Shown: positions 1-37,383 of the stretch, one piece after another
How positions within the stretch are numbered: position 1 is the first letter of the stretch
Layout: each line of letters begins with the position of its first letter
Virus record (IMG/VR): IMGVR_UViG_2737471869_000016
Length of the DNA stretch: 37,383 nt
Reading direction: 5' to 3' (one strand)
Source: a virus
Lineage: Duplodnaviria > Heunggongvirae > Uroviricota > Caudoviricetes
Made by a program: the position numbers and the translations under genes
Notes under the pieces: generated by a model
The model's input: the letters and a program-made list of their open reading frames with translations, nothing else
Told to the model about the DNA's origin: nothing
The model's database searches: none

Positions 1-641
1 CCATCAGTCGCGCCAAAGCCATCGCAGAGTTTTTCGAAGGTGCTGCTGAACATCGCCGCCGTCATGGTGGCCAGCGTCTGTATCTGGTGTTTGTTGAGCT
101 GCGGCAGGTAAAGCAAATCATCCAGGCGTTCGCGTCCGGCAAGGGAGCGATAACCCGGAGTCAGCCAGCGGTGGTCGGCGCGGTCCAGACGTTCGAATAT
201 TTTGCGCAGGGTTCCGCGCGCGTAGCGTTCAGCCTGCCAGCTCTTTTTGCCTTTCCGGCGATCGGCTTCCTGTTTTTTGCGCAGGAAAGAGAGGTGGCGG
301 CTCAGAGGTTCTCGCAGATAAACGGGAAGCGCCTTCAGTGTGGCAAAGGCACGGGCTACCGGGTCTTGTTCTGTTGCCCGGCGCTTGCTGATGATGCTCT
401 GTGCCAGCTTTTCACGCTGTCCGGCTTCCTCAAGGGATGCCATGAGTTTTTTACCCATGGCGGATTGTGCGAAAAAGGCTTCTTCCTTCGCTTCCTGTTC
501 TTTCTGTGCCCTTTTGTCCGCCTCAAGGTAGTAACGGATGGCGCGTTGCAGGTCGGTTTCAGTTTCCTGCCTGCGCTCCGTAAATCTGGCTGGATCAATG
601 GCTGGCCGTGGTTCATTCCAGCTCCATGCAAACTCACTCAT
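1..641 (-). CDS. Hypothetical protein, N-terminal ~213 aa, runs off the left edge; possibly replication-associated by position in a phage-like early operon
   Basis: My own translation of the minus strand from ATG at 641..639 (MSEFAWSWNEPRPAIDPARFTERRQETETDLQRAIRYYLEADKRAQKEQ...) is open to position 1 with protein-like composition. Its ATG overlaps the TGA of the upstream gene (ATGA coupling). Not in the ORF track because it is edge-truncated. Function not recognised. Confidence 0.5.
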   Translation of the reverse strand, partial: MSEFAWSWNEPRPAIDPARFTERRQETETDLQRAIRYYLEADKRAQKEQEAKEEAFFAQSAMGKKLMASLEEAGQREKLAQSIISKRRATEQDPVARAFATLKALPVYLREPLSRHLSFLRKKQEADRRKGKKSWQAERYARGTLRKIFERLDRADHRWLTPGYRSLAGRERLDDLLYLPQLNKHQIQTLATMTAAMFSSTFEKLCDGFGATD

Positions 642-1027
642 GGCTGGTATCCCGTCACGCGCTGCCACTCCTGCGAGAAGAGGGTGGAAAGGCGGTTAAA
701 TTCAGCGGTGTATTCACTCAGCGAGGCACACCCGCCAGCAGTGCGATGCGCCAGCATTGCCGCAAATACGGAGGCCGGGGAGTCGTAATACGCCAGTAGT
801 GATTCGCCGTGTGGTGTCAGGCAGTGCAACGCCAGCCCGTGTGGTGTGAAGTCCACGCGGTAGCAGTCGTCTACTGTGAAATAAAGGGTGTCTGCATTCT
901 CTGGTTTTGTGGTGCGTGCTCTGTTGTCACGACCACGGATGTAGAGATCAAATAATCCCTGAAGAACGGGAGCCAGACGGGTGTCCTGTGTGCGCACCCA
1001 TCTTGTGAAGTCATGAGCGTCAATCAT
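638..1027 (-). CDS. Hypothetical phage-like protein (129 aa)
   Basis: ORF-track frame; stop overlaps start of the downstream edge-truncated gene; no motif recognised. Confidence 0.5.
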   Translation of the reverse strand: MIDAHDFTRWVRTQDTRLAPVLQGLFDLYIRGRDNRARTTKPENADTLYFTVDDCYRVDFTPHGLALHCLTPHGESLLAYYDSPASVFAAMLAHRTAGGCASLSEYTAEFNRLSTLFSQEWQRVTGYQP

Positions 1028-1099
1028 GCTGCAATTCTCTTTACTACAGATGTGCGAAGGCCTCCCGCCGCAAGGTGCAGGAAAGGCCCGGAACAGGAA

Positions 1100-1330
1100 T
1101 TAATGGAGTTTGTTTTGCTGCTGGATGAGCTGTTGAAGCTCGTGCAGATCATCCGCCAGATAGCTGAAAACAGAGGCGGAATAAATGTTTGATAGTGCGT
1201 GGCTGCGCTCATGCAGCATATTGATGTGCATGATTTGCGCGACGCATGATGCGCGGGAAAGTCTGCGGTTGATTTCAGTCTGGATGTGACGACGCGCAGC
1301 GTATGCGCGCTGTTGTTTGCGGTTTGCCAT
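1100..1330 (-). CDS. Hypothetical small basic protein (76 aa)
   Basis: ORF-track frame with Arg-rich N-terminus; same strand as neighbours; no motif recognised. Confidence 0.4.
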   Translation of the reverse strand: MANRKQQRAYAARRHIQTEINRRLSRASCVAQIMHINMLHERSHALSNIYSASVFSYLADDLHELQQLIQQQNKLH

Positions 1331-1652
1331 GGTGTGGCCTCTTTGCTCGGTGATAGAAATAGCTCACCATCCAGAGTTGAGAATCTCGGGGTGGCGAGAC
1401 GTACAGGGTTCTCAACACCGGAGAGCAAAGAATCCGGCCCGACCGAAGTCGGCCCCGTACGCCCCGCCATAATTCTGACGCGAAAAAGACGTGGCAATAC
1501 AGTACGCACAAAAAAACCGCTGGCGCGGTTATGCGCTTTGCTCTGTATCGGGTTGAGAATCCCGGCACCCGTTTTATGAGGTGCAGCGGAAATGTAACCT
1601 GACCGATTGCGACATGGCAAGCGGTTTTTTTGTGTGTGCATGTTCTGGTTTC

Positions 1653-1952
1653 TTACTGGTTCAGAAAAAAATCAAAAACCTTGTCAATGCGTTGCAGCAG
1701 CTCTTGCTGCATTGCTTCCGGCGTTTCCGGTTCGCCTGGTGCCCCCAGCGTTGCGCAGAAATCAGCGATTTCATGATGGAGCGTCAGGCGAATGGCAGGA
1801 GCCGTGGTTTTGGCGTGCTCCAGCTGATCCAGCAGTGCCAGCACTGCAGACGGCGAGAGCATTGCGCGAAATGCCAGTAATTTTTGAGGAGTTGCCATTC
1901 GTTGCAGGGCAAATGCCAGTTCGCGTAGCTTCTGGTGGTTGATGGTGCTCAT
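1653..1952 (-). CDS. Hypothetical protein (99 aa)
   Basis: ORF-track frame; start overlaps stop of the upstream 88-aa gene (operon packing). Confidence 0.45.
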   Translation of the reverse strand: MSTINHQKLRELAFALQRMATPQKLLAFRAMLSPSAVLALLDQLEHAKTTAPAIRLTLHHEIADFCATLGAPGEPETPEAMQQELLQRIDKVFDFFLNQ

Positions 1953-2215
1953 GTTCTGGCTTCCTTCAGTAGCTGGTTAAACATGTGAGTAAGTGGATTG
2001 CTACACCCGAACGGCATCGGGTTTACGTGGTAAGAAGCCTGGCCTCCAGTTTTGCGAGCGCGACCACCTGTGCTGCGGTTTGTTCTGATGACTAAGCCGC
2101 CGCGCCAAAGTCGGCGTAACTCAGCATTAATAGCTGTGGTTGGGGTGTTCAGTGCTGCGGCGATTTCTCCGCCGCTACAACCCGGATGTGTAGTGATGTA
2201 GTCCAGAATGGTCAT
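1949..2215 (-). CDS. Small putative DNA-binding protein (88 aa), winged-helix-like
   Basis: Sequence GGEIAAALNTPTTAINAELRRLWRGGLV resembles a helix-turn-helix recognition segment; overlapping start/stop with neighbours. Confidence 0.45.
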   Translation of the reverse strand: MTILDYITTHPGCSGGEIAAALNTPTTAINAELRRLWRGGLVIRTNRSTGGRARKTGGQASYHVNPMPFGCSNPLTHMFNQLLKEART

Positions 2216-2415
2216 TTGCGTGGCTCCTGTACCTGTCGGATAAGATTCACCCGCGCCACGTTGGTGGCGCAGAAGTAAGTGCCGTCAGTGAGGTAGATGT
2301 GGTGTGCATCCTTTTCCGAACGATGTTTGTCGATAGTGGTAATCAGGCGTTCGTCGACCTCGTATTCGCGCCCTCTGGAGGTAAAGCGAATGACGGGAAA
2401 ATGCTTAATTGCCAT
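2212..2415 (-). CDS. Hypothetical protein (67 aa)
   Basis: ORF-track frame, tightly packed in minus-strand operon. Confidence 0.4.
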   Translation of the reverse strand: MAIKHFPVIRFTSRGREYEVDERLITTIDKHRSEKDAHHIYLTDGTYFCATNVARVNLIRQVQEPRK

Positions 2416-2438
2416 TGCGCCCCCTTTGTCCAGTAACC

Positions 2439-2855
2439 CTATGCGTTAAATACGGCACGTTGCGCGTCATCAATGAATACAGCTTGAGATCGTTCTATCA
2501 GGCGGAGATTTGTCAGAAGCTCTGACTCTTTTGTGTGGTAAGGCGTTATCAGGTATTTGCCGTGCAGTTCGGCAATAATGGTGTATTGCGTCATTATTGC
2601 CGAACCAAGAATGTAAATGCGGCGTCCAATGCTGGACGGATTCATGGCTGCAACTGTTGACTGTGTTTTAAGAGTGTCGATTTCTTTGCTCTGTTCCTCA
2701 ATAATTTTGGCTGCTTCAGAGGTGGCTATTGCGATGGTCAGTGCGTAAAGCGCTGCCATATGTTGATTATCTTTCTGGGCTGCCCTGGGCAGCTTGTCTT
2801 GCTCTGCTGACACCATTTTTAATGTGTTGATAATATTTTTTTCTTTTGCGTTCAT
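2439..2855 (-). CDS. Hypothetical protein (138 aa)
   Basis: ORF-track frame; protein-like composition; no motif recognised. Confidence 0.5.
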   Translation of the reverse strand: MNAKEKNIINTLKMVSAEQDKLPRAAQKDNQHMAALYALTIAIATSEAAKIIEEQSKEIDTLKTQSTVAAMNPSSIGRRIYILGSAIMTQYTIIAELHGKYLITPYHTKESELLTNLRLIERSQAVFIDDAQRAVFNA

Positions 2856-3057
2856 TTTATATCTCCGTTATTTGCGTGTGCGAATACCTCCGCGAATGCG
2901 GATAGTTTTCAGGTTTTCGGGTTTAATCTGGTGTTTTGTTTAAGCTGTTATTTGTCAGTGAAAAAGCGTTCAATCTTTTTTACTGAATGAATAATTCGCA
3001 TAATCCCAATGGCGCAGGCCACCGAAATAATCAGAACAAGCCATGAGATAAATATAC

Positions 3058-3300
3058 TCATGCGATATTCCCCAGCTTATACGGTTCAATGTGTTCCCCG
3101 CATTCTGCGGCACAGATCAGCTCGGAAAGTTCGTTCAGTGCATCCAGATCATCAGCGTAAAAAGCAACGTCATACAAACTCCGGATTGCCCTGGTCAATG
3201 AGTCACGGGCTGCATGTTCAGCATGAGCGCCTGATGCACTTAAGCGAAAATAAAATCGTTCAAGTGCTTTGTTAATGAGAGTTTTATATTCTTTGCCCAT
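3058..3300 (-). CDS. Hypothetical protein (80 aa)
   Basis: ORF-track frame; no motif recognised. Confidence 0.4.
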   Translation of the reverse strand: MGKEYKTLINKALERFYFRLSASGAHAEHAARDSLTRAIRSLYDVAFYADDLDALNELSELICAAECGEHIEPYKLGNIA

Positions 3301-3311
3301 CGCAACGCCCT

Positions 3312-3590
3312 TTAATCTGCTTTCTGAATTTCAGCTTCTGAATCCATACAAATAATTTCGATATAGGGTTCATCGCCATTAACCTGACGTGCCTTTTCAG
3401 CTTCGCTAATAATTTCTCGTACGGTCTGGTACGGAAGCTCCACAGTCAGGCGCGTACCGTTCAGATAAACGTAAGTAGCTGCGTTTTTTTCGGATGGAAC
3501 AACTCCGTCAATGGCTGATGCGCGTAATAACAGTTCACCGCGAAAATCAATAAAACGGATAAATACACCTTGTGCATGCTCTTTGGTCAT
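3312..3590 (-). CDS. Hypothetical protein (~92 aa; the ORF-track frame extends to 3650 but an internal ATG at 3590 with AGGTG 5 nt upstream avoids overlap with the upstream gene)
   Basis: ORF-track frame 3312..3650; internal Met (MTKEHAQGV...) preceded by a Shine-Dalgarno-like AGGTG. Confidence 0.45.
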   Translation of the reverse strand: MTKEHAQGVFIRFIDFRGELLLRASAIDGVVPSEKNAATYVYLNGTRLTVELPYQTVREIISEAEKARQVNGDEPYIEIICMDSEAEIQKAD

Positions 3591-3600
3591 AAAGCACCTG

Positions 3601-3951
3601 TTATAAATCAGCCTGTTTAATAAAACTTTGCCCGCGAAGCAGACGATCAACCGTGCGAAGTGCTTCGTATAATGTGAAATCCTGCCCGAAGTGATTGTCG
3701 CCGCAGTTCAATGCAAAAATGCGGTTTCCGGTAAACGGATTGCGTGGGCATTTGTGGACCACGATTCCAGCTTTCTCAATCAGCCAGGCATGCTCGCCGA
3801 TTTGTTTTACAGCGTGGCCATCCGGTGTTGCGTGCGTCTCGTTCAGGTTATAGCGACTGTTACTACGTGATGCACTGGTAGCGACGTGGTGTACATGGCG
3901 TTCTACGCCATTACGAAATTTGGAGTATGGATTATTAGCGTTTTTTTTCAT
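3601..3951 (-). CDS. Hypothetical protein (116 aa)
   Basis: ORF-track frame; no motif recognised. Confidence 0.45.
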   Translation of the reverse strand: MKKNANNPYSKFRNGVERHVHHVATSASRSNSRYNLNETHATPDGHAVKQIGEHAWLIEKAGIVVHKCPRNPFTGNRIFALNCGDNHFGQDFTLYEALRTVDRLLRGQSFIKQADL

Positions 3952-3972
3952 GATGGTGCTCTGTTCATTGTT

Positions 3973-4176
3973 TTAGCTGTTAGCCAAAGCGTCTTTTAAC
4001 ATCGCCACAAGGTTTACTTCAGGCTTTTCCATTTTGGCGCGTTTGGGGCGGATAATAATTCGACCGTCAGCCAACATCTTTTTGCATGTATTAAGAGGGA
4101 TACCTGTTATCTCTGCATATTTCTGCAGGGATACATAGGGGGCATTCACATTGATATTGATGGTTATACCTGACAT
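3973..4176 (-). CDS. Small HTH DNA-binding protein, excisionase/AlpA-like (67 aa)
   Basis: Segment YVSLQKYAEITGIPLNTCKKMLADGRIIIRP matches the Xis/AlpA-type HTH pattern (hydrophobic-TGI/LS-x-T-x-x-x-hydrophobic); position in a phage-like control region. Confidence 0.5.
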   Translation of the reverse strand: MSGITININVNAPYVSLQKYAEITGIPLNTCKKMLADGRIIIRPKRAKMEKPEVNLVAMLKDALANS

Positions 4177-4192
4177 CCCACTAGCCTCCTGA

Positions 4193-4399
4193 TCAGGAAG
4201 ATTTGTTTTGTTCTTTCTGGGTTAGCTCTAGGCCGCGAAGGAAGATCATGCGCGCCATGTTAGAGGATGAGCGTTGTTCTTTAGCTGCCATTTCATCAAT
4301 GACGGCTCGCTCCTCGAGGGACAGCCGAAGTGCCAGTCTTGGACCTGTGGCGGTGTTACGCGGAATGCGTGATCTGGTATCGTGAAGAACTTGTTTCAT
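4193..4399 (-). CDS. Ribbon-helix-helix (CopG/Arc-like) DNA-binding protein (68 aa)
   Basis: RLALRLSLEERAVIDEMAAK: beta-strand followed by helix pattern typical of RHH proteins; divergent from the XRE regulator gene. Confidence 0.45.
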   Translation of the reverse strand: MKQVLHDTRSRIPRNTATGPRLALRLSLEERAVIDEMAAKEQRSSSNMARMIFLRGLELTQKEQNKSS

Positions 4400-4474
4400 A
4401 GTGGTATATTGTGATCATCTAATAGCTCGTGAAATCATTTTGGTATCAAAAAAGATACCTGTCAAGGTTTTTGT

Positions 4475-4879
4475 ATGAAAAATGATATTGGTCAGCGGTT
4501 GCGTGAGGAAAGGGAAAGATTGGGACTTAGTCAAGTTGCCATGAGCGACATTGGTGGAGTCAAAAAGCTAACTCAGCTTAGATATGAGAAAGGAGATAGC
4601 TTTCCTGATGCTGCGTATTTGGCAGCGCTGTCTCGTTTTGGCCTTGATGTTCAGTATGTTGTGTTGGGAATTCACTCACCTGAAACTTATAACGATGATG
4701 AGCAGGAGTTGATTACTCGCTTTCGAGCAGCTTCGTTAGATGTGAAAAATGCGGTGATTGGGGCTTTAAAAGGCGCGATCAGTGAAAAGGAAACTCAGCC
4801 ATCAGGACGTGAGTTAAATATTTCTGGTGGTAATAACCGTATCGCTGGTCGTGACTATAACGAAACTAAGGGTAGGTGA
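4475..4879 (+). CDS. XRE/Cro-CI family HTH transcriptional regulator (134 aa)
   Basis: N-terminus IGQRLREERERLGLSQVAMSDIGGVKKLTQLRYEKG is a classic XRE-type HTH; divergently oriented to the minus-strand early-like operon. Confidence 0.8.
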   Translation: MKNDIGQRLREERERLGLSQVAMSDIGGVKKLTQLRYEKGDSFPDAAYLAALSRFGLDVQYVVLGIHSPETYNDDEQELITRFRAASLDVKNAVIGALKGAISEKETQPSGRELNISGGNNRIAGRDYNETKGR

Positions 4880-4894
4880 TAGTAGGGAGGTGAC

Positions 4895-5545
4895 ATGGCC
4901 GTCAACTCAAACGGTTCAAACAATCGCGTTGCAGGGCGTGATTTTCACGAAAAGAATATTCAGATAGAGCGATATGATGGTTCTCATACCGTCAATATCG
5001 CAATCCCTTCGAATAATGATGATGACGATCGCCCTTTGCTTAAGGCTCAGCGTAAGGAGCTAAATAGCTTGGTTGCTGCTATTGCAGAAGCTAGCAATAC
5101 TGAAGCGTTTATTATTTGGCAAAAAGTACATGCGGAGATTGGTGTAGCTGGTATTGATGATATGACAGTAAATCAATATAAAACAGCGGAGAGTTTTCTG
5201 CATGCAATGCTTGAGCGATGTAAAGATCATGATGCCTGTAAGGCTCTTGTAAGTTTATTACTACGTAACAGTGAAGACTGTGGACTTCGACAAAAACTTC
5301 TGCGGTATTGCCATATCAATTTCGGTACAGGACGTTTAAACGATCTTACTCGTTCTCAGTTACAGTCTGCATTGTCGTGGTTAGAGCAACAATCGGCATC
5401 AAGCCACACAGAGAGTTCGACCTTACCAGAAGTCCGACTACGTGCTTCAGAATTAATCCGACTTTATCCAAAAGAAATAATATTCTTTATCTGCGTAGGG
5501 GTTTTGGTAGGCGGTGTCATTTCTAGGGCGTTTTTTAATTTGTAA
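4895..5545 (+). CDS. Hypothetical protein with C-terminal hydrophobic segment (216 aa)
   Basis: ORF-track frame; C-terminus IIFFICVGVLVGGVISRAFF is a probable transmembrane helix. N-terminus repeats the motif NNRVAGRDFHE also found at the C-terminus of the preceding regulator. Confidence 0.55.
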   Translation: MAVNSNGSNNRVAGRDFHEKNIQIERYDGSHTVNIAIPSNNDDDDRPLLKAQRKELNSLVAAIAEASNTEAFIIWQKVHAEIGVAGIDDMTVNQYKTAESFLHAMLERCKDHDACKALVSLLLRNSEDCGLRQKLLRYCHINFGTGRLNDLTRSQLQSALSWLEQQSASSHTESSTLPEVRLRASELIRLYPKEIIFFICVGVLVGGVISRAFFNL

Positions 5546-5574
5546 TCTTACTTGAGCTAAATTGAGGTAATGAT

Positions 5575-5922
5575 ATGAAAGTAAAAAAGGTTCAACTATT
5601 AGTTACTTTTTTATCTATGTTTTCTTTTTCCGCCGTCGCAATGCCTTTTAAAACTATTGAACGTGAGAGTTTCAAGGGGGTATGGCCATTTAATACTGAT
5701 GAGGTTCAATTACAGTGTCTTGATGGTAATCCTTATGTGATGAATTTTGACGATAATAAGTTATATGCACTTACAGGTTTGGCTCGAATAAAAGGTAAAA
5801 CATTTGGTGCGTTACCGTTAGATAACAATAATCCATTTTGGCTAGATAATGATGCCGCCCCAGGGTTAAAAAAGAGTCTGGGGGATGTCACTAAGGCTGC
5901 ATTTGATTTATGTGATAAGTAA
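5575..5922 (+). CDS. Small secreted/periplasmic protein (115 aa)
   Basis: N-terminus MKVKKVQLLVTFLSMFSFSAVAMP looks like a signal peptide; SD-like sequence upstream. Confidence 0.6.
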   Translation: MKVKKVQLLVTFLSMFSFSAVAMPFKTIERESFKGVWPFNTDEVQLQCLDGNPYVMNFDDNKLYALTGLARIKGKTFGALPLDNNNPFWLDNDAAPGLKKSLGDVTKAAFDLCDK

Positions 5923-5927
5923 CTAAA

Positions 5928-6929
5928 ATGTCGGTTCGTAAGATTCCATCAGGTAAATGGCTTTGCGAATGTTATCCCTACGGGGCATCGGGAAAACGCA
6001 TTCGTAAACAGTTTGCGACAAAAAGTGAGGCGCTCTCTTATGAGCGCCGTTTAATGAATAGTAGAGTTGGAGACGAGTTTCAAGATGGTTCTGGTCCTCG
6101 TCTTTCTGAGTTGATTGCTCGTTGGTTTGAGATGTACGGTAAAACCTTGTCCTCTGGTGCAGAGCGCAAAGTCAAACTTGAGGCGATTTGTTCCAGGCTG
6201 GGAGATCCATTTGCTTCTCAGTTTGACAAAAATATGTTTGCTACTTATCGGGAAAGAAGGCTATCAGGAGAATGGAATCCCAAGGGGAAGAAAAAACTTA
6301 GTGAAGCAACCGTTAATCGCGAGCAGTCATATCTACATGCTGTTTTTGCCGAACTGAAGCGCCTTGGGGAGTGGTCTGGTGAAAACCCCCTGACTGGTAT
6401 TCGCAAGTTTCGTGAGGAAGAAAAGGAACTGGCGTTTCTGTATGTAGATGAGATTGAACGCCTTCTGATTGCGTGTGATGAGTCACGGAATAAAGATTTG
6501 GGGGTTGTTGTCCGTATTGGGCTTGCGACGGGTGCTCGGTGGAGTGAAGCAGAAGGATTAAAGCAATCTCAAGTACTGCCCGGTCGAATCACATTTGTTA
6601 AAACTAAAGGAAAGAAGAACCGCACTGTACCGATTTCACCTCAATTGCAGGCTATGCTTCCTAAAAAACGAGGAGCGCTATTTTCACCATGTTATGAGGC
6701 TTTTGACGCTGCAATTAAGAGAGCGAAGATCGAGCTTCCTGATGGGCAATTAACTCATGTGCTACGTCACACGTTTGCCAGTCATTTTATGATGCGGGGC
6801 GGAAATATTCTTGTGTTGCAAAAAATACTGGGGCATAGCGATATAAAAATGACTATGCGTTATGCGCATTTTGCTCCAGGTCATTTAGAGGCTGCTGTTG
6901 AATTGAACCCTTTTGACAATAGAGGGTAA
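5928..6929 (+). CDS. int: Tyrosine site-specific integrase, phage P2-like (333 aa)
   Basis: Catalytic-region motifs TGARWSEA, ITFVKTKGKKNRTVPIS, HVLRHTFASHFMMRGGNILVLQKILGH and MTMRYAHFAP (R..HxxR..Y). Recalled similarity to the phage P2 Int C-terminal region. Gene ends ~100 bp before the tRNA-Leu-derived att-like fragment. Confidence 0.9.
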   Translation: MSVRKIPSGKWLCECYPYGASGKRIRKQFATKSEALSYERRLMNSRVGDEFQDGSGPRLSELIARWFEMYGKTLSSGAERKVKLEAICSRLGDPFASQFDKNMFATYRERRLSGEWNPKGKKKLSEATVNREQSYLHAVFAELKRLGEWSGENPLTGIRKFREEEKELAFLYVDEIERLLIACDESRNKDLGVVVRIGLATGARWSEAEGLKQSQVLPGRITFVKTKGKKNRTVPISPQLQAMLPKKRGALFSPCYEAFDAAIKRAKIELPDGQLTHVLRHTFASHFMMRGGNILVLQKILGHSDIKMTMRYAHFAPGHLEAAVELNPFDNRG

Positions 6930-7035
6930 AAAGTGGCGATAAAAAGTGACAATAGATTCAAATGGCGTTGTATAGAGCCATTTTCAAAGTTAATAAAATC
7001 ATAAGGTTATGATTTATAAATGGTGGTTGATAGTT

Positions 7036-7090
7036 TTTAAAATCCCTCGGCGTTCGCGCTGTGCGGGTTCAAGTCCCGCTCCGGGTACCA
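7036..7090 (+). other. att-like fragment: 3' ~55 nt of tRNA-Leu(UAA) (anticodon loop, variable arm, T-arm, acceptor 3' strand, ACCA); not an intact tRNA gene
   Basis: TTTAAAATCCCTCGGCGTTCGCGCTGTGCGGGTTCAAGTCCCGCTCCGGGTACCA: T-stem GCGGG/CCCGC around the GTTCAAGTC T-loop, ending in ACCA. No complementary 5' acceptor strand (GCCCGGA) or D-arm upstream, so this is a partial copy as left by integration into a tRNA gene. Confidence 0.8.
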
Positions 7091-7132
7091 TGGGAAACAT
7101 CAGAATAATCAAAGCAATAAGCAGTGTCGTGA

Positions 7133-7156
7133 AACCACCTTCGGGTGGTTTTTTTG
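7133..7156 (+). terminator. Rho-independent terminator
   Basis: AAACCACC-TTCG-GGTGGTTT hairpin followed by a T-run, ~40 nt after the tRNA-derived ACCA. Confidence 0.75.
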
Positions 7157-7331
7157 TGCATGCAATTCACGCCCTGTGCATATCCTGTGCTCACGGGGTG
7201 CAATGAGCTGCAATCTACAGCCTGGCAATGCCGAATTGAACGTGTCGCCTCCAGCATAGAGAACCAGGCCGCTTTGCCTGTTTTCCGGTACTCTTCCGGG
7301 AAGGGGGGCCTGCTGAGCAAACTGTAATGTT

Positions 7332-8072
7332 CTAGCCACCCTGAGTACAAAGTTGCTTAATTCGTGCAATCACCTCATCTCTGTACTTCTGGTGTCCGCG
7401 CATAGCCCTTGGATGGGCAATTCTGAAACAGATTGCATTACCTGTTTTGAACTCCCATAGCTTCCCCGGAATGACTGAAGAAGTCTCATAGCCGCCCAGC
7501 TCAGTAAGCACCTGTTTTATGATGTAGTCTGTTCTCCGGGCTCCAGATGCAAAGATGATGAAATCAGGTTCAAGGTGTTTAATTTGTACCGCCAGCAGCT
7601 TCAGCGAGGCTAATATAACTTCCTGCACTTCATTTTGAGGGCGATTGAGAGGGGTCAGTCCGTCGTAATCCCACGCCAGTAGATTGGCATACACGATAGC
7701 CTGAGGAGGGATATTAAGCTCCCGGGCCAGCCTGAAATGATATTGCGTGAAGCGGCTACGTGATTTGAGGTTGGCGGTGCCATAATTTTGTACCGGAAGA
7801 TGTTTCCTGTAACGATCTACAGCTTCTTCAACCACCAGCCCGATGGTAACGTCAGGTATAAGTCCCAACACCCGTGATATCGTATTCTTACCATTCAGCG
7901 TATTCCAGCCTGCGGTTTCACGTCCAACCAGCATGATTTTTACCGGTGAATGCCAGTATTCTTCAAAGGGTACGGGTAAAAATACGCCTGAGTATTTATC
8001 CTCATTCAGGTTAAATGACTGGGCGTCAACTTCCTGTAATATCCGTTTGTACGCGTCTAATAGCCTTTCCAT
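7332..8072 (-). CDS. Uracil-DNA glycosylase superfamily-like protein (246 aa), putative
   Basis: Segments IMLVGRETAGWN and FRIAHPRAMRGH loosely resemble UDG motif A (GE-x-PG) and motif B (HPS-x-x); I recall a UDG-like gene as part of the pipolin gene set. Assignment is by weak motif resemblance only. Confidence 0.45.
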   Translation of the reverse strand: MERLLDAYKRILQEVDAQSFNLNEDKYSGVFLPVPFEEYWHSPVKIMLVGRETAGWNTLNGKNTISRVLGLIPDVTIGLVVEEAVDRYRKHLPVQNYGTANLKSRSRFTQYHFRLARELNIPPQAIVYANLLAWDYDGLTPLNRPQNEVQEVILASLKLLAVQIKHLEPDFIIFASGARRTDYIIKQVLTELGGYETSSVIPGKLWEFKTGNAICFRIAHPRAMRGHQKYRDEVIARIKQLCTQGG

Positions 8073-8122
8073 TCTTCAATCCTGCCCCGTAATAAAAACA
8101 CCTTCACATATATATTATCTCC

Positions 8123-9355
8123 ATGATATCAATCAGATACATGAGGATAAATATGCAAAAATCCTTCCGATTCACCAATTCGTCCATCAAAGCCCTTCCG
8201 GCAAACACAGATACCAGATCTACAGAGCTTGAGGTATCTGATACCGAAGTTATTGGCCTCAAATGTCTCTCAGGTCGAACGGGTAACAAACGTTTCCTCC
8301 TGCGCTACACATTCCACGGTACCAAAAAAAGTATCAGTATTGGCAGATTCCCTGAAATTGATGTGGGGACAGCTCGCCAGATAGCTCGCCGTCATAAGGA
8401 GGCGATTGCACTTGGAAATGACCCCAAGGCAGAGCGCGATAATTATCGTGCGATGCCAACGCTTAGTGAGTTTTTTCACCAGACCTATGTTCCGTTCATC
8501 AAGCGCCATAAAAAGTCCTGGGATAAGGATGTTCAGCGTTTCACGCAATACATTGAACCTCGTCTGGGGAAGATACGTTACTGCGACCTTCGGGCCCGGG
8601 AAATCCAGCAGGTGCTTTTCGACATGCTTGAGGGTCGTATTCACGGCCAGCAGTATGCACCGTCTACCTGTAACAGGGCACTGGCTATTCTGAAAACTAT
8701 GGGGCGTTATGCGCTACGACAGGATGTCTTAGAGAAGAATGAAGCCGATAAGATCCCTTTGCTGAAGGAGAATAATCAGCGGACGCGCTTTTTTGACGCC
8801 GATGAGATCAGAAGGATCCTCGACGCTGCGGCACGATACCCCAATAAGGCCGCCGGGGGACTGATAGCCATGCTGCTGTTAACCGGTACACGCAAATCAG
8901 AAATGCTGAATGTCATGCACAAACATATTGATCGGGATAACAGGTCGTTATTCATTCCTTATACTAAGAATGGTCGCAGCAGAACTGTGTATCTCAGTGA
9001 TGTTGCATTATCCATTATTGATTCGATCCCACGGGCTGGCAGCAACCCCTATCTGTTTGCCGTAAAAGATAATGGAAAACCAATATCAGAACCCCGGTGG
9101 GCCTATGAAAAAATACTGGCAGAGTGCGGGATAGATAAAAGTGAAGTCTGTTTCCACACTACGCGCCATTCCGTCGCATCATTACTTGTCTCCAGCGGAC
9201 AGTACAGTCTGTATGACGTTAAAGCCCAGCTTGCGCATGCCAGTATTCAGAGTACGGAGCGCTACGCAAAACTGACACCAGAGCGAATGCGTCAGACCGG
9301 GCAGGGTGTTACCGACCTTCTTTTACCCCCCGTAGCTACCAGTAAAGAACAGTGA
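8123..9355 (+). CDS. int: Tyrosine site-specific integrase, P4-type with N-terminal arm-binding domain (~400 aa; likely start at the Met of MQKSFRFT, 8153)
   Basis: N-terminus FRFTNSSIKALPA (arm-type DNA-binding domain pattern), catalytic motifs LLLTGTRKSEM, HTTRHSVASLL, AHASIQSTERY. Confidence 0.9.
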   Translation: MISIRYMRINMQKSFRFTNSSIKALPANTDTRSTELEVSDTEVIGLKCLSGRTGNKRFLLRYTFHGTKKSISIGRFPEIDVGTARQIARRHKEAIALGNDPKAERDNYRAMPTLSEFFHQTYVPFIKRHKKSWDKDVQRFTQYIEPRLGKIRYCDLRAREIQQVLFDMLEGRIHGQQYAPSTCNRALAILKTMGRYALRQDVLEKNEADKIPLLKENNQRTRFFDADEIRRILDAAARYPNKAAGGLIAMLLLTGTRKSEMLNVMHKHIDRDNRSLFIPYTKNGRSRTVYLSDVALSIIDSIPRAGSNPYLFAVKDNGKPISEPRWAYEKILAECGIDKSEVCFHTTRHSVASLLVSSGQYSLYDVKAQLAHASIQSTERYAKLTPERMRQTGQGVTDLLLPPVATSKEQ

Positions 9356-9380
9356 TTTTTGCATCTCTTAAACGTGGAGA

Positions 9381-9638
9381 ATGATTATGCCGTTAAAGTG
9401 CCCTAAGTGCGGTAGTCGGAATACAGTCACAGAAACTGCCGGAAAGATAGCAGAAGTGACTCGCGATGACCGGTTCCTGACATCGACATCCGGTTATATT
9501 AGCCCGGAGCAATTACCAGAATTGCTTAAAGAAATCATCAGGGCGATACAACGTCTCTTTAGATTCCTTGAACAGCGTGAAAGGAATAATGCGCCAGTGC
9601 TGATCTGCAAGGATTGTGGATATTATGAAAGAATATAG
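9381..9638 (+). CDS. Zinc-ribbon protein (85 aa), function unknown
   Basis: Two CxxC pairs (CPKCG near N-terminus, CKDCG near C-terminus); SD-like GGAGA upstream. Confidence 0.55.
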   Translation: MIMPLKCPKCGSRNTVTETAGKIAEVTRDDRFLTSTSGYISPEQLPELLKEIIRAIQRLFRFLEQRERNNAPVLICKDCGYYERI

Positions 9639-9684
9639 ATGACCACTGAAGGCAATTCCAGATTCTTTAGCCTGTCTATGTAAC

Positions 9685-9713
9685 CCCGATACTTAAAACG
9701 TATCGGGTTTTTT
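9685..9713 (+). terminator. Rho-independent terminator
   Basis: CCCGATAC-(7 nt loop)-GTATCGGG perfect 8-bp stem followed by TTTTTT. Confidence 0.7.
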
Positions 9714-9731
9714 GTTTATGAGGATTATTCA

Positions 9732-10103
9732 ATGAAATTTGTCTCGAACTGGCAAGACCTGCCGTCGCTCCTTCTTCCGGAGTCAGTAATGAGTCTGTTG
9801 AAAACAGAGCTGGTACTCCCATTTGAAGATGAATACTCTGCAATGAGTTTCTGGGATGAAGTTGGGGTGACATTAATATATGTCGAGCCCGATGATGTGC
9901 CTGAAGATATTAAAGCGCAGGTATTAAATGTGATTCATCAGTTAATTGCAAATCCAGAATTTGTAGTCCGTCTGACAGATGACTATTACCTGATGCTTTC
10001 TGTTACGGAAGATAACGGGAACGGTATTTATCTGTTATTTCACCCCGATTGCCCTCTGAAGGGTATTGATTTATTAATTTCTATGGCCGAATCACGCTAT
10101 TAA
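9732..10103 (+). CDS. Hypothetical acidic protein (123 aa)
   Basis: ORF-track frame; GAGGA SD upstream; first gene of a three-gene plus-strand cluster. Confidence 0.6.
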   Translation: MKFVSNWQDLPSLLLPESVMSLLKTELVLPFEDEYSAMSFWDEVGVTLIYVEPDDVPEDIKAQVLNVIHQLIANPEFVVRLTDDYYLMLSVTEDNGNGIYLLFHPDCPLKGIDLLISMAESRY

Positions 10104-10128
10104 ACACAAGCAAAACCAGGAACGCAAA

Positions 10129-10662
10129 ATGAGTAAATCAAAATTAGTTAAAAATAATGTTGAGTCAGTTTCGAAGGAGATTAAAAATGAGGCAGAGGTT
10201 ATTCATGAAAATCTCAGTGCAGATGAACAAACATTATCTGATATAAAAGACTATCAGTTGCTCATTGAAACAGGCCAGGCAGAAAAAATCAGTCCTAAGG
10301 CAAGTGGTATGCTGACATGGCAACTGGCGATATCAGAGGTGGACAATGAACTTTATCTTCGTCTGGTGGCAAATGGCTGTGGAGGGTTGTTCTCTAAGGA
10401 CTGGATCTCACTTTCAAAGATTGCAACCGTTCTGGAAACACAACCTGCTACCGGCTTCTCATCCGGAGTATTCAGGCCGTTATTCAAAGGGGCAAGCGCC
10501 AACAATGCAGGTTTTCTGGCTGCTGTTTTACGCTCCCCGGATATATGTCTGCTGGAGGCACATCCAGAGAAGTTATTTACTCATGTATTATACCCGGACT
10601 GGAGGGAGCGGTTGAATAAACTTAATACGATCAGTAGCCAGGAAAAGATTACAGAGGATTAA
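10129..10662 (+). CDS. Hypothetical protein (177 aa)
   Basis: ORF-track frame; 25-nt gap after previous gene. Confidence 0.6.
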   Translation: MSKSKLVKNNVESVSKEIKNEAEVIHENLSADEQTLSDIKDYQLLIETGQAEKISPKASGMLTWQLAISEVDNELYLRLVANGCGGLFSKDWISLSKIATVLETQPATGFSSGVFRPLFKGASANNAGFLAAVLRSPDICLLEAHPEKLFTHVLYPDWRERLNKLNTISSQEKITED

Positions 10663-10734
10663 TTTATTTCCTGCACTGTTATACAACCAGAAATCACCAC
10701 ACACCGCTATTTACTTTCTAAAGGAAAATTTATT

Positions 10735-11169
10735 ATGCAAACCCAATATGCCTTAAAACAGGCAGGATTAACTCTGCCTGTTACTAAAGAATTTCAGCAG
10801 CATATTACTACTCTTCTGGCAAATCAGGTTTTACAAAAAATAACTGAGGCAGTGGTTATTAATTTCCGTGATCCGGACTACAGTGCAGAATCCGGGGGCT
10901 TTCATCCCGTTGAAATACGGTTTATCCGTAAGAATAATGAATGGTATTTTGATTATGTCACAGATTTTAGTTATATGGGGCGTGTCTACCCTGAGCTGGA
11001 AAAAGAAATTGATTTTTGCTGGTCGGGGAATTATGTCTTCCATTATCTGATTGGGGATATTTTACTGGCAGCAGAGAGGAATGAACTCTGGTCCCTGTGG
11101 GAGCGTAATTTTATGGAGTATCTCTCTATGGGGATTTACCGGGTAACGGTAACTGTGGAAAGTTGTTGA
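10735..11169 (+). CDS. Hypothetical protein (144 aa)
   Basis: ORF-track frame; followed by terminator hairpin at 11283..11313. Confidence 0.6.
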   Translation: MQTQYALKQAGLTLPVTKEFQQHITTLLANQVLQKITEAVVINFRDPDYSAESGGFHPVEIRFIRKNNEWYFDYVTDFSYMGRVYPELEKEIDFCWSGNYVFHYLIGDILLAAERNELWSLWERNFMEYLSMGIYRVTVTVESC

Positions 11170-11282
11170 CCCGTTATGAACAGGAAGAAAGCGGGCGGCT
11201 TTGTAATCTACTGCATGTGGCGTGCATCACAGCATGGAGATGATGTCTCTTTTTCCTGGCTGTTCGCATAAACAAGTGCAGA

Positions 11283-11313
11283 CACGGGGGATCTCAGATC
11301 CCTCGTGATTTTT
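11283..11313 (+). terminator. Rho-independent terminator
   Basis: CACGGGGGATC-TCA-GATCCCTCGTG hairpin (one G-T wobble) followed by ATTTTT. Confidence 0.6.
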
Positions 11314-11360
11314 GCCCCCTATGGTGCATTCTCCAGTAGCAGGGTGATAACGGTTAATCC

Positions 11361-11396
11361 ATTACCCCAACGACAGTATTACACCGGTAATAAATG
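11361..11396 (+). repeat. Copy A of a diverged direct repeat (25-bp core ATTACCCCAACGACAGTATTACACC)
   Basis: Matches 22147..22171 with 2 mismatches in 25 bp; flanking similarity extends to ~45 bp; contains internal inverted hexamers ATTACC/GGTAAT. Confidence 0.6.
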
Positions 11397-11470
11397 TTCA
11401 TGAATACAGTCAGTTATGTGGGTTTTGAGGTGGACTATGTCATCGTTGACGATAACTGAAGGTTTTACAG

Positions 11471-11698
11471 ATGTATAAAACTCGCGGTGAAAGGATCGCA
11501 GAAAGGCTGTGCTGGATATTACTTCAACTGTATACCGGTAATACGGTATCGGTTAATGATATATGTCAGCGTTTCGCGGTCAGTCGCCGAACCGGACAGC
11601 GTGATTTGTTGAGAGTTGAAACTGTAACGGAAACTATTTCACCTGGAAGGGTAAGGCTGGCAAATTTGATAAGGGAACGAGTTAGACGAAATTTTTAA
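11471..11698 (+). CDS. Small HTH protein (75 aa) resembling the N-terminal HTH of WYL-type regulators
   Basis: ICQRFAVSRRTGQRDLLRV parallels the N-terminal HTH of the 300-aa WYL protein ([20 protein letters not shown]). Confidence 0.5.
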   Translation: MYKTRGERIAERLCWILLQLYTGNTVSVNDICQRFAVSRRTGQRDLLRVETVTETISPGRVRLANLIRERVRRNF

Positions 11699-11733
11699 TC
11701 GAATCCATATCAATACTATAAAATATGAAAATT

Positions 11734-11759
11734 AACGGGAGTAAATATATACTCCCGTT
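11734..11759. terminator. Bidirectional terminator-like hairpin between convergent genes
   Basis: AACGGGAGTA-(6 nt)-TACTCCCGTT perfect 10-bp stem; T-rich tracts on both sides. Confidence 0.5.
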
Positions 11760-11779
11760 ATAATGCAACCTTTTTTTAA

Positions 11780-12598
11780 CTACTCAAATGATATTAATTT
11801 AGGTGCGACAGTGTTTTTATGATGTGTTGAATTTGCAAGATTAATAATATCATGAAATGATTTCATGTCGTCGTCAGTGATTTCTAGGGCTGGATCAGCT
11901 AAATCGGCACAGGTAACATTTAACCAGTGTGTTAATGAATCAATCCTGTTTGAAGTAATATATTCAGTGTGACCAACATTCCACTTCCAGTTGATTATCC
12001 GAGCTGGTCTGAATCTCACCTCCCGAACCCCAATTGGTGTTACTGACTCAACGAGAGGGTATATCGTGTTAAGTACTTTATCATGTTCACTGTAGATATT
12101 TAAATGCCCCATTTTTGAACCGTAAGCCATTTTCATTATGTTCTCTGTATAACTTGTTATTGGGGTGGCTCCGGCCATAGAGATTGTTAAGAGAATATTA
12201 TCATTTTTAATATAGGGTAATGTATTGTTTATTAATCGAGTCCCTAAAGAATGACCCATTATGATCACATTACGCTTTTCTTTAACGTATATCTCGTTTA
12301 TTACGCGTGCTAATTTTTCTCTGTTATTAACTGCTGCTTTCGTTGCATTATACCAGGCCTGACGCGCTTTAAATGGGATGGAGATTGATGACAATAAAGG
12401 AGATGTTCTCAGGGGGAAGAGAGTATATAGCCCCCACTCGTTCGCTATGTCAGAACTTAATATGGATAGTAGATTTGCCGATTCCCATTTATAGTATCTG
12501 ACATCAAGGCCACACCCTGCTTTAATTCGGTTAAACCATGATATATCATTTTCGGTCAGAAACCCTGATACAACAAGAAGAACCGGGCATTTTTTCAT
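11780..12598 (-). CDS. Alpha/beta-hydrolase fold protein (272 aa), putative serine esterase/lipase
   Basis: Nucleophile-elbow motif GHSLG (VIIMGHSLGTRL); candidate acid/base residues downstream (EHDKV); AT-rich gene immediately downstream of the WYL regulator on the same strand. Confidence 0.65.
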   Translation of the reverse strand: MKKCPVLLVVSGFLTENDISWFNRIKAGCGLDVRYYKWESANLLSILSSDIANEWGLYTLFPLRTSPLLSSISIPFKARQAWYNATKAAVNNREKLARVINEIYVKEKRNVIIMGHSLGTRLINNTLPYIKNDNILLTISMAGATPITSYTENIMKMAYGSKMGHLNIYSEHDKVLNTIYPLVESVTPIGVREVRFRPARIINWKWNVGHTEYITSNRIDSLTHWLNVTCADLADPALEITDDDMKSFHDIINLANSTHHKNTVAPKLISFE

Positions 12599-12659
12599 GG
12601 TAACTCCATTTTTTAGCTTACAAAAATAGCACTCAATGAAAATTATATTATCCGTGTCA

Positions 12660-13562
12660 TTACGGGGCGTTACTTGGCTGGGTGTAACGTTTCAGTGCGG
12701 ATTGTATATCTTCAGCAAGTTGTTGACGGATTGAGGCCGGTTGTATTACTTCGACATCCGGTATCCAGTATTTCATTAAAGGCATTATCTGATCTGTGTG
12801 TGTTACACGTGATATCACCAGTAAATCGCCAGACCGGGAAGTATGAATTATTTCCTGTCCTGGCAATAGATGACGGTGGGTAAACCACGGAGCAACATGT
12901 GCGGAAACTGAAATAAGAACTTCGATAAGGTCTTCGCTATACCAGATACCATCTGTCTTTTCTATTTTTTCATTAATTTCGGGGATTATCCTGAAAGAGA
13001 TATTACTCATGCAAACGTCTTTGACAGATGAGATAACAAAGCTTTTTAATGTACTGTCATGGGCGGCAGCGAGATACCACAATCCGTTGTCATTAACCAG
13101 TCTGTATGGCTCAACAGCCCGAAACTCTTTATCTTTGTAATTAAAATTTACTTTCTTCTGTGACAGGATGGCATCGGATAATACATTCAGAATTGACATG
13201 AATGATCCGCAGTTTTCGTATGGACGTTGTTTTATCAGAAACGGGTTGTTTTTCGTGTTACCTAACAAAATACTCAGTAGTCTGTCATCCCAGCGAGGGA
13301 ACAGCCCTTCAATACCCAGGATGCGCGTGAAATGACGTAAATCAGCATTGCTGCGTTGACCGAGAACACCGTCAGACAGGCGATAGCGACCATTTTGTCG
13401 AATCAGATTAAGATAGGACAGGCGCTGAGTAAGATCACGACGGATAGTTTTTTCGCAAACGTTAAATTCCTCAGATAACTCCCGGAAGGCTAGTGACTCA
13501 CCATTGTTCAGGCGAGTTAATATCAATCCGAGTCGATATCCAAGTTTATCGTGCTTACCCAT
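12660..13562 (-). CDS. WYL-domain transcriptional regulator (HTH + WYL), BrxR/CapW-like (300 aa)
   Basis: N-terminal HTH ([20 protein letters not shown]) and central WYL signature ([20 protein letters not shown]). Subfamily assignment is by analogy. Confidence 0.8.
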
Positions 13563-13611
13563 TCGTTTATCCGGTTAATGCCAGCGAAGAGGATATTTTC
13601 AGCAAAGTAAC

Positions 13612-13722
13612 GGACAGGATGAGTCCACTTTTACTGTGACGGAGAAAAAAATTAACTCATTAATTATCAATATATTAAAACATTGCTGGAATCATCGAAT
13701 AACATATGGACTCATCCTGTCC
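13612..13722. promoter_or_regulatory. Perfect 16-bp inverted repeat pair (GGACAGGATGAGTCCA / TGGACTCATCCTGTCC) spaced by 79 bp, 50-160 bp upstream of the WYL regulator start
   Basis: Arms at 13612..13627 and 13707..13722 are exact reverse complements, around an AT-rich spacer in the divergent promoter region between the WYL gene and the 108-aa gene. Confidence 0.55.
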
Positions 13723-13941
13723 ATGTGTATTTTTACGTTCAGGGTGATAATTATCATCCTGACCTGTACATGACCTGTTTTTGCTGCATATTTGACCATG
13801 CACTTTTGCCATCAAGTCGGAGAGGCAGGGGGGAACGTAAGATACGAAGGTTAGAGAGGTTATCAGCAATTACAATGATGATTAATATTTTCATAATATC
13901 GGAGAACATCATATTAGTTGAAATAACATAAAGGTGGTTCT

Positions 13942-14268
13942 ATGTATTTACATATCAGAAAGTATCAACTCGTAAATGCGAGATGGCGTGATGTCATTGA
14001 TCTGACAGATTATGAAGAAACAATAAGGCAGATTGTCGGTACATTATTTGGAAATGATTTTATTGAGGTCAGCGTTGAAACAAATTTTTTTACTCTGACA
14101 GTAAACAGTACAAGCAGTAAAATACCACACGGCATACTGGTGAATATGGGGAAAAGGCTGGCGGCTAATCTCCAGAGTATCACCTGTCATGCCATGCGGA
14201 TCTATCATGTTAATGGCCATCCTGACGCGCGGCAGTTATTTCACTGTTTTGATGTCGATTGCCTGTGA
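13942..14268 (+). CDS. Hypothetical protein (108 aa)
   Basis: ORF-track frame; divergent from WYL regulator, convergent with the polymerase gene. Confidence 0.5.
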   Translation: MYLHIRKYQLVNARWRDVIDLTDYEETIRQIVGTLFGNDFIEVSVETNFFTLTVNSTSSKIPHGILVNMGKRLAANLQSITCHAMRIYHVNGHPDARQLFHCFDVDCL

Positions 14269-14283
14269 TTAAGCCCCCAACTT

Positions 14284-14312
14284 CTGTTAAAGGAGTTGGG
14301 GGAGATTTAACG
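14284..14312. terminator. Hairpin between convergent genes (possible bidirectional terminator)
   Basis: CCCCCAACT-(11 nt)-AGTTGGGGG perfect 9-bp stem just downstream of both the 108-aa gene and the polymerase gene; no strong T-run. Confidence 0.45.
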
Positions 14313-14316
14313 GTTA

Positions 14317-16980
14317 TCAGGCTGGAAGACAGAATGTCGGATATTTACGGGCTATGATATCCATCAGTGACTTCATTCGCGGTGTTACAGAACTAAATTT
14401 CATTTGGGGTATTTTTGCTCTTACCGCATTTTTTACATCAGTCACCGTTACTGAATAGCCTTCTGACGTCAGCCATTCAGCAACCTCTTTACAGGAATAA
14501 CTTTTTTTATCTTTCAGCATCAGCCCCCATTGGCACTGAGTCAGCGCCCGGAGAAATAGTCTGACTAAAATATCATCACTACGTTTGCTTCCGACTTTTA
14601 GTTTCATATCAGAAAACACCGTCCGGCAATAGAGAAAATCACACCAGTCATCCCAGTCAGCCAGGGTCTTCAGTGTATGCGTTTGCCGCCAGTCGTCGAA
14701 AAGAGAGCGTTGCTGCAGAGCCTCTTCCATATTATCCCATGGGCGGGAAAACATCAGTAAATGCCCTTCATTCATGGCGGGCTGTACGGGCTGGCGTTTG
14801 AAATCGAATTCCAGATTAAGACGGATATCCTGTTCCCGGGATACCAGATCGCTTTCCGACAGCCACATCTCACGCGTTGATATCAACGTACTTCGGGATA
14901 ACGTCTGACCGGGTAAACGATTAAGGTAAAGATCTACCATATAGTCGTTATAGTCACTGCGTGGAATATCGGCAGGAGGTTTGACGCCAGCCCTGGCATG
15001 AACAACAGGTTTTCCCTGAATAGCTCTATAGGTTAACTGCCCCCGGGTTTTCATGGCGATAAGCTGGCTGACTTCATGCTTACATGTCAACATTGATGAA
15101 CCCGGATCAACAATATCGCACAGCGACTGGAAGCGGGAAGACAGTGGACCGCTCATGTTTATCTTGTTAAGTGGGCAATTTGTCAAAAAGCCATCGGTTG
15201 TGACGCTGACAACCGATGAATCAGAAGGCAAAGCATTCATGAGTTCCCCGGCAACGGCGCGGATAAATCCCGTTACATGCGCAGCAAAGAATGGCTGAGT
15301 AACCGATGATGGCGGGAGGGATCTGTTTAATCCACGGGCAGTATCAAAGGCGGTTTTGGCGCGAAGGCCCTGAGCAAGTTTGCCATAAAGCGAGTTGCCA
15401 ATTTCTTTCCAGAATTTCTCCTCCAGAGAACCTTTAATATGGCGATTACGGTTCTCACGGACCTGTTGAACAAAGGGAAGAAACACCGATGTTGATTCGC
15501 TGTTATGTGGGGAGATGTCACAGATCCAGGGGACGATGATCCCATTATGGATCGTCATCTCTGCCCCGAGCGACAGAGCAAGTTCGATTTCAGGTGCCGT
15601 TGCCCATGATTCGCCACTTAATGGAAAGAATAACCCATATTGATCGGTCCGAACCGGCAGGCTGGGATAGGGAACTGATTCCGGGAACCGAAATGTGACA
15701 AGCGCAAATCCCATTACATGCCCACAGTAATCGTCCGGATTTTTACTGAGGCGGATGTTCCCGTAATCGGGTGTGAGGATATCTAATAGCCCGGTGGTAT
15801 ACGCTCCAGCCAGATCGTAGTCATACCAGTGATCAGACGGTGTAACCCCCATCATAAAACACTCATTGCGTCCGCCGTGGTAACAGTTGATCGGGAACGT
15901 TTCAAACAACTCTCTTGAAGGAACACTGGCGGGGTTTTTAATCGTCCGGAATGCCTGTTTTTCCGTGAGCCAGAGTTCACGGGTTTTAATGTGTGTCCCA
16001 AGGCAGACTTCAGGAGACATATTGTTTTCTTTAAGTGTTTTGGTGAACCGTGAAACTGCCATCGCCCCGATGGTGGCGGGGACACGATCAATCATCAGCT
16101 CCCGGGCGCAAAAATTGCGAACCTGTAAAGCATAACGAACCGCAATCTCGGCATCCCGCAGAGCATAGGCTTCAAACCCTGCTCTGTCGCCCAGAAGATA
16201 TTCACGCATATTGGTTATGGAATAAGGTGCAGGAATGGTGAGTTTGGGAAGACCCAGTAATTCACCACATTCAGCCAGACCCATACCCCCGGGAGTGATA
16301 AGCAGTGTATCGATGAAAGCTACGTTACTGCAACGCGGAGGGGAAGTTCGTTTGTCAAACATTATCTGTTCAGTCTTTACGCGACGTTCCTGCTGTTCAT
16401 CAAAATCGATACCGTAACGATTTTTGAAGCTGCTGACAGTACCGCGTATTCCTTTCAGAAGAATTTTGTAGTCTGACCAGAAATTGGCAAAGGAGGCGAT
16501 ATCCGCACGAATGAAATGCGCATATATATTAATAATACCGGGCCATTTTGTAATCACACCCGTTTCAAGAAGCGGTGTAATCGTTTGACAGAGAAATTCC
16601 TTAAAAGACAGCCGGGATTTTTTCTGTGAGTCAGGTGGATAGATAATGTTCGATATACCTGTATTATCGGGTAAGACAACATAACTCTGATATGACAGAA
16701 TATCATTCTGTCGTGTTTCAGGGTTGAAAACATATTCGGTATCAAAACCGATATGGAGCGTCAGGTCGTTTGAAATCACAGACACGTTTTTTGATGCAGG
16801 TGGCATCACAGGATAATCATCAAGCGTTTTAGGTCTTTTACGATTGAGCACTGGCTCTGAAGTCACGGACTGATACCCCGAGGCGGCAGCGAGGATATCC
16901 TGCAAATTATGGCTCATAGTTAACTCCGAAAAAATGCCGGGAGCTGTGTCCCGGCATAAAGAATCAAGATTTAATAACAT
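14317..16980 (-). CDS. Family-B DNA polymerase of the primer-independent type (piPolB), pipolin hallmark (887 aa in ORF track; likely start at internal Met 16917, RBS GGAG)
   Basis: PolB motifs read in the translation: Exo I IGFDTEYV (DxE), Exo III YALRDAEI (Yx3D), motif B KEIGNSLYGKLAQG (Kx3NSxYG), motif C-like VTTDGF, and AMKTRGQ, i.e. the KTRG motif that I recall replacing KxY in piPolBs. Neighbours are integrase and AlpA/Xis-like genes. Confidence 0.85.
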   Translation of the reverse strand: MLLNLDSLCRDTAPGIFSELTMSHNLQDILAAASGYQSVTSEPVLNRKRPKTLDDYPVMPPASKNVSVISNDLTLHIGFDTEYVFNPETRQNDILSYQSYVVLPDNTGISNIIYPPDSQKKSRLSFKEFLCQTITPLLETGVITKWPGIINIYAHFIRADIASFANFWSDYKILLKGIRGTVSSFKNRYGIDFDEQQERRVKTEQIMFDKRTSPPRCSNVAFIDTLLITPGGMGLAECGELLGLPKLTIPAPYSITNMREYLLGDRAGFEAYALRDAEIAVRYALQVRNFCARELMIDRVPATIGAMAVSRFTKTLKENNMSPEVCLGTHIKTRELWLTEKQAFRTIKNPASVPSRELFETFPINCYHGGRNECFMMGVTPSDHWYDYDLAGAYTTGLLDILTPDYGNIRLSKNPDDYCGHVMGFALVTFRFPESVPYPSLPVRTDQYGLFFPLSGESWATAPEIELALSLGAEMTIHNGIIVPWICDISPHNSESTSVFLPFVQQVRENRNRHIKGSLEEKFWKEIGNSLYGKLAQGLRAKTAFDTARGLNRSLPPSSVTQPFFAAHVTGFIRAVAGELMNALPSDSSVVSVTTDGFLTNCPLNKINMSGPLSSRFQSLCDIVDPGSSMLTCKHEVSQLIAMKTRGQLTYRAIQGKPVVHARAGVKPPADIPRSDYNDYMVDLYLNRLPGQTLSRSTLISTREMWLSESDLVSREQDIRLNLEFDFKRQPVQPAMNEGHLLMFSRPWDNMEEALQQRSLFDDWRQTHTLKTLADWDDWCDFLYCRTVFSDMKLKVGSKRSDDILVRLFLRALTQCQWGLMLKDKKSYSCKEVAEWLTSEGYSVTVTDVKNAVRAKIPQMKFSSVTPRMKSLMDIIARKYPTFCLPA

Positions 16981-17602
16981 TTACTACAGATTTGAAAATA
17001 TCGGTTTTGCGTGATTCATCATCTGCATGGATAAATGAAACGAGGTTCCTGCCTGCTTTAATCAGGATGCCACGTTGCGTCTTTTCCACAGATGGGGTGA
17101 CGCGTGCAGATAACAGACAATTTTCATGTAACTGAAGAAACTTTTTTGAGGCGTAGCCGCCATGCAGTCGGGCTTTAATTTCATTATACATATCATCAAG
17201 AGAACCGGGTTCTCCTGATTCACTCAATACCGGATAGCCCTTCTTATCAAAAAGGCTGAGGATAGATTTACCATCATGTTCGAACAAGGTAACACCGTAA
17301 ATGTATTTCATTCGAAAGGTGAGGGCGTCGGTGGTGTAGATCTCCTCCTGACAACTGAAATTTTTGAGACGCCTGGCTAATTCATTAAAAACAGCACGAG
17401 CAGTAGCCGTGTCCTGCAGGGTGTAGGTATAAAGTACGAAGCCATCTGTGCCGATGAGCTTTACTAAGTTGTCCATAATCGTGATAGCGAGAACTAATGC
17501 AAAGGACAGATATTTTTCATCGTTGTCTACAGCTGTGCTTGCTGATTCGGGAATAATGTTCAGTGCATTATTAGCGTTATTTTCCGTGTTCTTAGTAACC
17601 AT
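16964..17602 (-). CDS. Hypothetical protein (212 aa) between the AlpA/Xis-like gene and piPolB
   Basis: ORF-track frame; overlaps the AlpA-like gene by 11 nt; no motif recognised. Confidence 0.6.
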   Translation of the reverse strand: MVTKNTENNANNALNIIPESASTAVDNDEKYLSFALVLAITIMDNLVKLIGTDGFVLYTYTLQDTATARAVFNELARRLKNFSCQEEIYTTDALTFRMKYIYGVTLFEHDGKSILSLFDKKGYPVLSESGEPGSLDDMYNEIKARLHGGYASKKFLQLHENCLLSARVTPSVEKTQRGILIKAGRNLVSFIHADDESRKTDIFKSVVNVIKS

Positions 17603-17792
17603 TTATATCACCTTTAAGTTTGTTTTGACGATGTGCATTTTCCCACTCAACAATATCGTCAAGAGAGAATCGTATAGCCCGCCCAATTCTGATGAAGGGC
17701 GGGAGTTTTCCGGGGTTGCGCGATATATCTGACGCAACCGTGGATGCAGAAAGATTAAATCTTTCTGCGAACTGCTTAATGGTTAAATACAT
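17592..17792 (-). CDS. AlpA-family HTH protein / putative excisionase (66 aa)
   Basis: YLTIKQFAERFNLSASTV ... IRIGRAIRFSLDDIVEWE matches the AlpA/Xis pattern; immediately downstream of the integrase. Confidence 0.75.
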   Translation of the reverse strand: MYLTIKQFAERFNLSASTVASDISRNPGKLPPFIRIGRAIRFSLDDIVEWENAHRQNKLKGDINGY

Positions 17793-17934
17793 AAACCTCC
17801 GGTTTCAGAGAATAAGAAGCCACGCGGATTTAATATCAATCCACATTCTGTGATGACTTAATGCAGGGCCCTGCAGAAGCATGCAATGACAATACCGTCC
17901 TTAAACGAGTGTTGCATCAATCACGAATCACAGA

Positions 17935-19071
17935 TCATAGGTTCATTTTTGTGTCATAACTTTCTATGACCTGAGAAACCACTGCGTGTGATGTCGCTGC
18001 ATTGTGAAAAGCGTAGCGACGGGTCGCCGTGAGTGAATGGTGATTTAGCAGATGGGAAGCGATTGCAATATCCCCGGTCGCCTGTAGTACCCGGGTGGCA
18101 AAGGTACGGCGCAGGTCATGCATCCGCAGGTTATCAATGTTGGCATCCCGACAAATACGGGCAAAGGTTGCACGCGGATATGCCAGAGGGCGGGCATTGT
18201 CGGTTAGTTGTGGAAAAATGTAAGTTTTGCTGAGCATCAGGTCTTGCTGGCACTGGACAACTGCAATGGCTGGAGGTGCAAGTGGGCAGGTGAAAGGGTG
18301 TCCGGACTTTGTATCAGGCAGTATGAGTTGATGCATATCCGGGTGCCAGTACTCCCATTTCAGGGTACATACCTCACCAATACGCATCCCCGTATAAAGA
18401 GCAAGCAATATAGAATCAGCTGCCGGTGTTTGCAGCGCTGTTGCCGCGTCAATAAAGCGCGGGATTTCTGTCGCTGATAGTGTGCGATAGCGAATGTTAT
18501 TTTCTTTCAGATAGCGGACATGTGACATCGGGGAATGTGTGATCCATCCAGCACGTACTGCCAGAGAGCATATTTTGGACAATATTGCGAGGATACGGTT
18601 TACTGTTGACGGACGTAATTTTTCCCGTAAGCCAGCAGCATATTGTTCTAGTTCTCCTGCCGTGATGTCGCGAAGTTGCCGCTTGCCCCAGAACGGGCGA
18701 ACGTAGAGGTTGAGTTTTGACAACTCTGACTGAGGACTCTTTTTATACAACTGCAAATCCGGTAGCCACAGGTCATTGATGGCCTGTTCCACAGTGAATC
18801 GACGGGACTGAACCGCAAGACGATTTTTATCAGCAAGCAGTTTCATCACATGCTGACGGGCATCCTCAACGCAGAGCTGAGGGAACTGACCCAGGGTTTC
18901 ATATATACGCTGATTGTTTATAGTGGTACGAAAGGCCAGCGTGATCCGATTGGGATACACCAGAGCACGCAGGTTTTGGCAGTGAATATCACGGTATTCC
19001 TGACAACCCGTGAGGGGATGTGGAAGTTGGTGAATTGATTTGTTGCTGAAACGCAGATCCAGAATAGGCAT
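17935..19071 (-). CDS. int: Tyrosine site-specific integrase (378 aa)
   Basis: Catalytic motifs LALYTGMRIGEV, HDLRRTFATRVL, LLNHHSLTATRRY (R..HxxR..Y). Confidence 0.9.
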   Translation of the reverse strand: MPILDLRFSNKSIHQLPHPLTGCQEYRDIHCQNLRALVYPNRITLAFRTTINNQRIYETLGQFPQLCVEDARQHVMKLLADKNRLAVQSRRFTVEQAINDLWLPDLQLYKKSPQSELSKLNLYVRPFWGKRQLRDITAGELEQYAAGLREKLRPSTVNRILAILSKICSLAVRAGWITHSPMSHVRYLKENNIRYRTLSATEIPRFIDAATALQTPAADSILLALYTGMRIGEVCTLKWEYWHPDMHQLILPDTKSGHPFTCPLAPPAIAVVQCQQDLMLSKTYIFPQLTDNARPLAYPRATFARICRDANIDNLRMHDLRRTFATRVLQATGDIAIASHLLNHHSLTATRRYAFHNAATSHAVVSQVIESYDTKMNL

Positions 19072-19213
19072 CGTATTTCTCCTGTAAATGACACTGGAAA
19101 AATACGATGTGAGGTTATAGTCTGCCAGTTACAGCTTTCACAGTTCATCAGGTGAAAAATGCTGATTCGGATATAATGGCAACACAATTCCATGTCGCCA
19201 TTATATTAAGAAA

Positions 19214-20344
19214 CTACAGTTTCATGATCTTGTTCGCTATTTTTTCGAAGTAAACCTCATTCTTAAGAAGAGTGATATTGTTAGTTTGAACACCCAGACC
19301 ACTGGACGTTGACTGGAAATTCATTGAACCACTTATCACTGTGGACTTTCCTGATAAAAAGGAAATCAACTCCTTGGAAGATGGTGCCCACTCAGGGTTT
19401 AAGAGTAATGCAATATAGATATATGTCTTACGAAGCAATTGTTCGATATCTTTTTTATGCCCTGTAGTGTTTTGCTTACCTTTAATGCAAATAGATTTGA
19501 TTATGAACTCATCAGGGCTGGTTAAAGGCGTTTTAAACTTATTCAGTGATCCATCGTTATGAATGACTTCATAAGGCAGCATAGATAAAATGATCAATGC
19601 AATCATTTTAGGATGATAAAGGTAGTTATCACGAATGATTTTTCCTGCCTTCATTGTATTGAGCGTTGTTTGAATAAATACAAAAAGATATTCAGAGCAA
19701 AAGTAACAAAACACAAGCCAGGATAGGTCAATGGCTGGAATGTTAATATCCTTAGGTAGTTTGTTTAGCCAGTATTCAGACTTCAAAAAGGTCCTGATTT
19801 CAACAGTATATTCATGCATTTTTGCGCTGAAATCAAGCATTGCTACTTGACCTGATTGTTCCGTAACTGTGTGGTCTATAAATGTTAGTGTATTGCACAT
19901 TTTATCCAGCGTGTTTTGAAAACAAGAAAGGAGTTCGGCATTATTATTACCATTAACCGCAGATGAAAGTTCAGTTTTAATAAATGCATCCAGTAGCATA
20001 CAGATTTCTTTCGGAATTACATTTTTACGGGATTGCTGTGAATAGAAATGTACTGCCAGTAAATTAAAGGCAGTGCACTCCTTTTTTAACCATTGTTCGA
20101 GCACTGGGACGTGCTGAAAAAAATTGATATGCTTAGCAGTAGATGCTGATGGAGACAGTACATGAAGAATATCTACAGCAGGCTTCATTTGCAATATTTG
20201 ATCGGATTCGGTAGTCGTCATTAGTTCCAGTAATTGCTGTTCAGAAAATAGTTTAGACAGGTGATCAATGTCTTTTTGGTATTGATTAAGTTTTGTTAAA
20301 TTCCCCGGTATACGGGTTACATTGTTTTTCATTTTCTCGAACAT
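19214..20344 (-). CDS. Hypothetical protein (376 aa), AT-rich
   Basis: Long ORF in a strongly AT-rich block; no motif recognised; location beside an R-M operon. Confidence 0.6.
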   Translation of the reverse strand: MFEKMKNNVTRIPGNLTKLNQYQKDIDHLSKLFSEQQLLELMTTTESDQILQMKPAVDILHVLSPSASTAKHINFFQHVPVLEQWLKKECTAFNLLAVHFYSQQSRKNVIPKEICMLLDAFIKTELSSAVNGNNNAELLSCFQNTLDKMCNTLTFIDHTVTEQSGQVAMLDFSAKMHEYTVEIRTFLKSEYWLNKLPKDINIPAIDLSWLVFCYFCSEYLFVFIQTTLNTMKAGKIIRDNYLYHPKMIALIILSMLPYEVIHNDGSLNKFKTPLTSPDEFIIKSICIKGKQNTTGHKKDIEQLLRKTYIYIALLLNPEWAPSSKELISFLSGKSTVISGSMNFQSTSSGLGVQTNNITLLKNEVYFEKIANKIMKL

Positions 20345-20850
20345 AATTTTATCCTCGTTTGAATTATTACACTGATTTAAAAAGTAGCATGTCGTGTTAG
20401 CGAGGTAATCCTAAAACGTGAATGGCAGCAGGGGCAAGCTTGAATCTGCGTAAGGATATGGCTTAAATTTAATGGTGTAATCAGTGAGTTAGAGGCTTAT
20501 AGCCATTTAAATACAATAAGTTATGATGATATGTGGCGGGTGTAAATCGGTTAGTTTTTATGGTTAAAATATGAGCGTTGTGAGATTTGAGATATGATGG
20601 TTTTTAAATTACATACAAGTTACCCCTGATGATCAGTATTAATACCAGAATGATACATGCGAGCAGCACCCAATCCTGTACTATTGATGATGGCTATACA
20701 AGGCTGAAACTTTGAGTTGTATGTTGCCAGGAGGATTAATGTCCACAAGGCCCAGATAGAATGATTTCTCAGATATTAAAGTTGAAACTTATTAACTATG
20801 TGAGAGGCTGATATTTATTCAGTCTCTCATTTGTTTTTATCGTTTTAAAG

Positions 20851-22086
20851 TTAAAAGGAAATAAATAATGCCTTCCGCCGATGAATCAATATGCTGATTT
20901 CCCTCAAATCAGCCTCAATACTACCAACATCACCAAAGACTTCACCTCTAATCTCACTTCGATTTTTCATGAAATTGGTGCTTAATAAGCTTTCTTTTTT
21001 TAATGCCATTAATTTTGGTTTTATATCGTTATAGAAGTGCTTATGGCTTACCCTGATGTTATGAATCGAGTAGTAAACTGTTTTATACATCAAAAATATA
21101 AGTAACTGGCCGAGAAGATATTCTTTTTCAATGTATTTATATTGAGAGGATTTTTCGCGTTTCGCCAGGTAGAAAACATGAGGTGCGATGATGGTGGGGA
21201 TAAAATCCAGTGCTGGAGAGGTTTTGGTTTTTTCTGTTTCTCTTCCGGATTGAAGATGTTGAAGTACAGAGTATGCAATGCTTAATATTATGGCATTGCT
21301 TATATTATTAATTTCAGTTGGGTAAATATGCAGGTTGCTTATCAATTCTGAAAGGCAAAGTAAAACACCAGTGATGTTGGGTTTTCTGCCAGAGATTGTG
21401 GTGCTGTTGAAAATGTGACGATTCTTACGACTTATATTGACAAGTTTATGAGTGCAGAACTCTATATGTTTGACGATTTTATCTTGACTATTTTTAATGT
21501 ATTTTGAAATGTTAGTGATCCGGCCATTCAACGTTAGTTCATCAAGCAATATATCATTTTTAATATTGCGAATTTCATCGCAATGTTTAGATTCAAAAAC
21601 TATCTCATGTAATACATAACTCGAAGTATTGCGTGACGATGCTGATATGTAATCTAAAATGGAATGCTCGACTTTGATTTTTTGTTTGTATTTTTTAATG
21701 CACTGTTTGATTGTTTTTTGTAGAGTATTTGAGATGTGTTTTTTATATTCTTTTAGAAAATCTTGCTCTAAAAAGAGTGAGGAGAAGATCAACTGCTGGC
21801 GAGATAATTTAATCTCAGGCTTGATCAATTTAATCCGAAAAACTCTTCCCTCCAACTCATAGCTGAACATGGAAGATAAGTCATAGTGGGGTGATAAATG
21901 TTCGAGTAACGACATTCGTGTATTCATTAGCCGTTTGAATTTATGGTCAGCATACATAAGTGTTTTTTTTATTTGCTCATCATAAAGTGGGCCGATAGCG
22001 CAGTTGGCAATACTCATTCTATCCGGAGACCTCCAGTCAGCAGGGGAATCACATTGACGGTCATCATTACTATCAAAGGGCATCAA
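20851..22086 (-). CDS. Hypothetical protein (411 aa), AT-rich
   Basis: Long ORF in an AT-rich block; Lys/Ile/Asn-rich; no motif recognised. Confidence 0.6.
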   Translation of the reverse strand: MMPFDSNDDRQCDSPADWRSPDRMSIANCAIGPLYDEQIKKTLMYADHKFKRLMNTRMSLLEHLSPHYDLSSMFSYELEGRVFRIKLIKPEIKLSRQQLIFSSLFLEQDFLKEYKKHISNTLQKTIKQCIKKYKQKIKVEHSILDYISASSRNTSSYVLHEIVFESKHCDEIRNIKNDILLDELTLNGRITNISKYIKNSQDKIVKHIEFCTHKLVNISRKNRHIFNSTTISGRKPNITGVLLCLSELISNLHIYPTEINNISNAIILSIAYSVLQHLQSGRETEKTKTSPALDFIPTIIAPHVFYLAKREKSSQYKYIEKEYLLGQLLIFLMYKTVYYSIHNIRVSHKHFYNDIKPKLMALKKESLLSTNFMKNRSEIRGEVFGDVGSIEADLREISILIHRRKALFISF

Positions 22087-22146
22087 CGTTGCCGATTATG
22101 GATGATGTCAGCTTCACACACCAGAATGGGTGATATATGGATCATC

Positions 22147-22184
22147 ATTACCCCAACGGCAGTTTTACACCATGGCTAATATGG
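22147..22184 (+). repeat. Copy B of the diverged direct repeat (core ATTACCCCAACGGCAGTTTTACACC)
   Basis: Matches copy A (11361..11385) with 2 mismatches in 25 bp; lies ~60 bp upstream of the 411-aa gene start and ~220 bp upstream of hsdM. Confidence 0.6.
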
Positions 22185-22389
22185 ATGCTATCTTACTAAG
22201 ATAATTGGTTTTTAGCGAGTGACGAGCCAGGTTGTGTCAGTCTGTCTCATGTCGATATTACGGGGATGATGCAAACCTGAATGCTGCGATATTGGCGTGT
22301 CAGGGGAGGCATCTTACGGTATCATTTACCGCAATTTTTAAGATGCAAAGCCCTGCATCGCTAGCTTTTTCTTCAGACCAGGATGATTC

Positions 22390-23913
22390 ATGAACGACAA
22401 AATCAGTCAGGACACGATCAACAAAGCCCTGTGGGCCGCGTGTGATACGTTCCGTGGCACCATCAGTGCTGATACCTATAAAGACTTTATCCTTACCATG
22501 CTGTTCCTCAAGTACATTTCAGATGTCTGGCAGGATCACTATGACGAATACAAAGAACAGTATGGCGATGCGCCGGAACTGATTGAAGCGATGATGGCCA
22601 ACGAGCGTTTTGTACTGCCAAAAAGTGCCAGCTTTTATGCGCTGTACGAACGCCGCCATGAGCCGGGTAACGGTGAGCGTATCGATCAGGCGCTGCATGC
22701 GATTGAAGAAGCCAACGGCACCAAACTGAAAGATGCCGGGAAAAGCGTGTTCCAGGATATTTCGTTTAACACTGACCGCTTGGGTGAAGAAAAACAGAAG
22801 AACACCATCCTGCGCCAGCTGCTGGAAGACTTTGCCGGTGAAGATCTTAACCTGAAGCCAAGCCGTGTAGGTACGCTGGACGTTATCGGTAACGCTTACG
22901 AATATCTGATTAAAAACTTTGCCGCCAGCGGTGGGCAGAAAGCCGGGGAATTCTATACGCCGCCGGAAGTTTCGGACCTGATTGCAGAACTGCTCGATCC
23001 GCAACCGGGTGATACCATCTGTGACCCTGCCTGTGGTTCTGGTTCGTTGTTAATGAAGTGCGGGCGTAAGATTGTCTCCGGGCATGAAAGCCGTAACTAT
23101 GCTTTGTTCGGTCAGGAAGCGATTGGCTCCACGTGGTCGCTGGCGAAAATGAACATGTTTCTTCACGGCGAAGACAACCACAAAATCGAGTGGGGCGATA
23201 CCATTCGTAACCCGAAGCTACTCGATAAAAATGGCGACCTGATGCTGTTTGATATCGTTACCGCTAACCCGCCGTTCAGTCTGGATAAGTGGGGCCATGA
23301 TGAGGCCGAGAACGATAAGTTTGGTCGTTTCCGTCGCGGTGTACCGCCGAAGACTAAAGGAGATTACGCCTTTATCTCGCATATGATAGAAACCCTGAAA
23401 CCGGGAACGGGTCGTATGGGCGTAGTTGTGCCACACGGTGTGCTTTTCCGTGGCTCCAGCGAAGGTAAAATTCGCCAGAAACTGATCGACGAAAATTTGC
23501 TGGATGCGGTAATTGGTCTGCCGGAAAAACTGTTCTACGGTACGGGGATTCCGGCTGCGATTCTGATTTTCAAAAAGCAGAAAGTGGATGACAAGGTGCT
23601 GTTTATCGACGCCAGCCGTGATTATAAGGCTGGTAAAAATCAGAACCAGCTCAGCGCTGAAAATATCCAGAAGATCGTTAACACCTATCGAGAAGGCGAT
23701 AACGTCGAGAAATACGCCTATCTCGCCAGCCTGAAAGAGATTCAGGACAACGACTATAACCTGAATATTCCGCGCTATGTTGATACCTTTGAGGAAGAGG
23801 AAGAGGTCGATTTGCTGGCCGTGCGTAAAGCGCGAGAGCAACTGAAGGTGGAACTGGCGAAACTGGAAACGGAGATGGCAGGTTATTTGAAGGAGTTAGG
23901 TTATGGTGCCTAA
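22390..23913 (+). CDS. hsdM: Type I restriction-modification system, DNA methyltransferase subunit (507 aa)
   Basis: SAM-binding motif I DPACGSGSLL, EFYTPPEV, catalytic motif IV NPPF (IVTANPPFSL). Confidence 0.95.
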   Translation: MNDKISQDTINKALWAACDTFRGTISADTYKDFILTMLFLKYISDVWQDHYDEYKEQYGDAPELIEAMMANERFVLPKSASFYALYERRHEPGNGERIDQALHAIEEANGTKLKDAGKSVFQDISFNTDRLGEEKQKNTILRQLLEDFAGEDLNLKPSRVGTLDVIGNAYEYLIKNFAASGGQKAGEFYTPPEVSDLIAELLDPQPGDTICDPACGSGSLLMKCGRKIVSGHESRNYALFGQEAIGSTWSLAKMNMFLHGEDNHKIEWGDTIRNPKLLDKNGDLMLFDIVTANPPFSLDKWGHDEAENDKFGRFRRGVPPKTKGDYAFISHMIETLKPGTGRMGVVVPHGVLFRGSSEGKIRQKLIDENLLDAVIGLPEKLFYGTGIPAAILIFKKQKVDDKVLFIDASRDYKAGKNQNQLSAENIQKIVNTYREGDNVEKYAYLASLKEIQDNDYNLNIPRYVDTFEEEEEVDLLAVRKAREQLKVELAKLETEMAGYLKELGYGA

Positions 23914-25135
23914 AGGTTGGATGCTTAAACAGTTGTCGGATATTGTAAAAGAAAAAATATCTTATGGAATTGTTCAGGCGGGACCACATATTCCTAATGG
24001 AATACCTTATATAAAAAGCTCTGACATTAGAGGGGCTATTGATCCTGCGTCACTGCAGAGGACAGCGCCTGAAATACATTATAAGTACAGACGTTCAGCT
24101 GTGCACCCTGGGGATATTATATTCTCCTTGAGAGGCAACATTGGCGAGACAGCCATAGTGCCTTCTAATTTATTAGAAGCGAATTTAACGCAAGGTACAG
24201 CACGGATATCAGTATCTGGTGATCAATGTAATGAGTTTTACCATCAACAATTTGCGATGGATAAATTACGTAATTATATTAATTCCTTGAGCAAAGGGAG
24301 TACATTTAAGGAAATTTCACTAGAAGAGCTACGTAAAGTTAAAGTTCTGTGTGCCCCCCTTCCTGAACAAAAGAAAATTGCTCAAATCCTGTCCACCTGG
24401 GATAAGGCAATTACGGTGACGGAAAAGCTTCTCGTCAACAGCCAGCAGCAGAAAAAAGCCCTGATGCAGCAATTGCTTACCGGGAAAAAACGCCTGCTGG
24501 ATGAGAATGGGGTGAGGTTTAGCACGGAGTGGGAGTTTAAAAGAATAAGTGAAATAGCAACGCGAGTTCAACGTAAAAATGATGCTGCCGAACATCCTAT
24601 TTTAACAATATCATCTTTGTCCGGATTTGTCCGGCAGGATGAGCGTTATAGTCGTTATATGGCGGGAGAAAGTGTGAAAAATTATATCCTGCTTAAAAAA
24701 GGTGAGTTTGCATATAACAAAGGAAACTCAAAAACATACGAGTTCGGATGTATTTTTGACCTTGAAGCATATGAAGCAGGACTGGTACCCCATGTCTATG
24801 TTTGCTTTAGATTAAAAAATGGGCTCAGTCACCGTTATTTTAAATATTTATTTGAGGCTGATTATCTCAAGCCACAGTTAGGGGCGTTAGTTAATACTGG
24901 GGTCCGAAATAATGGTTTATTAAATATCAAACCGACAGAGTTTATGCAAACAAAAGTCCCTGTTCCATGTTTTGAAGAGCAGGAAAGCATCGCTGATATG
25001 TTATATAACTCCAGCAGGACGATACGTGTTCTTCAGGATAAACTCGCCTGCCTGAAAGACGAGAAAAAAGCCCTGATGCAACAGCTACTGACTGGCAAAC
25101 GTCGTGTTAAGGTCGATGAGGCGGTTGCCGTATGA
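23903..25135 (+). CDS. hsdS: Type I restriction-modification system, specificity subunit (410 aa)
   Basis: Duplicated conserved segments KKALMQQLLTGKKRL (central) and KKALMQQLLTGKRRV (C-terminal) separating two target-recognition domains; start overlaps hsdM stop. Confidence 0.9.
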   Translation: MVPKGWMLKQLSDIVKEKISYGIVQAGPHIPNGIPYIKSSDIRGAIDPASLQRTAPEIHYKYRRSAVHPGDIIFSLRGNIGETAIVPSNLLEANLTQGTARISVSGDQCNEFYHQQFAMDKLRNYINSLSKGSTFKEISLEELRKVKVLCAPLPEQKKIAQILSTWDKAITVTEKLLVNSQQQKKALMQQLLTGKKRLLDENGVRFSTEWEFKRISEIATRVQRKNDAAEHPILTISSLSGFVRQDERYSRYMAGESVKNYILLKKGEFAYNKGNSKTYEFGCIFDLEAYEAGLVPHVYVCFRLKNGLSHRYFKYLFEADYLKPQLGALVNTGVRNNGLLNIKPTEFMQTKVPVPCFEEQESIADMLYNSSRTIRVLQDKLACLKDEKKALMQQLLTGKRRVKVDEAVAV

Positions 25136-25815
25136 AACTGACGAAAAGCGGTCCACTGACTGACCGGGAAATCGACTGGCTGGAAGAAATATTAATGAAG
25201 TATGGAATGGATGATTCTGTACTCTGTTTCTCTGAGCTGGATGGATTGCTGACGGCGATTTTATCAGGTCCAAATATGGTTTCACCCAATATCTGGCTGA
25301 GTGCTATTTGGGGAGGAGGCGATTATCATCCGAAATGGTCATCTGAGAGAGAGATGGAGCGTTTTGTCAGTCTGTGTTTTCAGCATATGAACGATATCGC
25401 TGGTTGCCTTTATGACGCCCCTGAACTGTTTGAGCCGATTTTCAATGAGCGTGAGGTAAAGGGGGAAAAATATACCATTGTGGAAGAGTGGTGTTTTGGT
25501 TATATGAAAGGAAAGTCACTGGATGACTGGTCTGGTCTTCCCGGTGAGTTACGGCCTTCTCTGGAAGTGATCGCTCTTCATGGCGTGGAGAAGAATTTTC
25601 CTGTACTTGAGAAAATGACCGGAGAGCAGTTTGAGAAAAGTATTTCCCTTATTCAGCCTGCTGCACTGGCACTTTATCAGTACTGGTTGTCAGTGAGAAT
25701 GTCAGAGGCATCATCCCGGCCTGTTCCAGTGAAGGGGGCAGAAAACATGCCCGGGCGAAATGACCCGTGTCCGTGTGGCAGCGGTAAAAAATTTAAGAAG
25801 TGCTGTCTGCATTGA
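25132..25815 (+). CDS. YecA-like (UPF0149-type) protein with C-terminal SEC-C metal-binding motif (227 aa), embedded in the hsd operon
   Basis: C-terminal GRNDPCPCGSGKKFKKCCLH is a SEC-C zinc-binding motif; overall length and layout resemble E. coli YecA as I recall it; ATGA start/stop overlap with hsdS. Confidence 0.7.
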   Translation: MKLTKSGPLTDREIDWLEEILMKYGMDDSVLCFSELDGLLTAILSGPNMVSPNIWLSAIWGGGDYHPKWSSEREMERFVSLCFQHMNDIAGCLYDAPELFEPIFNEREVKGEKYTIVEEWCFGYMKGKSLDDWSGLPGELRPSLEVIALHGVEKNFPVLEKMTGEQFEKSISLIQPAALALYQYWLSVRMSEASSRPVPVKGAENMPGRNDPCPCGSGKKFKKCCLH

Positions 25816-25864
25816 TGAATCTTCATGTGACCAGTAGCGAGTAGCGCCAGAAAGAAAAGGATTA

Positions 25865-28800
25865 ATGATGAACCAGACGTACACGCCAAAATTCCAGGAA
25901 GAATACAGCGCCAAAATTCCGGCACTGACGTTACTGACCAGCCTCGGCTGGACGTTTTTATCTCCGAAACAGATTATGGATTACCGGGGCTATAAACAGG
26001 ATGAGGTGGTGCTGCGTCCGGTTCTGCGTGAAGAGCTGTCGAAGCGTTCCTTTATGGCGGGTGGCAAAACCTGCCAGTTATCGGAAAAAGCACTGGATAA
26101 CCTGATATCACAGGTCTGTTCTCCGGCGCTCAATGAAGGGCTGCTCAAAGCCAATGAACGGATGTATAACCATCTGCTCTACGGTATCGCCGTCACGGAG
26201 TTTGTCGATGGCAAGAAGGTGAACCCCACCATTGCGCTGATCGACTGGGAACATCCGGAAAATAACCAGTTCCATTTTACCGAAGAATTTACGGTATTGC
26301 GGTCAGGCGGTGTCGAAACCCGCAGGCCGGATATTGTGTGTTTTGTGAATGGTATCCCGCTGGCCGTCATTGAAGCGAAAAGCCCGGCGGGTCACGGCAA
26401 GAAAGGGCCAACCATTGACGAAGGGATATCCCAGAGTATCCGCAATCAGCTCAACGACGAAATCCCGCAGCTGTTTGCTTACAGCCAGATATTACTGTCG
26501 ATTAACGGGCATGACGGGCGCTACGGTACCTGTCATACACCAATGAAATTCTGGGCGGCATGGCGCGAAGAAGATATTACTTACGCGCAGATGTATGCGC
26601 TGCGCAACCATAAGTTATCGACTGAACAAATTCATGCGTTGTTTGATCATCGTCCTTCAGTCGATCTCAAATGGTATCAACAGTTAATCGATGGGGGGGA
26701 ACTGGCAGTCAGCGGGCAGGATAAGCTGCTCATCAGTCTGCTTTCACCGGAACGTCTGCTGGAGATGACCCGCTTCTTCACCCTGTTTGATAAAAAAACC
26801 GGAAAAATTGTTGCCCGCTATCAGCAGGTGTTCGGGATAAAAAGACTGCTGGAACGCATCAGTACCCGCAGACCAGACGGGGGCAGGGAAGGTGGGGTGA
26901 TCTGGCATACCACGGGGTCAGGTAAATCTTACACCATGGTGTTCCTCAGCAAGGCGCTGATTCTTCATGACAGCCTGAAGCGGTGTCGTATCGTGGTGGT
27001 GACGGACCGTATCGATCTTGAAGAACAGCTCAGCAATACCTTTGCATCCGGCGGCGAGTTGGCCGGGAAAAAAGACAAAGCCAATGCAATGGCGACATCC
27101 GGGCAGATGCTGGCGAAACAGATTGGCTCCGGTAAAGAACGCATCATTTTCACCCTAATCCAGAAATTTAATTCAGCGACAAAACTTCCTGAATGCGTCA
27201 ATACCAGCCCCGATATCATCGTTCTGATTGATGAAGGACACCGTAGCCAGGGTGGTGAGAACCATGTGCGAATGAAACTGGCACTGCCGAACGCCGCCTT
27301 TGTAGCATTTACTGGTACGCCATTGCTAAAAGAAGATAAGACCACCAATAAATTCGGACCGATTGTCCACGCTTATACCATGCAGCGAGCGGTAGAAGAT
27401 AAAGCCGTTACACCTTTGCTGTATGAAGAACGTATTCCCGACCTTGAGGTTAACGATCGGGCAATAGATGCCTGGTTTGATCGTATTACCGATGGGTTAA
27501 GCGAAGCGCAAAAAGCCGACCTTAAGCGTAAATATGCCCGTAAAGGTGAGGTTTATAGTGCAGATGATCGCATCCGTCTGATCGCACTCGATATCGCCAC
27601 GCACTTCTCGAAGAATATTGATGAGGGACTGAAAGGCCAGCTTGCCTGCGACAGCAAGATTTCCGCCATCAAATATAAAAAGTATCTTGATGAAGCCGGG
27701 TTGTTTGAGTCAGCTGTAGTTATCAGCCCGCCGGATACCCGGGAAGGGAATACTGAGGTGGATGAAAGCAAACTGCCGGAAGTGACGAAATGGTGGAAAG
27801 ATAACGTCGGCACGCAGGATGAGTCTGTGTATACCCGCAATATCATCAGTCGTTTCGATACCGATGAGAAGCTCAAATTGCTGATAGTCGTTGATAAACT
27901 GCTCACCGGGTTTGATGAGCCGAAGAATACCGTGCTGTATATCGACAAGCCGCTTAAGTCCCACAACCTTATCCAGGCGATTGCGCGGGTGAACCGACTG
28001 CATCCACTGAAAAAGTTCGGTCTGCTGATTGATTATCGCGGTATTCTGGCTGAGCTGGACACGACTATCGGCAAATATCAGGACCTCGCCTCCCGAACTC
28101 AGGGCGGATACGATATCAAAGATATTGACGGGCTGTACAGCGCCATGAGCTCTGAATACAAGCGTCTACCGCATCTGTATAACCAGCTGTGGGCCATATT
28201 TGCCGGTGTTAAAAACAAAAATGATACTGAGCAGTTACGTGCGGTACTGGTGCCTAAAATGGAAGAACGTGACGGAGAGATGGTCGATATCCATCAGAAA
28301 ACCCGTGATGATTTCTTCGAGGCGTTAACGGCCTTCGCCGGATGCCTGAAAGTGGCACTGCAGTCCGCCACCTTCTTCACCGACAAAAGCTTTACGGAAC
28401 AAGACCGAAACCTCTATAAAGAAACCGTAAAACAGATGTCCAGCCTGCGCCAGTGGGCGATGCAGGTCAGTGGAGAGCAGGTCAATTATGACGACTACGC
28501 GGAGCAGGTGAAAAAACTGCTGGATAAGCATGTCACCGGCGTTGAGGTTCGTGAACCGGATGGCGTGTATGAAGTCGGTAAAATGGGCAAGAGCGAAAAG
28601 CCCTCAGAGTGGGACAACAATAAAACCCGCAATGAAACCGACATCATTAAAACCCGCGTGACGAAGATGATTGAGCAGGAATTGCGTGATGACCCGTATG
28701 CTCAGGAGGCATTTTCAAAACTCCTGCGTATGGCTATCGAAGAGGCTGAAAAACTGTTTGACCATCCGCTGAAACAGTACCTTTTGTTCCGTGAATTTGA

Positions 28801-29152
28801 AGAACAGGTTGAAGCCCGTAAGCTCAGCGATATCCCGGATGCACTGGCGGTAAACAAGCATGCTCAGGCGTATTACGGTGTATTTAAAAAAGAGCTACCT
28901 GAGGTTTTTGCGGTAAACGACGTTCAGGTGCAGGATAAGTGGACGAAGCTGGCTTTTGAAGTGGACAACATTATCGTCAAAGCGGTGGCAGAAAACTCCC
29001 TGAACCCCCAGGACATTGAGAAAGTCGTTAAGACAAGTCTGCTACCACTGCTGTTTACGGCCTGCCGGGAAATTGGTGCCGGAATGAATCAGGTTAACCG
29101 TATTGTGGAAACCATCATCCAGATACTGCGCGTTGGTTTGATGAAATCATGA
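25865..29152 (+). CDS. hsdR: Type I restriction enzyme, R (endonuclease/translocase) subunit (1095 aa)
   Basis: Helicase motif I HTTGSGKSYTM, motif II DEAH-type VLIDEGHRSQ; size typical of HsdR. Confidence 0.95.
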   Translation: MMNQTYTPKFQEEYSAKIPALTLLTSLGWTFLSPKQIMDYRGYKQDEVVLRPVLREELSKRSFMAGGKTCQLSEKALDNLISQVCSPALNEGLLKANERMYNHLLYGIAVTEFVDGKKVNPTIALIDWEHPENNQFHFTEEFTVLRSGGVETRRPDIVCFVNGIPLAVIEAKSPAGHGKKGPTIDEGISQSIRNQLNDEIPQLFAYSQILLSINGHDGRYGTCHTPMKFWAAWREEDITYAQMYALRNHKLSTEQIHALFDHRPSVDLKWYQQLIDGGELAVSGQDKLLISLLSPERLLEMTRFFTLFDKKTGKIVARYQQVFGIKRLLERISTRRPDGGREGGVIWHTTGSGKSYTMVFLSKALILHDSLKRCRIVVVTDRIDLEEQLSNTFASGGELAGKKDKANAMATSGQMLAKQIGSGKERIIFTLIQKFNSATKLPECVNTSPDIIVLIDEGHRSQGGENHVRMKLALPNAAFVAFTGTPLLKEDKTTNKFGPIVHAYTMQRAVEDKAVTPLLYEERIPDLEVNDRAIDAWFDRITDGLSEAQKADLKRKYARKGEVYSADDRIRLIALDIATHFSKNIDEGLKGQLACDSKISAIKYKKYLDEAGLFESAVVISPPDTREGNTEVDESKLPEVTKWWKDNVGTQDESVYTRNIISRFDTDEKLKLLIVVDKLLTGFDEPKNTVLYIDKPLKSHNLIQAIARVNRLHPLKKFGLLIDYRGILAELDTTIGKYQDLASRTQGGYDIKDIDGLYSAMSSEYKRLPHLYNQLWAIFAGVKNKNDTEQLRAVLVPKMEERDGEMVDIHQKTRDDFFEALTAFAGCLKVALQSATFFTDKSFTEQDRNLYKETVKQMSSLRQWAMQVSGEQVNYDDYAEQVKKLLDKHVTGVEVREPDGVYEVGKMGKSEKPSEWDNNKTRNETDIIKTRVTKMIEQELRDDPYAQEAFSKLLRMAIEEAEKLFDHPLKQYLLFREFEEQVEARKLSDIPDALAVNKHAQAYYGVFKKELPEVFAVNDVQVQDKWTKLAFEVDNIIVKAVAENSLNPQDIEKVVKTSLLPLLFTACREIGAGMNQVNRIVETIIQILRVGLMKS

Positions 29153-29904
29153 GTGAAAAAGAATCGCCATCAATGAAAGCGTTACGCATTGTCTATGGTG
29201 ATGAGGTCATCGTCGTACAGTGTGCTCCGCGTCAGGTCGTAAAGGGCAGGGTGCTCATCAAGGTTTATCCGGACTGCCGGGTTGTGGCCTCTGTACCGCC
29301 TGAAACACCGGAGCACGAGGTATTGTCTGCGCTGAAAAAACGTGGGCGCTGGATATACCAGCAACTGCGTGATTTCAGGGAGCAACAGACACACATTGTT
29401 CCGCGTCAGTATGTCAGCGGAGAAAGCCATTATTATCTCGGTAAGCAATATCAGTTGAAAGTGACAGAAGACGCTACTGTGCCGCAACGAGTGAAAATGT
29501 TGCGTGGGCGTCTGGAAGTGACTGTCAGACACAAATCGGCAGAAAAGATTAAAGCCTTGCTGGCTGAATGGTATCGGGAACGTGCCAGAGATGTTTTTCA
29601 GCGCAGGCTTGATTTACTGATTCCGCAGACCCTTTGGGTCAGTGAGCGTCCTCCGATACGTCTGCGGGCGATGCAAACGCAATGGGGCAACTGTTCAGCA
29701 AAAGGCTGTCTGACCCTGAATCCATGGCTGGTTAAGGCATCCTCAGAATGTATCGATTATGTTTTGCTACATGAGTTATGCCATGTGGCTGAACACAACC
29801 ACAGCGAGGAGTTTTACCGTCTGATGGGGCAGGTTATGCCGGGCTGGGAAAAGGTTAAGAAGCGACTGGATGGTATGGCTGGGATGTTGTTGGCAGATAT
29901 GTAA
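29149..29904 (+). CDS. HExxH zinc metallohydrolase, YgjP/DUF45-like (251 aa)
   Basis: HELCHVAEHNHS (HExxH plus downstream His); start overlaps hsdR stop. I recall COG1451-type hydrolases being frequently linked to hsdR. Confidence 0.7.
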   Translation: MSEKESPSMKALRIVYGDEVIVVQCAPRQVVKGRVLIKVYPDCRVVASVPPETPEHEVLSALKKRGRWIYQQLRDFREQQTHIVPRQYVSGESHYYLGKQYQLKVTEDATVPQRVKMLRGRLEVTVRHKSAEKIKALLAEWYRERARDVFQRRLDLLIPQTLWVSERPPIRLRAMQTQWGNCSAKGCLTLNPWLVKASSECIDYVLLHELCHVAEHNHSEEFYRLMGQVMPGWEKVKKRLDGMAGMLLADM

Positions 29905-29929
29905 CTTATCAATATGAGTTCTTAAGAGT

Positions 29930-31801
29930 TTGGTCAGTCTCGTTAATGCAGGGAGTATAATAATGAGTAAGTTAGATAATAAAATTGAAGCACGCCATCG
30001 TAATTTGTTTGATGTTCTAAATGCGCAAAAATATACCGTTGATTACTTTCAGCGCGAGTATAGCTGGGGTGAGAAACATATTGAAGAGTTGGTTACAGAC
30101 TTAACATCTGCGTTTCTCAATGAATACACAGTCGGTGATTCTCGGGAGCAGGGTGAAAACTACAATAATTATTACTTAGGACCATTTGTTGTGAGTAGTA
30201 AAGATGGAAAGCGGAGTATTATTGATGGTCAGCAACGACTGACTTCATTAACTTTATTTCTAATTTACCTCCATAATCTTCAGAAAGAACTTAAATATGA
30301 AGAGAAAATAGAATCAATGATTTTCTCCGAGCTACGTGGCAGCAAATCATTCAATATAGTAGTTGAAGACAGAATTCCTTGCATGGAAGCATTGTTTAAT
30401 TTTGGTAGCTATAGTTTAGTTGATGGGGATGATGAGTCAACCCATAACATGGTGGAGAGATATCAGAATATCACAGATGCTTTTCCTGATGAGTTAAAAG
30501 GTCAGGCTTTTCCTTTTTTTATCGACTGGCTTAAGTATAACGTTATTATGGTTGAGATAGTCGCCTATTCAGATGAAAACGCATATACCATCTTTGAGAC
30601 TATGAATGACCGAGGATTGAATCTTACTCCGTCCGAAATGCTTAAAGGTTTTTTACTTTCACGTTTTCATCAGGGAGATAAACGCCAAAAGGCAAATGAA
30701 CTCTGGAAAAAAGCGATGATGGATTTAAAAAGCTATGACAAAGATGAAGACCAACGTTTTTTCCAGTCATGGTTGCGTGCTCAATATGCTGATACAATAC
30801 GCCCGGGTAAAGCTGGTTCAAAAAATGAAGACTTTGAAAAAATAGGTACGCGTTTTCATAGCTGGGTTAGAGATAATCTTCAGGCGGTGGGATTGGACCC
30901 AGATAATGGTGAGACATTCGAACGATTTATACAAAAAAACTTTTTGTTTTATTTGAATGCCTATACACAAATACTGAATGCTGAGAGAGTATTAACGCAC
31001 CAACTGGAATATGTATTTTATATCCACCATTGGGGTATTGCACCTACTTTAAGTTTCCCTTTGATGTTGGCTCCATTAAATGTAGATGACAGTCCTGAGG
31101 CTGTGAAAGCCAAAATAAACCTAGTGGCTCGCTATATTGAAACGTTTGTTGTTCGTCGTTCTGTTAATTTCCGAAAATTCTCTGCCAGTTCTATTCGTTA
31201 CACAATGTACAGTCTTGTTAAAGAGATTCGTGGTAAAAGTTTTGAAGAATTAAAAGATTTATTATCTAAGAAGTTATCCGAAATGCCAGATACTTTTGCA
31301 GGAATGGAAGAGTTTCGTCTCCATGGTCAAAACCATCGTTTTGTGAAGTTTTTGCTTTCTCGTATAACTGCGTGGGTTGAGCAACAAGCCGGAATGAGTA
31401 CAACCTTCATTACATATTATCAGCCAGAACACGGTAAGCCATTTGAAGTCGAGCATATTTGGGCCGATAAATATGAACGTTACTCTGATGAGTTTGAACA
31501 AGAGCACGAATTTAACAATTACAGAAATCGCTTAGGTGATTTGGTTTTATTACCTAGAGGCTCAAACCAGTCATATGGTGATTTGTGTTACGATCAAAAG
31601 CAACCTCATTACATCAAAGAGAATCTCCTGGCTAAATCGTTATGCCCATTGGCATATATGAATAACCCTAATTTCAATCAGTTGAGAAATGTATTCGGAT
31701 TGCCTTTCAAACCACATGATTCATTTAAAAAACAAGATGTCGATGAACGACAGTCTTTGTATAAAATAATTTGTGAGAATATTTGGGACCATAATTTATA
31801 G
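29930..31801 (+). CDS. DUF262/DUF1524 two-domain protein, GmrSD-like putative type IV (modification-dependent) restriction endonuclease (likely start at 29963)
   Basis: N-terminal DUF262/ParB-like motif QREYSW...IIDGQQRLTSL; C-terminal His-Me-finger-like region EVEHIWADKYE ... GDLVLLPRGSNQSYG. Internal Met (MSKLDNK) has a GGGAG SD. Confidence 0.75.
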   Translation: MVSLVNAGSIIMSKLDNKIEARHRNLFDVLNAQKYTVDYFQREYSWGEKHIEELVTDLTSAFLNEYTVGDSREQGENYNNYYLGPFVVSSKDGKRSIIDGQQRLTSLTLFLIYLHNLQKELKYEEKIESMIFSELRGSKSFNIVVEDRIPCMEALFNFGSYSLVDGDDESTHNMVERYQNITDAFPDELKGQAFPFFIDWLKYNVIMVEIVAYSDENAYTIFETMNDRGLNLTPSEMLKGFLLSRFHQGDKRQKANELWKKAMMDLKSYDKDEDQRFFQSWLRAQYADTIRPGKAGSKNEDFEKIGTRFHSWVRDNLQAVGLDPDNGETFERFIQKNFLFYLNAYTQILNAERVLTHQLEYVFYIHHWGIAPTLSFPLMLAPLNVDDSPEAVKAKINLVARYIETFVVRRSVNFRKFSASSIRYTMYSLVKEIRGKSFEELKDLLSKKLSEMPDTFAGMEEFRLHGQNHRFVKFLLSRITAWVEQQAGMSTTFITYYQPEHGKPFEVEHIWADKYERYSDEFEQEHEFNNYRNRLGDLVLLPRGSNQSYGDLCYDQKQPHYIKENLLAKSLCPLAYMNNPNFNQLRNVFGLPFKPHDSFKKQDVDERQSLYKIICENIWDHNL

Positions 31802-31859
31802 CAAAGTTGGGGTGTTAATTAATGTGTAATGGCATCATGATTTTTAAAAGGAGGTTGAA

Positions 31860-32987
31860 TTGCGTTCTGAAACGTTTTTTGTCAAATTTATTGAACAACT
31901 GAAAGGTATTTCGGTTGAGGATGATGTTGAATTCAATTTTTTTGAATTGGGTGGTTCCGGATATCTCGAAAATCCAACTACGGATTTGATGGCTTTGTTT
32001 ATGGGAGCCCAGAAAATGGTGCCGCCATGGTTGCTAAAAGCATTGTTATGTTGCCTGGATGATTCCCTCGATGTTGATGAAATTGATTTCACCTCTCTGG
32101 AATTAATGAGAGAGGCCAGAACAGAGGATGGGAAATATCTTGATATTCTTATCAGACATGATGAATTCATCATAGGTATTGAGCATAAAGTTTTGGCTGA
32201 TACATATAATCCTTTTCCCAGCTATGTAAGTCTCATTGATAGTTACGGCGGCAACAATCAAAATCTATTTCGCTGTATATTAAAGCCTGACGGTAACAGT
32301 GCTAAAGGCGTAGACGGTTGGCAACTGATCAATTATTCATTGCTGCTGGAAACCGCCATTCGACGTCTGGGGTTGGAGATGATGAATCAAGAGTTCAGCA
32401 AGTGGACTGTTTTTTATCAGGAGTTTTTAAGTCATCTTAAAAAATTGAGTGAGGTTAGTATGGATAAGGTATCTGATAAAAATGTGGAGTTTGTCACTGA
32501 AAATTTCTCAGCTTTGATAAAATCGGTTCAACTGCTGGAAATGTACCAAAATGCTATCACCGAGGAAGCTAAATCGGTTGTCTCAGAGGTATTGCCTGAT
32601 ATTCATATTGCAACAGGTATTAATAACTGGAAGGGTTACTATAAAGCAATTCATCTGATGCCGGGATGCTGGGGGCAAGGTAAAACAGGAATTACGTTAG
32701 TTTATCGCCCTTCAGAGGATGGACGAGATGAAGCTGAGTTCTACGTATATGGATGGATACATTCAGATGATTACCCTGAAATTAATGCACTAAAAGAAGA
32801 AATACGAGTTGCTTTAAGTGCTGGTGATTTCATTCCAACCGCTAGCTCTGAGGACTACGAAGTATCAATTACTGGGAAGGGGAAAGTGCTTGAACTGAGT
32901 TTTTGGGGGAACACCAGAAGCAAAAAAGATGCACTGGTTCTTCTTAAGGATATGACGGAGTGGATGGACTCAAAAATAAGAACATAA
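31860..32987 (+). CDS. Putative PD-(D/E)xK nuclease-fold protein (375 aa), TTG start
   Basis: Segment YLDILIRHDEFIIGIEHK fits the D-x(n)-E-x-K pattern; strong SD AAAGGAGG 5 nt upstream of a TTG start; AT-rich gene. Confidence 0.5.
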   Translation: MRSETFFVKFIEQLKGISVEDDVEFNFFELGGSGYLENPTTDLMALFMGAQKMVPPWLLKALLCCLDDSLDVDEIDFTSLELMREARTEDGKYLDILIRHDEFIIGIEHKVLADTYNPFPSYVSLIDSYGGNNQNLFRCILKPDGNSAKGVDGWQLINYSLLLETAIRRLGLEMMNQEFSKWTVFYQEFLSHLKKLSEVSMDKVSDKNVEFVTENFSALIKSVQLLEMYQNAITEEAKSVVSEVLPDIHIATGINNWKGYYKAIHLMPGCWGQGKTGITLVYRPSEDGRDEAEFYVYGWIHSDDYPEINALKEEIRVALSAGDFIPTASSEDYEVSITGKGKVLELSFWGNTRSKKDALVLLKDMTEWMDSKIRT

Positions 32988-33091
32988 ATTAATATGACTG
33001 CGTTATGATGATCTTTTTTAAATTGTGGATTATTAGGCACGAAATTAAAGTGTCGAATAGTCAGATATTGGAATAAAAGGAGAATATTCAA

Positions 33092-34270
33092 ATGATTTAT
33101 CAGTGTGATATTTGCAGTAGAACGACTTTTGAGGTTAATTGTCCCTGGTGTAGTGGAGTTTCGCCTGTAAAAACGTCTGCATGGGGTTCAGCATCATCGA
33201 CCGCACAAGCAATAGGCATACAACGTATGACACCATTGAATCCATCGTTTTATCCCGAATTTCAGTATCGTTCAAAGGGTGTTCTAAAAGATCTATTTGG
33301 GAAAAAGAAAGAGCAAACTCAGCTTAATCAATTGCTTGAAAATGTTCTCAAAAAATACTCCAGTTTAAAAGATCCATATTTTACTAACTTCATTTACACT
33401 TCCAGATTCTCACATAATAATAAATCGGAAGCAGATTACTCAACAGATAATGGTACATACTCCGAATTACAACTTTTCCGTGAGGTGTTGGTCAGAAAAG
33501 GGTTCAATGAGCTTGAGGAGTTACCTGAGCTATTAGATAAATTACTCCTTACCACGTCATTTAACGCTCTTTATTATGGTTTCGCTAAGGAAGTTAAACG
33601 GCATATTAAATCTACACTTACTGAATCCTTGAAGTCATGGATTGAGGAAGCGGGTACCACTTTTCGGGCAGATCTTTCATTATTTCTATTCTATATATGG
33701 AGTAATAATATAGAGTTCTCATCAGTAGAATTCAATGAAAAAGCGGAGACCACACCTGGTGTCCCTTTGGTTTTATTTGATGAAGTTAAAAAATATTTGG
33801 CTGTGTGCGAACGTATTTATTTTGATATTCTGGTTGATAGGTTAGCTACACGCCTTGAGCATTTTAACCCTAATAAATTCGTCACCATGTATTTAGTTGA
33901 TGCAATGGACGGTTTCCAGTTCGAAGATTTCCTTGTGGAAATATTCCAGACTATGGGTTATGACGTCAAAGAAACCAAAAGAACGCAAGATCAGGGTGCA
34001 GATCTTTTCGTCACTCGATTTGGTAAGGATATGGTTATTCAGGCGAAAAATTATTCTGGTTCTGTAGGTAACTCGGCGGTGCAGCAGGTGATCTCTGCTA
34101 AAACGTTCTATGGTTGTGATGAGGCGATGGTTGTGACTAATTCTTACTTCACACGCTCTGCTAAAGAGTTAGCTGAGTCAGCCTTGGTACGTCTGATCGA
34201 TAGGGATGAACTGCAAAAGTATCTGGATGATTACAATCAGAAGATAATCGAAGATTTCCAGTCAAACTAG
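33092..34270 (+). CDS. Zinc-ribbon + Mrr-like (Mrr_cat) restriction-endonuclease-domain protein (392 aa)
   Basis: N-terminal CDICS...CPWCS zinc ribbon; C-terminal region GADLFVTRFGKDMVIQAKNYSGSVGNSAVQQVISAKTFYGCDEAMVVTNSYFTRSAKELAE matches the Mrr catalytic domain pattern (D...QxK). Confidence 0.7.
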   Translation: MIYQCDICSRTTFEVNCPWCSGVSPVKTSAWGSASSTAQAIGIQRMTPLNPSFYPEFQYRSKGVLKDLFGKKKEQTQLNQLLENVLKKYSSLKDPYFTNFIYTSRFSHNNKSEADYSTDNGTYSELQLFREVLVRKGFNELEELPELLDKLLLTTSFNALYYGFAKEVKRHIKSTLTESLKSWIEEAGTTFRADLSLFLFYIWSNNIEFSSVEFNEKAETTPGVPLVLFDEVKKYLAVCERIYFDILVDRLATRLEHFNPNKFVTMYLVDAMDGFQFEDFLVEIFQTMGYDVKETKRTQDQGADLFVTRFGKDMVIQAKNYSGSVGNSAVQQVISAKTFYGCDEAMVVTNSYFTRSAKELAESALVRLIDRDELQKYLDDYNQKIIEDFQSN

Positions 34271-34301
34271 TAACTTTGCAGTCATATAAATATAGCAAAG
34301 G

Positions 34302-34337
34302 ACAGGTAGGCCTCCGTGAGAGGGGGGACTTACCTGT
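34302..34337 (+). terminator. Possible terminator hairpin after the Mrr-like gene
   Basis: ACAGGTAGG-(~18 nt)-CTTACCTGT imperfect inverted repeat followed by GTTGTTCTG (weak U-tract). Confidence 0.3.
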
Positions 34338-34581
34338 GTTGTTCTGAGGTGAGTAAAGCACTTCTGCTCAGGTGGCCAAATTCAGTAACCACTTCATTCA
34401 TATGAGACCTAATGGCCTAGTCATCTAGCCAGAAAGCCATTGAGCCAAGGTTCAGAAGGGCTTTTTGTAAGTGTGCCAATTGGTGGCTCTGAACTTCTGG
34501 TATACTACATGACTGCATGTGTTGTCAGCAAATGCTTTAACAGGTCCTTCAGCTCAGCAAAAGCTCGATTTTTTCATCAAA

Positions 34582-34607
34582 GCCCAATTGGTGATGAAGA
34601 TCACCAA
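34582..34607. promoter_or_regulatory. Candidate operator: palindrome TTGGTGAT-GAAG-ATCACCAA overlapping a CCAATTGG box; a second GCCAATTGGTGG box at 34475..34486
   Basis: Perfect 8-bp inverted repeat with 4-nt spacer ~100 bp upstream of the sigma-factor gene; duplicated palindromic CCAATTGG core; TGGTATACT extended -10-like element between the two boxes. Confidence 0.4.
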
Positions 34608-34665
34608 AAATGATATGTTGCTTATATATACAGTACCAAATTCGATTTTCTCCCTATAAGATAGA

Positions 34666-36759
34666 TTGCATTTCCGCGGGTGTGGTTTACAAGGAAAGGC
34701 TGTCAGCATGCATCGCTCTGTTTCTAAGTTTTATCGCATCCCCCCTTTACTTATTCGGGCGCTAAAAAGCGGGGTCGCCTCCGTGGTGGAGTTTCATCTC
34801 AGCAAGGGATTGCCGAAAGATTCACGAGATTCTCTGGGAAATAGCCCATTGATGATTGCGGCCCAGAATGGGCATTTCGCTCTTTGCGAAATGTTGTTGT
34901 GTGCGGGTGTCGATGTTGAGCATCAAAACAACCTCGGGTTTCGCGCCAGTGACCTCGCGCAGGAGCAAACGCTGCGTGATCTGTTAGCTCGTTATCGGCA
35001 ATCTCCTCCGCCTGACGGGCAGCAACTAGCAGGGGGGCTAGATGATGAGGCAAACGTTGAGCTTGTAATTGAAGCCGATGTCGAAACAGAACCTCCCGAA
35101 ACCGAAGACGCAATGGATTTTATGCAGTGGGATGCTGAAATCGAATCGGAACCCGCCGAAGATAATCTGACATTACGACAGGCTTCCGCTGAGGCTCAGC
35201 AATTATTATCCCGCTATCGCCCGATAGATAACGCTGCTGAGTGGATCGATATAGAACTCTCCCTTCCTGACCCGCCGACGCCAGTTTCTAACTCTCCGCA
35301 AAATTATCCCCATTTCTCAACGTTGCTCACTAGCGCACTGGATGTCGGTCGTATCTCTGTTCGTGACATTCGGTCTGCCGGGGAAGATGATTTCGGCATG
35401 CCGTGGCCTGAATTCCGGCTCAGCGTAGAGGCATTGATCAAGGACTTACCTTTGATTGTGGATGGCGATGATGCTTTCCCGGAAAGTGATGCCTTTGGGG
35501 AATTAGCGGCGAGTGATGTTCTCGAGCCCTGGTTTGACGCTTTCGGTGCATTGCGGCAGTCCGGCATCTTTGAACGTTATCTTGTGGACATTCGCCAATG
35601 GGATGTCGTCGATAAAACAAAGGAAGAGCGACTCGGGCAGCGCATGGATACGGCGCTTATCAACTTGATGACGATCCTGGCGAGATTACCCGAAGCAAAA
35701 TATCTACAGTTGCTGCATCCGAATTGCCTTCCCGCGACATCGCCTGAGATTACTGAAGAGGATGACGACGCGGAAGAAGCGGATGAGGAAATCTCTTCCG
35801 CAGCCGATGACGATGACGCCATCACCTTTAACGATCTGCTCATTCTGCTGAGAAGTGGGAAAGCTGAAGAGTACCAGGATAATCATATCCCTCGCCCGGA
35901 GTACCGTGACCTGCAGCAGATAGTCGAGCGCGCCCAAACGCTCATCCCTGATGAATGCCATAATGTCAGTCTGTATGTCAGTAGTTACAGAGACGCATGG
36001 AAGGGGTTTATCCACGCCAATTTACGTCTTGTGGTCGCGATTGCGAAAAAACACTGCGGGCGAGGATTAGATATCGAGGACCTGATCCAGGAAGGTAATC
36101 TGGGATTGATCAAGGCCGTTGAAAAATTCGACTATCGGCGTGGATTCAAATTCTCTACCTATGCCTCCTGGTGGATCCGCCAGAAGATCAGCCGCGCGAT
36201 TGCCGATCAGGCTCAGCTCATTCGTTTACCCGTTCACTTCTATGAGCATTTCAGGCGCTGGCGGAGCAGTCGGGATCAGTTGCTGCATCGCCAAGGGATA
36301 ACGCCCACCCTCAGACGGTTGCAGGAAATGACCGACCTGCCAGAGCGTCAACTTCTTCAGATGGCTAAATATGAAGAACAGACGGTGCTGATTGGTGATT
36401 TTCATGAAGACGCTCAGGACCGCGAAGCAGCATTGTCGGGAGACGCGCTGCTGACCAGAAGGGATTTCACCAGTGCTCCCGTTCAGTCTCTGGAGCTAAG
36501 AGAACATATTTCATCGGTCCTGAATACGCTGTTGCCACGCGAAACACAGATCATAAAAATGCGTTTTGGCATCGGTATGACGCAAGATTTCACGCTGGAA
36601 GAGGTGGGTAAACAGTTTGATGTCACGCGAGAAAGGATACGTCAGATAGAAGCCAAAGCACTCCGTAAGCTCCGTCATCACAGCCGGGCGTCGAAATTAG
36701 GCGGCTTCGTCGAACAGTGGGAAACCGCGTTGAGCGAGATGCAGGAAGAAGAAGAATGA
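34666..36759 (+). CDS. Sigma-70 family (RpoD-like) sigma factor with N-terminal ankyrin repeat(s) and an acidic linker (likely start at 34708)
   Basis: Ankyrin-repeat signature [31 protein letters not shown]; acidic tract [12 protein letters not shown]; sigma region 2 [29 protein letters not shown]; region 4.2 [40 protein letters not shown], closely resembling RpoD region 4 as I recall it. Confidence 0.8.
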
Positions 36760-37383
36760 CGACCATGCGCCATGCGCCACCGAATGCAGCCATTATGATC
36801 GAAGCTCTGCGAGGGCTCGGCTACAACACCGCCACCGCACTGGCTGATATCATCGACAACAGCATCAGTGCTGGTGCCCGTAAGGTCGATCTGACTTTTC
36901 ACTGGCGTGAGTCGGATTGCTATATTGTGGTTCGGGATAATGGTTGCGGCATGTCGGCCGCTGAACTGGATGTTGCGATGCGGCTGGGGGTCAAAAACCC
37001 GCTGACAAAGCGTCCAGGACACGATCTGGGCCGCTTCGGTCTTGGACTCAAAACCGCCTCCTTTTCGCAATGTCGTCGCCTGACGGTCTTCTCTAAAAAA
37101 GAGGGGATAACGACCATCCTGCGGTGGGATCTGGACATTCTCGCCGCCAGTACGGACGACGGTTGGTATTTGCTTGAAGGTGCTGACCCAGGGAGCCAGG
37201 AGGCGTTAGCAAATGCGGAACCTGACTCCCACGGTACGGTGGTGCTGTGGGACGTTTTAGACCGAATTGTCACCCCCGGCTACGGTGAGAAAGATTTCCT
37301 CAATCTGATGGATGGCGTTGAACAACATCTGGCGATGGTATTTCACCGATTCCTTGAGGGGAACGCTCCCATAAGCGCTAACT
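36756..37383 (+). CDS. GHKL-type (histidine-kinase/HSP90-like) ATPase, N-terminal part, runs off the right edge
   Basis: My own translation from ATG 36756 (ATGA overlap with sigma stop): [41 protein letters not shown]...[10 protein letters not shown]...[12 protein letters not shown], giving the N-box (DIIDNSISA), G1 box (DNGCGM) and G2-like (GRFGLG) motifs. Not in the ORF track because it is edge-truncated. Confidence 0.7.

Follow-up and report, generated by a model that had tools for sequence, protein, structure and literature searches.

We found that an orphan 3′ part of tRNA-Leu(UAA), situated in a 37,383-nt stretch of DNA (the window, meaning the whole stretch analysed), very probably represents the central copy in a set of three direct att repeats produced by two independent site-specific integrations into the E. 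coli gene leuZ. On its left, the fragment is bordered by a P2-like prophage, which presents its early/int end. The rest of the window, beginning at approximately position 7166, belongs to a pipolin defence island and not to a generic P4-type island. Pipolins are known mobile elements that encode the DNA polymerase piPolB. The repeat between them is the attR of the prophage and, at once, the tRNA-proximal att of the pipolin. Nothing that we found contradicts this reading as a tandem integration. Tandems of prophage and pipolin with three att repeats are already known and published; one apparently undescribed detail is that a replacement copy of 3′ETS-leuZ is present in every leuZ-targeting element that we saw.

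The orphan tRNA-Leu fragment and the extent of the att repeat

The region between the two elements contains the following features:

7036..7090, + strand: 3′ part of the leuZ tRNA-Leu(UAA), consisting of the anticodon loop, the 3′ strand of the anticodon stem, the variable arm, the T arm, the 3′ acceptor strand and CCA; exact match
7036..7042, + strand: anticodon loop TTTAAAA, the left limit of identity and the putative 7-bp overlap (crossover) region
7091..7157, + strand: copy of 3′ETS-leuZ (b4759 in K-12), from the K-12 annotation and alignments
7036..7165, + strand: full att direct repeat, 122 bp long (to 7157) against the phage copy and approximately 130 bp long (to 7165) against the native yecA-side copy

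The initial annotation had described a 55-nt copy of the 3′ half of tRNA-Leu(UAA) that lacks the 5′ acceptor strand and lies between a P2-like integrase ending at 6929 and a UDG-like/P4-type-integrase module, and our analysis agreed with this description throughout. In the alignment, identity to K-12 leuZ was complete (55/55) over 7036..7090, between the base that opens the anticodon loop and the CCA end. The 51-mer ending in CCA (7040..7090) matched the leuZ 3′ sequence with 0 mismatches and occurred once in the window, with an expectation of 0 in shuffled sequences. Because ARAGORN called no intact tRNA across the whole window, the 5′ acceptor strand and the D arm are absent from it. The Pfam matches and UniRef names agreed with the two neighbouring modules: the phage int gene stops 106 bp to the left of the repeat, and the pipolin integrase gene begins approximately 1 kb to the right. 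No extra copy of the repeat was present inside the window, even when its last 23 nt were searched for with 3 mismatches allowed, and at gathering thresholds no Rfam family matched the tRNA fragment or the external transcribed spacer (ETS) that follows it.

It had also been suggested that the duplicated region is longer than 55 bp and that it reaches upstream, where the residues ATGGTGG were read as a degenerate D-arm. The greater length held, the repeat running downstream to 7157 or approximately 7165, so that its unit comprises the tRNA 3′ part, 3′ETS-leuZ and the terminator. An upstream extension was rejected, as neither leuZ, K-12 nor the pipolin-only genomes remain identical to the window to the left of 7036. 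The word ATGGTGG is present but not colinear with the D arm of the tRNA: its distance to the anticodon loop is 9 nt, against 19 nt in the tRNA. Sister arms do not keep it either and read ATTGTGG, GTGGTGG, GGCGCGG or AGCGGCT, and its likeness to a D-arm reads as chance. Everything to the left of 7036 is phage P-arm DNA.

The intact tRNA gene and the outer att copies had been predicted to lie outside the window, and an empty site had been expected in island-free strains. K-12 provides this empty site: leuZ, with which the glyW-cysT-leuZ tRNA operon closes, is followed by the annotated sRNA 3′ETS-leuZ and yecA, neither element is present, and homology to the window is limited to 7036..7165. The outer copies were found in the comparator genomes 08-00022 and ET826. 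Strain 08-00022 contains the pipolin only and is 100% identical to the window over 7036..37383. Its 38-kb island lies between an intact leuZ, whose attached repeat copy has the variant allele of the window (G>C, A>C and a 2-nt deletion), and yecA, which is adjoined by a K-12-like 130-bp direct repeat. The K-12 copy and the yecA-side copy of 08-00022 each match 7036..7165 at 96.2% identity (blastn).

ET826 shares the layout of the window and has three direct copies of the repeat. At the first (attL), the intact leuZ leads into an ETS that does not differ from the native form, and the phage P′ arm comes next; this copy matches 7036..7157 at 96.8% identity (blastn). The middle copy is bordered to the left by the phage P arm and continues to the right with the pipolin-type ETS and pipolin DNA. 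The third, of native form, adjoins yecA at the distal island end. The ET826 prophage spans 35.6 kb and reads, after pgsA-glyW-cysT, intact leuZ, ogr, tail, capsid, terminase, replication, switch region, int and fragment. The intact leuZ is therefore located at the ogr end of this prophage, 35.6 kb upstream of the fragment. With three copies in ET826, the island alone in 08-00022 and the empty site in K-12, the earlier proposal of two stacked elements with an internal att repeat was borne out. The window is E. coli chromosome, and 5425 of 5426 complete E. coli genomes match part of 6930..7340; the int gene/P arm of the window's phage is present in 523 of the 5426, the pipolin left end in 531 (approximately 10%), and both are joined as in the window in 30.

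A survey of att arms covered more than 10 unrelated arm types, including those in 76 IMG/VR loci. The arm types, namely P2-like, pipolin, that of the lambdoid phage mEp390 and at least 7 others, diverge from the tRNA at 7036 or 1 nt before it. The tyrosine-integrase crossover would thus fall within the 7-bp anticodon loop, a placement based on this boundary of identity together with the anticodon-loop class of tRNA integration sites that Williams is said to have defined in 2002. Given 122-130 bp of identity, RecA-dependent recombination could also shift the junctions.

The prophage and pipolin sides of the repeat

On the prophage side, the window contains:

4475..6929, + strand: gene run ending in int, with a C-like HTH protein (4475..4879), a membrane protein (4895..5545), a DUF2511 protein (5575..5922) and int (5928..6929)
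5928..6929, + strand: P2-like (Peduoviridae) prophage integrase; Pfam Int_N and Phage_integrase
6931..6969, + strand: three direct repeats, AAGTGGCGAT, AAGTGACAAT and AAATGGCGTT, in the phage P arm
6996..7015, no strand assigned: perfect palindrome AAATCATAA-GG-TTATGATTT in the phage P arm, 20 bp to the left of the crossover region

The genes of the run at 4475..6929 are co-oriented and tightly spaced, and they occur in the same order in ET826. The integrase is 96% identical to that of Escherichia phage 520873 (Peduoviridae, Xuanwuvirus) and 39-56% identical to other Peduoviridae integrases. As in P2-like prophages, a P2-family integrase adjoins att, accompanied by a divergent C/Cox-type switch region. 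The P2-type structural and replication genes (capsid gpN, gpO, terminase, tail sheath and tube, gpA and ogr) are present in the homologous prophages of ET826 and phage 520873; of its own prophage, the window contains the last approximately 7 kb (the early region). Phage 520873 is the closest phage record; it is a prophage cut-out that ends in int-att-yecA and represents the phage-only configuration.

A P-arm motif, defined post hoc, matched six times when both strands of the full window were scanned, and three of these matches are clustered within the 39 bp at 6931..6969. Related A(A/G)TGGCG words are located in the P′ arms past the repeat at attL at many loci. The AAGTGGCGAT-like repeats are putative arm-type Int binding sites. 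The palindrome noted earlier at 6996..7015 is present and perfect. Perfect inverted repeats with 9-bp arms gave 6 matches (4 distinct loci) in the window compared with 1.25 ± 1.5 in Markov-1 simulations, so that by statistics the palindrome appears only mildly unusual in 37 kb, and its significance rests on conservation: the core TCATAA-NN-TTATGA is found at a constant distance from the att core in the divergent P2-like arms of loci L033, L053 and L023, which have differing flanks. By our reading, both of its strands fit the textbook IHF consensus WATCAANNNNTTR with one mismatch each. The palindrome is probably (with moderate confidence) an accessory site of attP for a bending protein of the IHF type. 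A function as an intrinsic terminator was considered and rejected, as the palindrome has an AT-only stem, is not followed by a run of T and went uncalled in the terminator scan.

On the pipolin side, the window contains:

7332..8072, − strand: UDG-like pipolin gene, paired with the tRNA-proximal integrase; identified from the UniRef name of cluster members and the literature
8153..9355, + strand: pipolin tyrosine integrase of P4-type architecture; Pfam Arm-DNA-bind_3 and Phage_integrase
10735..11169, + strand: DUF2787 protein, a conserved pipolin gene; Pfam DUF2787, E = 1e-39
14317..16917, − strand: piPolB, primer-independent family B DNA polymerase of 866 aa; pipolin hallmark gene
17592..17792, − strand: AlpA-type excisionase/HTH protein, from the RefSeq annotation of identical DNA in 08-00022
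17935..19071, − strand: second tyrosine integrase of the pipolin core; Pfam Phage_integrase and Phage_int_M

The product of 14317..16917 had no Pfam or PDB sequence match; we identified it as piPolB because the published motifs are all present. It contains DTE at 59-61, D368, SVTTDG at 571-576 and KH-X8-KTRG (KHEVSQLIAMKTRG) at 613-626, and the piPolB of E. coli 3-373-03_S1_C2 is described with the same residues and motifs at the same positions (PMC5695915). The features given there as diagnostic of piPolB are D-x-E in ExoI, a Thr for the first Asp of PolC (SxTTDG) and KH-X8-KTRG in place of KxY (PMC5695915).

The remaining pipolin core set in the window consists of the tyrosine recombinases, DUF2787 (from Pfam), the AlpA-type HTH protein (from RefSeq) and the UDG-like protein (from its name). 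For the tRNA-proximal integrase, the open reading frame of which could begin at 8123 or 8153, we adopted 8153, the RefSeq start in 08-00022; its cluster of 2097 members is named site-specific integrase. Searches of Pfam, NCBIfam and PDB sequences gave no match for the product of 7332..8072, and members of its 90% cluster bear the UniRef name "Uracil-DNA glycosylase-like domain-containing protein". We term it UDG-like from this database name and from the literature, in which UDG is among the conserved pipolin genes (PMC11551731, PMC7385651) and DUF2787 is listed as a pipolin gene alongside integrases and UDG. The cargo of the window, comprising a type I R-M system, DUF262/PD-(D/E)XK nucleases and MZA, is the same combination as in 08-00022.

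The 3′ETS-leuZ copy within the repeat

In K-12, 3′ETS-leuZ is described as an RNase E-released sponge that has RyhB and RybB as pairing partners and ARN repeats through which it binds Hfq (10.1101/2021.04.25.441314, where Lalaouna et al. 2015 is cited as the source for the sponge). Judged by its sequence, the ETS at 7091..7157 is a copy of this sponge: it is 94-96% identical to K-12 3′ETS-leuZ, and the pairing block, the terminator and the U tail are intact. The RyhB/RybB pairing block AATCAAAGCAATAAGCAGTGTCGTG is unaltered, and the terminator hairpin AAACCACC-TTCG-GGTGGTTT with its T run lies at approximately 7133..7155. The ETS of the window folds at −13.2 kcal/mol with a 9-bp hairpin (ViennaRNA), and its duplexes with K-12 RyhB and RybB are predicted to be unchanged. 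It represents the pipolin-type allele. Three sites set this allele apart from the phage and native forms, namely two substitutions (G>C and A>C) and a deletion of 2 nt, all of them within the ARN-rich, Hfq-binding 5′ part.

The copy in the window trails a truncated tRNA, and approximately 35 kb of prophage part it from the glyW-cysT-leuZ operon and the glyW promoter. Because it is cut off from the operon, its expression would need another promoter. Since the repeat includes 3′ETS-leuZ, lysogens would express the allele supplied by the element and carry one or two orphan copies in addition.

A 3′ETS-leuZ copy was present in the attP of every leuZ-targeting element found, including that of mEp390, which was sequenced from virions. 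In Enterobacteria phage mEp390, an annotated 121-bp attP ("putative prophage insertion site") adjoins int and spans the same segment of leuZ from the loop to CCA, the ETS and the terminator. This phage is lambdoid, however, and its integrase and arms are unrelated; its segment is 87% identical, its terminator loop differs and its T stem shows a compensatory change. Across 26 distinct ETS variants, AATCAA and AAGCAGTGT were invariant, the 5′ ARN-rich part was free to vary, and the terminator stem showed a compensatory change from A-T to G-C. Within the searchable literature we found no paper linking 3′ETS-leuZ to att sites, and the accessible text of the pipolin papers does not mention 3′ETS-leuZ within the att repeat.

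A tentative and rather speculative extension, which we would sooner doubt than accept, is that the att sites of all leuZ-targeting elements (P2-like phages, lambdoid mEp390, pipolins and several other arm types) are built around a functional module, and that each attP brings its own sponge allele, in which the RyhB/RybB pairing block is invariant and compensatory changes preserve the terminator. If this were true, the host sponge allele would be swapped for that of the element, and orphan copies would be placed behind element promoters (here that of the C-to-int operon). Expression of such orphans might alter how RyhB (iron) and RybB (envelope stress) are buffered in approximately 20% of E. 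coli strains.

Order of integration, alternative readings and known systems

In the mechanism that we propose, the attP of each element would bear a replacement gene copy, from the anticodon loop to CCA, plus 3′ETS-leuZ and the terminator. A tyrosine integrase would cross over in the 7-bp anticodon loop, and integration would thereby rebuild an intact tRNA from the host 5′ half and the element 3′ half, with the prior 3′ half being displaced downstream as an orphan. The pipolin would have entered between leuZ and yecA, and the P2-like phage would subsequently have entered the reconstituted leuZ. This order, pipolin first and phage second, is most likely and the most economical history. Since any sequence 3′ of the crossover would stay linked to what lies on its right, the pattern of alleles indicates that the copy in the window is pipolin-borne.

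The window copy would serve as attR in prophage excision, presumably with Int, Cox and IHF, and also, for the pipolin, as a hybrid tRNA-proximal att in which phage DNA would have taken the place of the left core half-site. The middle site is indeed hybrid in structure, with the phage P arm on the left, the pipolin arm on the right and the 5′ anticodon-stem half-site absent. Because this half-site is lacking, excision of the pipolin might be impaired, whereas excision of the phage, through attL and the middle site, might not. Insertion of a prophage has been proposed to inactivate or immobilise the pipolin (PMC7385651, PMC11551731), and the hybrid middle site provides a concrete test of this published idea.

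The final map would be the same if the P2-like phage had lysogenised first and the pipolin had later entered the orphan tRNA 3′ half in the phage attR, and each element also occurs alone at a similar frequency. We nevertheless regard this reverse order as improbable: the orphan site is without the 5′ anticodon-stem strand that forms the left core half-site of attB and would be expected to attract integration poorly, and the published description of pipolins as clonal or immobile beside a prophage fits a later arrival of the phage. Moreover, one locus (L055) has a mEp390-like arm joined to a pipolin-type copy, for which repeated arrivals of phages at a resident pipolin are the simplest explanation. 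It is far less credible still that the prophage is the sole integrated element and that the DNA to the right is fixed, lineage-specific chromosome. The fragment does appear to act as an ordinary prophage attR, as this reading requires, but the right-hand region is absent in K-12 and present in only approximately 10% of complete genomes, is bounded by its own 130-bp direct repeat at yecA, opens with an integrase gene, carries piPolB and belongs to a mobile-element family for which horizontal transfer is reported in the pipolin literature. Equally hard to sustain is an origin of the fragment as a decayed tRNA pseudogene through local duplication or homologous recombination instead of site-specific integration. 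Repeats of 122-130 bp suffice for RecA-dependent exchange; however, the boundary falls at the anticodon loop, or 1 nt before it, in all of the more than 10 unrelated arm types, the 55 nt show no decay (100% identity), an integrase gene lies on either side of the fragment, and an attP derived from virions has the same segment.

A further possibility, compatible with the tandem integration, is that the orphan copy is more than a scar and is transcribed by read-through and processed, adding RyhB/RybB sponge capacity in lysogens. The intact pairing block and terminator and the unchanged predicted duplexes are in its favour, as are the position of the copy downstream of the co-oriented, tight + strand run from C to int (4475..6929) and the lack of any predicted + strand terminator-like site between the int stop and the ETS hairpin. 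That scan is insensitive, however, and overlooked the ETS hairpin itself. In addition, the native sponge is released through RNase E processing of a tRNA precursor, and here the tRNA is truncated; int-distal transcript levels are low in P2-type lysogens, which also counts against such a role. On balance, we consider an active orphan sponge unlikely.

As a tandem integration, the window has close published counterparts. According to the literature, all E. coli pipolins are found at the Leu-tRNA between pgsA and yecA and are flanked by conserved att repeats (PMC7385651, PMC11551731). Flament-Simon et al. 2020 report "three att-repeats" where a myovirus prophage adjoins an E. coli pipolin and name H10407, 2014EL-1346-6, 99-3165 and FWSEC0002 as three-repeat strains (PMC7385651); these four strains rank H4, H24, H23 and H21, respectively, among the best genome matches of the window. 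The published combination of pipolin and myovirus prophage (ETEC H10407 and others; Redrejo-Rodriguez 2017, Flament-Simon 2020, Mateo-Caceres 2024) resembles the window in the site, the att repeat, the UDG-integrase end and the piPolB motifs. The named tandem strains have the same P2-like prophage type joined to the pipolin, and they match positions 1 to 24.5 kb of the window at 96-97%. Nothing essential distinguishes the window from these published tandems, its cargo being one particular combination.

The tRNA-Leu locus between pgsA and yecA is a documented hotspot of integration and defence. The exact boundaries at 7036, 7157 and 7165 permit a clean delimitation of both elements and the design of excision assays.

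A further parallel is the attP of Haemophilus phage HP1, a member of the P2 family, on which Hauser and Scocca reportedly worked in 1990-92. The resemblance lies in a P2-family integrase that uses the anticodon loop of a tRNA-Leu as the overlap region and in a block of identity that passes the 3′ end of the tRNA, so that the downstream tRNA operon is rebuilt. HP1 differs in its host and in the tRNA operon concerned; at the leuZ site, a regulatory spacer RNA and a terminator are rebuilt instead of more tRNA genes. As a minor observation, the scar of a tandem integration was recognisable from sequence alone.

The leuZ-derived sRNA sponge in attP sites

The att repeat contains a complete copy of 3′ETS-leuZ, the sRNA sponge for RyhB and RybB (window 7091..7157), and such a copy was present in the attP of every leuZ-targeting element seen (loci L002, L004, L006 and L007-L082). 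The RyhB/RybB pairing block was unchanged in all 26 3′ETS-leuZ variants compared, and the terminator stem showed a compensatory change among them. The attP site of the lambdoid phage mEp390 (L006) departs from leuZ as follows:

L006 2499..2619, attP of phage mEp390

Here the terminator loop is GAAA in place of TTCG. In the T-stem of the tRNA 3′ half that the phage carries, two paired changes relative to leuZ (C>T with G>A) compensate for each other. Because of this pair change, mEp390 lysogens would be expected from the sequence to make a variant tRNA-Leu(UAA).

Prophage-pipolin joints at leuZ

In the compared locus L055 (IMGVR_UViG_2703718828_000001, around 6646..6800), the phage arm is of another, mEp390-like kind and adjoins a pipolin-type att copy, and both this copy and the adjoining pipolin left end are of the same type as in the window. 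The P2-like arm was also found joined to variant pipolin left ends; L020, L064, L068, L047 and L082 were grouped with L055 as prophage-pipolin joints of these kinds. The mEp390-like arm on a pipolin, together with the P2-like arm on variant pipolin ends, indicates that prophage-pipolin tandems at leuZ have arisen repeatedly.

Gene content of the P2-like prophage and the pipolin

Within the P2-like prophage, adjacent matches to two regulatory RNAs, both above the Rfam gathering score, fall in the early region, and two cargo ORFs are inserted between the C-like repressor and int genes:

1387..1474, minus strand, C4 antisense RNA (78.5 bits)
1510..1584, minus strand, Hfq-binding sRNA isrK (62.8 bits)
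4895..5922, plus strand, membrane protein and DUF2511 protein ORFs

The two ORFs are likely lysogenic-conversion genes of the immunity operon.

The pipolin carries two tyrosine integrases, one att-proximal (8153..9355) and the other beside piPolB, either of which may act on the leuZ att; the latter and the cargo genes are listed here:

17592..19071, minus strand, second tyrosine integrase and AlpA-type HTH gene, adjoining piPolB
25132..25815, plus strand, YecA-family paralogue (UPF0149 and SEC-C motif)
29963..34270, DUF262, PD-(D/E)XK and restriction endonuclease genes
34708..37383, plus strand, start of an MZA anti-phage system

The YecA-family paralogue is placed between hsdS and hsdR within the type I restriction-modification operon; chromosomal yecA is itself the neighbour of the pipolin insertion, and no similarity between K-12 yecA and the paralogue was detected at the DNA level. 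In the MZA system, mzaA (sigma-70 family) is followed by an ATP-binding gene interrupted by the window end, beyond which strain 08-00022, which carries the pipolin only, has IS421, then mzaC-E and then the distal att repeat.

Follow-up and report, generated by a model that had tools for sequence, protein, structure and literature searches.

Is the gene block around the primer-independent polymerase of an Escherichia coli pipolin an element in its own right, nested within the larger island, and do the two short direct repeats at its ends mark the junctions, or do these repeats have some other origin? The question is raised by a 37,383-nt stretch of DNA (the window), which represents an E. coli pipolin at tRNA-Leu together with an adjoining P2-like prophage (Table 1). 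Strain 08-00022 carries the same island, likewise at tRNA-Leu, and the pipolin's distal terminal repeat falls outside the window. By Pfam matches and gene order, the window holds the published pipolin core gene set of IntSXT, DUF2787, WYL and IntP2 plus excisionase, and integrases of the type found in its interior have been assigned to the IntP2 group (PMC11551731). RefSeq matches of the polymerase ORF are annotated as type-B DNA polymerase, and the ORF is homologous to the piPolBs of other pipolin loci. The catalytic residues of IntP2 are complete (R230, H318-x-x-R321, H344 and Y353), and its gene is followed by that of an excisionase-family protein matching a PHROG annotated as 'excisionase and transcriptional regulator'. 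The small 75-aa HTH gene near the other end of the block is without annotation in RefSeq.

The original prediction described a 25-bp core present in the same orientation at both ends of this block, with weaker similarity over ~45 bp, and both descriptions hold. Positions 11361-11385 (ATTACCCCAACGACAGTATTACACC) and 22147-22171 (ATTACCCCAACGGCAGTTTTACACC) agree at 23 of 25 nucleotides on the + strand, or at 24 of 26 with the preceding C included (11360-11385 versus 22146-22171), and the wider similarity, which takes in the in-register GGGTGATA, amounts to 33 matches over 44 positions (11342-11385 versus 22128-22171). The pair is the top-scoring long-range direct repeat within the window and stands above background: a repeat at least as good arose in 3 of 300 order-3 Markov simulations of the whole window (p ~0.01 window-wide), and for the two intergenic regions flanking the module the Smith-Waterman z-score was 11.2, with none of 300 shuffles reaching the observed score. 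The inverted orientation of the same two regions scored at background. A position-weight scan of the window returned exactly two strong copies, which score 34.8 and 32.3 bits; the null maximum was 15.9. Bracketed between them, over ~10.8 kb, are the small HTH gene, DUF726, WYL, piPolB, orf212, Xis, IntP2 and a variable slot.

Table 1. Positions of the repeats and neighbouring features, counted from the first nucleotide of the window.
Feature	Position	Strand	Remarks
3' half of tRNA-Leu	7036..7090	+	terminal attachment repeat (PMC7385651)
Left arm of island: IntSXT-type integrase (8123-9355), three small ORFs, DUF2787 (10735-11169)	8123..11169	+	
Terminator-like hairpin CACGGGGGATCTCAGATCCCTCGTG, then ATTTTT	11283..11307	+	
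GGGTGATA, weak repeat extension	11342..11349	+	in register with 22128-22135; 11 nt upstream of each core
Copy A, core CATTACCCCAACGACAGTATTACACC	11360..11385	+	191 nt past DUF2787 stop codon, 86 nt ahead of small HTH gene start
Small 75-aa HTH gene (HTH_11/DeoR-like)	11471..11698	+	first gene within bracketed interval
DUF726 alpha/beta-hydrolase gene (11780-12598) and HTH_DeoR-WYL-WCX regulator gene (12660-13562)	11780..13562	-	
piPolB, primer-independent family B DNA polymerase, 887 aa	14317..16980	-	pipolin hallmark gene
orf212 (16964-17602, without family match) and Xis-like HTH_17 excisionase-family gene (17592-17792)	16964..17792	-	
Internal tyrosine recombinase IntP2	17935..19071	-	
Variable gene slot between IntP2 and copy B	19160..22145	-	two AT-rich orphan genes here: 19214-20344, 20851-22086
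Copy B, core CATTACCCCAACGGCAGTTTTACACC	22146..22171	+	divergent intergenic region, hyp411 / hsdM
Right arm (cargo): type I restriction-modification hsdM, hsdS, YecA-family gene, hsdR	22390..29152	+	

The repeat pair keeps its two positions in all of the IntP2-carrying pipolin lineages retrieved. Both copies are at equivalent positions in D-type pipolins (Scandinavium, Buttiauxella, Intestinirhabdus and an Enterobacter MAG), whose piPolB is ~70% identical, and in the Salmonella (S) lineage, whose IntP2 is 68% identical. Although synonymous sites are saturated, the copy B core is identical at 24 of 24 positions across the E, D and S lineages, an invariance at odds with the earlier description of the repeats as degenerate; its right flank is 28-40% mismatched and its left flank is unalignable, at the level of random sequence. 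Copy A is conserved less tightly: it keeps its place in the D and S types, 86 nt upstream of the HTH gene as in E, while its central 6 nt vary between lineages. The HTH protein itself retains 76-79% amino-acid identity to the D type despite saturated synonymous sites. The hairpin block on the other side of copy A (window 11279-11308), likely the end of the IntSXT-DUF2787 transcription unit, is invariant across seven aligned copy-A sequences apart from one substitution. The extension GGGTGATA precedes copy A in both the E and D types; before copy B it is present in the common E. coli variants and absent in the D type. Compared within a lineage, copies A and B are identical at 24 of 24 positions in L008, carry two central mismatches here and four in Salmonella, and differ by seven mismatches in L094.

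Direct repeats also flank the Int-Xis-piPolB block in three further lineages whose IntP2 and piPolB are 32-40% and 39-47% identical to those of the window, and the repeats of these distant lineages share with the window pair the signature [T/A]CCCCAA[C/T]G...ACACC. The 57-nt repeat of L105-L107 (z = 11.8) reads TTACCCCAACGACA... on the motif strand, identical to the first 14 nt of E. coli copy A, and a 29-nt repeat in L101 (z = 8.5) holds TATCCCCAACG. The motifs of L094 and L102 are CTTCCCCAATCGCCTTATTACACC and TATCCCCAATGG.GCT.T.ACACC, respectively; the two L094 copies, compared alone, are not significantly similar (z = 0.2). The module of L105 is inverted relative to IntSXT/DUF2787 when compared with E. 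coli, and the motif orientation goes with the module; in L101 the motif is on the piPolB strand, opposite to the other lineages. The motif is absent from the DUF2787 islands without piPolB (L103, L104, L108 and L118).

By these sequence comparisons, the 10.8-kb interval acts as an evolutionary unit distinct from its flanks. Between the window and the D type, synonymous sites of the interior are saturated (pS 0.64-0.85, dS at least 1.45), whereas dS is 0.09-1.1 in the left flank (0.6-0.8 for DUF2787, which adjoins copy A) and 0.32-0.43 for hsdM/hsdR in the right flank. Against Citrobacter amalonaticus the interior shows dS of 0.00-0.26 and the flanks 0.30-1.0. Several transitions between these histories lie at the repeats: homology to the D type restarts exactly at the start of the copy B core (blastn blocks), and the crossover of the recombinant L080 falls within -2 to +16 of copy A; a second transition is placed at -8 to +30. 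At least five unrelated sequences adjoin copy B within 1-5 nt. In E. coli pipolins otherwise 96% identical, the slot holds an unrelated 1.27-kb segment, and in the D type an unrelated 402-aa gene takes the place of the slot genes of the window. Other breakpoints lie 70-500 nt off the cores, as expected from ordinary homologous recombination, and one recombination breakpoint between the window and L015/L038 is situated at about the hairpin.

Because the repeats mark its two ends and related repeats flank it in distant relatives, the polymerase-integrase block probably is, or used to be, an independent mobile element that has attachment sites of its own. More specifically, we consider it an even chance that the repeats, as counterparts of attL and attR, are the conserved att-type junctions of a discrete element lying within the tRNA-Leu pipolin. 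Such an element would consist of IntP2, Xis, the small orphan protein, piPolB and lineage-specific accessory genes. A tyrosine recombinase would have joined the circular piPolB element to the IntSXT/DUF2787 island at the core, leaving one core copy at each end of the element, and later exchange at or beside the cores would have given lineages new combinations of interior and flank and brought new genes up against copy B. The most plausible candidate for the recombinase is IntP2, with the HTH_17 Xis-like protein as directionality factor; its role is inferred, as would be any continuing recombination at the sites. In this form the suggestion that the repeats bound a nested or ancestral element is favoured by the conserved pair, the distinct interval and the breakpoints at the repeats, with the internal integrase as a putative actor only. 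The arrangement in which direct repeats bracket integrase and excisionase genes recurs in the window, in the D and S types and in L094, L101 and L105.

Some features fit attachment sites less well. Tyrosine-recombinase core sites typically have an inverted-repeat structure, and inverted core-type binding sites around a 6-8-bp overlap were not found here. If the overlap region coincides with the central mismatches between copies A and B, these would impede strand exchange. On the element side of copy B, where a P arm would be expected, the flank is wholly unconserved. Occupancy polymorphism, in the form of an empty site, an excised circle or an attP, was likewise not encountered. No precise A x B deletion product was found in E. 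coli genomes with the flanks (matches in 503 of 5,426 complete genomes), junction queries returned no circle junction, a search of PLSDB gave no plasmid form, and no hybrid site was found among 73 viral and metagenome loci. The original prediction had proposed asking whether related islands carry or lack the block as a unit, broken at the repeats; replacement of the block was found, but precise absence or a circle never was. Strain I4, the only case of natural module loss, underwent an illegitimate deletion in which both repeats were kept.

Known systems offer partial parallels to a nested element. The terminal repeats of E. coli pipolins are likewise conserved direct repeats that flank a piPolB block with a tyrosine recombinase (PMC5695915; PMC7385651; PMC9710591); however, those repeats lie at the island's outer ends and are formed by the 3' part of tRNA-Leu, whereas the present pair is internal, unrelated in sequence and without tRNA overlap. 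In the window, the terminal repeat is common to the pipolin and the adjacent P2-like prophage. The papers searched describe no internal repeats in pipolins. The de novo search of ExplorePipolin validates only repeats that overlap a tRNA or tmRNA (PMC9710591), so internal repeats would be discarded. With nested or tandem ICE/IME accretion, in which every element brings its own integrase and att pair (Bellanger et al., 2014, cited in PMC11551731), the likeness lies in two tyrosine recombinases of different families within one island, in an inner integrase and excisionase bracketed by their own direct repeats, and in differing inner and outer histories. By contrast, independent excision, an empty site or a separate inner element was not found here, and the inner and outer parts form an old and stable association throughout Enterobacterales.

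In P2/186-type attP regions, Cox/Apl proteins direct excision and repress transcription. The present locus resembles them in that a small HTH excisionase-type protein comes after an IntP2-group integrase and a conserved site precedes the int operon; it differs in that arm-type or cox-box repeats were not identified and the core has no known sequence similarity to the P2 core. Since proteins of the Cox/Apl type combine repression with excision control, a reading of the cores as operators could overlap with that of attachment sites. Such operators, which we regard as unlikely, would be bound by a module-encoded protein (the Xis-like HTH_17 protein, the WYL regulator or the 75-aa HTH protein), copy B controlling the leftward operon of slot genes, IntP2, Xis, orf212 and piPolB and/or the cargo, and copy A the small HTH gene. 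In every lineage (the window, L008, L094, L101 and L105) the IntP2-proximal copy is indeed upstream of the first gene of a co-directional string ending in piPolB, and the E, D and S types all keep the spacing of copy A ahead of a conserved HTH gene. The tighter conservation of copy B suits a selected binding site better than one of two equivalent att scars, and the PHROG match of the Xis-like protein includes a regulatory role. However, the aligned cores show on inspection no dyad symmetry, only two direct AC[C/A]CC pentamers 17 nt apart, and no sigma-70-like promoter overlaps either core in a consensus scan, which is a weak test. In L094, L102 and L105 the distal copy, the counterpart of copy A, lies ~20-65 nt after the piPolB stop codon and upstream of no co-oriented gene, and the modules of L094 and L105 have the motif but lack the WYL and HTH75 genes. 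Operators also leave unexplained why unrelated DNA segments adjoin the core at the same nucleotide. These observations weaken the proposal of shared operator sites. Of the inverted hexamers ATTACC/GGTAAT that had been noted in copy A, both are present; they are probably incidental, because copy A of the diverged lineages lacks GGTAAT.

There is a small chance that a gene-capture system uses the core as its recombination site, where IntP2 would insert and exchange gene blocks. If so, the piPolB module would hop between IntSXT/DUF2787 defence islands, and the hypervariable slot at copy B and a three-copy array in L102, where motifs in the same orientation separate gene blocks, would have arisen by integron-like capture of cassettes, carried out by a tyrosine recombinase that is not of the integron kind and moves together with its own DNA polymerase. 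The duplication in L102 takes in 125 nt of the 3' end of piPolB and is thus not a clean site-specific insertion. The variable slot directly beside a conserved site near a tyrosine recombinase gene, like the L102 array, recalls integron attI/attC. A site of the integron type was rejected, as there is no folded hairpin, IntP2 scores 24 bits against the integron-integrase cut-off of 265, and E. coli has two copies only.

It is improbable that the cores are cis-acting replication or maintenance sites of the piPolB module (an origin, terminus or resolution site), with piPolB, the orphan protein after Xis or a host factor recognizing them. The motif does co-occur with piPolB and not with IntP2-like integrases in general: IntSXT-DUF2787 islands with an IntP2-like integrase and a DUF3987 primase are without it, and have iteron-like repeats adjoining the primase gene. 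The position of one copy directly after the piPolB stop codon in three lineages would also suit such a site. Two direct-orientation copies 5-11 kb apart at the module ends, however, are not an origin-like layout, and piPolB priming is reported to need no specific template sequence (PMC5695915). There is no iteron array, and single-strand DNA folds of the site are not significant (z-scores of -1.25 to +2.05). Conservation of the orphan protein is detectable in the E, D and S lineages only. As to known structured RNA families, Rfam covariance models gave no match at E <= 1 on either strand of 10500-23000.

The least probable reading, to which we give very little weight, is that the cores have no present function and are old scars of retained similarity that anchor RecA-mediated exchange, or, in the extreme version, a chance match; the breakpoints away from the cores, the missing excision products and the modest window-wide p-value would fit it, but the identity of copy B at 24 of 24 positions beside 28-40% divergence has a chance, from mismatch rates, of ~2e-5 to 4e-4 per lineage pair, and the 9-14-nt signature turns up again in de novo repeats from lineages whose piPolB is 39% identical. 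An island of 24 bp is shorter than efficient RecA substrates, and one crossover lies inside the 24-bp core although a 33-nt identical block is available 60 nt away.

The piPolB module of the window is bracketed by two same-orientation copies of a short core, copy A and copy B. With about even confidence, we regard them as attL/attR-type junctions left where a piPolB element, mobilised by IntP2/Xis, entered an IntSXT/DUF2787 island. The original prediction had placed a 25-bp direct repeat at the right positions; 23 of the 25 bases are identical (24/26 with the preceding C added), and the weaker similarity over ~45 bp that it described is borne out by 33 matches in 44 (11342-11385 versus 22128-22171), the in-register weak extension of both copies going back to a common GGGTGATA. 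The pair is the top long-range direct repeat of the window. When the whole window was simulated with an order-3 Markov model, 3 of 300 trials reached its score. For the two module-flanking intergenic regions only, the similarity has z = 11.2 and none of 300 shuffles reached the score, so that the predicted match does stand above background; the same two regions in inverted orientation score at background. A weight-matrix scan found exactly two strong core copies in the window, and the core has no similarity to the terminal tRNA-Leu att.

Features of the window in map order, with the two core copies
Feature	Coordinates	Strand	Remarks
P2-like prophage	1-7090		first 7 kb; replication endonuclease; phage integrase 5928-6929
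tRNA-Leu, 3' half	7036-7090		end of P2-like prophage, abuts pipolin
IntSXT-type integrase	8123-9355		left arm
Three small ORFs			left arm, between IntSXT and DUF2787
DUF2787 gene	10735-11169		left arm, followed by copy A
Copy A core	11361-11385	+	ATTACCCCAACGACAGTATTACACC; sequence match
75-aa HTH gene (HTH75)	11471-11698	+	first interior gene after copy A
DUF726 and WYL regulator genes		-	interior
piPolB	14317-16980	-	interior
orf212, then HTH_17 Xis-like gene			interior, between piPolB and IntP2
IntP2	17935-19071	-	second integrase
Two AT-rich orphan genes			between IntP2 and copy B
Copy B core	22147-22171	+	ATTACCCCAACGGCAGTTTTACACC; sequence match
Type I restriction-modification operon			right arm, after copy B

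The island is an E. coli pipolin, because positions 10500-23000 are 100% identical to E. coli 08-00022, whose island sits at tRNA-Leu, and because the tRNA-Leu 3' half is the attachment repeat that pipolins are described as sharing with a co-integrated myovirus (PMC7385651). Strain 3-373-03_S1_C2 also carries this pipolin. The window holds no intact tRNA, and its prophage and pipolin follow the three-att layout known for ETEC H10407. Gene order was taken from Pfam and RefSeq annotation. IntP2 keeps its catalytic residues (R230, H318-x-x-R321, H344, Y353), and the orphan genes found no family match and no assigned function in PHROGs and NCBIfam. Although unannotated in the RefSeq record and uncalled in eight other assemblies, the 75-aa HTH_11/DeoR-like ORF is conserved (76-79% amino-acid identity across lineages) despite saturated synonymous sites and so probably represents a real small regulator gene. 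A 28-nt palindrome (11733-11760) that separates the convergent HTH75 and DUF726 genes scores as a minus-strand terminator and may work in both directions; a second one (11283-11307) resembles a terminator hairpin.

Diverged enterobacterial (D-type) pipolins were found by a piPolB-based scan with one genome per species, which gave Scandinavium, two Buttiauxella species, Intestinirhabdus and an Enterobacter MAG, with piPolB ~70% identical to that of the window. Both copies occur at the corresponding positions in all of them, and those of one locus, L008, are identical to each other. Copy B forms an island of invariance in the alignments, with an unalignable left flank and a partly conserved right flank, and copy A sits at the end of a left arm that is 83-89% identical overall. 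In the Salmonella lineage (IntP2 68% identical), copy B is perfect and copy A has four substitutions in DNA otherwise uniformly ~65-77% identical to the window. Constraint is far tighter on copy B; in copy A the central six bases vary (GACAGTA, GGCAGTT, GGTGATT). This difference speaks against full equivalence and active recombination of the two sites in E. coli. An E. coli-type copy A variant with a G-to-T change at core position 11 (CCCCAACT; L117, 8631-8651) shows that this position, conserved in the other cores except L094-X1 and L102-b,c, is still polymorphic in copy A. In several E. coli genomes (NZ_CP033096, NZ_CP045190, NZ_AP027886, NZ_CM149864), the copy A match (core plus right flank) coincides with an IS1A copy, roughly at the equivalent of window 11386-11470. 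The hsdM contexts with copy B in MS14385 and PS2C, candidate non-pipolin sites, are not independent occurrences, because they are what remains of pipolins truncated by IS elements at this same tRNA-Leu. Alternative neighbourhoods of the DUF2787 protein were sought across assemblies, and the standard arrangement alone was found.

Per-gene synonymous divergence shows that interior and flanks differ in history. Between the window and D-type pipolins, dS is 0.09-1.1 in the left arm (0.6-0.8 for DUF2787, next to copy A; 0.09 for IntSXT in three of five D-type loci) and 0.32-0.43 in the right arm (hsdM/hsdR), with saturated synonymous sites (pS 0.64-0.85) in the interior. Against C. amalonaticus, the interior is at dS 0.00-0.26, the left arm at 0.30-1.0 and the right arm (hsdM/hsdR) at 0.37-0.43. 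Identity falls from ~85-95% to ~50-70% just past copy A, and the first base of copy B is exactly where window-D-type homology restarts. A metagenomic recombinant, L080, joins an E. coli-type left flank to a D-type right flank with its crossover at -2 to +16 of copy A, and the relationship between L008 and L069 changes at -8 to +30 of the same copy. At least five unrelated sequences abut the copy B core within 1-5 nt, with 0-1 core mismatches and a right flank that is still homologous. The stretch from IntP2 to copy B (19160-22145) is a hypervariable slot, occupied by an unrelated 1.27-kb segment in otherwise 96% identical E. coli pipolins and by an unrelated 402-aa gene in D-type pipolins. Breakpoints off the core also occur: window versus L015/L038 has one close to the terminator hairpin, 70-100 nt before copy A, and window versus C. 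amalonaticus has them near 11035/11480 and 22545. Under the proposed mechanism, a piPolB element mobilised by IntP2/Xis would have integrated into an IntSXT/DUF2787 island, leaving cores at both junctions, and later exchange at the cores would have shuffled interiors, flanks and slot genes.

A piPolB protein search gave near-identical proteins only, and distant lineages (IntP2 32-40% and piPolB 39-47% identical to the window) were reached via integrase homologues. In L105-L107, a 57-nt direct repeat (z = 11.8), on the motif strand TTACCCCAACGACAAAGATTCACA and ATACCCCAACGTCAAAAGTACACA, flanks exactly a 5.2-kb IntP2-Xis-144aa-piPolB unit, and in L101 a 29-nt repeat (TATATCCCCAACGAGCCAATGCAGTACCT; z = 8.5) flanks a 9.1-kb Int-Xis-piPolB block. 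In L094, CTTCCCCAATCGCCTTATTACACC follows the piPolB stop at a distance of 22 nt and TATCCCCAATGGCGCTGTCACACC precedes the gene string leading to Int; the similarity of these two copies to each other alone is not significant (z = 0.2). L102 has three motif copies on one strand, one adjoining DUF2787 as in E. coli. Positions common to the E. coli-like, D-type, Salmonella, L094 and L102 cores are CCCCAA-N2-G-N3-T-N-T-N-ACACC. The L105 module is inverted relative to IntSXT/DUF2787 when compared with E. coli, and motif orientation goes with the module; L101, with the motif on the piPolB strand, is the exception. Just outside its direct-repeat pair, L101 has a 146-nt inverted repeat (1-146 and 9632-9777; 92% complementary) whose arms contain CACCCCAACC, similar to the motif, and which may relate to the flipped motif orientation of that lineage. 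The L102 copies look like a cassette array but do not represent a clean site-specific insertion: a 171-nt duplication (4540-4710 and 5942-6112; 89% identical) flanks a 279-aa gene and is made up of the motif with ~25 nt on its left side, plus ~125 nt from the 3' end of piPolB, which rules out clean cassette insertion.

The motif is absent from four DUF2787 islands without piPolB. Three of these (L103, L104, L108) are IntSXT-DUF2787 islands in which a DUF3987 primase-type gene takes the place of piPolB after an IntP2-like integrase and Xis, and a repeat flanking their modules is marginal (p ~0.02) or absent; the fourth, L118, has no piPolB-sized ORF. Iteron-like GGTAT(A/C)ATCGG(T/C)AT repeats follow the DUF3987 gene in L103 and L104, and a perfect 69-nt repeat, probably derived from a tRNA gene, marks both ends of the whole 13-kb L103 island. 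The distant pipolin L099 is uninformative for the motif question because its integrase layout differs and it has neither motif nor flanking repeat.

The original prediction had asked whether the block is present or absent as a unit with breakpoints at the repeats; several comparisons do place breakpoints at the cores, and precise loss was not seen in E. coli. Among 5,426 complete E. coli genomes, 503 matched the flanks and none held the precise deletion junction (A-left + core + B-right) or the circle junction (B-left + core + A-right). The interior (11386-22146) had no match among PLSDB plasmids, and 73 core-carrying viral and metagenome loci were all ordinary A-type or B-type sites. The sole full-length match to the deletion junction, strain I4 (L002, NZ_CP195978, 9001-9885), was rejected as a precise recombinant: window 11503-22023, the whole piPolB/IntP2 module, is deleted with breakpoints 11502/22024, both copies are intact 259 bp apart, and junction microhomology is just a few bases. 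This loss is an illegitimate deletion.

We observe the repeat itself, how it is conserved and placed, and where the breakpoints fall; IntP2 as the recombinase acting at the cores, and any present-day activity of the sites, we infer. Operator-type binding sites are an unlikely reading of the cores. A regulatory role is possible because the gene string ending in piPolB invariably has the IntP2-proximal copy upstream of it, and such a role could go alongside recombination; however, no sigma-70-like promoter overlapped either core in a promoter scan, the core lacks dyad symmetry, and the ATTACC/GGTAAT hexamers, present in copy A as originally noted, are not conserved across aligned copy A sequences. 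A replication or maintenance site is less probable still, and a functionless scar or chance match is very improbable. Nor was there support for an RNA element (no Rfam match) or an attC-like hairpin (no significant single-strand fold).

The pipolin papers searched describe terminal tRNA-overlapping repeats only, no description of an internal pair was found in them, and current tools delimit pipolins by tRNA-overlapping repeats only. The finding would fit a well-known pattern, in which a nested integrative element brings its own att pair, in a known mobile-element family. It bears on how pipolins move and on why enterobacterial pipolins keep a second integrase and excisionase; the main comparative study gives IntP2 just a 'secondary role' (PMC11551731). 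A deeply conserved pair bracketing exactly IntP2, Xis and piPolB redefines pipolin anatomy: the 'pipolin proper' may measure 5-11 kb (5.2 kb in L105, 10.8 kb here) and sit as a nested element inside a separate IntSXT/DUF2787 defence island, which would also account for the module-wise mosaicism of these islands. If the att reading is true, IntP2 and Xis would yield a piPolB-carrying circle, which piPolB could then replicate, with the junction ...GGGTGATATATGGATCATC-ATTACCCCAACG[G/A]CAGT[T/A]TTACACC-GGTAATAAATGTTCATGAATACAG... and the empty site ...GGGTGATAACGGTTAATCC-ATTACCCCAACG[A/G]CAGT[A/T]TTACACC-ATGGCTAATATGGATGCTATC....

The window's second-best direct repeat (24450-24487 and 25062-25099; 19 identical bases in a 38-nt match) lies inside hsdS and probably reflects the conserved region that HsdS specificity subunits usually carry in duplicate.

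What the first reader, a model, noticed from the sequence alone, without database searches (positions are those of the whole stretch)
11780..13722. WYL regulator plus alpha/beta-hydrolase operon with perfect 16-bp inverted repeats in its promoter
A WYL-domain regulator (WYL signature [18 protein letters not shown]) is followed on the same strand by an AT-rich alpha/beta-hydrolase with a GHSLG nucleophile elbow. The promoter region carries two exact 16-bp inverted arms (GGACAGGATGAGTCCA) 79 bp apart. From what I recall, WYL regulators commonly repress defence operons until a nucleic-acid signal appears, so the hydrolase is a candidate stress- or phage-triggered effector (lipase/esterase-type); I do not recognise it as a described defence system. 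The arms could alternatively be terminal inverted repeats of a small mobile element.
Basis: partly seen in the sequence, partly recalled or inferred. Interest (0 to 1): 0.6.

Follow-up and report, generated by a model that had tools for sequence, protein, structure and literature searches.

The report
WYL-controlled hydrolase operon in an E. coli pipolin
A DNA-sensing-type (WYL) regulator and an uncharacterised lipase-like enzyme form a two-gene operon in the conserved core of an E. coli mobile element (a pipolin), and the "inverted repeats" are two copies of the regulator's binding site; this is a plausible but untested stress- or phage-triggered module, not a transposon.

Summary
On the minus strand an HTH–WYL–WCX regulator (12660-13562) is followed, after 61 bp with no terminator, by a DUF726 α/β-hydrolase (11780-12598; Ser117/Asp173/His210 invariant). 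Two perfect 16-nt arms lie at 13612-13627 and 13707-13722.

The window is an E. coli pipolin (piPolB element next to tRNA-Leu). The literature lists the WYL gene as a pipolin core gene.

The arms are two oppositely oriented copies of a 17-bp pseudo-palindrome, TGGAC-N7-GTCCA. WYL homologues down to 56% identity keep both copies, including those with a different downstream gene. The two copies mutate independently, so they are protein-binding sites, not a hairpin and not transposon ends.

The proximal copy always lies exactly 11 nt upstream of a conserved −10-like hexamer, and no −35 is recognisable. Other pipolins carry a third copy with the same geometry. This matches the published layout for DriD, which is also the closest solved structure. 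I therefore favour ssDNA-triggered activation (about 0.55) over BrxR/CapW-style repression (about 0.3).

The hydrolase is a generic lipase/esterase fold. It matches no PADLOC defence model, so a defence role is unproven. Novelty is moderate.

The parts
12660..13562 (-). WYL-family transcription factor gene (300 aa; HTH_DeoR + WYL + WCX), first gene of the operon
   Evidence: ORF and Pfam hits. A profile search of PDB sequences hits PafBC (1e-10) and DriD (about 1e-8). The AF2 model has pLDDT 77; Foldseek against PDB puts DriD 8tp8 first at 2.7e-12, with BrxR and CapW at 5e-8 to 6e-7. dN/dS is 0.20-0.24 against close alleles.
11780..12598 (-). DUF726 α/β-hydrolase gene (272 aa), second gene of the operon; GHSLG nucleophile elbow with Ser117, Asp173 and His210
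12599..12659 (-). 61-bp WYL-hydrolase spacer: no terminator-like site, GGAG Shine-Dalgarno 7 nt before the hydrolase ATG
   Evidence: Sequence, terminator scan, alignment of class-A loci.
13611..13627 (.). Proximal operator copy (sense strand TGGACTCATCCTGTCCg), centred 57 nt upstream of the WYL ATG, occupying the −35 position
   Evidence: It is conserved at a fixed position in 13 Enterobacterales homologues of 56-99% identity.
13707..13723 (.). Distal operator copy in the opposite orientation (sense strand tGGACAGGATGAGTCCA), centred 96 bp from the proximal copy
   Evidence: The GACAGGWT core is conserved in all homologues. Centre-to-centre spacing is 82-85 or 94-96 bp.
13595..13600 (-). Predicted −10 hexamer of the operon promoter (GAAAAT; GATAAT or CATAAT in homologues), exactly 11 nt downstream of the proximal operator; no −35 is recognisable
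   Evidence: Footprint alignment. The spacer length is invariant while its sequence varies. The generic promoter scan did not call it, because there is no −35.
13664..13676 (+). IHF-consensus-like site (TATCAATATATTA, fits WATCAANNNNTTR) about midway between the two operators; tentative
   Evidence: It is a perfect match here and in L006 and L019, and has at most 1 mismatch at the same aligned place in 5 other lineages. It is absent in the L005 class and in L021. The chance of a perfect match in one shuffled spacer is about 0.01-0.02.
11733..11760 (.). Hairpin terminator at the end of the operon, shared with the convergent 75-aa gene
   Evidence: 11-bp stem, 5 G-C pairs, T-run. The stem AACGGGAG/CTCCCGTT is conserved in L006, L008, L013 and L014.
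13942..14268 (+). Divergent orphan gene ORF108 (108 aa), possibly co-regulated. Read on the + strand, the distal operator is followed by 11 nt and then TACGTT (13734-13739)
   Evidence: It is annotated as a CDS in RefSeq. It is present in every locus with the hydrolase, including the IS1-deleted L012, and absent from class-B pipolins. dN/dS is 0.11 against L006. The geometry comes, but the −10-like hexamer is not conserved in L006, so this link is weak.
11471..11698 (+). 75-aa HTH-only paralogue of the WYL regulator's DNA-binding domain, convergent with the hydrolase; possible co-player at the same operators
   Evidence: Pfam HTH_11 and HTH_DeoR, both below cut-off. It is 33% identical to WYL residues 3-63. 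It is conserved in 14 loci. dN/dS is 0.17-0.20.

Best explanation
This is a self-contained regulatory cassette in the conserved core of an E. coli pipolin: an autoregulated operon, WYL regulator then DUF726 serine hydrolase, ending in a hairpin terminator. The two 16-bp 'arms' are two oppositely oriented copies of the regulator's 17-bp pseudo-palindromic operator (TGGAC-N7-GTCCA); each copy is probably bound by one WYL dimer. The proximal copy sits where a −35 box should be, exactly 11 nt upstream of a weak −10. The distal copy lies 8 or 9 helical turns away, with an IHF-like site between them, which suggests cooperative binding through a DNA bend.

By analogy with DriD, the closest solved relative, I propose the following sequence. 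Single-stranded DNA from DNA damage, phage attack or the element's own piPolB-driven replication binds the WYL domain. The regulator then recruits RNA polymerase to this −35-less promoter. That switches on more regulator (positive feedback) together with the hydrolase. The hydrolase is a cytoplasmic Ser-Asp-His lipase/esterase-type enzyme and serves as the output.

Shown here: the gene structure, the domains, the conserved triad, the conservation and geometry of the operator, and the pipolin context. Inferred: binding by this protein, the sign of regulation, the ssDNA ligand, the IHF/looping element, the hydrolase substrate, and its biological role (defence/abortive infection or another function for the element).
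For: Operon: the genes share a strand, are 61 bp apart with no terminator between them, and are followed by a conserved hairpin terminator.

Context: nucleotides 7036-34300 are 100% identical to E. coli 08-00022. There the island abuts tRNA-Leu and carries the IntSXT-type integrase, DUF2787, WYL, 'DNA polymerase' (piPolB), a second integrase, and type I R-M cargo. PMC11551731 names WYL and DUF2787 as core pipolin genes.

Operator: both copies are conserved upstream of WYL homologues of 56-99% identity in about 9 genera. This includes loci whose downstream gene differs and one locus without a piPolB gene nearby (L003). The sequence between the copies is not conserved. The two copies differ from each other at independent positions, with no compensatory changes. 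The motif occurs nowhere else in the window.

Geometry: the proximal copy is followed by exactly 11 nt and then nAnAAT in all 13 aligned loci. A third copy with the same 11-nt spacing to TATGCT or TAGGCT precedes another gene in 7 class-B loci. Operator spacing is 82-85 or 94-96 bp.

Relatives: profile and fold searches rank DriD and PafBC above BrxR and CapW. [quoted passage not shown]

Hydrolase: α/β-hydrolase fold with an invariant triad. Its closest homologues (66-86% identity) all occupy the same slot in E. coli pipolins. More distant relatives lie in integrase islands, a phage-like region and a defence-island-like region. An archaeal DUF726 protein is reported as a bactericidal phospholipase (bioRxiv 10.64898/2026.06.10.730825).

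Activator logic also fits two lineages in which the WYL gene is frameshifted but the hydrolase is intact and under purifying selection.
Confidence: 0.6

Rival explanations
1. Same cassette, opposite sign. The WYL protein is a BrxR/CapW-type repressor that occludes the −35 region, with the distal site helping through looping. ssDNA produced during infection or damage releases it and de-represses the hydrolase.
For: The operator overlaps the RNA polymerase binding region. Two operators at integral helical turns with a bend site between them is a classic repression-loop layout. The characterised WYL regulators on mobile elements and defence islands are repressors released by ssDNA (PMC9122601; PMC13622015). 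BrxR and CapW are significant structural matches.
Against: All three promoter types carrying the site lack any −35 and have weak −10 hexamers (GAAAAT, TATGCT, TAGGCT), so they would be poor promoters once de-repressed. The strict 11-nt operator-to-−10 spacing and the fixed orientation are typical of an activator that positions the polymerase, as shown for DriD. The domain signature is HTH_DeoR+WCX rather than WHD_BrxR+BrxR_CTD. DriD and PafBC rank well above BrxR and CapW. Two lineages have lost the regulator but keep the hydrolase, which would be awkward if it were a repressor of a toxic effector.
Confidence: 0.3
2. The arms are the terminal inverted repeats of a miniature transposable element (MITE) inserted upstream of the WYL gene.
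For: There are two perfect 16-nt inverted arms enclosing an A+T-rich 79-bp segment.
Against: The region matches at one place per genome (median 1) across 317 E. coli genomes, and the motif occurs only here in the window. The arms are retained at a fixed distance from the WYL start codon in homologues from other genera, while the enclosed sequence is not conserved. A third copy stands alone in front of another promoter. A 111-bp unit has no coding capacity, and no flanking direct repeat appears.
Confidence: 0.02
3. The arms act through nucleic-acid structure: a long-range hairpin or cruciform serving as a replication origin for the adjacent piPolB, a terminator, or an RNA element.
For: The region lies just downstream of the piPolB gene in class-B pipolins and is A+T-rich. 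The distal copy plus a T-run scores as terminator-like.
Against: The arms diverge from each other without compensatory changes, with 2-3 mismatches in most lineages. A 79-nt loop is unfavourable for a hairpin. The sites persist with the WYL gene in L003, where no piPolB gene is nearby. There is no Rfam match at E ≤ 1. The fixed spacing to −10 hexamers points to transcription.
Confidence: 0.05
4. The regulator is a pipolin housekeeping switch, and the hydrolase is merely passenger cargo in a variable slot. It could be an esterase with a metabolic or envelope role, or a factor for element exit, rather than an anti-phage effector.
For: WYL is a core pipolin gene. The slot downstream of it is variable: DUF726 in some loci, a 131-149-aa orphan with or without an MMR_HSR1 GTPase in others. 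The hydrolase matches no PADLOC model. The cassette lies in the core module, not the defence-cargo module. It is frequently lost.
Against: In this window the operator motif is found only at the cassette's own promoter region, not in front of the piPolB, integrase or excisionase genes. The recognisable regulon is therefore the cassette itself. A variable gene behind a conserved sensor is also the pattern seen in defence hotspots. Two of the six contexts read for more distant DUF726 relatives contain defence-type neighbours: one lies near a BrxR-type WYL gene and one in a defence-island-like region.
Confidence: 0.35

Closest known systems
DriD (Caulobacter crescentus WYL activator; PDB 8TP8, 9PFV) and PafBC
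   Same: The HTH-WYL-WCX architecture is the same, and these are the best structural matches. The binding site overlaps the −35 position at a fixed distance from a recognisable −10 in promoters with no −35 (PMC13004042, compared). A site also lies in the regulator's own, bidirectional, promoter region.
   Different: Sequence identity is only about 15%, and the operator sequence is unrelated. DriD is a chromosomal DNA-damage regulator with a multi-gene regulon, whereas this protein is carried on a mobile element and its recognisable targets are its own operon and perhaps one neighbour. Paired inverted operators 8-9 turns apart are not described for DriD in the passages I read. Activation and ssDNA binding are untested here.
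BrxR / CapW (WYL repressors of BREX, CBASS and other defence islands)
   Same: Each is a WYL transcription factor encoded immediately upstream of, and co-transcribed with, variable cargo on mobile elements. Each binds inverted repeats in its own promoter. Both are significant structural matches. ssDNA is reported as the ligand for both (PDB 9C5G title; PMC13622015).
   Different: The Pfam signature differs (HTH_DeoR+WCX here; WHD_BrxR+BrxR_CTD in a BrxR-type protein), and a profile search of PDB sequences gives no hit to either. The BrxR operator is an 11-bp inverted repeat with a 5-bp spacer located downstream of the promoter. Here the site is a 5+7+5 pseudo-palindrome at the −35 position, present twice 96 bp apart. 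The downstream gene is not a known defence system.
DUF726 / TMCO4-Mil1 family α/β-hydrolases, including the archaeal bactericidal phospholipase 'cinquedea'
   Same: The Pfam DUF726 match is above the gathering score, with a GxSxG elbow and a Ser-Asp-His triad. Membrane-lipid hydrolysis has been reported for one member.
   Different: The match covers only profile positions 192-316 of 343. This protein is a minimal 272-aa single-domain form with no signal peptide or transmembrane segment, while cinquedea is secreted and the eukaryotic members are membrane proteins. Only 162 representatives out of 1.84 billion reach E<1e-3. No activity has been tested.
Lipase/phospholipase effectors of known defence systems (for example the patatin-like CapV of CBASS; named from my own knowledge, not tested here)
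   Same: The shared idea is a hydrolase that could attack membranes and is kept silent until a nucleic-acid-derived signal appears.
   Different: Those effectors are activated post-translationally by a second messenger and belong to other folds or families. Here the only visible control is transcriptional, and there is no homology to any PADLOC model.

Membership tests
WYL-domain transcription factors of the HTH-WYL-WCX type (PafBC/DriD/YafY-like) | N-terminal (winged) helix-turn-helix DNA-binding domain | tested here: met
   Pfam HTH_DeoR 3.2e-7, residues 10-61; the AF2 model shows helices 7-19, 26-33 and 37-47 followed by a β-hairpin.
WYL-domain transcription factors of the HTH-WYL-WCX type (PafBC/DriD/YafY-like) | Central WYL (Sm-like β) domain followed by a WCX dimerisation domain | tested here: met
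   Pfam WYL 1.4e-10 (residues 124-183) and WCX 9.5e-10 (residues 212-290). The profile aligns over WYL+WCX of PafBC and DriD. Foldseek gives DriD at 2.7e-12.
WYL-domain transcription factors of the HTH-WYL-WCX type (PafBC/DriD/YafY-like) | Binds ssDNA (or another nucleic-acid ligand) in the WYL domain, which changes promoter binding or activation | not testable with these tools
   Needs EMSA or fluorescence polarisation with and without ssDNA; inferred only from homology.
WYL-domain transcription factors of the HTH-WYL-WCX type (PafBC/DriD/YafY-like) | Sequence-specific operator in target promoters | tested here: inconclusive
   A strong comparative footprint links a conserved 17-bp site to the gene across 13 loci with fixed geometry. 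Physical binding is not shown.
BrxR/CapW defence-island WYL repressors | BrxR-type winged-helix and C-terminal domains (Pfam WHD_BrxR, BrxR_CTD), or closest similarity to BrxR/CapW | tested here: not met
   Pfam gives HTH_DeoR + WCX. The PDB profile search hits only PafBC and DriD. BrxR and CapW rank below DriD and PafBC by 4-5 orders of magnitude in E-value.
BrxR/CapW defence-island WYL repressors | Encoded next to, and regulating, a recognised defence system | tested here: not met
   The co-transcribed gene has no PADLOC hit at E ≤ 0.01. The alternative downstream genes in homologous loci also have none, apart from weak LeoBC/LeoA-like GTPase hits. Recognised defence genes (type I R-M and others) lie more than 8 kb away beyond the piPolB gene.
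α/β-hydrolase fold, DUF726 (PF05277) | Pfam model score above the gathering threshold | tested here: met
   27.0 bits against a cut-off of 22.6, but only profile positions 192-316 of 343 are covered. RefSeq names it 'DUF726 domain-containing protein'.
α/β-hydrolase fold, DUF726 (PF05277) | Nucleophile elbow G-x-S-x-G with an Asp and a His completing the triad on an α/β-hydrolase core | tested here: met
Described anti-phage defence systems (PADLOC-DB v2) | Any component matches a system model | tested here: not met
   The hydrolase gives 0 families. The WYL protein matches only generic CRISPR-associated or HTH-WYL models.
MITE / small transposable element | Multiple dispersed copies, with the terminal inverted repeats and interior moving together | tested here: not met
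   Single copy per genome. The arms are conserved with the WYL gene while the interior diverges.
Pipolin (piPolB-encoding integrative element of Gammaproteobacteria) | A piPolB gene with an IntSXT-type integrase, DUF2787 and WYL genes, integrated at a tRNA gene | tested here: met
   RefSeq annotates an 866-aa 'DNA polymerase / DNA polymerase type-B family protein'. Pfam finds DUF2787 and Arm-DNA-bind_3+Phage_integrase. In strain 08-00022 the island abuts tRNA-Leu. The synteny matches the description in PMC11551731. I did not test the polymerase itself; it has no Pfam or NCBIfam hit.

The most novel reading that the evidence does not exclude
The pipolin core carries a self-amplifying, ssDNA-sensing WYL activator switch whose output is a DUF726 membrane-lipid hydrolase. 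That would be either a new transcriptionally triggered abortive-infection system, or the missing exit route (lysis or vesiculation) for pipolins, which have no known transfer machinery. In that reading the slot behind the WYL gene is a hotspot for interchangeable effectors: the hydrolase, a small orphan protein, or a GTPase.
Probability: 0.15. Interest if true: 0.75.

Novelty: new variant of a known kind. Interest (0 to 1): 0.45.

Why it matters
Pipolins are widespread but poorly understood. Their piPolB polymerase has been characterised, yet nothing is known about how the element senses its host or regulates itself. The WYL gene is one of their few core genes.

This work gives a concrete operator sequence, a predicted promoter and a defined two-gene output, so the question can be tested directly with a reporter fusion and one purified protein. 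If the DriD-like activation layout holds, the activator branch of the WYL family would extend from chromosomal DNA-damage regulons to mobile elements of Enterobacteriaceae.

The hydrolase belongs to a rare, MGE-borne branch of DUF726 with no known function in bacteria. A phenotype such as toxicity, phage protection or membrane damage would assign a role to this DUF726 branch and might add a defence or exit module. If no phenotype appears, the cassette is just one more regulator-plus-cargo pair.

Tried and rejected
1. MITE/TIR reading: rejected for copy number and for conservation linked to the gene.
2. RNA element: no Rfam hit at E ≤ 1 in 11000-14500. The arms do not co-vary.
3. Known defence system: the hydrolase has no PADLOC or NCBIfam hit. 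PHROGs hits are only self-like families of unknown function, probably from pipolins counted within prophage regions.
4. Word-index homology searches for the hydrolase found only 5 and 16 proteins. The exhaustive HMMER search was needed to reach distant relatives.
5. Multi-domain DUF726 relatives were scanned for informative partner domains. The only partners found were an MTES_1575 restriction-endonuclease-like domain in one protein and a sub-threshold HTH_16 hit in another.
6. Phage and plasmid collections: no phage hit, and one 25%-identity Vibrio plasmid hit with uninformative neighbours.
7. Internal promoter for the hydrolase: a perfect TATAAT lies in the 61-bp spacer, but it has no −35 and is not conserved in L006, so I did not adopt it.
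8. Homology between ORF108 and the 106-131-aa genes behind the third operator in class-B pipolins: none.
9. Extra half-sites (GACAGGATG at 8718 and 13162) lie inside coding regions and lack the second half-site; I treat them as chance or unresolved.
10. The search for related loci with the 17-sequence WYL alignment failed because no stretch was conserved enough; I repeated it with 8 closer sequences.
11. The afdb50 fold library was unavailable.
12. Campylobacterota WYL homologues (26-29% identity) have no similar upstream repeat, as expected for diverged operators, so they neither support nor contradict the model.
Full report
**1. What is in the sequence**

Both genes are on the minus strand. 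ORF 12660-13562 (300 aa) contains the quoted WYL signature and matches Pfam HTH_DeoR, WYL and WCX. It is followed, 61 bp downstream, by ORF 11780-12598 (272 aa). This second ORF carries IIMGHSLGTRL and matches Pfam DUF726 (27 bits, cut-off 22.6) and LCAT.

No terminator-like site lies between the two genes. A hairpin with a T-run lies directly after the second gene at 11733-11760, and it is conserved in diverged alleles. The inverted arms are exactly as reported: 13612-13627 and 13707-13722, 16 nt, perfect, 79 nt apart. At up to 3 mismatches they are the only two matches in the window, against 0.21 expected.

**2. Where the window comes from**

The region is 100% identical to E. coli strain 08-00022, and similar sequence occurs in 317-330 of 5,426 complete E. 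coli genomes, always on the chromosome. In the annotated record the island abuts the tRNA-Gly/Cys/Leu cluster. It carries, in order:
- a site-specific integrase and orphan genes;
- a DUF2787 protein;
- the DUF726 protein and the HTH regulator;
- a small orphan gene;
- an 866-aa 'DNA polymerase';
- an HTH_17 excisionase-like gene and a second tyrosine recombinase;
- type I restriction-modification and other nuclease genes.

This matches the published anatomy of Gammaproteobacteria pipolins, in which piPolB, an IntSXT-family integrase, DUF2787 and a WYL protein form the conserved core and defence genes form the variable distal module (PMC11551731). That paper does not mention the hydrolase or DUF726, and neither does the E. 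coli pipolin survey.

**3. The arms are operator sites**

I fetched WYL homologues of 26-100% identity with their flanks from public genomes and metagenomes. Every Enterobacterales homologue (56-99% identity) has the same two elements upstream. The genera represented are Escherichia, Citrobacter, Intestinirhabdus, Franconibacter, Buttiauxella, Scandinavium, Enterobacter, Mangrovibacter, Leclercia, Limnobaculum, Cedecea and Yersinia.
- A distal copy reads (T)GGACAGGWTGnGTCCA.
- A proximal copy, its reverse complement, lies at a fixed position: its 17-mer is centred 56-60 nt upstream of the ATG in 13 loci. In L006, which has a longer leader, it is about 12 nt further upstream.

The 65-79 bp between the copies is otherwise poorly conserved. 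Each copy is itself a pseudo-palindrome, TGGAC-N7-GTCCA, the size expected for one HTH dimer.

The two copies differ from each other at independent positions, with 2-3 mismatches in most lineages and no compensatory changes. Selection therefore acts on each site and not on base pairing between them. The sites also stay with the WYL gene in a Yersinia canariae locus that has no piPolB gene nearby. These points exclude the MITE reading and make a hairpin, cruciform or origin reading unlikely. No Rfam family matches the region.

**4. Promoter geometry**

In all 13 aligned loci the proximal copy is followed by exactly 11 nt of variable sequence and then a conserved hexamer: GAAAAT here (13595-13600, minus strand), GATAAT or CATAAT elsewhere. 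About 26 nt further on lie a GGAT Shine-Dalgarno-like motif and the ATG. Nothing resembling TTGACA lies 16-18 nt upstream of that hexamer, because the operator occupies the position.

Class-B pipolins (Cedecea, Buttiauxella, Mangrovibacter, Leclercia, Limnobaculum, Scandinavium) carry a third full copy of the site 2.2-3.1 kb downstream of the WYL start codon. It has the same orientation and the same 11-nt spacing to TATGCT or TAGGCT. It lies about 45 nt upstream of a small gene whose product starts with a signal-peptide-like sequence.

In this window the distal copy, read on the + strand, is followed by 11 nt and TACGTT (13734-13739). That points towards the divergent orphan ORF108 (13942-14268). 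The hexamer is not conserved in the diverged allele L006, so I regard this link as weak.

Centre-to-centre operator spacing falls into two classes, 82-85 bp and 94-96 bp, which is about 8 or 9 helical turns. A perfect match to the IHF consensus WATCAANNNNTTR lies midway (13664-13676). It recurs perfectly or with one mismatch at the same aligned place in eight lineages but is missing in two. I take this as a tentative sign of cooperative binding across a bend.

**5. Which WYL regulators it resembles**

A profile of the family hits only PafBC (1e-10) and DriD (about 1e-8) among PDB sequences. An AF2 model (pLDDT 77) is most similar to DriD (2.7e-12) and PafBC. BrxR and CapW follow at 5e-8 to 6e-7.

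[quoted passage not shown] Those promoters lack a recognisable −35, and DriD recruits RNA polymerase once ssDNA has bound (PMC13004042). The layout found here is the same in kind.

By contrast, BrxR binds an 11-bp inverted repeat with a 5-bp spacer downstream of its promoter and represses (PMC9122601). I therefore put activation at about 0.55 and repression at about 0.3. An operator over the −35 position is also compatible with repression, and the WYL regulators characterised so far on mobile elements are repressors. One further hint favours activation, or a non-toxic product. The WYL gene is frameshifted in an E. coli lineage (L006 and L007, two independent assemblies) and in Franconibacter helveticus (L015). 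In both, the hydrolase ORF remains intact. In L006 the hydrolase has evolved under purifying selection (dN/dS 0.09).

**6. The hydrolase**

Word-index searches found only close relatives, all in the same slot of E. coli pipolins. An exhaustive profile search of 1.84 billion representatives gave just 162 hits at E<1e-3. In an alignment of 24 sequences down to 22% identity, Ser117, Asp173 and His210 are invariant, as are Gly12-Phe13 near the first strand.

No PADLOC or NCBIfam model matches. More distant relatives lie in other mobile or conflict-type contexts:
- an integrase island (L042);
- a phage-like run of small genes (L043, L044);
- a region with nSTAND, NERD, PIN and DpnI genes (L036);
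- next to an IS element and a BrxR-type WYL gene (L009).

One archaeal DUF726 protein is reported to be a secreted bactericidal phospholipase. This makes an effector role plausible but does not demonstrate it.

**7. A variable slot behind a conserved sensor**

Downstream of the conserved WYL gene and operator, pipolins carry one of two arrangements. Class A (Escherichia, Citrobacter, Intestinirhabdus and Franconibacter; a Salmonella member appears) carries the DUF726 gene. Class B carries a 131-149-aa orphan that overlaps the WYL stop codon, sometimes followed by a 299-aa MMR_HSR1 GTPase with weak LeoBC-like similarity.

In L006 the N-terminal half of the WYL gene is 90% identical to the window, but the C-terminal half and the hydrolase are both 66% identical. 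The sensor half and the hydrolase thus appear to have been exchanged together.

In about 140 of 330 E. coli genomes an IS1-associated deletion has removed the WYL gene and the first 154 codons of the hydrolase. The cassette is therefore accessory to the element. In this window the operator motif is found only in the cassette's own promoter region, not in front of the piPolB, integrase or excisionase genes.

**8. Verdict**

It is best explained as an autoregulated WYL-hydrolase operon with two operator copies, within the pipolin core. The 'mobile element ends' alternative is rejected.

The defence-effector idea is neither supported nor excluded. The regulatory logic is probably DriD-like activation rather than the assumed repression.

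Relative to known systems this is a new variant of the WYL-regulator-plus-cargo theme. It has an uncharacterised DUF726 output and a distinctive paired-operator, −35-less promoter. Interest is moderate (0.45): it is a clean, directly testable handle on pipolin biology, but nothing here contradicts current understanding.

Noticed in passing
window 11471-11698 (+): This is a 75-aa HTH-only protein, 33% identical to residues 3-63 of the WYL regulator, so it is a stand-alone paralogue of its DNA-binding domain. It is convergent with the hydrolase. It is conserved next to DUF2787 in 14 pipolin loci, with dN/dS of 0.17-0.20. It is not annotated in strain 08-00022. It could compete for, or cooperate at, the same operators.
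   Followed up: partly
window 13739-13762: A 24-bp near-perfect palindrome, TCAGGGTGATAATTATCATCCTGA, lies between the distal operator and ORF108. Its arms contain the operator core CAGGATGA in a different arrangement (two inverted 8-mers, 6-bp spacer). It may be the site of another regulator or an extra WYL site.
   Followed up: no
window 13942-14268 (+): ORF108 is an orphan 108-aa gene with no Pfam, PADLOC or PHROG hit. It is divergent from the WYL gene. It is present in every locus that has the DUF726 gene, and it is retained in the IS1-deletion variant. It is absent from class-B pipolins. dN/dS is 0.11 against L006. It also occurs in Enterobacter hormaechei and Cronobacter sakazakii.
   Followed up: partly
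window 1-7035: The left flank differs from strain 08-00022. Identity starts at 7036, inside the position of the annotated tRNA-Leu, and ARAGORN finds no complete tRNA in the window. A different integrase gene (5928-6929; Int_N + Phage_integrase) and an HTH gene lie to the left. This suggests a second integrative element in tandem at the same attachment site.
   Followed up: partly
L012 4081-5227 (E. coli YPE12) and about 140 other E. coli genomes: A common pipolin variant has an IS1 in place of the WYL gene and the first 154 codons of the hydrolase. It leaves a 118-aa C-terminal fragment annotated as a hypothetical protein.
   Followed up: partly
L002 8233-8280; L016 7066-7113; also L018, L019, L020, L021, L023: Class-B pipolins have a third full operator copy, followed by 11 nt and then TATGCT or TAGGCT. 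It lies just downstream of the small HTH gene and upstream of a 106-131-aa gene whose product begins with a signal-peptide-like sequence (MNKIFTALLISLIPLASA...). This gene is probably a second target of the regulator.
   Followed up: partly
L005 6920-7315; L002 6905-7339; L017 5308-6207: The alternative cargo behind the WYL gene is a 131-144-aa orphan overlapping the WYL stop codon, sometimes followed by a 299-aa MMR_HSR1/dynamin-like GTPase with weak PADLOC LeoBC/LeoA similarity.
   Followed up: partly
L006/L007 6032-6927: The WYL gene here is a mosaic. Codons 1-145 are 90% identical to the window, while codons 145-299 and the hydrolase are both 66% identical. There is a frameshift at the junction, which indicates recombination inside the regulator gene.
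   Followed up: partly
protein collection: The WYL regulator and the DUF726 hydrolase are filed in the same 90%-identity cluster (2,477 members), although they are unrelated proteins. This is a clustering artefact or reflects a fused gene call somewhere, and it explains why the hydrolase's own cluster did not appear in the first homology search.
   Followed up: no
window 8718-8726 and 13162-13170: Two extra exact matches to the operator half-site GACAGGATG lie inside the integrase gene and the WYL gene (4 matches in the window against 0.42 expected). They lack the second half-site, and their significance is unknown.
   Followed up: partly
L009-L011 and L038-L040: Distant stand-alone DUF726 genes (290-291 aa) are each accompanied by a 71-aa gene, downstream in one group and upstream in the other. 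This may be a small partner or immunity protein.
   Followed up: no

Follow-up and report, generated by a model that had tools for sequence, protein, structure and literature searches.

We conclude with high confidence that an intact gene on the minus strand, 14317..16917, encodes a primer-independent family-B DNA polymerase (piPolB) of 866 aa, and that it is the hallmark gene of a pipolin integrated in E. coli at tRNA-Leu. An earlier note on the window, by which we mean the whole 37,383-nt stretch of DNA analyzed here, had proposed both the piPolB identity and its placement in a pipolin. The identity is borne out by two published piPolB signatures, by the residue numbering of the characterized enzyme and by a family-B polymerase (PolB) fold. 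The placement agrees with an att repeat, two integrases, an excisionase-like HTH protein, and DUF2787 and WYL genes, which together match the published core. The coordinates of these features are listed in Table 1.

Table 1. Features of the piPolB gene and of the pipolin around it (residues numbered from ATG 16917; counts refer to the 58 relatives).
Feature	Coordinates	Strand	Evidence or detail
att direct repeat	7036..7165	+	tRNA-Leu 3' 55 nt (7036-7090) plus about 75 nt downstream
Tyrosine recombinase adjoining att, IntSXT-type position	8153..9355 (8123-9355 in the Pfam scan)	+	Phage_integrase 4.5e-22; Arm-DNA-bind_3 3e-14
DUF2787 protein, pipolin core gene	10735..11169	+	Pfam 1.1e-39
HTH-WYL-WCX regulator, pipolin core gene	12660..13562	-	Pfam and PADLOC scans; synteny with PMC11551731
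piPolB coding sequence	14317..16917	-	866 aa plus stop (14317-14319); RefSeq start, residue numbering
C-terminal module, family-specific, residues 640-866	14320..15000	-	
KH-X8-KTRG, K613-H614...K623-T-R625-G626	15040..15081	-	KHEVSQLIAMKTRG at residues 613-626
Pol motif C, V572-T-T-D575-G-F	15187..15204	-	SxTTDG type, the piPolB form
Pol motif B, K504-EIGNSLYGKLAQG	15367..15408	-	Aligned to phi29 K383-LMLNSLYGK
Pol motif A, D366-Y-D368-L-A-G-A-Y373	15799..15822	-	D368 = phi29 D249 by alignment
Exo III, Y251-A-L-R-D255	16153..16167	-	57/58; aligned to phi29 Y165/D169
Exo II, H134-F-I-R-A-D139	16501..16518	-	Aligned to phi29 HNLKFD66
Exo I, D59-T-E61	16735..16743	-	D and E in 57/58; aligned to phi29 D12/E14
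21-codon 5' extension	16918..16980	-	Non-coding; spacer between upstream orphan gene and piPolB
Shine-Dalgarno GGAG	16924..16927	-	6 nt upstream of ATG 16917
Terminator-like hairpin	16934..16957	-	9-bp stem, 6-nt loop, then TTTTTT
212-aa orphan protein directly upstream of piPolB	16964..17602	-	
AlpA/excisionase-like HTH_17 protein	17592..17792	-	Pfam 5.9e-9; AlpA family in TC24 annotation
Second tyrosine recombinase, IntP2-type position beside excisionase	17935..19071	-	Pfam Phage_integrase; synteny
Defense cargo module	22390..37383	+	Annotation and PADLOC
Cargo: type I R-M hsdM, hsdS, hsdR; M48 peptidase	within 22390..37383	+	
Cargo: HEC-06-like DUF262	29963-31801	+	
Cargo: PDC-S26-like PD-(D/E)XK	31860-32987	+	
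Cargo: Mrr-like nuclease	33092-34270	+	
Cargo: mzaA	34708-36759	+	Followed by the start of an ATP-binding gene

The five motifs from which the polymerase had been recognized are all present in the open reading frame, at residues 56-63 (IGFDTEYV), 251-258 (YALRDAEI), 504-517 (KEIGNSLYGKLAQG), 572-577 (VTTDGF) and 621-627 (AMKTRGQ) of the 866-aa protein. Conservation was counted in 58 relatives that are 29-48% identical. Within Exo II, position 139 is Asp in 51 of the 58 relatives and Glu in six, while D368 and Y373 of motif A and K504 and G512 of motif B are invariant. Motif C reads TTD instead of the canonical DTD, which replaces the first Asp with Thr and leaves only the second carboxylate free for metal binding. 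This form (SxTTDG) is a published hallmark of the piPolB family and no defect (PMC5695915), and T574, D575 and G576 occur in all 58 relatives. The second signature, KH-X8-KTRG, has an invariant K613, R625 in 57/58 and H614 in 48/58 relatives, and position 623 is Lys in 29 and Arg in 27. By the definitions of PMC5695915, the protein carries both piPolB signatures. The enzyme has a phi29-like PolB architecture, in which the 3'-5' exonuclease site is built from D59/E61, D139 and Y251/D255, the polymerase site comprises D368 of motif A and D575 of motif C, and KH-X8-KTRG takes the place of the KxY primer-terminus motif.

The characterized piPolB comes from E. coli 3-373-03_S1_C2 (Redrejo-Rodriguez et al. 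2017, PMC5695915). This enzyme performs faithful templated synthesis with proofreading, strand displacement and abasic-site bypass, and it initiates DNA de novo on ssDNA in a sequence-unspecific manner that is more efficient with Mn2+ (PMC5695915). The D59A/E61A substitutions abolish its exonuclease, and D368A renders the polymerase dead; among the published mutants K613A, H614A, K623A and R625A, those data assign K613 to priming, for which it is required, and K623 and R625 to primer extension (PMC5695915). When the protein encoded here is numbered from ATG 16917, D59, E61, D368, K613, H614, K623 and R625 match these published mutant positions. E. coli piPolBs are stated in the literature to be >98.8% identical to one another, and from this figure and the residue numbers we infer the identity of the protein to the reference enzyme. 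Because all of the mutated residues stand at the same numbers and piPolBs differ little within E. coli, this copy probably behaves like the reference enzyme, including in de novo synthesis.

The surroundings of the gene are those of a standard enterobacterial pipolin at tRNA-Leu with the gammaproteobacterial core. The downstream part of the att repeat includes the hairpin AAACCACCTTCGGGTGGTTT and a T-run. The second att copy lies outside the window and was located in strain 08-00022 between mzaE and yecA, with 96% identity over 132 columns. ARAGORN called zero tRNA genes across the window, because prophage insertion left only a 3' tRNA fragment. A P2-like prophage (1-7035) stands in tandem with the pipolin. 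The IntSXT and IntP2 labels of the two recombinases were assigned by position and synteny with PMC11551731. HEC-06, PDC-S26, type I R-M and mza have each been named as pipolin cargo (PMC11551731), and the cargo half of the element would serve in anti-phage defense.

In the mechanism we favor, the element would be released at its ~130-bp att repeats through the two tyrosine recombinases and the AlpA-like excisionase, after which piPolB would need no primase to prime and copy the circle; both steps are unproven in the literature. E. coli pipolins were found only as single chromosomal copies with negligible excision in a 2020 survey (PMC7385651), and neither excision nor episomal replication of an E. 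coli pipolin has been observed in the literature (PMC7385651, PMC9710591). A plausible alternative, to which we give limited credence, is that a genuine piPolB, instead of replicating the element, serves the host or the island through the restart of blocked forks (damage tolerance) or through defense, with the pipolin essentially immobile. The survey results favor this possibility, as do the higher survival of cells expressing piPolB after mitomycin C or UV treatment (PMC5695915) and the description of the biological role of piPolB as 'still unclear' in a 2022 paper (PMC9710591). The WYL regulator, whose domain is linked to damage and defense sensing, is encoded 750 bp beyond the piPolB stop codon and in the same orientation, and the hairpin directly before the gene is consistent with tightly limited expression, both of which would also fit a host function. 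However, inheritance of piPolB is strongly tied to that of integrases and att sites, piPolB-only losses are under-represented, and piPolB also occurs on circular plasmids for which no other replicase is named (PMC11551731). Furthermore, proteins that are 99-100% identical occur in Cronobacter, Salmonella, Enterobacter and Citrobacter, which indicates recent horizontal movement, and the polymerase itself gave no match in the PADLOC scan. A host function and replication of the element by piPolB are not exclusive.

Assignment of the protein to the family-B polymerases depended on fold more than on curated models. In a curated-model scan, Pfam DNA_pol_B_2 scored 14.5 bits, which is under its cut-off of 25.8, and the NCBIfam scan returned no match, while the PHROG DNA polymerase families gave two weak matches (4.6e-6 and 1.2e-4). 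In the PDB, phmmer with the single protein found nothing relevant, with one chance match at 0.64, and a profile of 58 sequences had no match at E<=1; a solved piPolB structure appears to be absent from the PDB copy that was searched by sequence and profile. We attribute the failure of the curated models to divergence of the piPolB clade, and it is no argument against PolB membership. The family itself is large: a search of representatives of clusters at 50% identity returned 2035 relatives with E<=1e-3, of which 563 reached E<=1e-30. The AF2 model was confident (pLDDT 89, pTM 0.87), and a Foldseek search of the PDB identified phi29 DNA polymerase as its best match (E 5.6e-16). Chains of phi29 DNAP fill the first nine places (E 5.6e-16 to 2.5e-13, TMt 0.61-0.65), with archaeal and eukaryotic PolBs ranking behind them; the TMt is 0.64 against phi29 DNAP and about 0.3 against RNA/DNA-primed PolBs. 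There were 197 PDB matches at E<=1e-3, and all 50 of the 50 listed are family-B polymerases or engineered variants. The number of relatives and the phi29 fold match place the identification well outside chance. By its modeled fold, the protein is a family-B polymerase.

Alignment with hhalign placed Exo I-III and Pol A-C on the phi29 catalytic residues D12/E14, D66, Y165/D169, D249, K383 and D458, with T573/D575 of motif C opposite phi29 D456/D458. This alignment compared a profile with the single phi29 sequence at an overall E of 8.5e-4, and it is supportive jointly with the fold match. The default run ended at motif B, and a greedier run that reached the C-terminus added Exo I and motif C. 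KTRG was not paired with the phi29 KxY in this alignment: KxY fell opposite residues ~657-659, the KTRG hairpin was unaligned and the tail is unreliable. In the AF2 model, the KTRG region forms a beta-hairpin (residues 610-623 and 626-632). Therefore, of the claim that KTRG stands in place of KxY, the presence of KTRG is confirmed and the pairing was not recovered by our own alignment; the positional equivalence rests on the published alignment.

The fold match raises the question of a protein-primed PolB of the phi29 or Bam35 type, for which the 212-aa orphan encoded directly upstream would be the terminal protein. Phi29 DNAP is the closest solved fold, the small unknown gene upstream on the same strand resembles the gene 3 - gene 2 order of phi29, and the orphan has no recognizable domain, as indicated by the lack of any Pfam, PHROG or PADLOC match. 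Nevertheless, we consider this explanation highly improbable and rejected it. Direct att repeats and tyrosine recombinases mark the element as an integrated island, as opposed to a linear replicon bounded by terminal inverted repeats. KTRG for KxY and the TTD motif C set piPolBs apart from protein-primed PolBs (pPolBs), and the E. coli enzyme needs no protein for priming (PMC5695915). The orphan has only 14 clusters of relatives, and those with a named source are all from E. coli, whereas piPolB is widespread.

The bounds of the gene also needed correction. The mechanical open reading frame 14317..16980 on the minus strand is real and encodes 887 aa, and the earlier note had described its start as ambiguous, with ATG 16917 as the suspected alternative. 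We find that the true start of piPolB is ATG 16917, which yields 866 aa rather than 887 aa. The resulting protein is identical to ANP07743.1 / WP_040090354.1, and RefSeq, which names the gene 'DNA polymerase', starts it at 16917. As that note had observed, ATG 16980 lies within the upstream gene, with an overlap of 17 nt, and ATG 16917 is preceded by a GGAG Shine-Dalgarno sequence; both GGAG and ATG 16917 are invariant in four aligned E. coli variants. Translation of the full 887 aa from ATG 16980, overlapping the upstream gene, is favored by a frame that is open from 16980 and by a few automatic ENA and JGI calls of that length. In contrast, the great majority of listed gene calls give 866 aa, inspection of the sequence ahead of ATG 16980 revealed no Shine-Dalgarno sequence, and the published residue numbers match the 866-aa form only. 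Variant alignment further showed that in strain TC24 ATG 16980 reads ACG and a 4-nt spacer insertion shifts the frame, while strain CT02 carries 3 inserted nt in the spacer. The extension also contains a hairpin and T-run, and even without it the protein begins with a disordered, unconserved segment (residues 1-46 of the 866-aa form). Based on the TC24 start codon and frameshift, the hairpin, the missing Shine-Dalgarno sequence and the published numbering, we rejected the 887-aa form as very unlikely.

A catalytically dead, decayed PolB relic that lacks the first motif C Asp, as VTTDGF in place of canonical DTD and the sub-threshold Pfam score might suggest, was rejected as scarcely credible, since it is refuted by the published biochemistry of the TTD-bearing E. 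coli enzyme, which is active (PMC5695915), and since every one of the 58 diverse relatives has TTD, the remaining catalytic residues are conserved, the model is confident, and the open reading frame is full length and intact, with its exact sequence on 168 contigs.

A terminator-like hairpin lies directly ahead of the piPolB start, in the interval that follows the orphan stop codon and precedes the ribosome-binding site of piPolB. Its computed fold energy is -20.5 kcal/mol (z -2.66), and among E. coli variants the stem core CCGGG/CCCGG and the T-run are conserved while the loop varies among 6, 9 and 10 nt. As a smaller second possibility, this conserved hairpin and T-run could gate piPolB expression.

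The C-terminal module of piPolB is a further feature without a structural match. This confidently modeled region, which makes up the final ~140-230 residues, is beta-rich at about residues 672-725 and helical at about 730-858, and it had no match among solved structures and no counterpart in phi29 DNAP. The module is conserved across the family and contains D705, which is invariant, the pair K707-R708 and a segment resembling an HTH, 'WLTxxGYPTxxxxxKNAxR'. We consider it possible, if unlikely, that this undescribed module enables the de novo start of chains or action at particular sites. If so, the module might recruit a partner or else grip either the template or the nucleotide that starts the chain, and KTRG on its own would be insufficient to explain priming.

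The enzyme class, its E. coli representative, the element type, the integration site, the defense cargo and the exact element, that of strain 08-00022, are already published. The class is significant because piPolBs break the rule that no replicative DNA polymerase can initiate chains, and they are under development for primer-free genome amplification. The practical value of our analysis is a corrected annotation with 866 aa and a start at 16917. Many database entries label the piPolB gene 'hypothetical protein', and routine annotation will miss similar genes because the Pfam and NCBIfam models fall short of piPolB. Of 5426 complete E. coli genomes, 296 carry the gene.

Among known systems, the closest enzyme is the piPolB of 3-373-03_S1_C2, which comes from the same species, has the same length as judged from residue numbering, and is alike in SxTTDG, KH-X8-KTRG, element type and tRNA-Leu site; no functional difference is known. 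The closest element is the pipolin of E. coli 08-00022 (CP013662.1), to which window positions 7036-37383 are 100% identical, such that att, core genes, piPolB and defense cargo are all covered by the identical stretch. That strain appears in supplementary file 3 of Flament-Simon et al. 2020 (PMC7385651), which we take to be the table of pipolin-bearing GenBank strains. In 08-00022, an intact tRNA-Leu abuts the pipolin, whereas here the prophage separates the two, and the tRNA remnant beside the pipolin is limited to the 3' 55 nt.

The gammaproteobacterial core described by Mateo-Caceres & Redrejo-Rodriguez 2024 (PMC11551731) comprises an att-side integrase, two orphans, DUF2787, WYL, piPolB, excisionase and a second integrase, and it lies near a tRNA with exchangeable defense cargo at its distal side, as it does here. 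Structurally, we found no difference between this element and that core. A prophage co-integrated at the same tRNA has been described as well; however, such prophages occur mainly with core-deleted pipolins (PMC11551731), and the pipolin in the window has a complete core.

The comparison with the phi29 and Bam35 pPolBs reveals a shared architecture with a different way of starting chains. Beyond the fold match and the aligned Exo I-III and Pol A-C motifs, the spacings from motif A to B and from B to C are 136 and 71 residues here and 134 and 75 in phi29, and strand displacement is common to both groups according to the literature. For the TPR1 and TPR2 insertions, by which piPolBs as a class resemble pPolBs, the phi29-like fold and motif spacings make both subdomains candidates in this protein. 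In contrast, identity is about 13%, KTRG and TTD replace KxY and DTD, and piPolB needs no terminal protein. Relative to phi29, piPolB has an additional C-terminal extension of ~140 residues, which is helical, and a disordered N-terminus of ~50 residues, and it is hosted by an integrative island rather than a linear genome. PrimPol/AEP primase-polymerases resemble piPolB in that a single polypeptide starts and extends chains and aids restart after damage (PMC5695915, discussion). However, they have an unrelated fold, lack a proofreading exonuclease and are distributive, whereas piPolB is a full replicative-type PolB.

The earlier note, made from the sequence alone, read an 887-aa minus-strand ORF as a primer-independent family-B DNA polymerase (piPolB). 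Mechanical ORF finding recovered this frame at 14317..16980 (-), and all five motifs quoted in that reading lie within it; residues are numbered here in the 866-aa protein counted from ATG 16917. The Pfam model DNA_pol_B_2 scored 14.5 bits against a cut-off of 25.8, and there was no match in an NCBIfam scan or in PDB sequence searches with either the single protein or a 58-sequence profile. An exhaustive HMMER search over 1.84 billion cluster representatives returned 2035 clusters of relatives at E<=1e-3, of which 563 reach E<=1e-30; among the matches listed, the alignments of most full-length relatives span roughly residues 50-862. Across 58 aligned family members (29-48% identity), D368, K504, T574, D575, G576 and K613 are invariant, and D59, E61, Y251, D255 and R625 each occur in 57. 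Using the phi29 DNA polymerase sequence from EU771092, profile alignment with hhalign (E 8.5e-4) matched phi29 D66, Y165/D169, D249 and K383 to Exo II, Exo III, motif A and motif B, respectively, and a greedier run added Exo I, with D59/E61 opposite phi29 D12/E14, and motif C, with T573/D575 opposite phi29 D456/D458. The motifs align with the catalytic residues of family-B polymerases, to which the best homology was also found, and the metal-binding motif C is present in its TTD form, which has been described as common to all piPolBs and no bar to activity (PMC5695915).

The predicted structure supports the same assignment. From the 58-sequence alignment, AlphaFold2 gave a confident model (pLDDT 89, pTM 0.87), in which disorder is limited to residues 1-46 and 166-177; it had nine phi29 DNA polymerase chains as its best PDB matches (E 5.6e-16 to 2.5e-13, TMt 0.61-0.65), followed by archaeal and eukaryotic family-B polymerases at TMt ~0.3. 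The piPolB identity itself was borne out by both published signatures (PMC5695915), SxTTDG as VTTDGF at residues 572-577 and KH-X8-KTRG at residues 613-626. In the tail of the hhalign alignment to phi29 the KTRG hairpin stays unaligned, so the equivalence of KTRG to KxY rests on the published alignment; in the model, a beta-hairpin (610-623, 626-632) follows soon after motif C and has KTRG at its turn, a predicted position that is consistent with that alignment.

The biochemically characterised piPolB of E. coli 3-373-03_S1_C2 copies a template with proofreading and with displacement of the strand ahead, bypasses abasic sites, and initiates de novo in a sequence-independent manner enhanced by Mn2+; its polymerisation requires D368, its exonuclease D59/E61, its priming K613 and its primer extension K623 and R625, and its expression improves survival after MMC or UV (PMC5695915). 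Because all functionally probed residues are identical here and E. coli piPolBs are reportedly >98.8% identical to one another, we infer that this copy would carry out primer-independent synthesis, and by the same sequence comparison it would share the properties of the reference enzyme. The biological role of piPolB has been described as unclear (PMC9710591).

The start of the gene had been left ambiguous between ATG 16980, which overlaps the upstream ORF (16964..17602) by 17 nt, and ATG 16917, which has GGAG 6 nt upstream. Six concordant lines of evidence now establish ATG 16917 as the true start. It is the RefSeq annotation in a 100%-identical strain, and the resulting length, 866 aa, is what almost every independent gene call gives for the identical protein. 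Counted from it, D59, E61, D368, K613, H614, K623 and R625 fall on the positions of the published E. coli piPolB mutants. The 63-nt 5' extension (16918..16980) holds a 9-bp hairpin and then T6, and a search for an SD upstream of 16980 found none. Among the diverged E. coli copies compared, the SD and ATG 16917 are invariant; strain TC24 has ACG at the position of the upstream ATG, and its hairpin loop carries a 4-nt insertion that throws the extension out of frame, and strain CT02 has a 3-nt insertion in the spacer upstream of piPolB. The hairpin follows the stop codon of the upstream orphan and precedes the piPolB SD, and its GC stem core and T-run are kept in diverged E. coli copies with loops of 6, 9 or 10 nt. 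Conservation of the stem core while loop length varies suggests a terminator or structural RNA restricting read-through from the upstream operon, and it may limit piPolB transcription.

The earlier assignment of the window to a pipolin, an integrative element carrying piPolB, also stands, as the gene layout matches the published gammaproteobacterial core (PMC11551731): att, tyrosine recombinase, two orphans, DUF2787, DUF726-like hydrolase, HTH-WYL-WCX, piPolB, 212-aa orphan, AlpA-like HTH and second tyrosine recombinase. The hairpin within att presumably serves to terminate transcription of the tRNA operon. Past the core lies defence cargo comprising type I R-M, HEC-06-like, PDC-S26-like, Mrr-like nuclease and mza genes, all named as pipolin cargo (PMC11551731); the DUF262/HEC-06-like gene also resembles SspE and Orf5 models.

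Features of the prophage flank, pipolin core and cargo
Feature	Coordinates	Strand	Remarks
P2-like prophage end	1-7035		partial replication endonuclease gene at left edge; DUF2511
Repressor-type HTH protein (P2-like prophage)	4475-4879		
Integrase (P2-like prophage)	5928-6929		
att repeat	7036-7165		~130 bp; 3' 55 nt of tRNA-Leu, downstream hairpin AAACCACCTTCGGGTGGTTT and T-run
Tyrosine recombinase	8153-9355		att-proximal
Two orphan genes			between tyrosine recombinase and DUF2787
DUF2787	10735-11169		
DUF726-like hydrolase			between DUF2787 and HTH-WYL-WCX regulator
HTH-WYL-WCX regulator	12660-13562		
Terminator-like hairpin and T-run	16934-16957, T-run to 16928	-	9-bp stem; local fold -20.5 kcal/mol; T6
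212-aa orphan	16964-17602	-	immediately upstream of piPolB, same strand
AlpA-like HTH protein	17592-17792		
Second tyrosine recombinase	17935-19071		
Two large hypothetical proteins	19214-20344 and 20851-22083	-	376 and ~410 aa; between second integrase and type I R-M
Three adjacent candidate defence genes	29930-34270	+	DUF262/HEC-06-like; PDC-S26-like PD-(D/E)XK; Mrr/ZorD-C-terminal-like nuclease
mza system	from 34708		after the three candidate defence genes

The window is E. coli chromosome. E. coli strain 08-00022 (CP013662.1) is 100% identical to window 7036-37383 and appears in supplementary file 3 of PMC7385651, which we take to tabulate the GenBank strains that carry pipolins. The distal att copy falls outside the window; in 08-00022 it lies between mzaE and yecA, ~38.6 kb from the tRNA. 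In the same strain, IS421 interrupts mza just beyond the point matching the window end. The piPolB gene was found in 296 of 5426 complete E. coli genomes (in 282 of them at a coverage of 80% or more), always on the chromosome and always at >=95% DNA identity. This gene is a member of a known family in a known, catalogued element. Proteins 99-100% identical to it, most annotated merely as 'hypothetical protein', occur in Cronobacter sakazakii, Salmonella enterica, Enterobacter hormaechei, Enterobacter roggenkampii, Citrobacter koseri and Escherichia marmotae, and the near-identity across Cronobacter, Salmonella, Enterobacter and Citrobacter fits the reported inter-genus transfer (PMC11551731). 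The recombinases and excisionase would excise the pipolin at the att repeats, after which piPolB would replicate the circle without a primase, steps that are unproven in the literature; a published survey found E. coli pipolins only as single-copy chromosomal DNA (PMC7385651).

Neither the 212-aa orphan nor the two large hypothetical proteins matched Pfam, PHROG or PADLOC. The latter lie in an AT-rich region at 19-22 kb (GC 0.34-0.36), which suggests that they are separately acquired cargo. The orphan has 14 clusters of relatives only, and those with a named source are all from E. coli; it lies directly upstream of the polymerase, the position held in phi29 by the terminal protein gene.

Window 1-7035 is not pipolin and represents that end of a P2-like prophage which holds its early region. 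The prophage and the pipolin are integrated in tandem at one tRNA-Leu, a junction common to ~25 complete E. coli genomes. The prophage leaves only a tRNA fragment beside the pipolin, with the 5' half of the gene beyond the prophage, which explains why ARAGORN detected no tRNA in the window. Prophages co-integrated beside pipolins have already been described, mostly with core-deleted pipolins (PMC11551731), whereas the pipolin core here is complete.

Follow-up and report, generated by a model that had tools for sequence, protein, structure and literature searches.

A hairpin with the anatomy of an intrinsic (Rho-independent) terminator stands directly before the DNA polymerase gene of an E. coli pipolin, and its most likely role is that of an intra-operon attenuator before piPolB. 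Because the same layout, with unrelated hairpins, recurs in most other pipolins, synthesis of piPolB probably depends wholly on transcripts that run past this stop signal. The gene is the hallmark of pipolins, and its product, an unusual enzyme, needs no primer to start DNA chains. The published pipolin work that we searched covers gene content and biochemistry and never mentions a terminator, promoter or operon.

The window, by which we mean the whole stretch of 37,383 nucleotides that was analysed, is a pipolin, 100% identical to a region of E. coli strain 08-00022 whose annotations include piPolB, integrases, an HTH/excisionase-like gene, a DUF2787 gene and a tRNA-Leu. Pfam places WYL and integrase domains in it, its gene set agrees with the published description of pipolins (PMC11551731), and everything by which such an element is recognised is present, namely piPolB, tyrosine recombinases, an excisionase, WYL and DUF2787 neighbours and a tRNA-derived att site. 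The integrase is the first recognisable gene of a co-directional int-xis-orf212-piPolB row, in which the end of xis and the start of orf212 overlap by 11 nt. The features discussed below are these:

17935 to 19071, minus strand: tyrosine recombinase (IntP2-type integrase); Pfam Phage_integrase, E = 2e-21, and a tyrosine-type recombinase in CP013662
17592 to 17792, minus strand: Xis, a 66-aa excisionase-like HTH protein; Pfam HTH_17, E = 6e-9, and PHROG 66
16964 to 17602, minus strand: orf212, a 212-aa gene; ORF list and PGAP CDS WP_021579294.1
16978 to 16980, minus strand: upstream in-frame ATG, not the real piPolB start; ACG in type-2 alleles, with frame-breaking indels downstream
16934 to 16957, minus strand: terminator hairpin AUGCCGGGA-CACAGC-UCCCGGCAU; sequence, folding and allele comparison
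16929 to 16934, minus strand: U-run, T6, its first T shared with the last stem pair; sequence
16924 to 16927, minus strand: Shine-Dalgarno (SD) sequence GGAG of piPolB; sequence, invariant across the aligned E. coli alleles
14317 to 16917, minus strand: piPolB, primer-independent family B DNA polymerase, 866 aa; PGAP CDS WP_040090354.1

A protein search returned 1911 homologues of piPolB. Those of orf212 were found only in Enterobacteriaceae, and just 14 are close. The orf212 product has no match in Pfam, PHROG or the PDB, including a PDB-profile search, and its AlphaFold model, built on a 7-sequence alignment, is unusable at a pLDDT of 39.

Read directly on the minus strand, the terminator-like hairpin that a first-pass annotation had reported between the 212-aa gene and piPolB is real. 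The 7-bp core given there, GCCGGGA/TCCCGGC, is correct, and the full stem, AUGCCGGGA paired with UCCCGGCAU, has nine perfect pairs, six of them G-C, around a 6-nt loop (CACAGC), with a stem-loop energy of -15.6 kcal/mol. The TGA stop of orf212 (16966-16964) is followed by a 6-nt spacer, UUCUUU, and then by the hairpin; past the T-run comes a single C, so that GGAG begins 2 nt beyond the U-run, and a further 6 nt separate GGAG from ATG 16917. The intergenic gap, from the orf212 stop to this ATG, measures 46 nt, one more than the estimate of about 45. Both the stem-loop and the U-tract of an intrinsic terminator are therefore in place, and the terminator is one-directional because an upstream A-tract is absent.

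Several measures set this structure apart from background. The 91-nt region folds with z = -3.5, 0 of 200 shuffles folding as well, and the hairpin is the top-ranked terminator-like site within 12000-22000. Its motif occurs exactly once in the window, with a second match at 2 mismatches, for which the chance expectation in the window (2 mismatches allowed) is 0.04. In related loci, terminator-like hairpins arise at a background rate of about 0.2 per kb per strand, which puts the chance of one in a given 46-nt gap at about 1%. The hairpin region has no match in the plasmid collection, and an Rfam scan of 14000-20000 at E ≤ 1 returned none.

Where does piPolB begin? One alternative put forward in the first-pass annotation was that translation starts at ATG 16980 and runs through the hairpin. 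The hairpin would then lie inside the coding sequence and slow ribosomes. An 887-aa ORF is open from this codon in the ORF list, and a few ENA/JGI gene calls (P0002, P0010, P0061) use it, but we give this reading practically no credence. It is refuted by the type-2 E. coli alleles, in which the equivalent codon is ACG, and by indels of +1 to +4 nt that distinguish the alleles in the hairpin region and break the frame. One allele (L015) has zero start codons upstream of the ATG equivalent to 16917. An SD sequence is absent before 16980 and present, as GGAG, before 16917, and the 21 extra residues are missing from relatives, whose N-termini align at MSHNLQ. The true start is ATG 16917, the codon used by PGAP and most gene callers; the protein N-terminus that follows from it is conserved in a clade only 71% identical, and residues D59, E61 and D368 are present in the resulting 866-aa numbering, in which D368, the position of the published D368A mutant, lands on an Asp.

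Comparison of E. coli genomes shows how closely the hairpin is kept. The 61 nt around it are at least 99% identical in 209 of 281 genomes, whereas the surrounding 341 nt reach at least 99% identity in just 33 of 283. A second E. coli allele, with another loop and a G-run that varies, retains a 10-bp stem, the T-run and the SD sequence; stem, U-run and SD are retained in every E. coli allele examined. Among these alleles the stem changes are wobble-compatible (A-U to G.U, U-A to U.G) with one exception, a C.A mismatch in strain L014. A metagenome scan for the SD-ATG context recovered the type-1 and type-2 alleles plus one wobble variant, and no new compensatory pairs.

The layout extends well beyond E. 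coli. Loci from other genera came from an exhaustive representative search, a word-index search having yielded near-identical E. coli clusters only. A terminator-like hairpin lies at most 60 nt before an in-frame piPolB start in 42 of 70 loci from other species (60%), as against 27 of 418 (6.5%) for the other genes of those loci under the same test (odds ratio 21.7, Fisher p 6e-24, uncorrected for relatedness and with the start codons of distant piPolB loci inferred). These 42 hairpins fall into about 31 unrelated sequence clusters, and 40 of them come after a co-directional ORF; in the terminator-bearing loci the median distance is 22.5 nt from stop to hairpin and 18.5 nt from hairpin to start. 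Several of the loci scored as lacking a hairpin have imperfect ones, two of which precede T-runs. Many loci also have int and xis homologues upstream of piPolB and co-directional with it; for the integrase, this holds in many of the 50 loci with a match. Taken from sequence comparison, this argues for a terminator-before-piPolB layout that is conserved beyond sequence ancestry, and its conservation across pipolins appears to be unreported.

The same comparison bears on two other explanations of the hairpin. It might be mainly an RNA 3'-end or processing element, shielding the int-xis-orf212 message from 3' exonucleases or marking a cleavage site, with termination incidental. The closest other clade, in which piPolB is 71% identical (Scandinavium, Buttiauxella, Enterobacter), speaks for this, since it retains a covarying 8-9-bp hairpin at the equivalent place and lacks the U-run; a strong hairpin, with or without a T-run, is likewise found in 58 of the 70 piPolB loci, compared with 42 for hairpin plus T-run. 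The conserved requirement may thus be the hairpin itself. Yet in about three quarters of the hairpin loci a T-run is present as well, on the correct side and strand, a feature dispensable for a stabiliser, and in E. coli the T-run is kept as six T in 10 of the 11 aligned sequences and as T5 in the remaining one, so that we hold a role mainly in RNA 3'-end formation to be unlikely. Stabilising and terminating functions are compatible, terminator hairpins being stabilisers of upstream RNA as well.

Alternatively, the inverted repeat could be a DNA signal, either a palindrome or operator bound by a protein or a hairpin used in replication start or recombination. It directly adjoins the polymerase gene of the pipolin, and the U-run-less hairpin of the 71% clade would be compatible with such a role. 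The roughly 31 unrelated stem sequences argue against recognition by a conserved protein, however, the motif is found once only in the element, and the T-run lies consistently 3' on the sense strand, behind a co-directional stop, with a polarity explicable by transcription alone; a DNA signal is accordingly very improbable.

The second alternative in the first-pass annotation, that the hairpin attenuates transcription into the polymerase gene, fits the anatomy and draws strong support from the comparisons, whereas actual termination in vivo and its efficiency are what we infer from sequence only. RNA polymerase arriving from the int-xis-orf212 side would copy the G+C-rich stem-loop and the U6, at which point some of the transcripts would end. 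GGAG and ATG 16917 would be present only on read-through transcripts, so that the level of piPolB would lie well below that of the upstream genes and be proportional to upstream transcription. Since the hairpin begins only 6 nt past the orf212 stop, the gate is also probably sensitive to orf212 translation: a ribosome closely trailing RNA polymerase and ending orf212 would mask some of the 5' arm, which should make read-through more likely. For the terminator tR2, repression is nearly complete a few bp past a stop codon, and maximal activity comes only at distances greater than about 27-30 nt (PMC4824070).

An attenuator leaves no separate promoter between the terminator and the gene, and here none would fit. 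The genes orf212 and piPolB are co-directional on the minus strand, and the interval from hairpin to ATG is just 16 nt long and partly taken up by the SD sequence; a search of the minus strand across 16917-17602 gave no promoter-like site. We also considered, and rejected, a leaderless arrangement and a promoter placed between hairpin and ATG, the best hexamers, judged by eye, matching at 2-3 of 6 positions, with the conserved GGAG lying between. As a candidate for the promoter that feeds the row, only a weak TTGATA-N17-CTTATT lies upstream of xis.

Could the stop signal be switched by an alternative RNA structure or by a dedicated protein? No competing antiterminator helix was found, the MFE and centroid structures both retaining the terminator stem, and by reading, the preceding ~240 nt hold no CCGG-containing complement to either arm; a regulated attenuator with alternative structures, of the leader-peptide or riboswitch type, does not match this arrangement. 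Xis was considered as an AlpA-like antiterminator and rejected, there being no AlpA match in Pfam (E ≤ 10) or the PDB: its best PDB match, at E = 0.63, is irrelevant, and its Pfam and PHROG matches are HTH_17 and excisionase only, the label of PHROG 66 being 'excisionase and transcriptional regulator'. Antitermination of the AlpA, Q or N type by a protein encoded nearby is thus not indicated.

Translation could enter in another way, by coupling, with piPolB translated only if the ribosome that ends orf212 opens an RNA structure; such coupling could also join attenuation. In the MFE and RNAalifold predictions the last codons and stop of orf212 pair weakly with the piPolB SD/AUG, flanking the terminator stem: UUGAUUC, which includes the UGA stop, pairs with GGAGUUAA, and GUAGUAAAU with GUUAACUAU. 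All three inter-allele substitutions in these flanking helices are wobble-compatible, but three transitions on a single branch are near chance level, the helices are rich in A-U and G-U, and in the 71% clade neither an SD sequence nor an equivalent pairing can be recognised. piPolB also has its own well-spaced GGAG. We treat the long-range SD-sequestering helices predicted by RNAalifold as a weak lead and coupling as an improbable explanation of the hairpin.

As an intra-operon intrinsic terminator, the pipolin element is of a known kind and in itself ordinary. It resembles canonical E. coli intrinsic terminators in its G+C-rich, perfect 9-bp stem, its short loop, the immediate U6 and its place just downstream of a co-directional stop codon. 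By contrast, it does not close a transcription unit: the next SD sequence follows 2 nt past the U-run, and no room is left for a promoter. An upstream A-tract is also lacking. A conserved intra-operon terminator is known directly before a primase gene, where expression of a replication enzyme likewise depends on read-through; the genes and the element are unrelated to those of pipolins and bear no sequence similarity to them, and for pipolins the arrangement is known from sequence alone. Lambda tR1 and N are a further instance of terminator/antiterminator control of mobile-element genes. Unlike the lambda N and AlpA systems, the pipolin yielded no antiterminator, and no nut- or put-like RNA family was found by Rfam. 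In these systems, as in those of Tn916 and P. aeruginosa AlpA, a terminator silences replication or transfer genes until the element is activated, as proposed here, and the excisionase-like HTH gene of the pipolin occupies a position just upstream, like that of alpA-type regulators.

Ribosome-repressed terminators, such as the tR2 series and those of the pyrBI type, offer another parallel. The hairpin follows the stop by 6 nt in E. coli and by a median of ~22 nt in other pipolins, spacings at which tR2 activity is either repressed or variable (PMC4824070). In contrast to these systems, the upstream ORF of the pipolin is a full 212-aa gene instead of a leader peptide, there is no alternative antiterminator helix, and the ribosome effect is predicted from geometry alone.

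What might such a gate be for? We speculate, tentatively and with more doubt than confidence, that the terminator is a switch, conserved and conditional, by which pipolin self-replication is licensed: it would block polymerase synthesis while the element is integrated and quiescent and allow read-through only under strong int-xis-orf212 expression. If so, read-through would need strong transcription and translation of int-xis-orf212, the trigger being either ribosome occlusion of the 5' arm or an antiterminator such as Xis or orf212, and synthesis of the primer-independent polymerase would be coupled to excision. Pipolin excision has been reported as negligible under standard growth (PMC7385651), and a switch of this kind could explain why excision and replication go unseen in laboratory conditions.

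A terminator directly before the polymerase start in most pipolin lineages offers a concrete, testable control point: weakening or removing it should increase expression of the polymerase and may bring episomal replication to light. The advance lies in pipolin biology rather than in a new mechanism. The work on the hairpin also fixes the start of piPolB at 16917, and some automated annotations over-extend the gene.

Pipolins are integrative elements whose defining feature is a primer-independent family B DNA polymerase (piPolB). The window from 7036 to 29700 is a pipolin: the chromosome of E. coli strain 08-00022 (NZ_CP013662.1) matches it at 100% identity, and the segment is present in 284 of 5426 complete E. 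coli genomes, chromosomal in every case, with no match in the plasmid collection searched. PGAP genes on its minus strand share one direction: two hypothetical genes, a tyrosine recombinase, an HTH/excisionase-like gene (Xis), a hypothetical gene (orf212) and piPolB. The hairpin that the first-pass annotation had noticed before piPolB is real as described, its 7-bp core being part of a longer stem. On direct reading of the minus strand, the orf212 TGA stop (16966-16964) is followed by 6 nt and then the hairpin.

Features from the recombinase to piPolB (window coordinates)
17935-19071, minus strand, tyrosine recombinase (PGAP)
17592-17792, minus strand, 66-aa HTH/excisionase-like gene, Xis (PGAP)
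16964-17602, minus strand, 212-aa hypothetical gene, orf212 (PGAP)
16957-16934, minus strand, perfect 9-bp stem AUGCCGGGA/UCCCGGCAU with loop CACAGC (direct reading)
16934-16929, minus strand, U-run of six U (direct reading)
16927-16924, minus strand, GGAG (SD), one C after the U-run and 6 nt ahead of the ATG
16917, minus strand, piPolB ATG (direct reading)
14317-16917, minus strand, DNA polymerase, piPolB (PGAP)

The stem-loop alone is worth -15.6 kcal/mol, and the 91-nt fold around it has z = -3.5, with 0 of 200 shuffles as good. The hairpin ranks first among terminator-like sites in 12000-22000 and its motif is unique within the window; Rfam gave no family match to the region. In itself, it is an ordinary, well-formed intrinsic terminator.

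Where does piPolB begin? From ATG 16980 an 887-aa ORF is open that would traverse the hairpin. Translation from this codon was one of two readings initially offered, and the comparative data exclude it. Eleven aligned E. coli sequences fall into two allele types. Type 2 has ACG in place of ATG 16980, and its hairpin region is longer by 1, 2, 3 or 4 nt (a G-run of 6-8, with T5 as the T-run of one strain), so that the frame from 16980 is not kept; at the type-2 locus L015 the open frame holds no start codon before the equivalent of 16917. PGAP and most gene callers use 16917, the 887-aa length occurs in just 3 of the 120 best protein clusters, and the N-terminus from 16917 (MSHNLQDILAAASG...KTLDDYP) aligns with that of the closest other piPolB group, which is enterobacterial and 71% identical (MFDMNALLADAAG...KTLDNFP; hereafter the 71% clade). 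The 866-aa numbering puts D59/E61 in the DTE motif and D368 on an Asp, and the inactive mutant of Redrejo-Rodriguez et al. 2017 is D368A (PMC5695915). Some ENA and JGI gene calls (proteins P0002, P0010 and P0061) carry an 887-aa piPolB from the non-conserved ATG 16980, and are over-extended by 21 codons.

Among E. coli genomes, 209 of 281 have at least 99% identity over 61 nt spanning the hairpin, whereas only 33 of 283 reach this level over the surrounding 341 nt; conservation is thus higher at the junction than in the coding sequence on either side. In type 2 (64 genomes) the loop differs (GACGAA/GACAAA plus an extra G) and the stem has 10 bp (ATGCCGGGGG/CTCCCGGCAT, -18.6 kcal/mol). Stem pair 9 changes from A-U to G.U, a change also seen independently in a metagenome variant with a type-1 background, and pair 2 from U-A to U.G. 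Three elements do not vary among the alleles: the T-run (apart from one T5), GGAG and the distance to the start codon, which is ATG in all but one strain (GTG in PapRG-06-5, locus L010).

Individual strains depart from this picture. A 3'-arm G-to-A change creates a C.A mismatch in SCPM-O-B-8794 (L014), and piPolB is frameshifted in MLI104K2 (L011). The G-run of 6, 7 or 8 in the type-2 5' arm and loop (equivalent to 16949-16952; loci L002-L005, L010, L011 and L015) alters loop size between strains, and could be a genuine slippage polymorphism or homopolymer sequencing error. Three E. coli O145 loci (L002, L004 and L005) are natural disruptions of the upstream transcription unit, with an IS3-family insertion beside or in the int-xis region, immediately ahead of orf212. 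The insertion costs L004 its annotated orf212, and L005 has a frameshifted piPolB pseudogene together with a T5 run.

The main new result is that a terminator-like hairpin precedes most of the piPolB genes tested beyond E. coli. Distant piPolBs came from an exhaustive profile search, and an alignment of 31 of them served to retrieve 80 loci; their genomes are species representatives from Gamma-, Beta- and Alphaproteobacteria and a few other groups. All ORFs of 100 aa or more at these loci, piPolB and others alike, were put to one symmetric test. A gene passed if a perfect-stem hairpin of at most -9 kcal/mol, with 5 or more T among the 11 nt around its stem end, stopped no further than 60 nt ahead of an in-frame start from which 70% or more of the ORF is retained. 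Such hairpins precede 42 of 70 piPolB genes versus 27 of 418 other genes (odds ratio 21.7, Fisher p 6e-24, the loci not being phylogenetically independent), and the background of terminator-like sites is 0.2 per kb per strand; strong hairpins of any kind precede 58 of 70 and 106 of 418, respectively. The 42 piPolB hairpins form 31 sequence clusters with no resemblance between clades. Forty of the 42 lie shortly after the stop of a co-directional ORF (50 aa or longer), with medians of 22.5 nt from stop to hairpin and 18.5 nt from hairpin to start; start codons at distant loci are inferred, with no in-frame stop between the hairpin and the conserved exonuclease domain. In many loci integrase and Xis homologues lie upstream of piPolB on the same strand. 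Several loci scored negative hold imperfect hairpins missed by the scanner, and T-runs accompany two of these. The hairpins of five Betaproteobacteria loci, L032, L036, L038 and L039 (Rhodocyclaceae/Azonexaceae/Dechloromonas) and L030 (Polaromonas), greatly exceed the usual terminator in strength, with 13-22 bp stems and -28 to -38 kcal/mol.

The 71% clade (Scandinavium, Buttiauxella, Intestinirhabdus, Enterobacter) has a different hairpin at the same position, AGCGGUGUC-GAUAUU-GACACCGCU, 13-17 nt after the stop of its orf212 homologue, with pairing supported by one compensatory U-A to C-G change. No U-run follows it (CACCUGAAUAAG... follows instead), so the hairpin is more widely conserved than the full terminator signature, which makes a role in RNA stability or processing conceivable.

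The best-supported reading, and one we consider probable, is that the hairpin works as an attenuator ahead of piPolB, an intrinsic terminator placed inside the operon. Anatomy and comparative conservation both back this second of the initial readings, from which we infer the gating in vivo that it proposed. The hairpin lies 16 nt from the ATG, the SD begins 2 nt past the U-run and a scan found no promoter-like site on the minus strand from 16917 to 17602; any transcript that encodes piPolB must therefore begin upstream and run across the terminator. This would set polymerase output at some fraction, fixed or modulated, of upstream transcription. Li et al. found the terminator tR2 nearly fully repressed a few bp past a stop codon and fully efficient only beyond ~27-30 nt from it (PMC4824070). 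E. coli has 6 nt from stop to hairpin and most other pipolins have ~20 nt, a geometry that makes a ribosome finishing the upstream ORF a plausible modulator of termination before piPolB.

A stronger version, in which a conditional switch couples polymerase synthesis to activation of the int-xis module, seems rather unlikely. No competing antiterminator helix is apparent in the minus-strand reading and fold. RNAalifold proposes weak outer helices in which the end of orf212 pairs with the piPolB SD and AUG; their support amounts to three wobble substitutions, all on a single branch, so these helices are a lead, not a finding. Analogues from mobile elements are lambda tR1/N, the Tn916 terminators with antitermination, and P. 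aeruginosa AlpA. For the pipolin we identified no antiterminator. Xis matches HTH_17/excisionase families only and nothing relevant in the PDB; for orf212 no family was detected and the structure model was unusable. Homologues of orf212 are few and were found in Enterobacteriaceae only (33% identity in the 71% clade), and other pipolins carry unrelated small ORFs of 65-200 aa at its position.

The pipolin literature searched (PMC5695915, PMC7385651, PMC11551731) mentions neither terminator nor operon, and its one mention of a promoter concerns ampC and is unrelated; that terminators recurrently sit right in front of piPolB thus appears unreported. Such a terminator offers a testable handle on keeping the polymerase low.

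Elsewhere in the window, a 9-bp inverted repeat (CCCCCAACT/AGTTGGGGG, 11-nt loop, 14274-14302) sits between the convergent ends of piPolB (stop 14317) and a 108-aa gene (stop 14268), with no clear T-run on either strand. The 142-nt integrase-xis spacer holds a perfect 14-nt palindrome, TGCAGGGCCCTGCA (17862-17875, minus strand), possibly an operator, and also a weak promoter-like TTGATA-N17-CTTATT (17811-17839, minus strand), absent from the promoter scan output and ~20 nt before the xis SD. Positions 1-7035 fall outside the CP013662 pipolin region, identity beginning at 7036 within a 3' fragment of tRNA-Leu (...GGTTCAAGTCCCGCTCCGGGTACCA); ARAGORN found no intact tRNA in the window. This left 7 kb carries a phage-type integrase (5928-6929, plus strand) and a DUF2511 gene, the same as in ETEC H10407, and appears to be a second element that integrated in tandem, using the same att site.

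Follow-up and report, generated by a model that had tools for sequence, protein, structure and literature searches.

The window that we analyzed, a stretch of 37,383 nucleotides from the IMG/VR virus record IMGVR_UViG_2737471869_000016, contains a run of five open reading frames (ORFs) on the + strand, between positions 22390 and 29904, whose Pfam matches bear out the preliminary description of a type I restriction–modification (R-M) operon with hsdM, hsdS and hsdR. The first gene, hsdM (22390..23913), encodes a 507-aa protein that matches N6_Mtase (E 5e-107) and HsdM_N (E 2e-22) in Pfam, scores 280 bits against TIGR00497 (cut-off 243) and contains the motifs NPPF and DPACGSG. It overlaps by 11 nt with hsdS (23903..25135), which encodes a 410-aa protein with two target-recognition domains (Methylase_S is matched in 2 stretches by Pfam; PADLOC Specificity_I, E 3e-102) and varies more between loci than the other genes do (30–40% identity). 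The product of hsdR (25865..29152; 1095 aa) matches HSDR_N, SWI2_SNF2, T1R_D3-like and ResIII in Pfam, TIGR00348 at 462 bits and PADLOC REase_I at 1358 bits; its motif I is TGSGKS, and its motif II reads DEGH (LIDEGHRSQ), not DEAH as first described. All three type I subunits score above cut-off in this one locus with Pfam and NCBIfam models, and PADLOC calls them MTase_I, Specificity_I and REase_I.

The subunits resemble neither of two type I reference systems closely. Against EcoKI, HsdR is 26% identical over 278 aa (E 1e-4) and HsdM is 26% identical, which falls short of the high similarity to EcoKI subunits that would mark type IA. The solved structure nearest to HsdR is that of EcoR124I HsdR (E 1e-32), with a match restricted to the motor core (residues 297–517) rather than the high similarity to EcoR124I HsdR that would mark type IC.

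Between hsdS and hsdR lies, as reported, a 227-aa gene (25132..25815) ending in a SEC-C motif; Pfam finds UPF0149, a protein-binding domain (E 5e-30), followed by a linker and SEC-C (E 2e-10, residues 209–225). The HExxH metallohydrolase noted after hsdR (29149..29904; 251 aa) is a YgjP-like metallopeptidase (DUF45; annotated M48/SprT) that matches PF01863 with E 3e-58 and 197.6 bits against a cut-off of 26, carries the motif HELCH and is weakly similar to proabylysin (4jiu). We found no paper that assigns a role to the metallopeptidase of these operons.

The start and stop codons overlap as ATGA both at the junction of hsdS with the SEC-C gene and at that of hsdR with the metallopeptidase gene, consistent with the translational coupling originally proposed at these two points. 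The coupling also proposed between the SEC-C gene and hsdR did not hold, as the two are separated by 49 nt (25816..25864, + strand) containing an AAGGA ribosome-binding site. Thus, judged by the junctions, strict coupling of the SEC-C gene is confined to its hsdS side. A scan for terminators detected no terminator-like site in the 49-nt spacer, and a promoter scan returned promoter-like sites at chance level (11 versus 10.5 expected); one such site, at 25687–25714 in the 3' end of the SEC-C gene, gives no evidence of a separate promoter for hsdR. Co-transcription of the gene with hsdR is plausible. Because its start overlaps the stop codon of hsdS, it would probably be made whenever the methylase module is made, and is very probably co-expressed with the R-M operon.

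The operon lies on a putative pipolin at leuZ

A 130-bp att-type repeat at 7036..7165 (+ strand) forms the left boundary of the element and carries, at 7036–7090, the 3' 55 nt of tRNA-Leu(UAA) leuZ. From 7036 onward, starting inside leuZ, the window is 100% identical to the genome of E. coli 08-00022. That genome has another copy of the repeat (132 bp aligned, 96% identical), ~120 bp upstream of native yecA, and native yecA is the host gene that comes first after the right att repeat. As first stated, native yecA adjoins leuZ in E. coli, and the proposed island at a tRNA-Leu site does sit at leuZ beside native yecA; what the window holds of the tRNA gene is the 3' 55 nt only, and no complete tRNA gene was found in it by ARAGORN or Rfam. 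The element encodes two integrases as well as an 887-aa ORF (14317–16980) that is annotated 'DNA polymerase' in RefSeq, has no Pfam match and is inferred to be piPolB from the description of pipolins in PMC11551731. Pipolins are integrative elements at tRNA-Leu, between pgsA and yecA, that have direct repeats on both sides and encode piPolB and tyrosine recombinases; the position of the element, its att repeat and its two integrases agree with this description. These features point to a pipolin, for which Type 1 RM and PDC-S12 have been described as frequent, exchanged cargo (PMC11551731).

The 227-aa gene is a selectively maintained paralogue of yecA

Alignment supported the suggested similarity to YecA. 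In particular, the protein aligns with native E. coli YecA at 57% identity over 223 aa (full length) and scores 356.7 bits over its full length against the YecA equivalog model NF007704 (cut-off 149; native YecA, 437 bits). It shares with YecA/AscA of E. coli its length, two-domain architecture, metal-binding motif and level of selection. The motif, CxC...C[CH], is intact, identical to that of YchJ-C and close to that of SecA, and its metal ligands do not vary among paralogues and natives; PDB sequence matches for the SEC-C end are the YchJ C-terminal peptide and SecA metal-binding domain (MBD) peptides. The same PDB search returned no solved full-length YecA, and the fold of the paralogue is predicted to be YgfB-like. 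Altogether, paralogues and natives agree at 86 conserved positions, among them those of EEWCFGYM, IALHG and the Cys/His metal ligands, and Pfam, NCBIfam and PADLOC revealed no domain other than UPF0149 and SEC-C. (Note that N-terminal fusions found in other YecA-family proteins, to DUF6933 and DUF1186, offered no clue to function.) Native YecA acts as a holdase and, in an MBD-dependent manner, binds ribosomes and SecB (10.1101/2020.07.21.215244); metal, ribosome and SecB binding and holdase activity have been reported for the native E. coli protein only (10.1101/2020.07.21.215244, 10.1101/613315).

Paralogue and native gene differ in setting and in sequence. Native yecA stands alone on the chromosome, next to leuZ and tyrP, whereas the paralogues reside on mobile elements, are translationally coupled to hsdS, form a separate clade and share nine fixed clade-specific substitutions. 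Their median dN/dS is 0.12, compared with 0.117 for native yecA, and they are thus under purifying selection as strong as that on the native gene. These findings demonstrate that the 227-aa gene is a genuine full-length YecA/AscA paralogue that is selectively maintained.

The paralogue probably arose from an old duplication or transfer

The position of the element raised the idea that the gene reflects capture of flanking host DNA, with an island at leuZ excising imprecisely, taking along the neighboring yecA of the host and so acquiring its R-M-linked gene. The geography is suggestive: the putative pipolin is integrated at leuZ with native yecA next to its right att repeat, the same leuZ–yecA adjacency occurs in Citrobacter and Pseudescherichia (loci L045 and L054), and the paralogue clade falls among Enterobacterales-type YecAs. 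Moreover, a chimera on one metagenomic contig is the paralogue in its N-terminal half and native Citrobacter yecA in its C-terminal half, with the tyrP flank, which indicates that paralogue and native gene may recombine. However, the paralogues are about equally distant (~55–58% identical) from the natives of Escherichia, Citrobacter, Salmonella and Pantoea, and their clade is monophyletic in 97% of neighbor-joining (NJ) bootstrap replicates and, in only 5% of all replicates, nests within the Escherichia/Citrobacter/Salmonella clade that has the leuZ–yecA adjacency. Chimeras aside, a search of 5.8 billion proteins returned none of 60–74% identity. In addition, the gene lies inside the operon and not at the island edge, and the same operon is found on Klebsiella IncF plasmids, which lack the leuZ context. 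Recent capture is thus very unlikely, and we infer that an enterobacterial-type yecA was duplicated or transferred long ago. (Six 'phage' records that contain yecA have it at their extreme end, as a native-type copy with 54–57% identity to the paralogue; we take these copies to be host DNA that adjoins prophage ends rather than phage genes.)

The paralogue is widespread and consistently linked to hsdS

The arrangement, initially thought unusual, is present in 418 of 5426 complete E. coli genomes (~8%), on ~346 plasmids, mostly Klebsiella IncF, and in nine enterobacterial genera among GTDB representatives; the gene itself is recognized by PGAP, as a YecA family protein, and by the PADLOC model PDC-S12. 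Every full-length match listed among the 418 E. coli genomes adjoins an annotated S subunit, as do nearly all of the matches listed on plasmids, and we saw no paralogue detached from hsdM–hsdS, whether in E. coli genomes, on plasmids or in GTDB genomes. In each of the 14 junctions that we read, the paralogue directly abuts hsdS through ATGA, and it keeps this first place after hsdS also where the locus has further cargo. (More distant YecA-family genes on plasmids of Xanthomonas, Pseudomonas and Acidovorax, considered for an R-M link, have Tn3 or IS66 transposases and not R-M genes as neighbors, so that the link does not reach as far as these genes.)

This distribution bears on whether the gene is a redundant yecA copy travelling with the R-M genes and providing extra general Sec-pathway chaperone capacity, or nothing, unrelated to restriction and defence. 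Such a role would accord with a protein that scores above the YecA equivalog cut-off and keeps all the hallmarks of the family, and with the presence of native yecA in every genome examined that has the chromosomal island. Nonetheless, redundancy fits poorly with purifying selection as strong as that on native yecA, with the nine fixed substitutions, with retention of the same coupled position across nine genera and hundreds of plasmids, or with the defence-type genes that otherwise occupy this place in related systems (below). We consider it very improbable.

The strict linkage and the first place after hsdS fit a dedicated R-M helper as well as they fit the defence cargo that we favor (see Discussion). 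Such a helper would be a ribosome-tethered holdase that is made together with HsdS and keeps HsdS (or HsdM) assembly-competent, or would hold back nascent HsdR so that restriction lags modification on entry into an unmodified host, a form of self-encoded restriction alleviation in which the YgjP-like protease may take part. Consistent with such a helper, all chaperone-family hallmark residues are kept, native YecA is itself a ribosome-binding holdase, and the carriers, conjugative IncF plasmids and pipolins, are mobile. To avoid self-restriction on entering a new host, types IA and IB depend on ClpXP of the host, and type IC systems depend on a failure of assembly (PMC12707154).

The paralogue occupies an exchangeable slot in a conserved frame

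Other features of these operons argue against such a helper. In particular, a ~1.8-kb gene for a cold-shock-domain, Cys-rich (CSD/Cys-rich) protein lies between the paralogue and hsdR in about half of the E. coli loci (199 genomes; loci L002–L006, L008 and L089 are of this kind) and on many Klebsiella plasmids, so that there is no positional logic toward HsdR. In some loci the paralogue also shares the slot with a GmrSD gene. Beyond Enterobacterales, our survey of the slot comprised eight plasmid loci, and the frame hsdM–hsdS–[0–2 accessory genes]–hsdR–metallopeptidase was found on plasmids of Acinetobacter, Photobacterium, Aeromonas, Sphaerotilus, Acetobacter, Ruegeria and the archaeon Haloquadratum. 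The slot of a close relative, on an Acinetobacter plasmid (HsdR 76% identical), contains a NucS-domain gene and an Abi gene, which argues against the paralogue being a core R-M subunit and indicates that this R-M family can do without it. The slot holds an ATPase gene and a hypothetical gene in Photobacterium, a PDDEXK nuclease gene in Sphaerotilus, and a hypothetical gene and a SLATT gene in Aeromonas; in Acetobacter and Ruegeria, more distant members, it is empty. Among type I operons with a YgjP-like metallopeptidase, those with a YecA paralogue in the slot make up an enterobacterial branch only, whereas the pairing of hsdR with the metallopeptidase is kept in Gamma-, Beta- and Alphaproteobacteria and in Haloquadratum. 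The pairing therefore long predates the paralogue, and paralogue and metallopeptidase are not an obligate pair, a further point against the helper. On this comparison of gene orders, the paralogue is exchangeable accessory cargo of a mobile type I R-M family, and the slot of the frame could be mined for new defence genes. We regard the dedicated helper, an R-M assembly chaperone, as unlikely, although it is the main rival to the defence or guard function that we favor.

Discussion

Does the R-M-linked YecA paralogue act in phage defence? It matches the PADLOC candidate PDC-S12 (HMM PDLC04917) over its full length (E 3.9e-99). This model nonetheless fits housekeeping YecA better (366 bits, versus 329 for the paralogue), so that a PDC-S12 call has no power to separate the native gene from its R-M-linked paralogue. 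PDC-S12 is, by definition, a single-gene candidate, whereas here the gene is coupled to hsdS, a coupling described in no paper that we found; likewise, our literature search returned nothing relevant linking YecA to type I restriction, SEC-C to hsdR or COG1451 to restriction. According to a 2026 preprint, native yecA (PDC-S12) carried on a plasmid protects against T5- and T1-like phages, with the caution from the authors that the phenotype may reflect altered receptor export (10.64898/2026.09.05.749240). The genomic linkage described here lends support, independent of that preprint, to a role for the YecA family in phage defence.

Our preferred reading, which we hold tentatively, is that the paralogue is defence cargo, an accessory whose function is linked to the R-M system, and not a structural or catalytic subunit of it. 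Its position is that of PrrC in EcoprrI and of the Abi, nuclease and SLATT genes in the slot of relatives. The protein would bind nascent or unfolded proteins at the ribosome in a chaperone-like manner, and through such binding would either add a second anti-phage layer or guard the R-M system. Embedded accessory genes of type I systems are known, the classic case being that of PrrC, and those described so far are toxins or nucleases. In the EcoprrI system the gene order is hsdM–hsdS–prrC–hsdR, and prrC resembles the yecA paralogue in being an accessory gene between hsdS and hsdR that is strictly R-M-linked. PrrC, embedded in a type IC locus, is an anticodon nuclease that is kept latent under EcoprrI and released by the T4 Stp peptide (EcoSal review). 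The two differ in that PrrC is an NTPase plus anticodon nuclease and the YecA paralogue has neither a nuclease nor an NTPase domain, and in that EcoprrI is type IC whereas the R-M family of the paralogue is not type IC-like by sequence. Searches with Pfam, NCBIfam and PADLOC found in the paralogue no latent toxic effector domain of the PrrC kind, which is set free on inhibition of restriction; the lack of any recognizable toxic or enzymatic effector domain, unlike in PrrC, Abi and SLATT proteins, weighs against the defence-cargo reading.

A bolder and rather improbable proposal is that the paralogue represents the first component of chaperone type in a restriction system, a ribosome-tethered holdase that would contact the type I enzyme or phage anti-restriction proteins. 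The usual docking site of the basic, SecA-type metal-binding domain is an acidic surface on SecB. Such a component might gate the assembly of HsdR, so that the mobile R-M system could enter unmodified hosts without killing them, or might serve, in the style of PrrC, as a guard or decoy that reacts once restriction has been disabled by acidic DNA-mimic inhibitors (Ocr, ArdA) or by T5-type pre-early functions. If this were true, UPF0149/SEC-C proteins would be genuine components of immunity, and the anti-phage effect reported for native YecA would be tied to a mechanism.

The gene embedded here is a paralogue of a housekeeping ribosome-binding chaperone, and its carriers are Klebsiella IncF plasmids, which are of clinical importance, and E. 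coli pipolins. With one gene in a clonable 7.5-kb operon, it also makes a simple genetic system in which to study how YecA-family proteins might act in phage defence. Even if the paralogue were a simple passenger, it would matter for annotation, because the PDC-S12 model merges housekeeping yecA and the mobile copy.

A YecA paralogue is embedded in a type I restriction-modification operon

The type I restriction-modification (R-M) operon at 22390–29904 comprises five open reading frames, all on the plus strand. The preliminary description had assigned hsdM (22390–23913; 507 aa), hsdS (23903–25135; 410 aa) and hsdR (25865–29152; 1095 aa), and all three calls were matched by Pfam and NCBIfam models well above their cut-offs, although motif II of HsdR reads DEGH rather than the DEAH reported there. 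The encoded system is neither type IA (its subunits are 26% identical to those of EcoKI) nor type IC-like. Between hsdS and hsdR lies a 227-aa gene (25132–25815) with matches to UPF0149 (E 5e-30) and the SEC-C motif (E 2e-10), and hsdR is followed by a gene for a YgjP-like metallopeptidase (29149–29904; 251 aa; E 3e-58) that contains a HELCH motif. Overlapping start and stop codons had been proposed to couple both accessory genes to the complex; ATGA overlaps are indeed present where hsdS ends and the 227-aa gene starts, and where hsdR ends and the metallopeptidase gene starts, but a 49-nt spacer containing an AAGGA ribosome-binding site separates the 227-aa gene from hsdR. A sequence scan of this spacer revealed no terminator-like site.

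Alignment upheld the suggested similarity to YecA. In particular, the 227-aa protein aligns with native E. coli YecA over 223 residues at 57% identity (E 3e-99) and scores 357 bits against the NCBI YecA equivalog model (cut-off 149), showing that the gene is a YecA paralogue. At 86 positions, among them EEWCFGYM, IALHG and the metal ligands, conservation reaches at least 90% in both the R-M-linked and the native group, with the same residue in each. Many other representatives of the YecA family (P0144, P0162, P0241 and P0257, among others) are 360–640 aa long with extra N-terminal regions, some of which match DUF6933 or DUF1186, and two family members carry an insertion of ~300 residues between the UPF0149 domain and the SEC-C motif.

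The paralogue is widespread on mobile elements and strictly coupled to hsdS

The arrangement, which had been taken to be unusual, is common: 418 of the 5426 complete E. coli genomes have the paralogue in full length, and we also found it on ~346 plasmids (80–100% identity) and, among species-representative genomes, in nine genera (Franconibacter, Klebsiella, Intestinirhabdus, Enterobacter, Buttiauxella, Pseudescherichia, Morganella, Citrobacter and an Enterobacterales MAG). The plasmids are mostly conjugative IncF plasmids of Klebsiella, in which the operon lies downstream of traI-traX-finO. Every one of the full-length E. coli matches listed fell on an annotated 'restriction endonuclease subunit S', the paralogue was always immediately 3' of hsdS in the nine genera, and all 14 hsdS/paralogue junctions read were of the ATGA type. 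The hsdR gene occurs in 541 complete E. coli genomes; one genome with hsdR and without the paralogue was examined and contained an IS-disrupted remnant. The paralogue is thus strictly coupled to hsdS and widely distributed on mobile elements. Hundreds of records already carry annotation of this arrangement, and PADLOC detects it; the link between the paralogue and hsdS, the clade structure and the slot concept set out below are undescribed in the literature that could be searched.

Three architectures were distinguished. In the first, that of the window, the order is hsdS-yecA-like-hsdR. In the second, a gene of 595–620 aa stands between the paralogue and hsdR (for example at 7704–9491 of homologous locus L002 and 8629–10491 of L089). 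Its product combines a weak cold-shock domain at the N-terminus with a Cys-rich C-terminal part and has no match in PADLOC; the gene occurs in 199 E. coli genomes, at about half of the E. coli loci and on many Klebsiella plasmids. Some E. coli genomes that lack this gene retain short remnants of it, hinting at deletion. The third has a GmrSD gene there instead and was seen at one Morganella morganii locus (L009, 4265–10304), where hsdS and the paralogue are followed by the GmrSD gene and an apparently disrupted start of hsdR. The partner HsdM at this locus is 42% identical to that of the window, with a near-identical C-terminal tail unlike the rest of the protein, and the locus looks mosaic.

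The paralogue forms a distinct clade under purifying selection

A search of 5.8 billion proteins yielded a compact paralogue clade (74–100% identity), below which a gap extends down to native enterobacterial YecAs at no more than 60%. In a neighbour-joining tree built with a simple distance correction, in which deep placement is accordingly soft, the R-M-linked genes fell beside, not within, the natives of the Enterobacteriaceae and Erwiniaceae; bootstrapping (100 replicates) recovered them as monophyletic 97 times and as nested in the Escherichia/Citrobacter/Salmonella clade only 5 times. Given this topology, and identities of about 52–59% to the natives of every genus compared, the earlier proposal that flanking host yecA had been captured is not supported as a recent event.

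We also noted a chimeric yecA (protein P0019) on a metagenome scaffold of 1855 bp (L087). Residues 1 to ~116 are of the paralogue type, with hsdS 5' of them, and the remainder is of the Citrobacter native type and is followed by tyrP. This could reflect genuine recombination between the two direct-oriented yecA copies that deleted the remaining island sequence; alternatively, the scaffold may be misassembled.

Median values of pairwise dN/dS from seven loci were 0.12 for the paralogue, 0.03 for hsdM, 0.04 for hsdR and 0.06 for the metallopeptidase gene. The paralogue is therefore under purifying selection, and because its value is close to that of native yecA between genera (0.117), it is a constrained, functional gene evolving at a pace typical of its family. 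These data argue against its being a neutral hitchhiker of the R-M genes, which we consider unlikely. Synonymous divergence of the paralogue does not follow that of hsdM and hsdR (dS between the window and L002 of 0.83, compared with 0.36–0.39); the paralogue therefore appears to recombine separately from these two genes, perhaps as one unit with neighbouring hsdS, which is highly variable.

The paralogue occupies an exchangeable slot

We surveyed the surroundings of eight plasmid genes whose products are distant homologues of the metallopeptidase (29–59% identity). Seven of these, from Gamma-, Beta- and Alphaproteobacteria and the archaeon Haloquadratum, lie directly 3' of hsdR, giving the gene order hsdM-hsdS-[slot]-hsdR-metallopeptidase; the locus of the eighth, in Planktothrix, is disrupted by transposons. 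The slot between hsdS and hsdR holds a NucS-domain gene and an Abi gene in Acinetobacter, genes for an ATP-binding protein and a hypothetical protein in Photobacterium, a PDDEXK nuclease gene in Sphaerotilus, a hypothetical gene and a SLATT-domain gene in Aeromonas, and a second hsdS in Haloquadratum, and is empty in Acetobacter and Ruegeria. HsdR of Acinetobacter and HsdR of the window share 76% identity, so a close relative works with entirely different slot content. Furthermore, the slot genes of Acinetobacter and Photobacterium likewise overlap or abut hsdS, so translational coupling belongs to the slot rather than to YecA. These comparisons show that the slot is exchangeable; the pairing of hsdR with the metallopeptidase gene is old and general, and the YecA paralogue was inserted later, in the enterobacterial branch.

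Candidate functions of the paralogue

Native YecA (AscA) has been reported to bind SecB and ribosomes by way of its metal-binding domain, to co-purify with many proteins when overexpressed and, in vitro, to suppress aggregation (10.1101/2020.07.21.215244). PADLOC lists the YecA family as phage defence candidate PDC-S12. In a 2026 preprint, yecA of ECOR28, cloned with its own promoter, conferred protection against several T5- and T1-like phages, with the authors' caution that receptor availability might explain the effect (10.64898/2026.09.05.749240). We found no paper linking YecA to type I R-M.

We tentatively favour an accessory defence or guard role linked to the R-M system. The paralogue would then be cargo of the PrrC, Abi or SLATT kind, built on a chaperone scaffold. 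The EcoprrI locus, with prrC embedded among its type I genes, offers a parallel in architecture; the paralogue has no effector domain and is therefore not a member of the PrrC family. The main rival, which we regard as less likely, is a dedicated holdase serving assembly of the enzyme, or its delayed activation when the element enters a new host, and fits with the paralogue never being found away from hsdS and always being the first gene in the slot.

The PDC-S12 model matching the window at 25132–25815 (PDLC04917) scores housekeeping YecA above the mobile paralogue (366 and 329 bits, respectively). PADLOC therefore presumably flags a 'defence candidate' in any genome with native yecA, and PDC-S12 counts are presumably inflated by such matches.

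The operon resides in a pipolin-like island at leuZ

Starting at 7036 and continuing to its end, the window matches E. coli 08-00022 (NZ_CP013662) with 100% identity; the operon there lies inside an island of ~38.6 kb with the tRNA-Leu(UAA) gene leuZ on one side, native yecA on the other and a repeat (132 bp aligned) at both ends. The island encodes two tyrosine recombinases, a product annotated 'DNA polymerase', GmrSD, PD-(D/E)XK and Mrr-type proteins and an MZA system. Its position and content match published pipolins, whose integration site is the tRNA-Leu gene between pgsA and yecA and whose frequent cargo includes 'Type 1 RM, PDC-S12' (PMC11551731). Native yecA does lie beside leuZ, as stated in the preliminary description: we observed the two within 7 kb of each other in Escherichia, Pseudescherichia, Citrobacter, Salmonella and Yokenella, if not at every locus there, and did not detect this adjacency in Pantoea, Erwinia, Leclercia or Kosakonia.

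Directly 3' of the operon, 29930–34270 holds three further nuclease-type defence genes, encoding a GmrSD/DUF262 protein (PADLOC HEC-06-like), a PD-(D/E)XK_4 protein (PDC-S26) and a protein with an Mrr catalytic domain; an ankyrin-sigma70 protein (34666–36759) is annotated in RefSeq as MzaA of the MZA system. Two large minus-strand ORFs between the inner integrase gene and hsdM (19214–20344, 376 aa; 20851–22086, 411 aa) gave no Pfam or PADLOC match and are hypothetical in RefSeq.

The window contains no complete tRNA gene, and only the 3' 55 nt of leuZ (7036–7090) are present because a second element apparently occupies the region upstream of 7036. This region (1–7035) differs from E. coli 08-00022 and has minus-strand Rfam matches to C4 antisense RNA (1387–1474; 78.5 bits) and isrK sRNA (1510–1584; 62.8 bits), suggesting that the tRNA-Leu site used by the island also received, in tandem, a phage- or satellite-like element.

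Distant YecA-family genes (25–33% identity) are frequent on plasmids of plant pathogens, with matches in 90 Xanthomonas records. No R-M genes lie near them at the Xanthomonas, Pseudomonas and Acidovorax plasmid loci (L084, L085 and L086), and at those examined from Pseudomonas and Acidovorax they adjoin a Tn3-family or IS66 transposase gene, as passengers might. Lastly, six deposited 'phage' genomes (ON470596, ON470627 and NC_049344, among others) start with a native-type yecA, 54–57% identical to the paralogue, that is probably host DNA flanking prophage boundaries at leuZ.

Follow-up and report, generated by a model that had tools for sequence, protein, structure and literature searches.

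Two adjacent AT-rich genes, here called gene A and gene B, lie on the same strand of the window, which is the whole 37,383-nucleotide stretch of DNA that was analysed. An earlier note had read them as either two independent restriction-like enzymes or a two-component system. In this study, we asked which of these descriptions holds. The best overall explanation, in which we have reasonable but not full confidence, is that A and B each form an autonomous nuclease module of one gene and sit side by side in the exchangeable defence cargo of a pipolin. The analysis shows the gene models, domains, catalytic residues and predicted folds, as well as the mobility, the island context and the independence of the two genes. 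We infer their nuclease activity, their role in defence and the functions of their non-catalytic domains.

The window is an E. coli chromosomal pipolin

Chromosomes of E. coli matched the window with 100% identity at the yecA/tyrP hotspot. The window carries a primer-independent PolB gene, tyrosine recombinases and a cargo module, and it is an E. coli chromosomal pipolin that forms a defence island. The polymerase gene is as follows.

14317-16980, minus strand: piPolB ORF, 887 aa, with the motifs FDTEY, NSLYGK and VTTDG

We take FDTEY in the 887-aa ORF to be the ExoI motif, VTTDG to be the TTD-type motif and NSLYGK likewise to be a piPolB motif. Three tyrosine recombinases and a WYL regulator are also encoded, and neither a tRNA nor an att site was found inside the window. 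The cargo is arranged in the order type I RM, YecA-like gene, M48 peptidase, GmrSD-like DUF262, A, B and MZA. The defence genes matched in it were type I RM, PDC-S12, a HEC-06-like DUF262 and mzaA, and this set fits the cargo that PMC11551731 reports for pipolins, in support of the pipolin context. A previous report showed that defence genes of pipolin cargo are swapped as blocks, and it counted PDC-S26 with the systems found frequently in enterobacterial pipolins (PMC11551731). PDC-S26 was the exception among these frequent systems, with no enrichment in recently exchanged genes (PMC11551731).

Gene A is a PD-(D/E)XK protein of the PDC-S26 candidate family

The two consecutive ORFs of 375 and 392 aa described in the earlier note were both present, and PGAP calls the same CDSs. 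Their AT-richness was also borne out, as A had a GC content of 0.394 and B one of 0.383, compared with 0.496 for hsdR and 0.516 for mzaA. The features of gene A are as follows.

31849..31854, plus strand: gene A Shine-Dalgarno AGGAGG, 5 nt 5' of the TTG start, read from the sequence
31860..32987, plus strand: gene A, 375 aa, PD-(D/E)XK (PDDEXK_4), PDC-S26 candidate family (ORF, Pfam, PADLOC)
31974..32384, plus strand: gene A nuclease core, aa 39-175, alpha-beta-beta-beta-alpha-beta
32142-32189, plus strand: codons of the catalytic D95...E108-x-K110
32595..32984, plus strand: gene A C-terminal alpha/beta domain, aa 246-375, lowest conservation within the protein

In identical E. coli genomes, gene A is the RefSeq/PGAP CDS WP_001255892.1, 'PD-(D/E)XK nuclease family protein', with the same start. 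The starts of its homologues fall in one alignment column, that of the TTG, and the proposed TTG start with a strong Shine-Dalgarno sequence was thus upheld.

Gene A matched PF14281 PDDEXK_4 over aa 25-166 (4.8e-13, 49.9 bits, gathering cutoff 22.3). It also matched six PDC-S26 models of PADLOC, the best being PDLC04981 (7.6e-50), where aa 8-299 aligned with positions 8-294 of the 358-position model (~80%). The active-site residues E37 and D95-x12-E108-x-K110 were invariant in 43 homologues with identity down to 29%, and R84-E85 was likewise invariant across the 43. The motif reported previously was therefore correct, and its spacing was not, since D-x13-E-x-K had been given in place of D-x12-E-x-K. 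Gene A thus carries the catalytic (E)...D...(D/E)xK set, and its core has the alpha-beta-beta-beta-alpha-beta order expected of the PD-(D/E)XK superfamily. Its full-length homologues reach down to ~30% identity. The C-terminal half gave no meaningful match in Pfam at E<=10, a profile search of the family against PDB sequences gave no match, and no NCBIfam model matched either gene A or gene B. Structure prediction placed both proteins in the restriction-endonuclease fold, with an AF2 mean pLDDT of 86 for A and 74 for B. Judging from these comparisons, A and B are real genes under purifying selection and not chance ORFs. They were also considered as paralogues, which was rejected because they have no sequence similarity to each other.

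Gene A appears to be an ordinary PDC-S26 member, with no structural difference from that family. PDC-S26 is one of 145 'guilt-by-embedding' candidates, which are predicted only (bioRxiv 10.1101/2024.01.29.577857, Payne et al.). As the family itself is a prediction, membership tells nothing of the mechanism of gene A. In the DefensePredictor tables, WP_001255895.1 is listed as 'Predicted novel defense gene', and WP_001774910.1, a 375-aa PDDEXK_4 protein of an ECOR strain, carries the same label (PMC13092281). The former is the gene A fragment as annotated in E. coli strain C21. Each of the two sits in one supplementary table (the fragment in S10, the 375-aa protein in S5) and in none of the others searched, and gene B had no entry among the supplementary rows listed. 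Our literature search found no experiment on either protein, and no mention of the A or B protein accessions was found in main texts. Gene A adds little here because it is an already catalogued candidate.

Gene A would act as a PD-(D/E)XK endonuclease. Its E...D-x12-E-x-K site is intact, and in addition it has a helical linker and a C-terminal alpha/beta domain that varies more. The C-terminal domain resembles protein-binding or dimerising modules, and it may set target choice or hold the nuclease off until a trigger arrives.

Gene A and gene B occur independently of each other

To compare the distribution of the two genes, we counted 61 genomic loci in which B was full-length and flanked by at least 1.5 kb on either side. 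A adjoined B in 8 of the 61 loci, all with a B at least 95% identical, and A was absent in the other 53 (B 45-94% identical). Among metagenomic loci centred on A, B was present in 10/10 where A was at least 94% identical and in 0/15 where A had <60% identity. Solitary B homologues without A were found in Pseudomonas, Paraburkholderia and Klebsiella, and many Klebsiella contigs carry B. In Pectobacterium, Burkholderia, Dickeya, Kluyvera and Pantoea, homologues of A stood alone, and their neighbours were unrelated. In complete E. coli genomes, A was found in 215/5426 and B in 244/5426 (~4.5%). Co-conservation across the divergence of either family, as expected of a two-gene system, was not observed.

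We also found loci in which one of the genes was missing or broken. In an Atlantibacter locus (L020) and an Enterobacter locus (L074), the stop codon of DUF262 was followed by a 48-nt spacer and then by B, with no A. This spacer tracks the window as far as ...TAATGGCAT, and the Shine-Dalgarno sequence and ATG of B follow directly after it. As DUF262 directly abuts B in both loci, A is a clean indel.

31839..33075 (approximate), plus strand: 'gene A cassette', the block present or absent between DUF262 and B, from the L020/L074 comparison

In E. coli AH21, ISKpn26 replaces B and A is intact; in E. coli C21 and its relatives, a deletion splits A and B is intact. At the level of genome observations, the loss of one partner was tolerated in all four cases, AH21, C21, L020 and L074.

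The A-B block was inherited together with its ~104-nt spacer in several contexts, among them the pipolin. A CBASS-flanked locus of Enterobacter kobei carries the block with A at 89% and B at 93%, and on another contig A was at 94% and B at 87%. An obligate two-gene system, in which A or the N-domain of B is the sensor for an effector nuclease, or in which the two form a toxin-antitoxin-like pair, would account for the adjacency of the genes on one strand, for the 104-nt gap in which no terminator is predicted, and for the retention of the block in three different settings at 87-100% identity. Nevertheless, such a system is highly improbable. The co-occurrence was confined to one shallow lineage, with the partner absent in 53/61 B loci and 15/15 diverged A loci; A is inserted or missing as a unit between DUF262 and B; naturally occurring knock-outs of A and of B are each found beside an intact partner; and the two proteins, dissimilar in sequence, each have their own complete catalytic site. 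The two-component part of the earlier proposal thus fails on the co-occurrence counts and natural knock-outs, and the independent-enzyme part stands. Gene A occurs as a single-gene unit without an obligatory partner, as described for PDC-S26. These results indicate that A and B are each autonomous, horizontally mobile nuclease modules, and they give a clear negative for one proposed two-component system. They also illustrate that defence islands stack autonomous nuclease cassettes which can look like operonic systems.

The pairing may still bring some functional benefit. A and B could be independent in origin and co-selected, giving complementary or layered protection in Enterobacteriaceae in the manner of embedded back-up systems. 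The recurrence of the block in the pipolin and the CBASS-flanked locus and the blockwise exchange of pipolin defence genes (PMC11551731) agree with this, and a passage of bioRxiv 10.1101/2024.01.29.577857 cites PrrC with EcoprrI for the back-up logic. We consider co-selection unlikely, since simple linkage in a recombining island predicts block inheritance equally well and A is dispensable in otherwise identical islands.

The surroundings of B in other taxa were then compared. No gene family recurred beside B across taxa, and the 97 neighbours in other taxa comprised 3 OLD/Gabija-like ATPases, 3 FRG/PDC-S15 proteins, 2 integrases and otherwise mostly housekeeping genes. As B is seldom next to defence genes elsewhere, the enterobacterial island provides most of the guilt by association for this gene. 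No full-length homologue of A or B was found in phage genomes. On plasmids, B was found on one Burkholderia megaplasmid, and A only as distant relatives with 24-32% identity. From their domains and context, A and B probably have an anti-phage or anti-MGE role. It is very unlikely that one or both serve the mobile element instead of host immunity, by competitor exclusion, island maintenance or pipolin DNA processing. Both genes travel on mobile DNA, and the lack of PDC-S26 enrichment among recently exchanged genes (PMC11551731) might point to a tighter link with it, but both also occur outside pipolins in unrelated contexts and are optional within pipolins.

Gene B combines a zinc ribbon, a helical domain and an Mrr-type nuclease

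Gene B is the RefSeq/PGAP CDS WP_000640254.1, 'restriction endonuclease', in identical E. coli genomes. Its features are as follows.

33077..33082, plus strand: gene B Shine-Dalgarno AAGGAG, 9 nt 5' of the ATG, read from the sequence
33092..34270, plus strand: gene B, 392 aa, zinc ribbon, linker, helical domain and Mrr_cat (ORF, Pfam)
33092..33157, plus strand: zinc ribbon, aa 1-22, C5-x2-C8...C17-x2-C20 (Cys conservation)
33158..33226, plus strand: variable linker, aa 23-45, probably disordered (pLDDT, identity, length)
33227..33877, plus strand: family-specific helical domain, aa 46-262 (no library match)
33899..34222, plus strand: Mrr_cat nuclease, aa 270-377, catalytic E278, D304 and Q317-x-K319

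The N-terminal CxxC...CxxC zinc ribbon and the C-terminal Mrr-type catalytic domain that had been proposed were both confirmed. C5, C8, C17 and C20 were invariant across 39 homologues, and in distant members (26-39% identity) the Cys motif was retained or just partly eroded. Mrr_cat (PF04471) matched aa 270-377 at 4.2e-30 and 104.7 bits, and the catalytic residues were invariant among homologues. The linker had a pLDDT of <50 at aa 23-43, differed in length between homologues and had a mean identity of 0.14 versus 0.65-0.84 in the remaining segments. The AF2 model of B is moderate, with pLDDT <60 over most of aa 21-120. In the long helices 145-169, 176-204 and 229-256, 10-residue blocks had a mean pLDDT of 66-95, and the blocks of aa 161-250 had 83-95.

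Residues 1-265 searched against Pfam at E<=10 gave nothing below E=0.07, all matches being sub-cutoff, and NCBIfam and PADLOC gave no match over aa 46-262. A profile search of the family against PDB sequences gave no match, and no description of the family was found; literature on Mrr, zinc ribbons and anti-phage function gave CoCoNuT papers only. The homologues of B formed 404 clusters. Identity across phyla was 45-66%, and the N-domain was 55-67% identical from Enterobacteria to Burkholderiales. The hosts are Enterobacteria, Pseudomonas and Burkholderiales, together with MAGs of Planctomycetota, Anaerolineae, Bipolaricaulota and Bacillota (Eubacteriales).

An exhaustive phmmer search with the N-domain gave 48 representative clusters, and every full-length one that was checked carries Mrr_cat. 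In a profile search, the best 120 of 219 clusters fell in one length class, and 119/120 had a precomputed Mrr_cat match. Fusion of the N-domain to other effectors was rejected, as the full-length relatives checked (best 120 of 219) all carry Mrr_cat. Two proteins of 237-243 aa, P0187 and P0214, consist of the N-domain alone and could be split or truncated genes.

Gene B shares only its nuclease domain with known systems

EcoKMrr, the Type IV methyl-directed restriction enzyme of E. coli K-12, resembles B in having an Mrr_cat domain, with Mrr E172/D203/Q219/K221 aligned with B E278/D304/Q317/K319, and in being solitary without a cognate methylase. However, identity was 26% over 96 residues, and BLASTP aligned the catalytic part only. 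B has Mrr_cat with the D...QxK active site of the Mrr family and lacks the N-terminal DNA-binding domain of EcoKMrr, in place of which it has the 4-Cys zinc ribbon and a ~215-aa helical domain. An Mrr orthologue was thus rejected, as just the nuclease domain is in common.

MspJI and AspBHI belong to a family of modification-dependent Type IIM/IV enzymes, whose recognition module is a beta-rich SRA-like domain. Both enzymes were among the closest structural relatives of the B nuclease domain, but the module of B is helical and the alignable stretch was just ~140 residues. PDC-S02, the ZorD C-terminus and mREase_IV of PADLOC share the Mrr-like nuclease with B (E-values 1.8e-21 to 1e-7). These matches were limited to aa ~256-391 of B and, within each model, to no more than the C-terminal third. 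In PDC-S02 the first ~184 positions had no match, and neither did the SNF2 helicase in ZorD or positions 1-414 in mREase_IV. B had no full-length match to any of the three, which is domain sharing and not membership. NA-iREase1 is a NACHT-associated inactive restriction endonuclease. B matched its model (PF22722) with 58.6 bits (cutoff 27), below the 104.7 bits of Mrr_cat. Neither the 97 flanking genes nor the loci examined one by one included a NACHT neighbour. With intact and invariant catalytic residues and no NACHT partner, B was rejected as NA-iREase1.

Gene B may read foreign DNA before cleavage

The gene B family is closed, and its single protein runs from the 4-Cys zinc ribbon through the variable linker and the family-specific helical domain to the Mrr-type nuclease. 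B is solitary in many unrelated genomes, with no methylase, antitoxin or conserved neighbour, and its whole length is strongly conserved across phyla, from which we infer that it spares host DNA intrinsically. The mechanism we prefer is that of a solitary Type IV-like endonuclease, in which the zinc ribbon and helical domain would recognise a feature of foreign DNA, such as a modification or structure, and the Mrr domain would then cut this DNA. The Type IV reading is weakened by the all-helical N-terminal domain, unlike known modified-base readers.

That same domain, being no known base reader, and the absence of an immunity partner for the solitary B would also suit an abortive-infection effector. 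Here the zinc ribbon and helical domain would restrain the Mrr nuclease until a phage protein or nucleic acid binds, and the triggered enzyme would degrade DNA indiscriminately. Sensors of phage proteins usually diversify, which is at odds with the conservation of the N-domain between Enterobacteria and Burkholderiales. Many single-protein defence nucleases with extra domains have been validated in E. coli (PMC13092281 and the preprint), but the modification-dependent AspBHI and MspJI are among the closest structural relatives of the B nuclease domain. Taken together, we regard an abortive-infection effector as rather unlikely.

Returning to recognition by a Type IV-like B, we tentatively suggest, as one possibility, that B founds an undescribed single-protein family, in which the zinc ribbon and conserved helical domain control an Mrr-type nuclease and which may have spread to its host phyla by horizontal transfer. 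B is a useful lead, as a compact ~390-aa protein well conserved across phyla. As no relatives of its recognition half have been described, B could provide Mrr-type nucleases with a new module for specificity. It may also shape phage or plasmid host range in the E. coli and Klebsiella that carry it. If it is true that the module senses a new signal, which could be a structure in the DNA, a novel modification or some conserved cue of infection, this would be a new Type IV-like recognition principle.

A stable hairpin follows gene B

Rfam, tRNA and terminator scans of the A-B region gave no matches. A 17-nt inverted repeat around gene B was judged not meaningful, as a rough estimate puts it at about chance level in 3 kb of AT-rich DNA and its left arm sits in the spacer missing from L020 and L074. 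A hairpin was found downstream of B.

34302..34337, plus strand: GC-rich stable hairpin, 32 nt past the gene B stop (RNA fold, conservation)

The RNA fold of 34268-34365 had -34.3 kcal/mol (z = -3.3). The terminator scan passed over this hairpin because it has no clean T-run. It is kept in strain C21, whose island ends with B, and it is probably the transcript end or a stabiliser of gene B.

Gene models of the nuclease pair

An E. coli chromosomal island, sited at the yecA/tyrP hotspot, makes up the window. ORF calls returned both AT-rich nuclease-like genes where the earlier note had placed them, and the RefSeq annotation of identical E. coli chromosomes holds the same two coding sequences:

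31860-32987 (+), gene A, 375 aa, WP_001255892.1, 'PD-(D/E)XK nuclease family protein'
33092-34270 (+), gene B, 392 aa, WP_000640254.1, 'restriction endonuclease'

The TTG start of gene A with its Shine-Dalgarno sequence was confirmed (AGGAGG, five bases upstream of TTG), and gene B starts with ATG nine bases downstream of AAGGAG. Both genes are indeed AT-rich, with GC contents of 0.394 (A) and 0.383 (B), similar to that of the upstream DUF262 gene (0.367); the values for hsdR and mzaA are 0.496 and 0.516. RNA folding predicted a stable hairpin 3' of gene B (34302-34337; -34.3 kcal/mol and z -3.3 for a 98-nt segment). It probably ends or stabilises the gene B transcript, because it is kept where gene B is the last gene of the island. 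A 17-nt inverted repeat, 88% complementary, also flanks gene B, its left arm (32985-33001) starting at the gene A stop codon and its right arm (34278-34294) lying 8 nt past the gene B stop. By a rough estimate, such a repeat is near chance level for 3 kb of AT-rich DNA. The upstream spacer with the left arm is missing from B loci that lack A.

Genes A and B are two separate systems

It had been proposed that A and B are either two independent restriction-like enzymes or a two-component sensor/effector system. The proposal was supported in part: the genes proved independent, and the two-component reading was refuted by co-occurrence counts, the optional presence of gene A and natural knock-outs. 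Full-length B with flanks of at least 1.5 kb occurred at 61 genomic loci; A was present in 8 of them, all with B at least 95% identical, and absent from 53, where B was 45-94% identical. At metagenomic loci centred on A, B was present in 10/10 with A at least 94% identical and absent from 15/15 with A below 60%. Individual look-ups found gene B alone in Pseudomonas, Paraburkholderia and Klebsiella, and gene A alone in Pectobacterium, Burkholderia, Dickeya, Kluyvera and Pantoea. No recurrent gene family other than A stood beside B in the neighbours compared across loci. Gene A is an optional cassette in the island backbone, as DUF262 leads directly into the ribosome-binding site of B in Atlantibacter and Enterobacter genomes. 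In E. coli AH21, B is replaced by ISKpn26 and A is intact; in E. coli C21 and its relatives, a deletion splits A and B is intact. Complete E. coli genomes carry A in 215 cases and B in 244. Each gene is autonomous, horizontally mobile and resident in a defence-cargo module.

The A-B block, spacer included, was also found in Enterobacter kobei (locus L092, 1-7413; A 89% and B 93% identical), directly 3' of a type II CBASS operon (SMODS cyclase, E1/E2 ThiF, JAB and 2TM-SAVED) and an uncharacterised 245-aa gene. The locus provides a second genomic context of the block. Another contig holds the block with its spacer as well (A 94%, B 87%). Recurrence behind the CBASS operon and on the further contig would fit a modest co-selected benefit of the pairing, which is conceivable, but linkage in a recombining island already explains it.

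Gene A belongs to a catalogued candidate family

Gene A matched Pfam PDDEXK_4 (4.8e-13) and six PADLOC models of PDC-S26, the best at 7.6e-50 with about 80% of the model covered. Across 43 homologues, the most distant at 29% identity, residues E37, R84, E85, D95, E108 and K110 were invariant. The D...E-x-K segment reported for this protein was present, with the spacing corrected from x13 to D95-x12-E108-x-K110 as read in the alignment. The AF2 model (mean pLDDT 86) has three parts: a nuclease core (aa 39-175, alpha-beta-beta-beta-alpha-beta), a helical linker and a C-terminal alpha/beta domain (aa 246-375). The C-terminal domain is the least conserved part and had no match in a Pfam search.

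PDC-S26 is among the 145 'guilt-by-embedding' candidates, all explicitly untested (bioRxiv 10.1101/2024.01.29.577857). DefensePredictor (PMC13092281) labels WP_001255895.1, a gene A fragment, 'Predicted novel defense gene' in one supplementary table (S10), and in another (S5) it gives the same label to a PDDEXK_4 protein from an ECOR strain, likewise 375 aa long. Neither entry recurred in the other tables examined. WP_001255895.1 is the accession annotated in strain C21. Gene A appears to be an ordinary member of this candidate family. One Kluyvera locus (L093) has two PDC-S26 paralogues 1.8 kb apart (2051-3178 and 5001-6128; 98% and 78% identical to A), where the island copy, with B, adjoins a resident chromosomal copy. 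The resident copy lies alone near uvrC/pgsA in other Kluyvera genomes.

Gene B combines an Mrr-type nuclease with a distinct N-terminal region

The Mrr-type catalytic domain assigned to gene B was borne out in the C-terminal third (Pfam Mrr_cat, 4.2e-30). E278, D304, Q317 and K319 were invariant in 39 homologues and align with E172, D203, Q219 and K221 of EcoKMrr. The N-terminal zinc ribbon was likewise supported, all four Cys being invariant in the same homologues. It is followed in the N-terminal two thirds by a variable low-confidence linker and a helical domain (aa 46-262), for which Pfam, NCBIfam, PADLOC and PDB sequences gave no match. Exhaustive phmmer searching with aa 1-265 as query returned only 48 representative clusters, with Mrr_cat in every full-length one tested. 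A profile search with diverged members gave 219 clusters; the best 120 of these formed one length class, and all but one had a precomputed Mrr_cat match. Distant members (26-39% identity) kept the ribbon or its remnants together with PL(D/N)PxxYPxFxY and PYFxNF motifs. By these searches, the architecture of gene B is closed and family-specific.

Gene B is highly conserved between phyla. Mean identity to the window protein in the sampled set was 65-67% for the helical domain and 84% for the nuclease, and identity across phyla was 45-66%. Two homologues of 237-243 aa (P0187 and P0214) have the ribbon and helical domain and end where Mrr would start; they may represent a split form of the family, or their contigs may be truncated.

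By analogy, gene B may be likened to enzymes with a recognition module plus an Mrr-type nuclease. It does not fit the Mrr family proper, whose N-terminal domain is missing, and it has the nuclease domain alone in common with PDC-S02, ZorD and mREase_IV in PADLOC. Neither a literature search nor library models yielded a description of the N-terminal module. Current DefenseFinder probably labels B Type IV through the Mrr domain alone. The putative recognition half of gene B is the part of value for follow-up.

Proposed function

In the predicted-fold check, both proteins had restriction-endonuclease folds with complete conserved nuclease active sites. Both would cut nucleic acid and so exclude phages or other mobile DNA. 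In gene A, the variable C-terminal domain may set target or trigger specificity. Gene B would be intrinsically self-sparing: it occurs by itself, with neither methylase nor antitoxin, conservation is strong along the entire protein, and its nuclease is related to EcoKMrr, MspJI and AspBHI. The main rival, a plausible one, is that gene B is an abortive-infection nuclease switched on by a phage cue, in line with an N-terminal domain that differs from known base readers. We favour gene B as a solitary Type IV-like enzyme whose ribbon and helical domain would detect some property of foreign DNA.

The island and its cargo

The island is a pipolin and carries pipolin hallmarks. Its cargo runs in a single direction: hsdM, hsdS, YecA-like, hsdR, M48/YgjP, DUF262, A, B and mzaA. 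The features beside A and B are:

12660-13562 (-), 5928-6929, 8123-9355 and 17935-19071 (-), WYL/WCX regulator and three tyrosine recombinases, listed jointly
14317-16980 (-), piPolB-like ORF, 887 aa
25132-25815, YecA-like UPF0149/SEC-C gene (PADLOC PDC-S12, 3.9e-99; NCBIfam PRK10396)
29149-29904, M48/YgjP-like metallopeptidase gene, 4-nt overlap with the hsdR stop (hsdR end 29152)
29930-31801, GmrSD-like DUF262/DUF1524 gene, best PADLOC match to HEC-06 models
34666-36759, mzaA, sigma-70-type factor with N-terminal ankyrin repeats, passing the NCBIfam MzaA equivalog cutoff

The 887-aa ORF had no Pfam match and contains FDTEY, NSLYGK and VTTDG motifs, which we take to be typical of primer-independent PolB. 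A pipolin survey described a cargo repertoire like that of the window and named PDC-S26 as one of the defence systems found frequently in enterobacterial pipolins (PMC11551731). Phage defence by the HEC-06 family has been shown experimentally (Payne et al. preprint, bioRxiv 10.1101/2024.01.29.577857). The slot upstream of A holds DUF262 in some islands and an unrelated 163-aa ORF in others (6174-6665 in locus L016).

The M48 gene comes after hsdR in all related islands inspected, a pattern suggesting that the peptidase serves this type I system as a conserved accessory. The YecA-like gene is embedded in the type I RM system, with hsdS on one side and hsdR on the other, and the host's own yecA lies just beyond the island edge.

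mzaA is the first gene of an MZA system that extends past the window end. MZA is a further optional cassette of the island, since the whole module is missing in strain C21 (seen in locus L098, region 6193-6624). A sequence resembling a tRNA 3' end (...GGTTCAAGTCCCGCTCCGGGTACCA), presumably that of tRNA-Leu, lies there a few hundred nt 3' of gene B, ahead of yecA.
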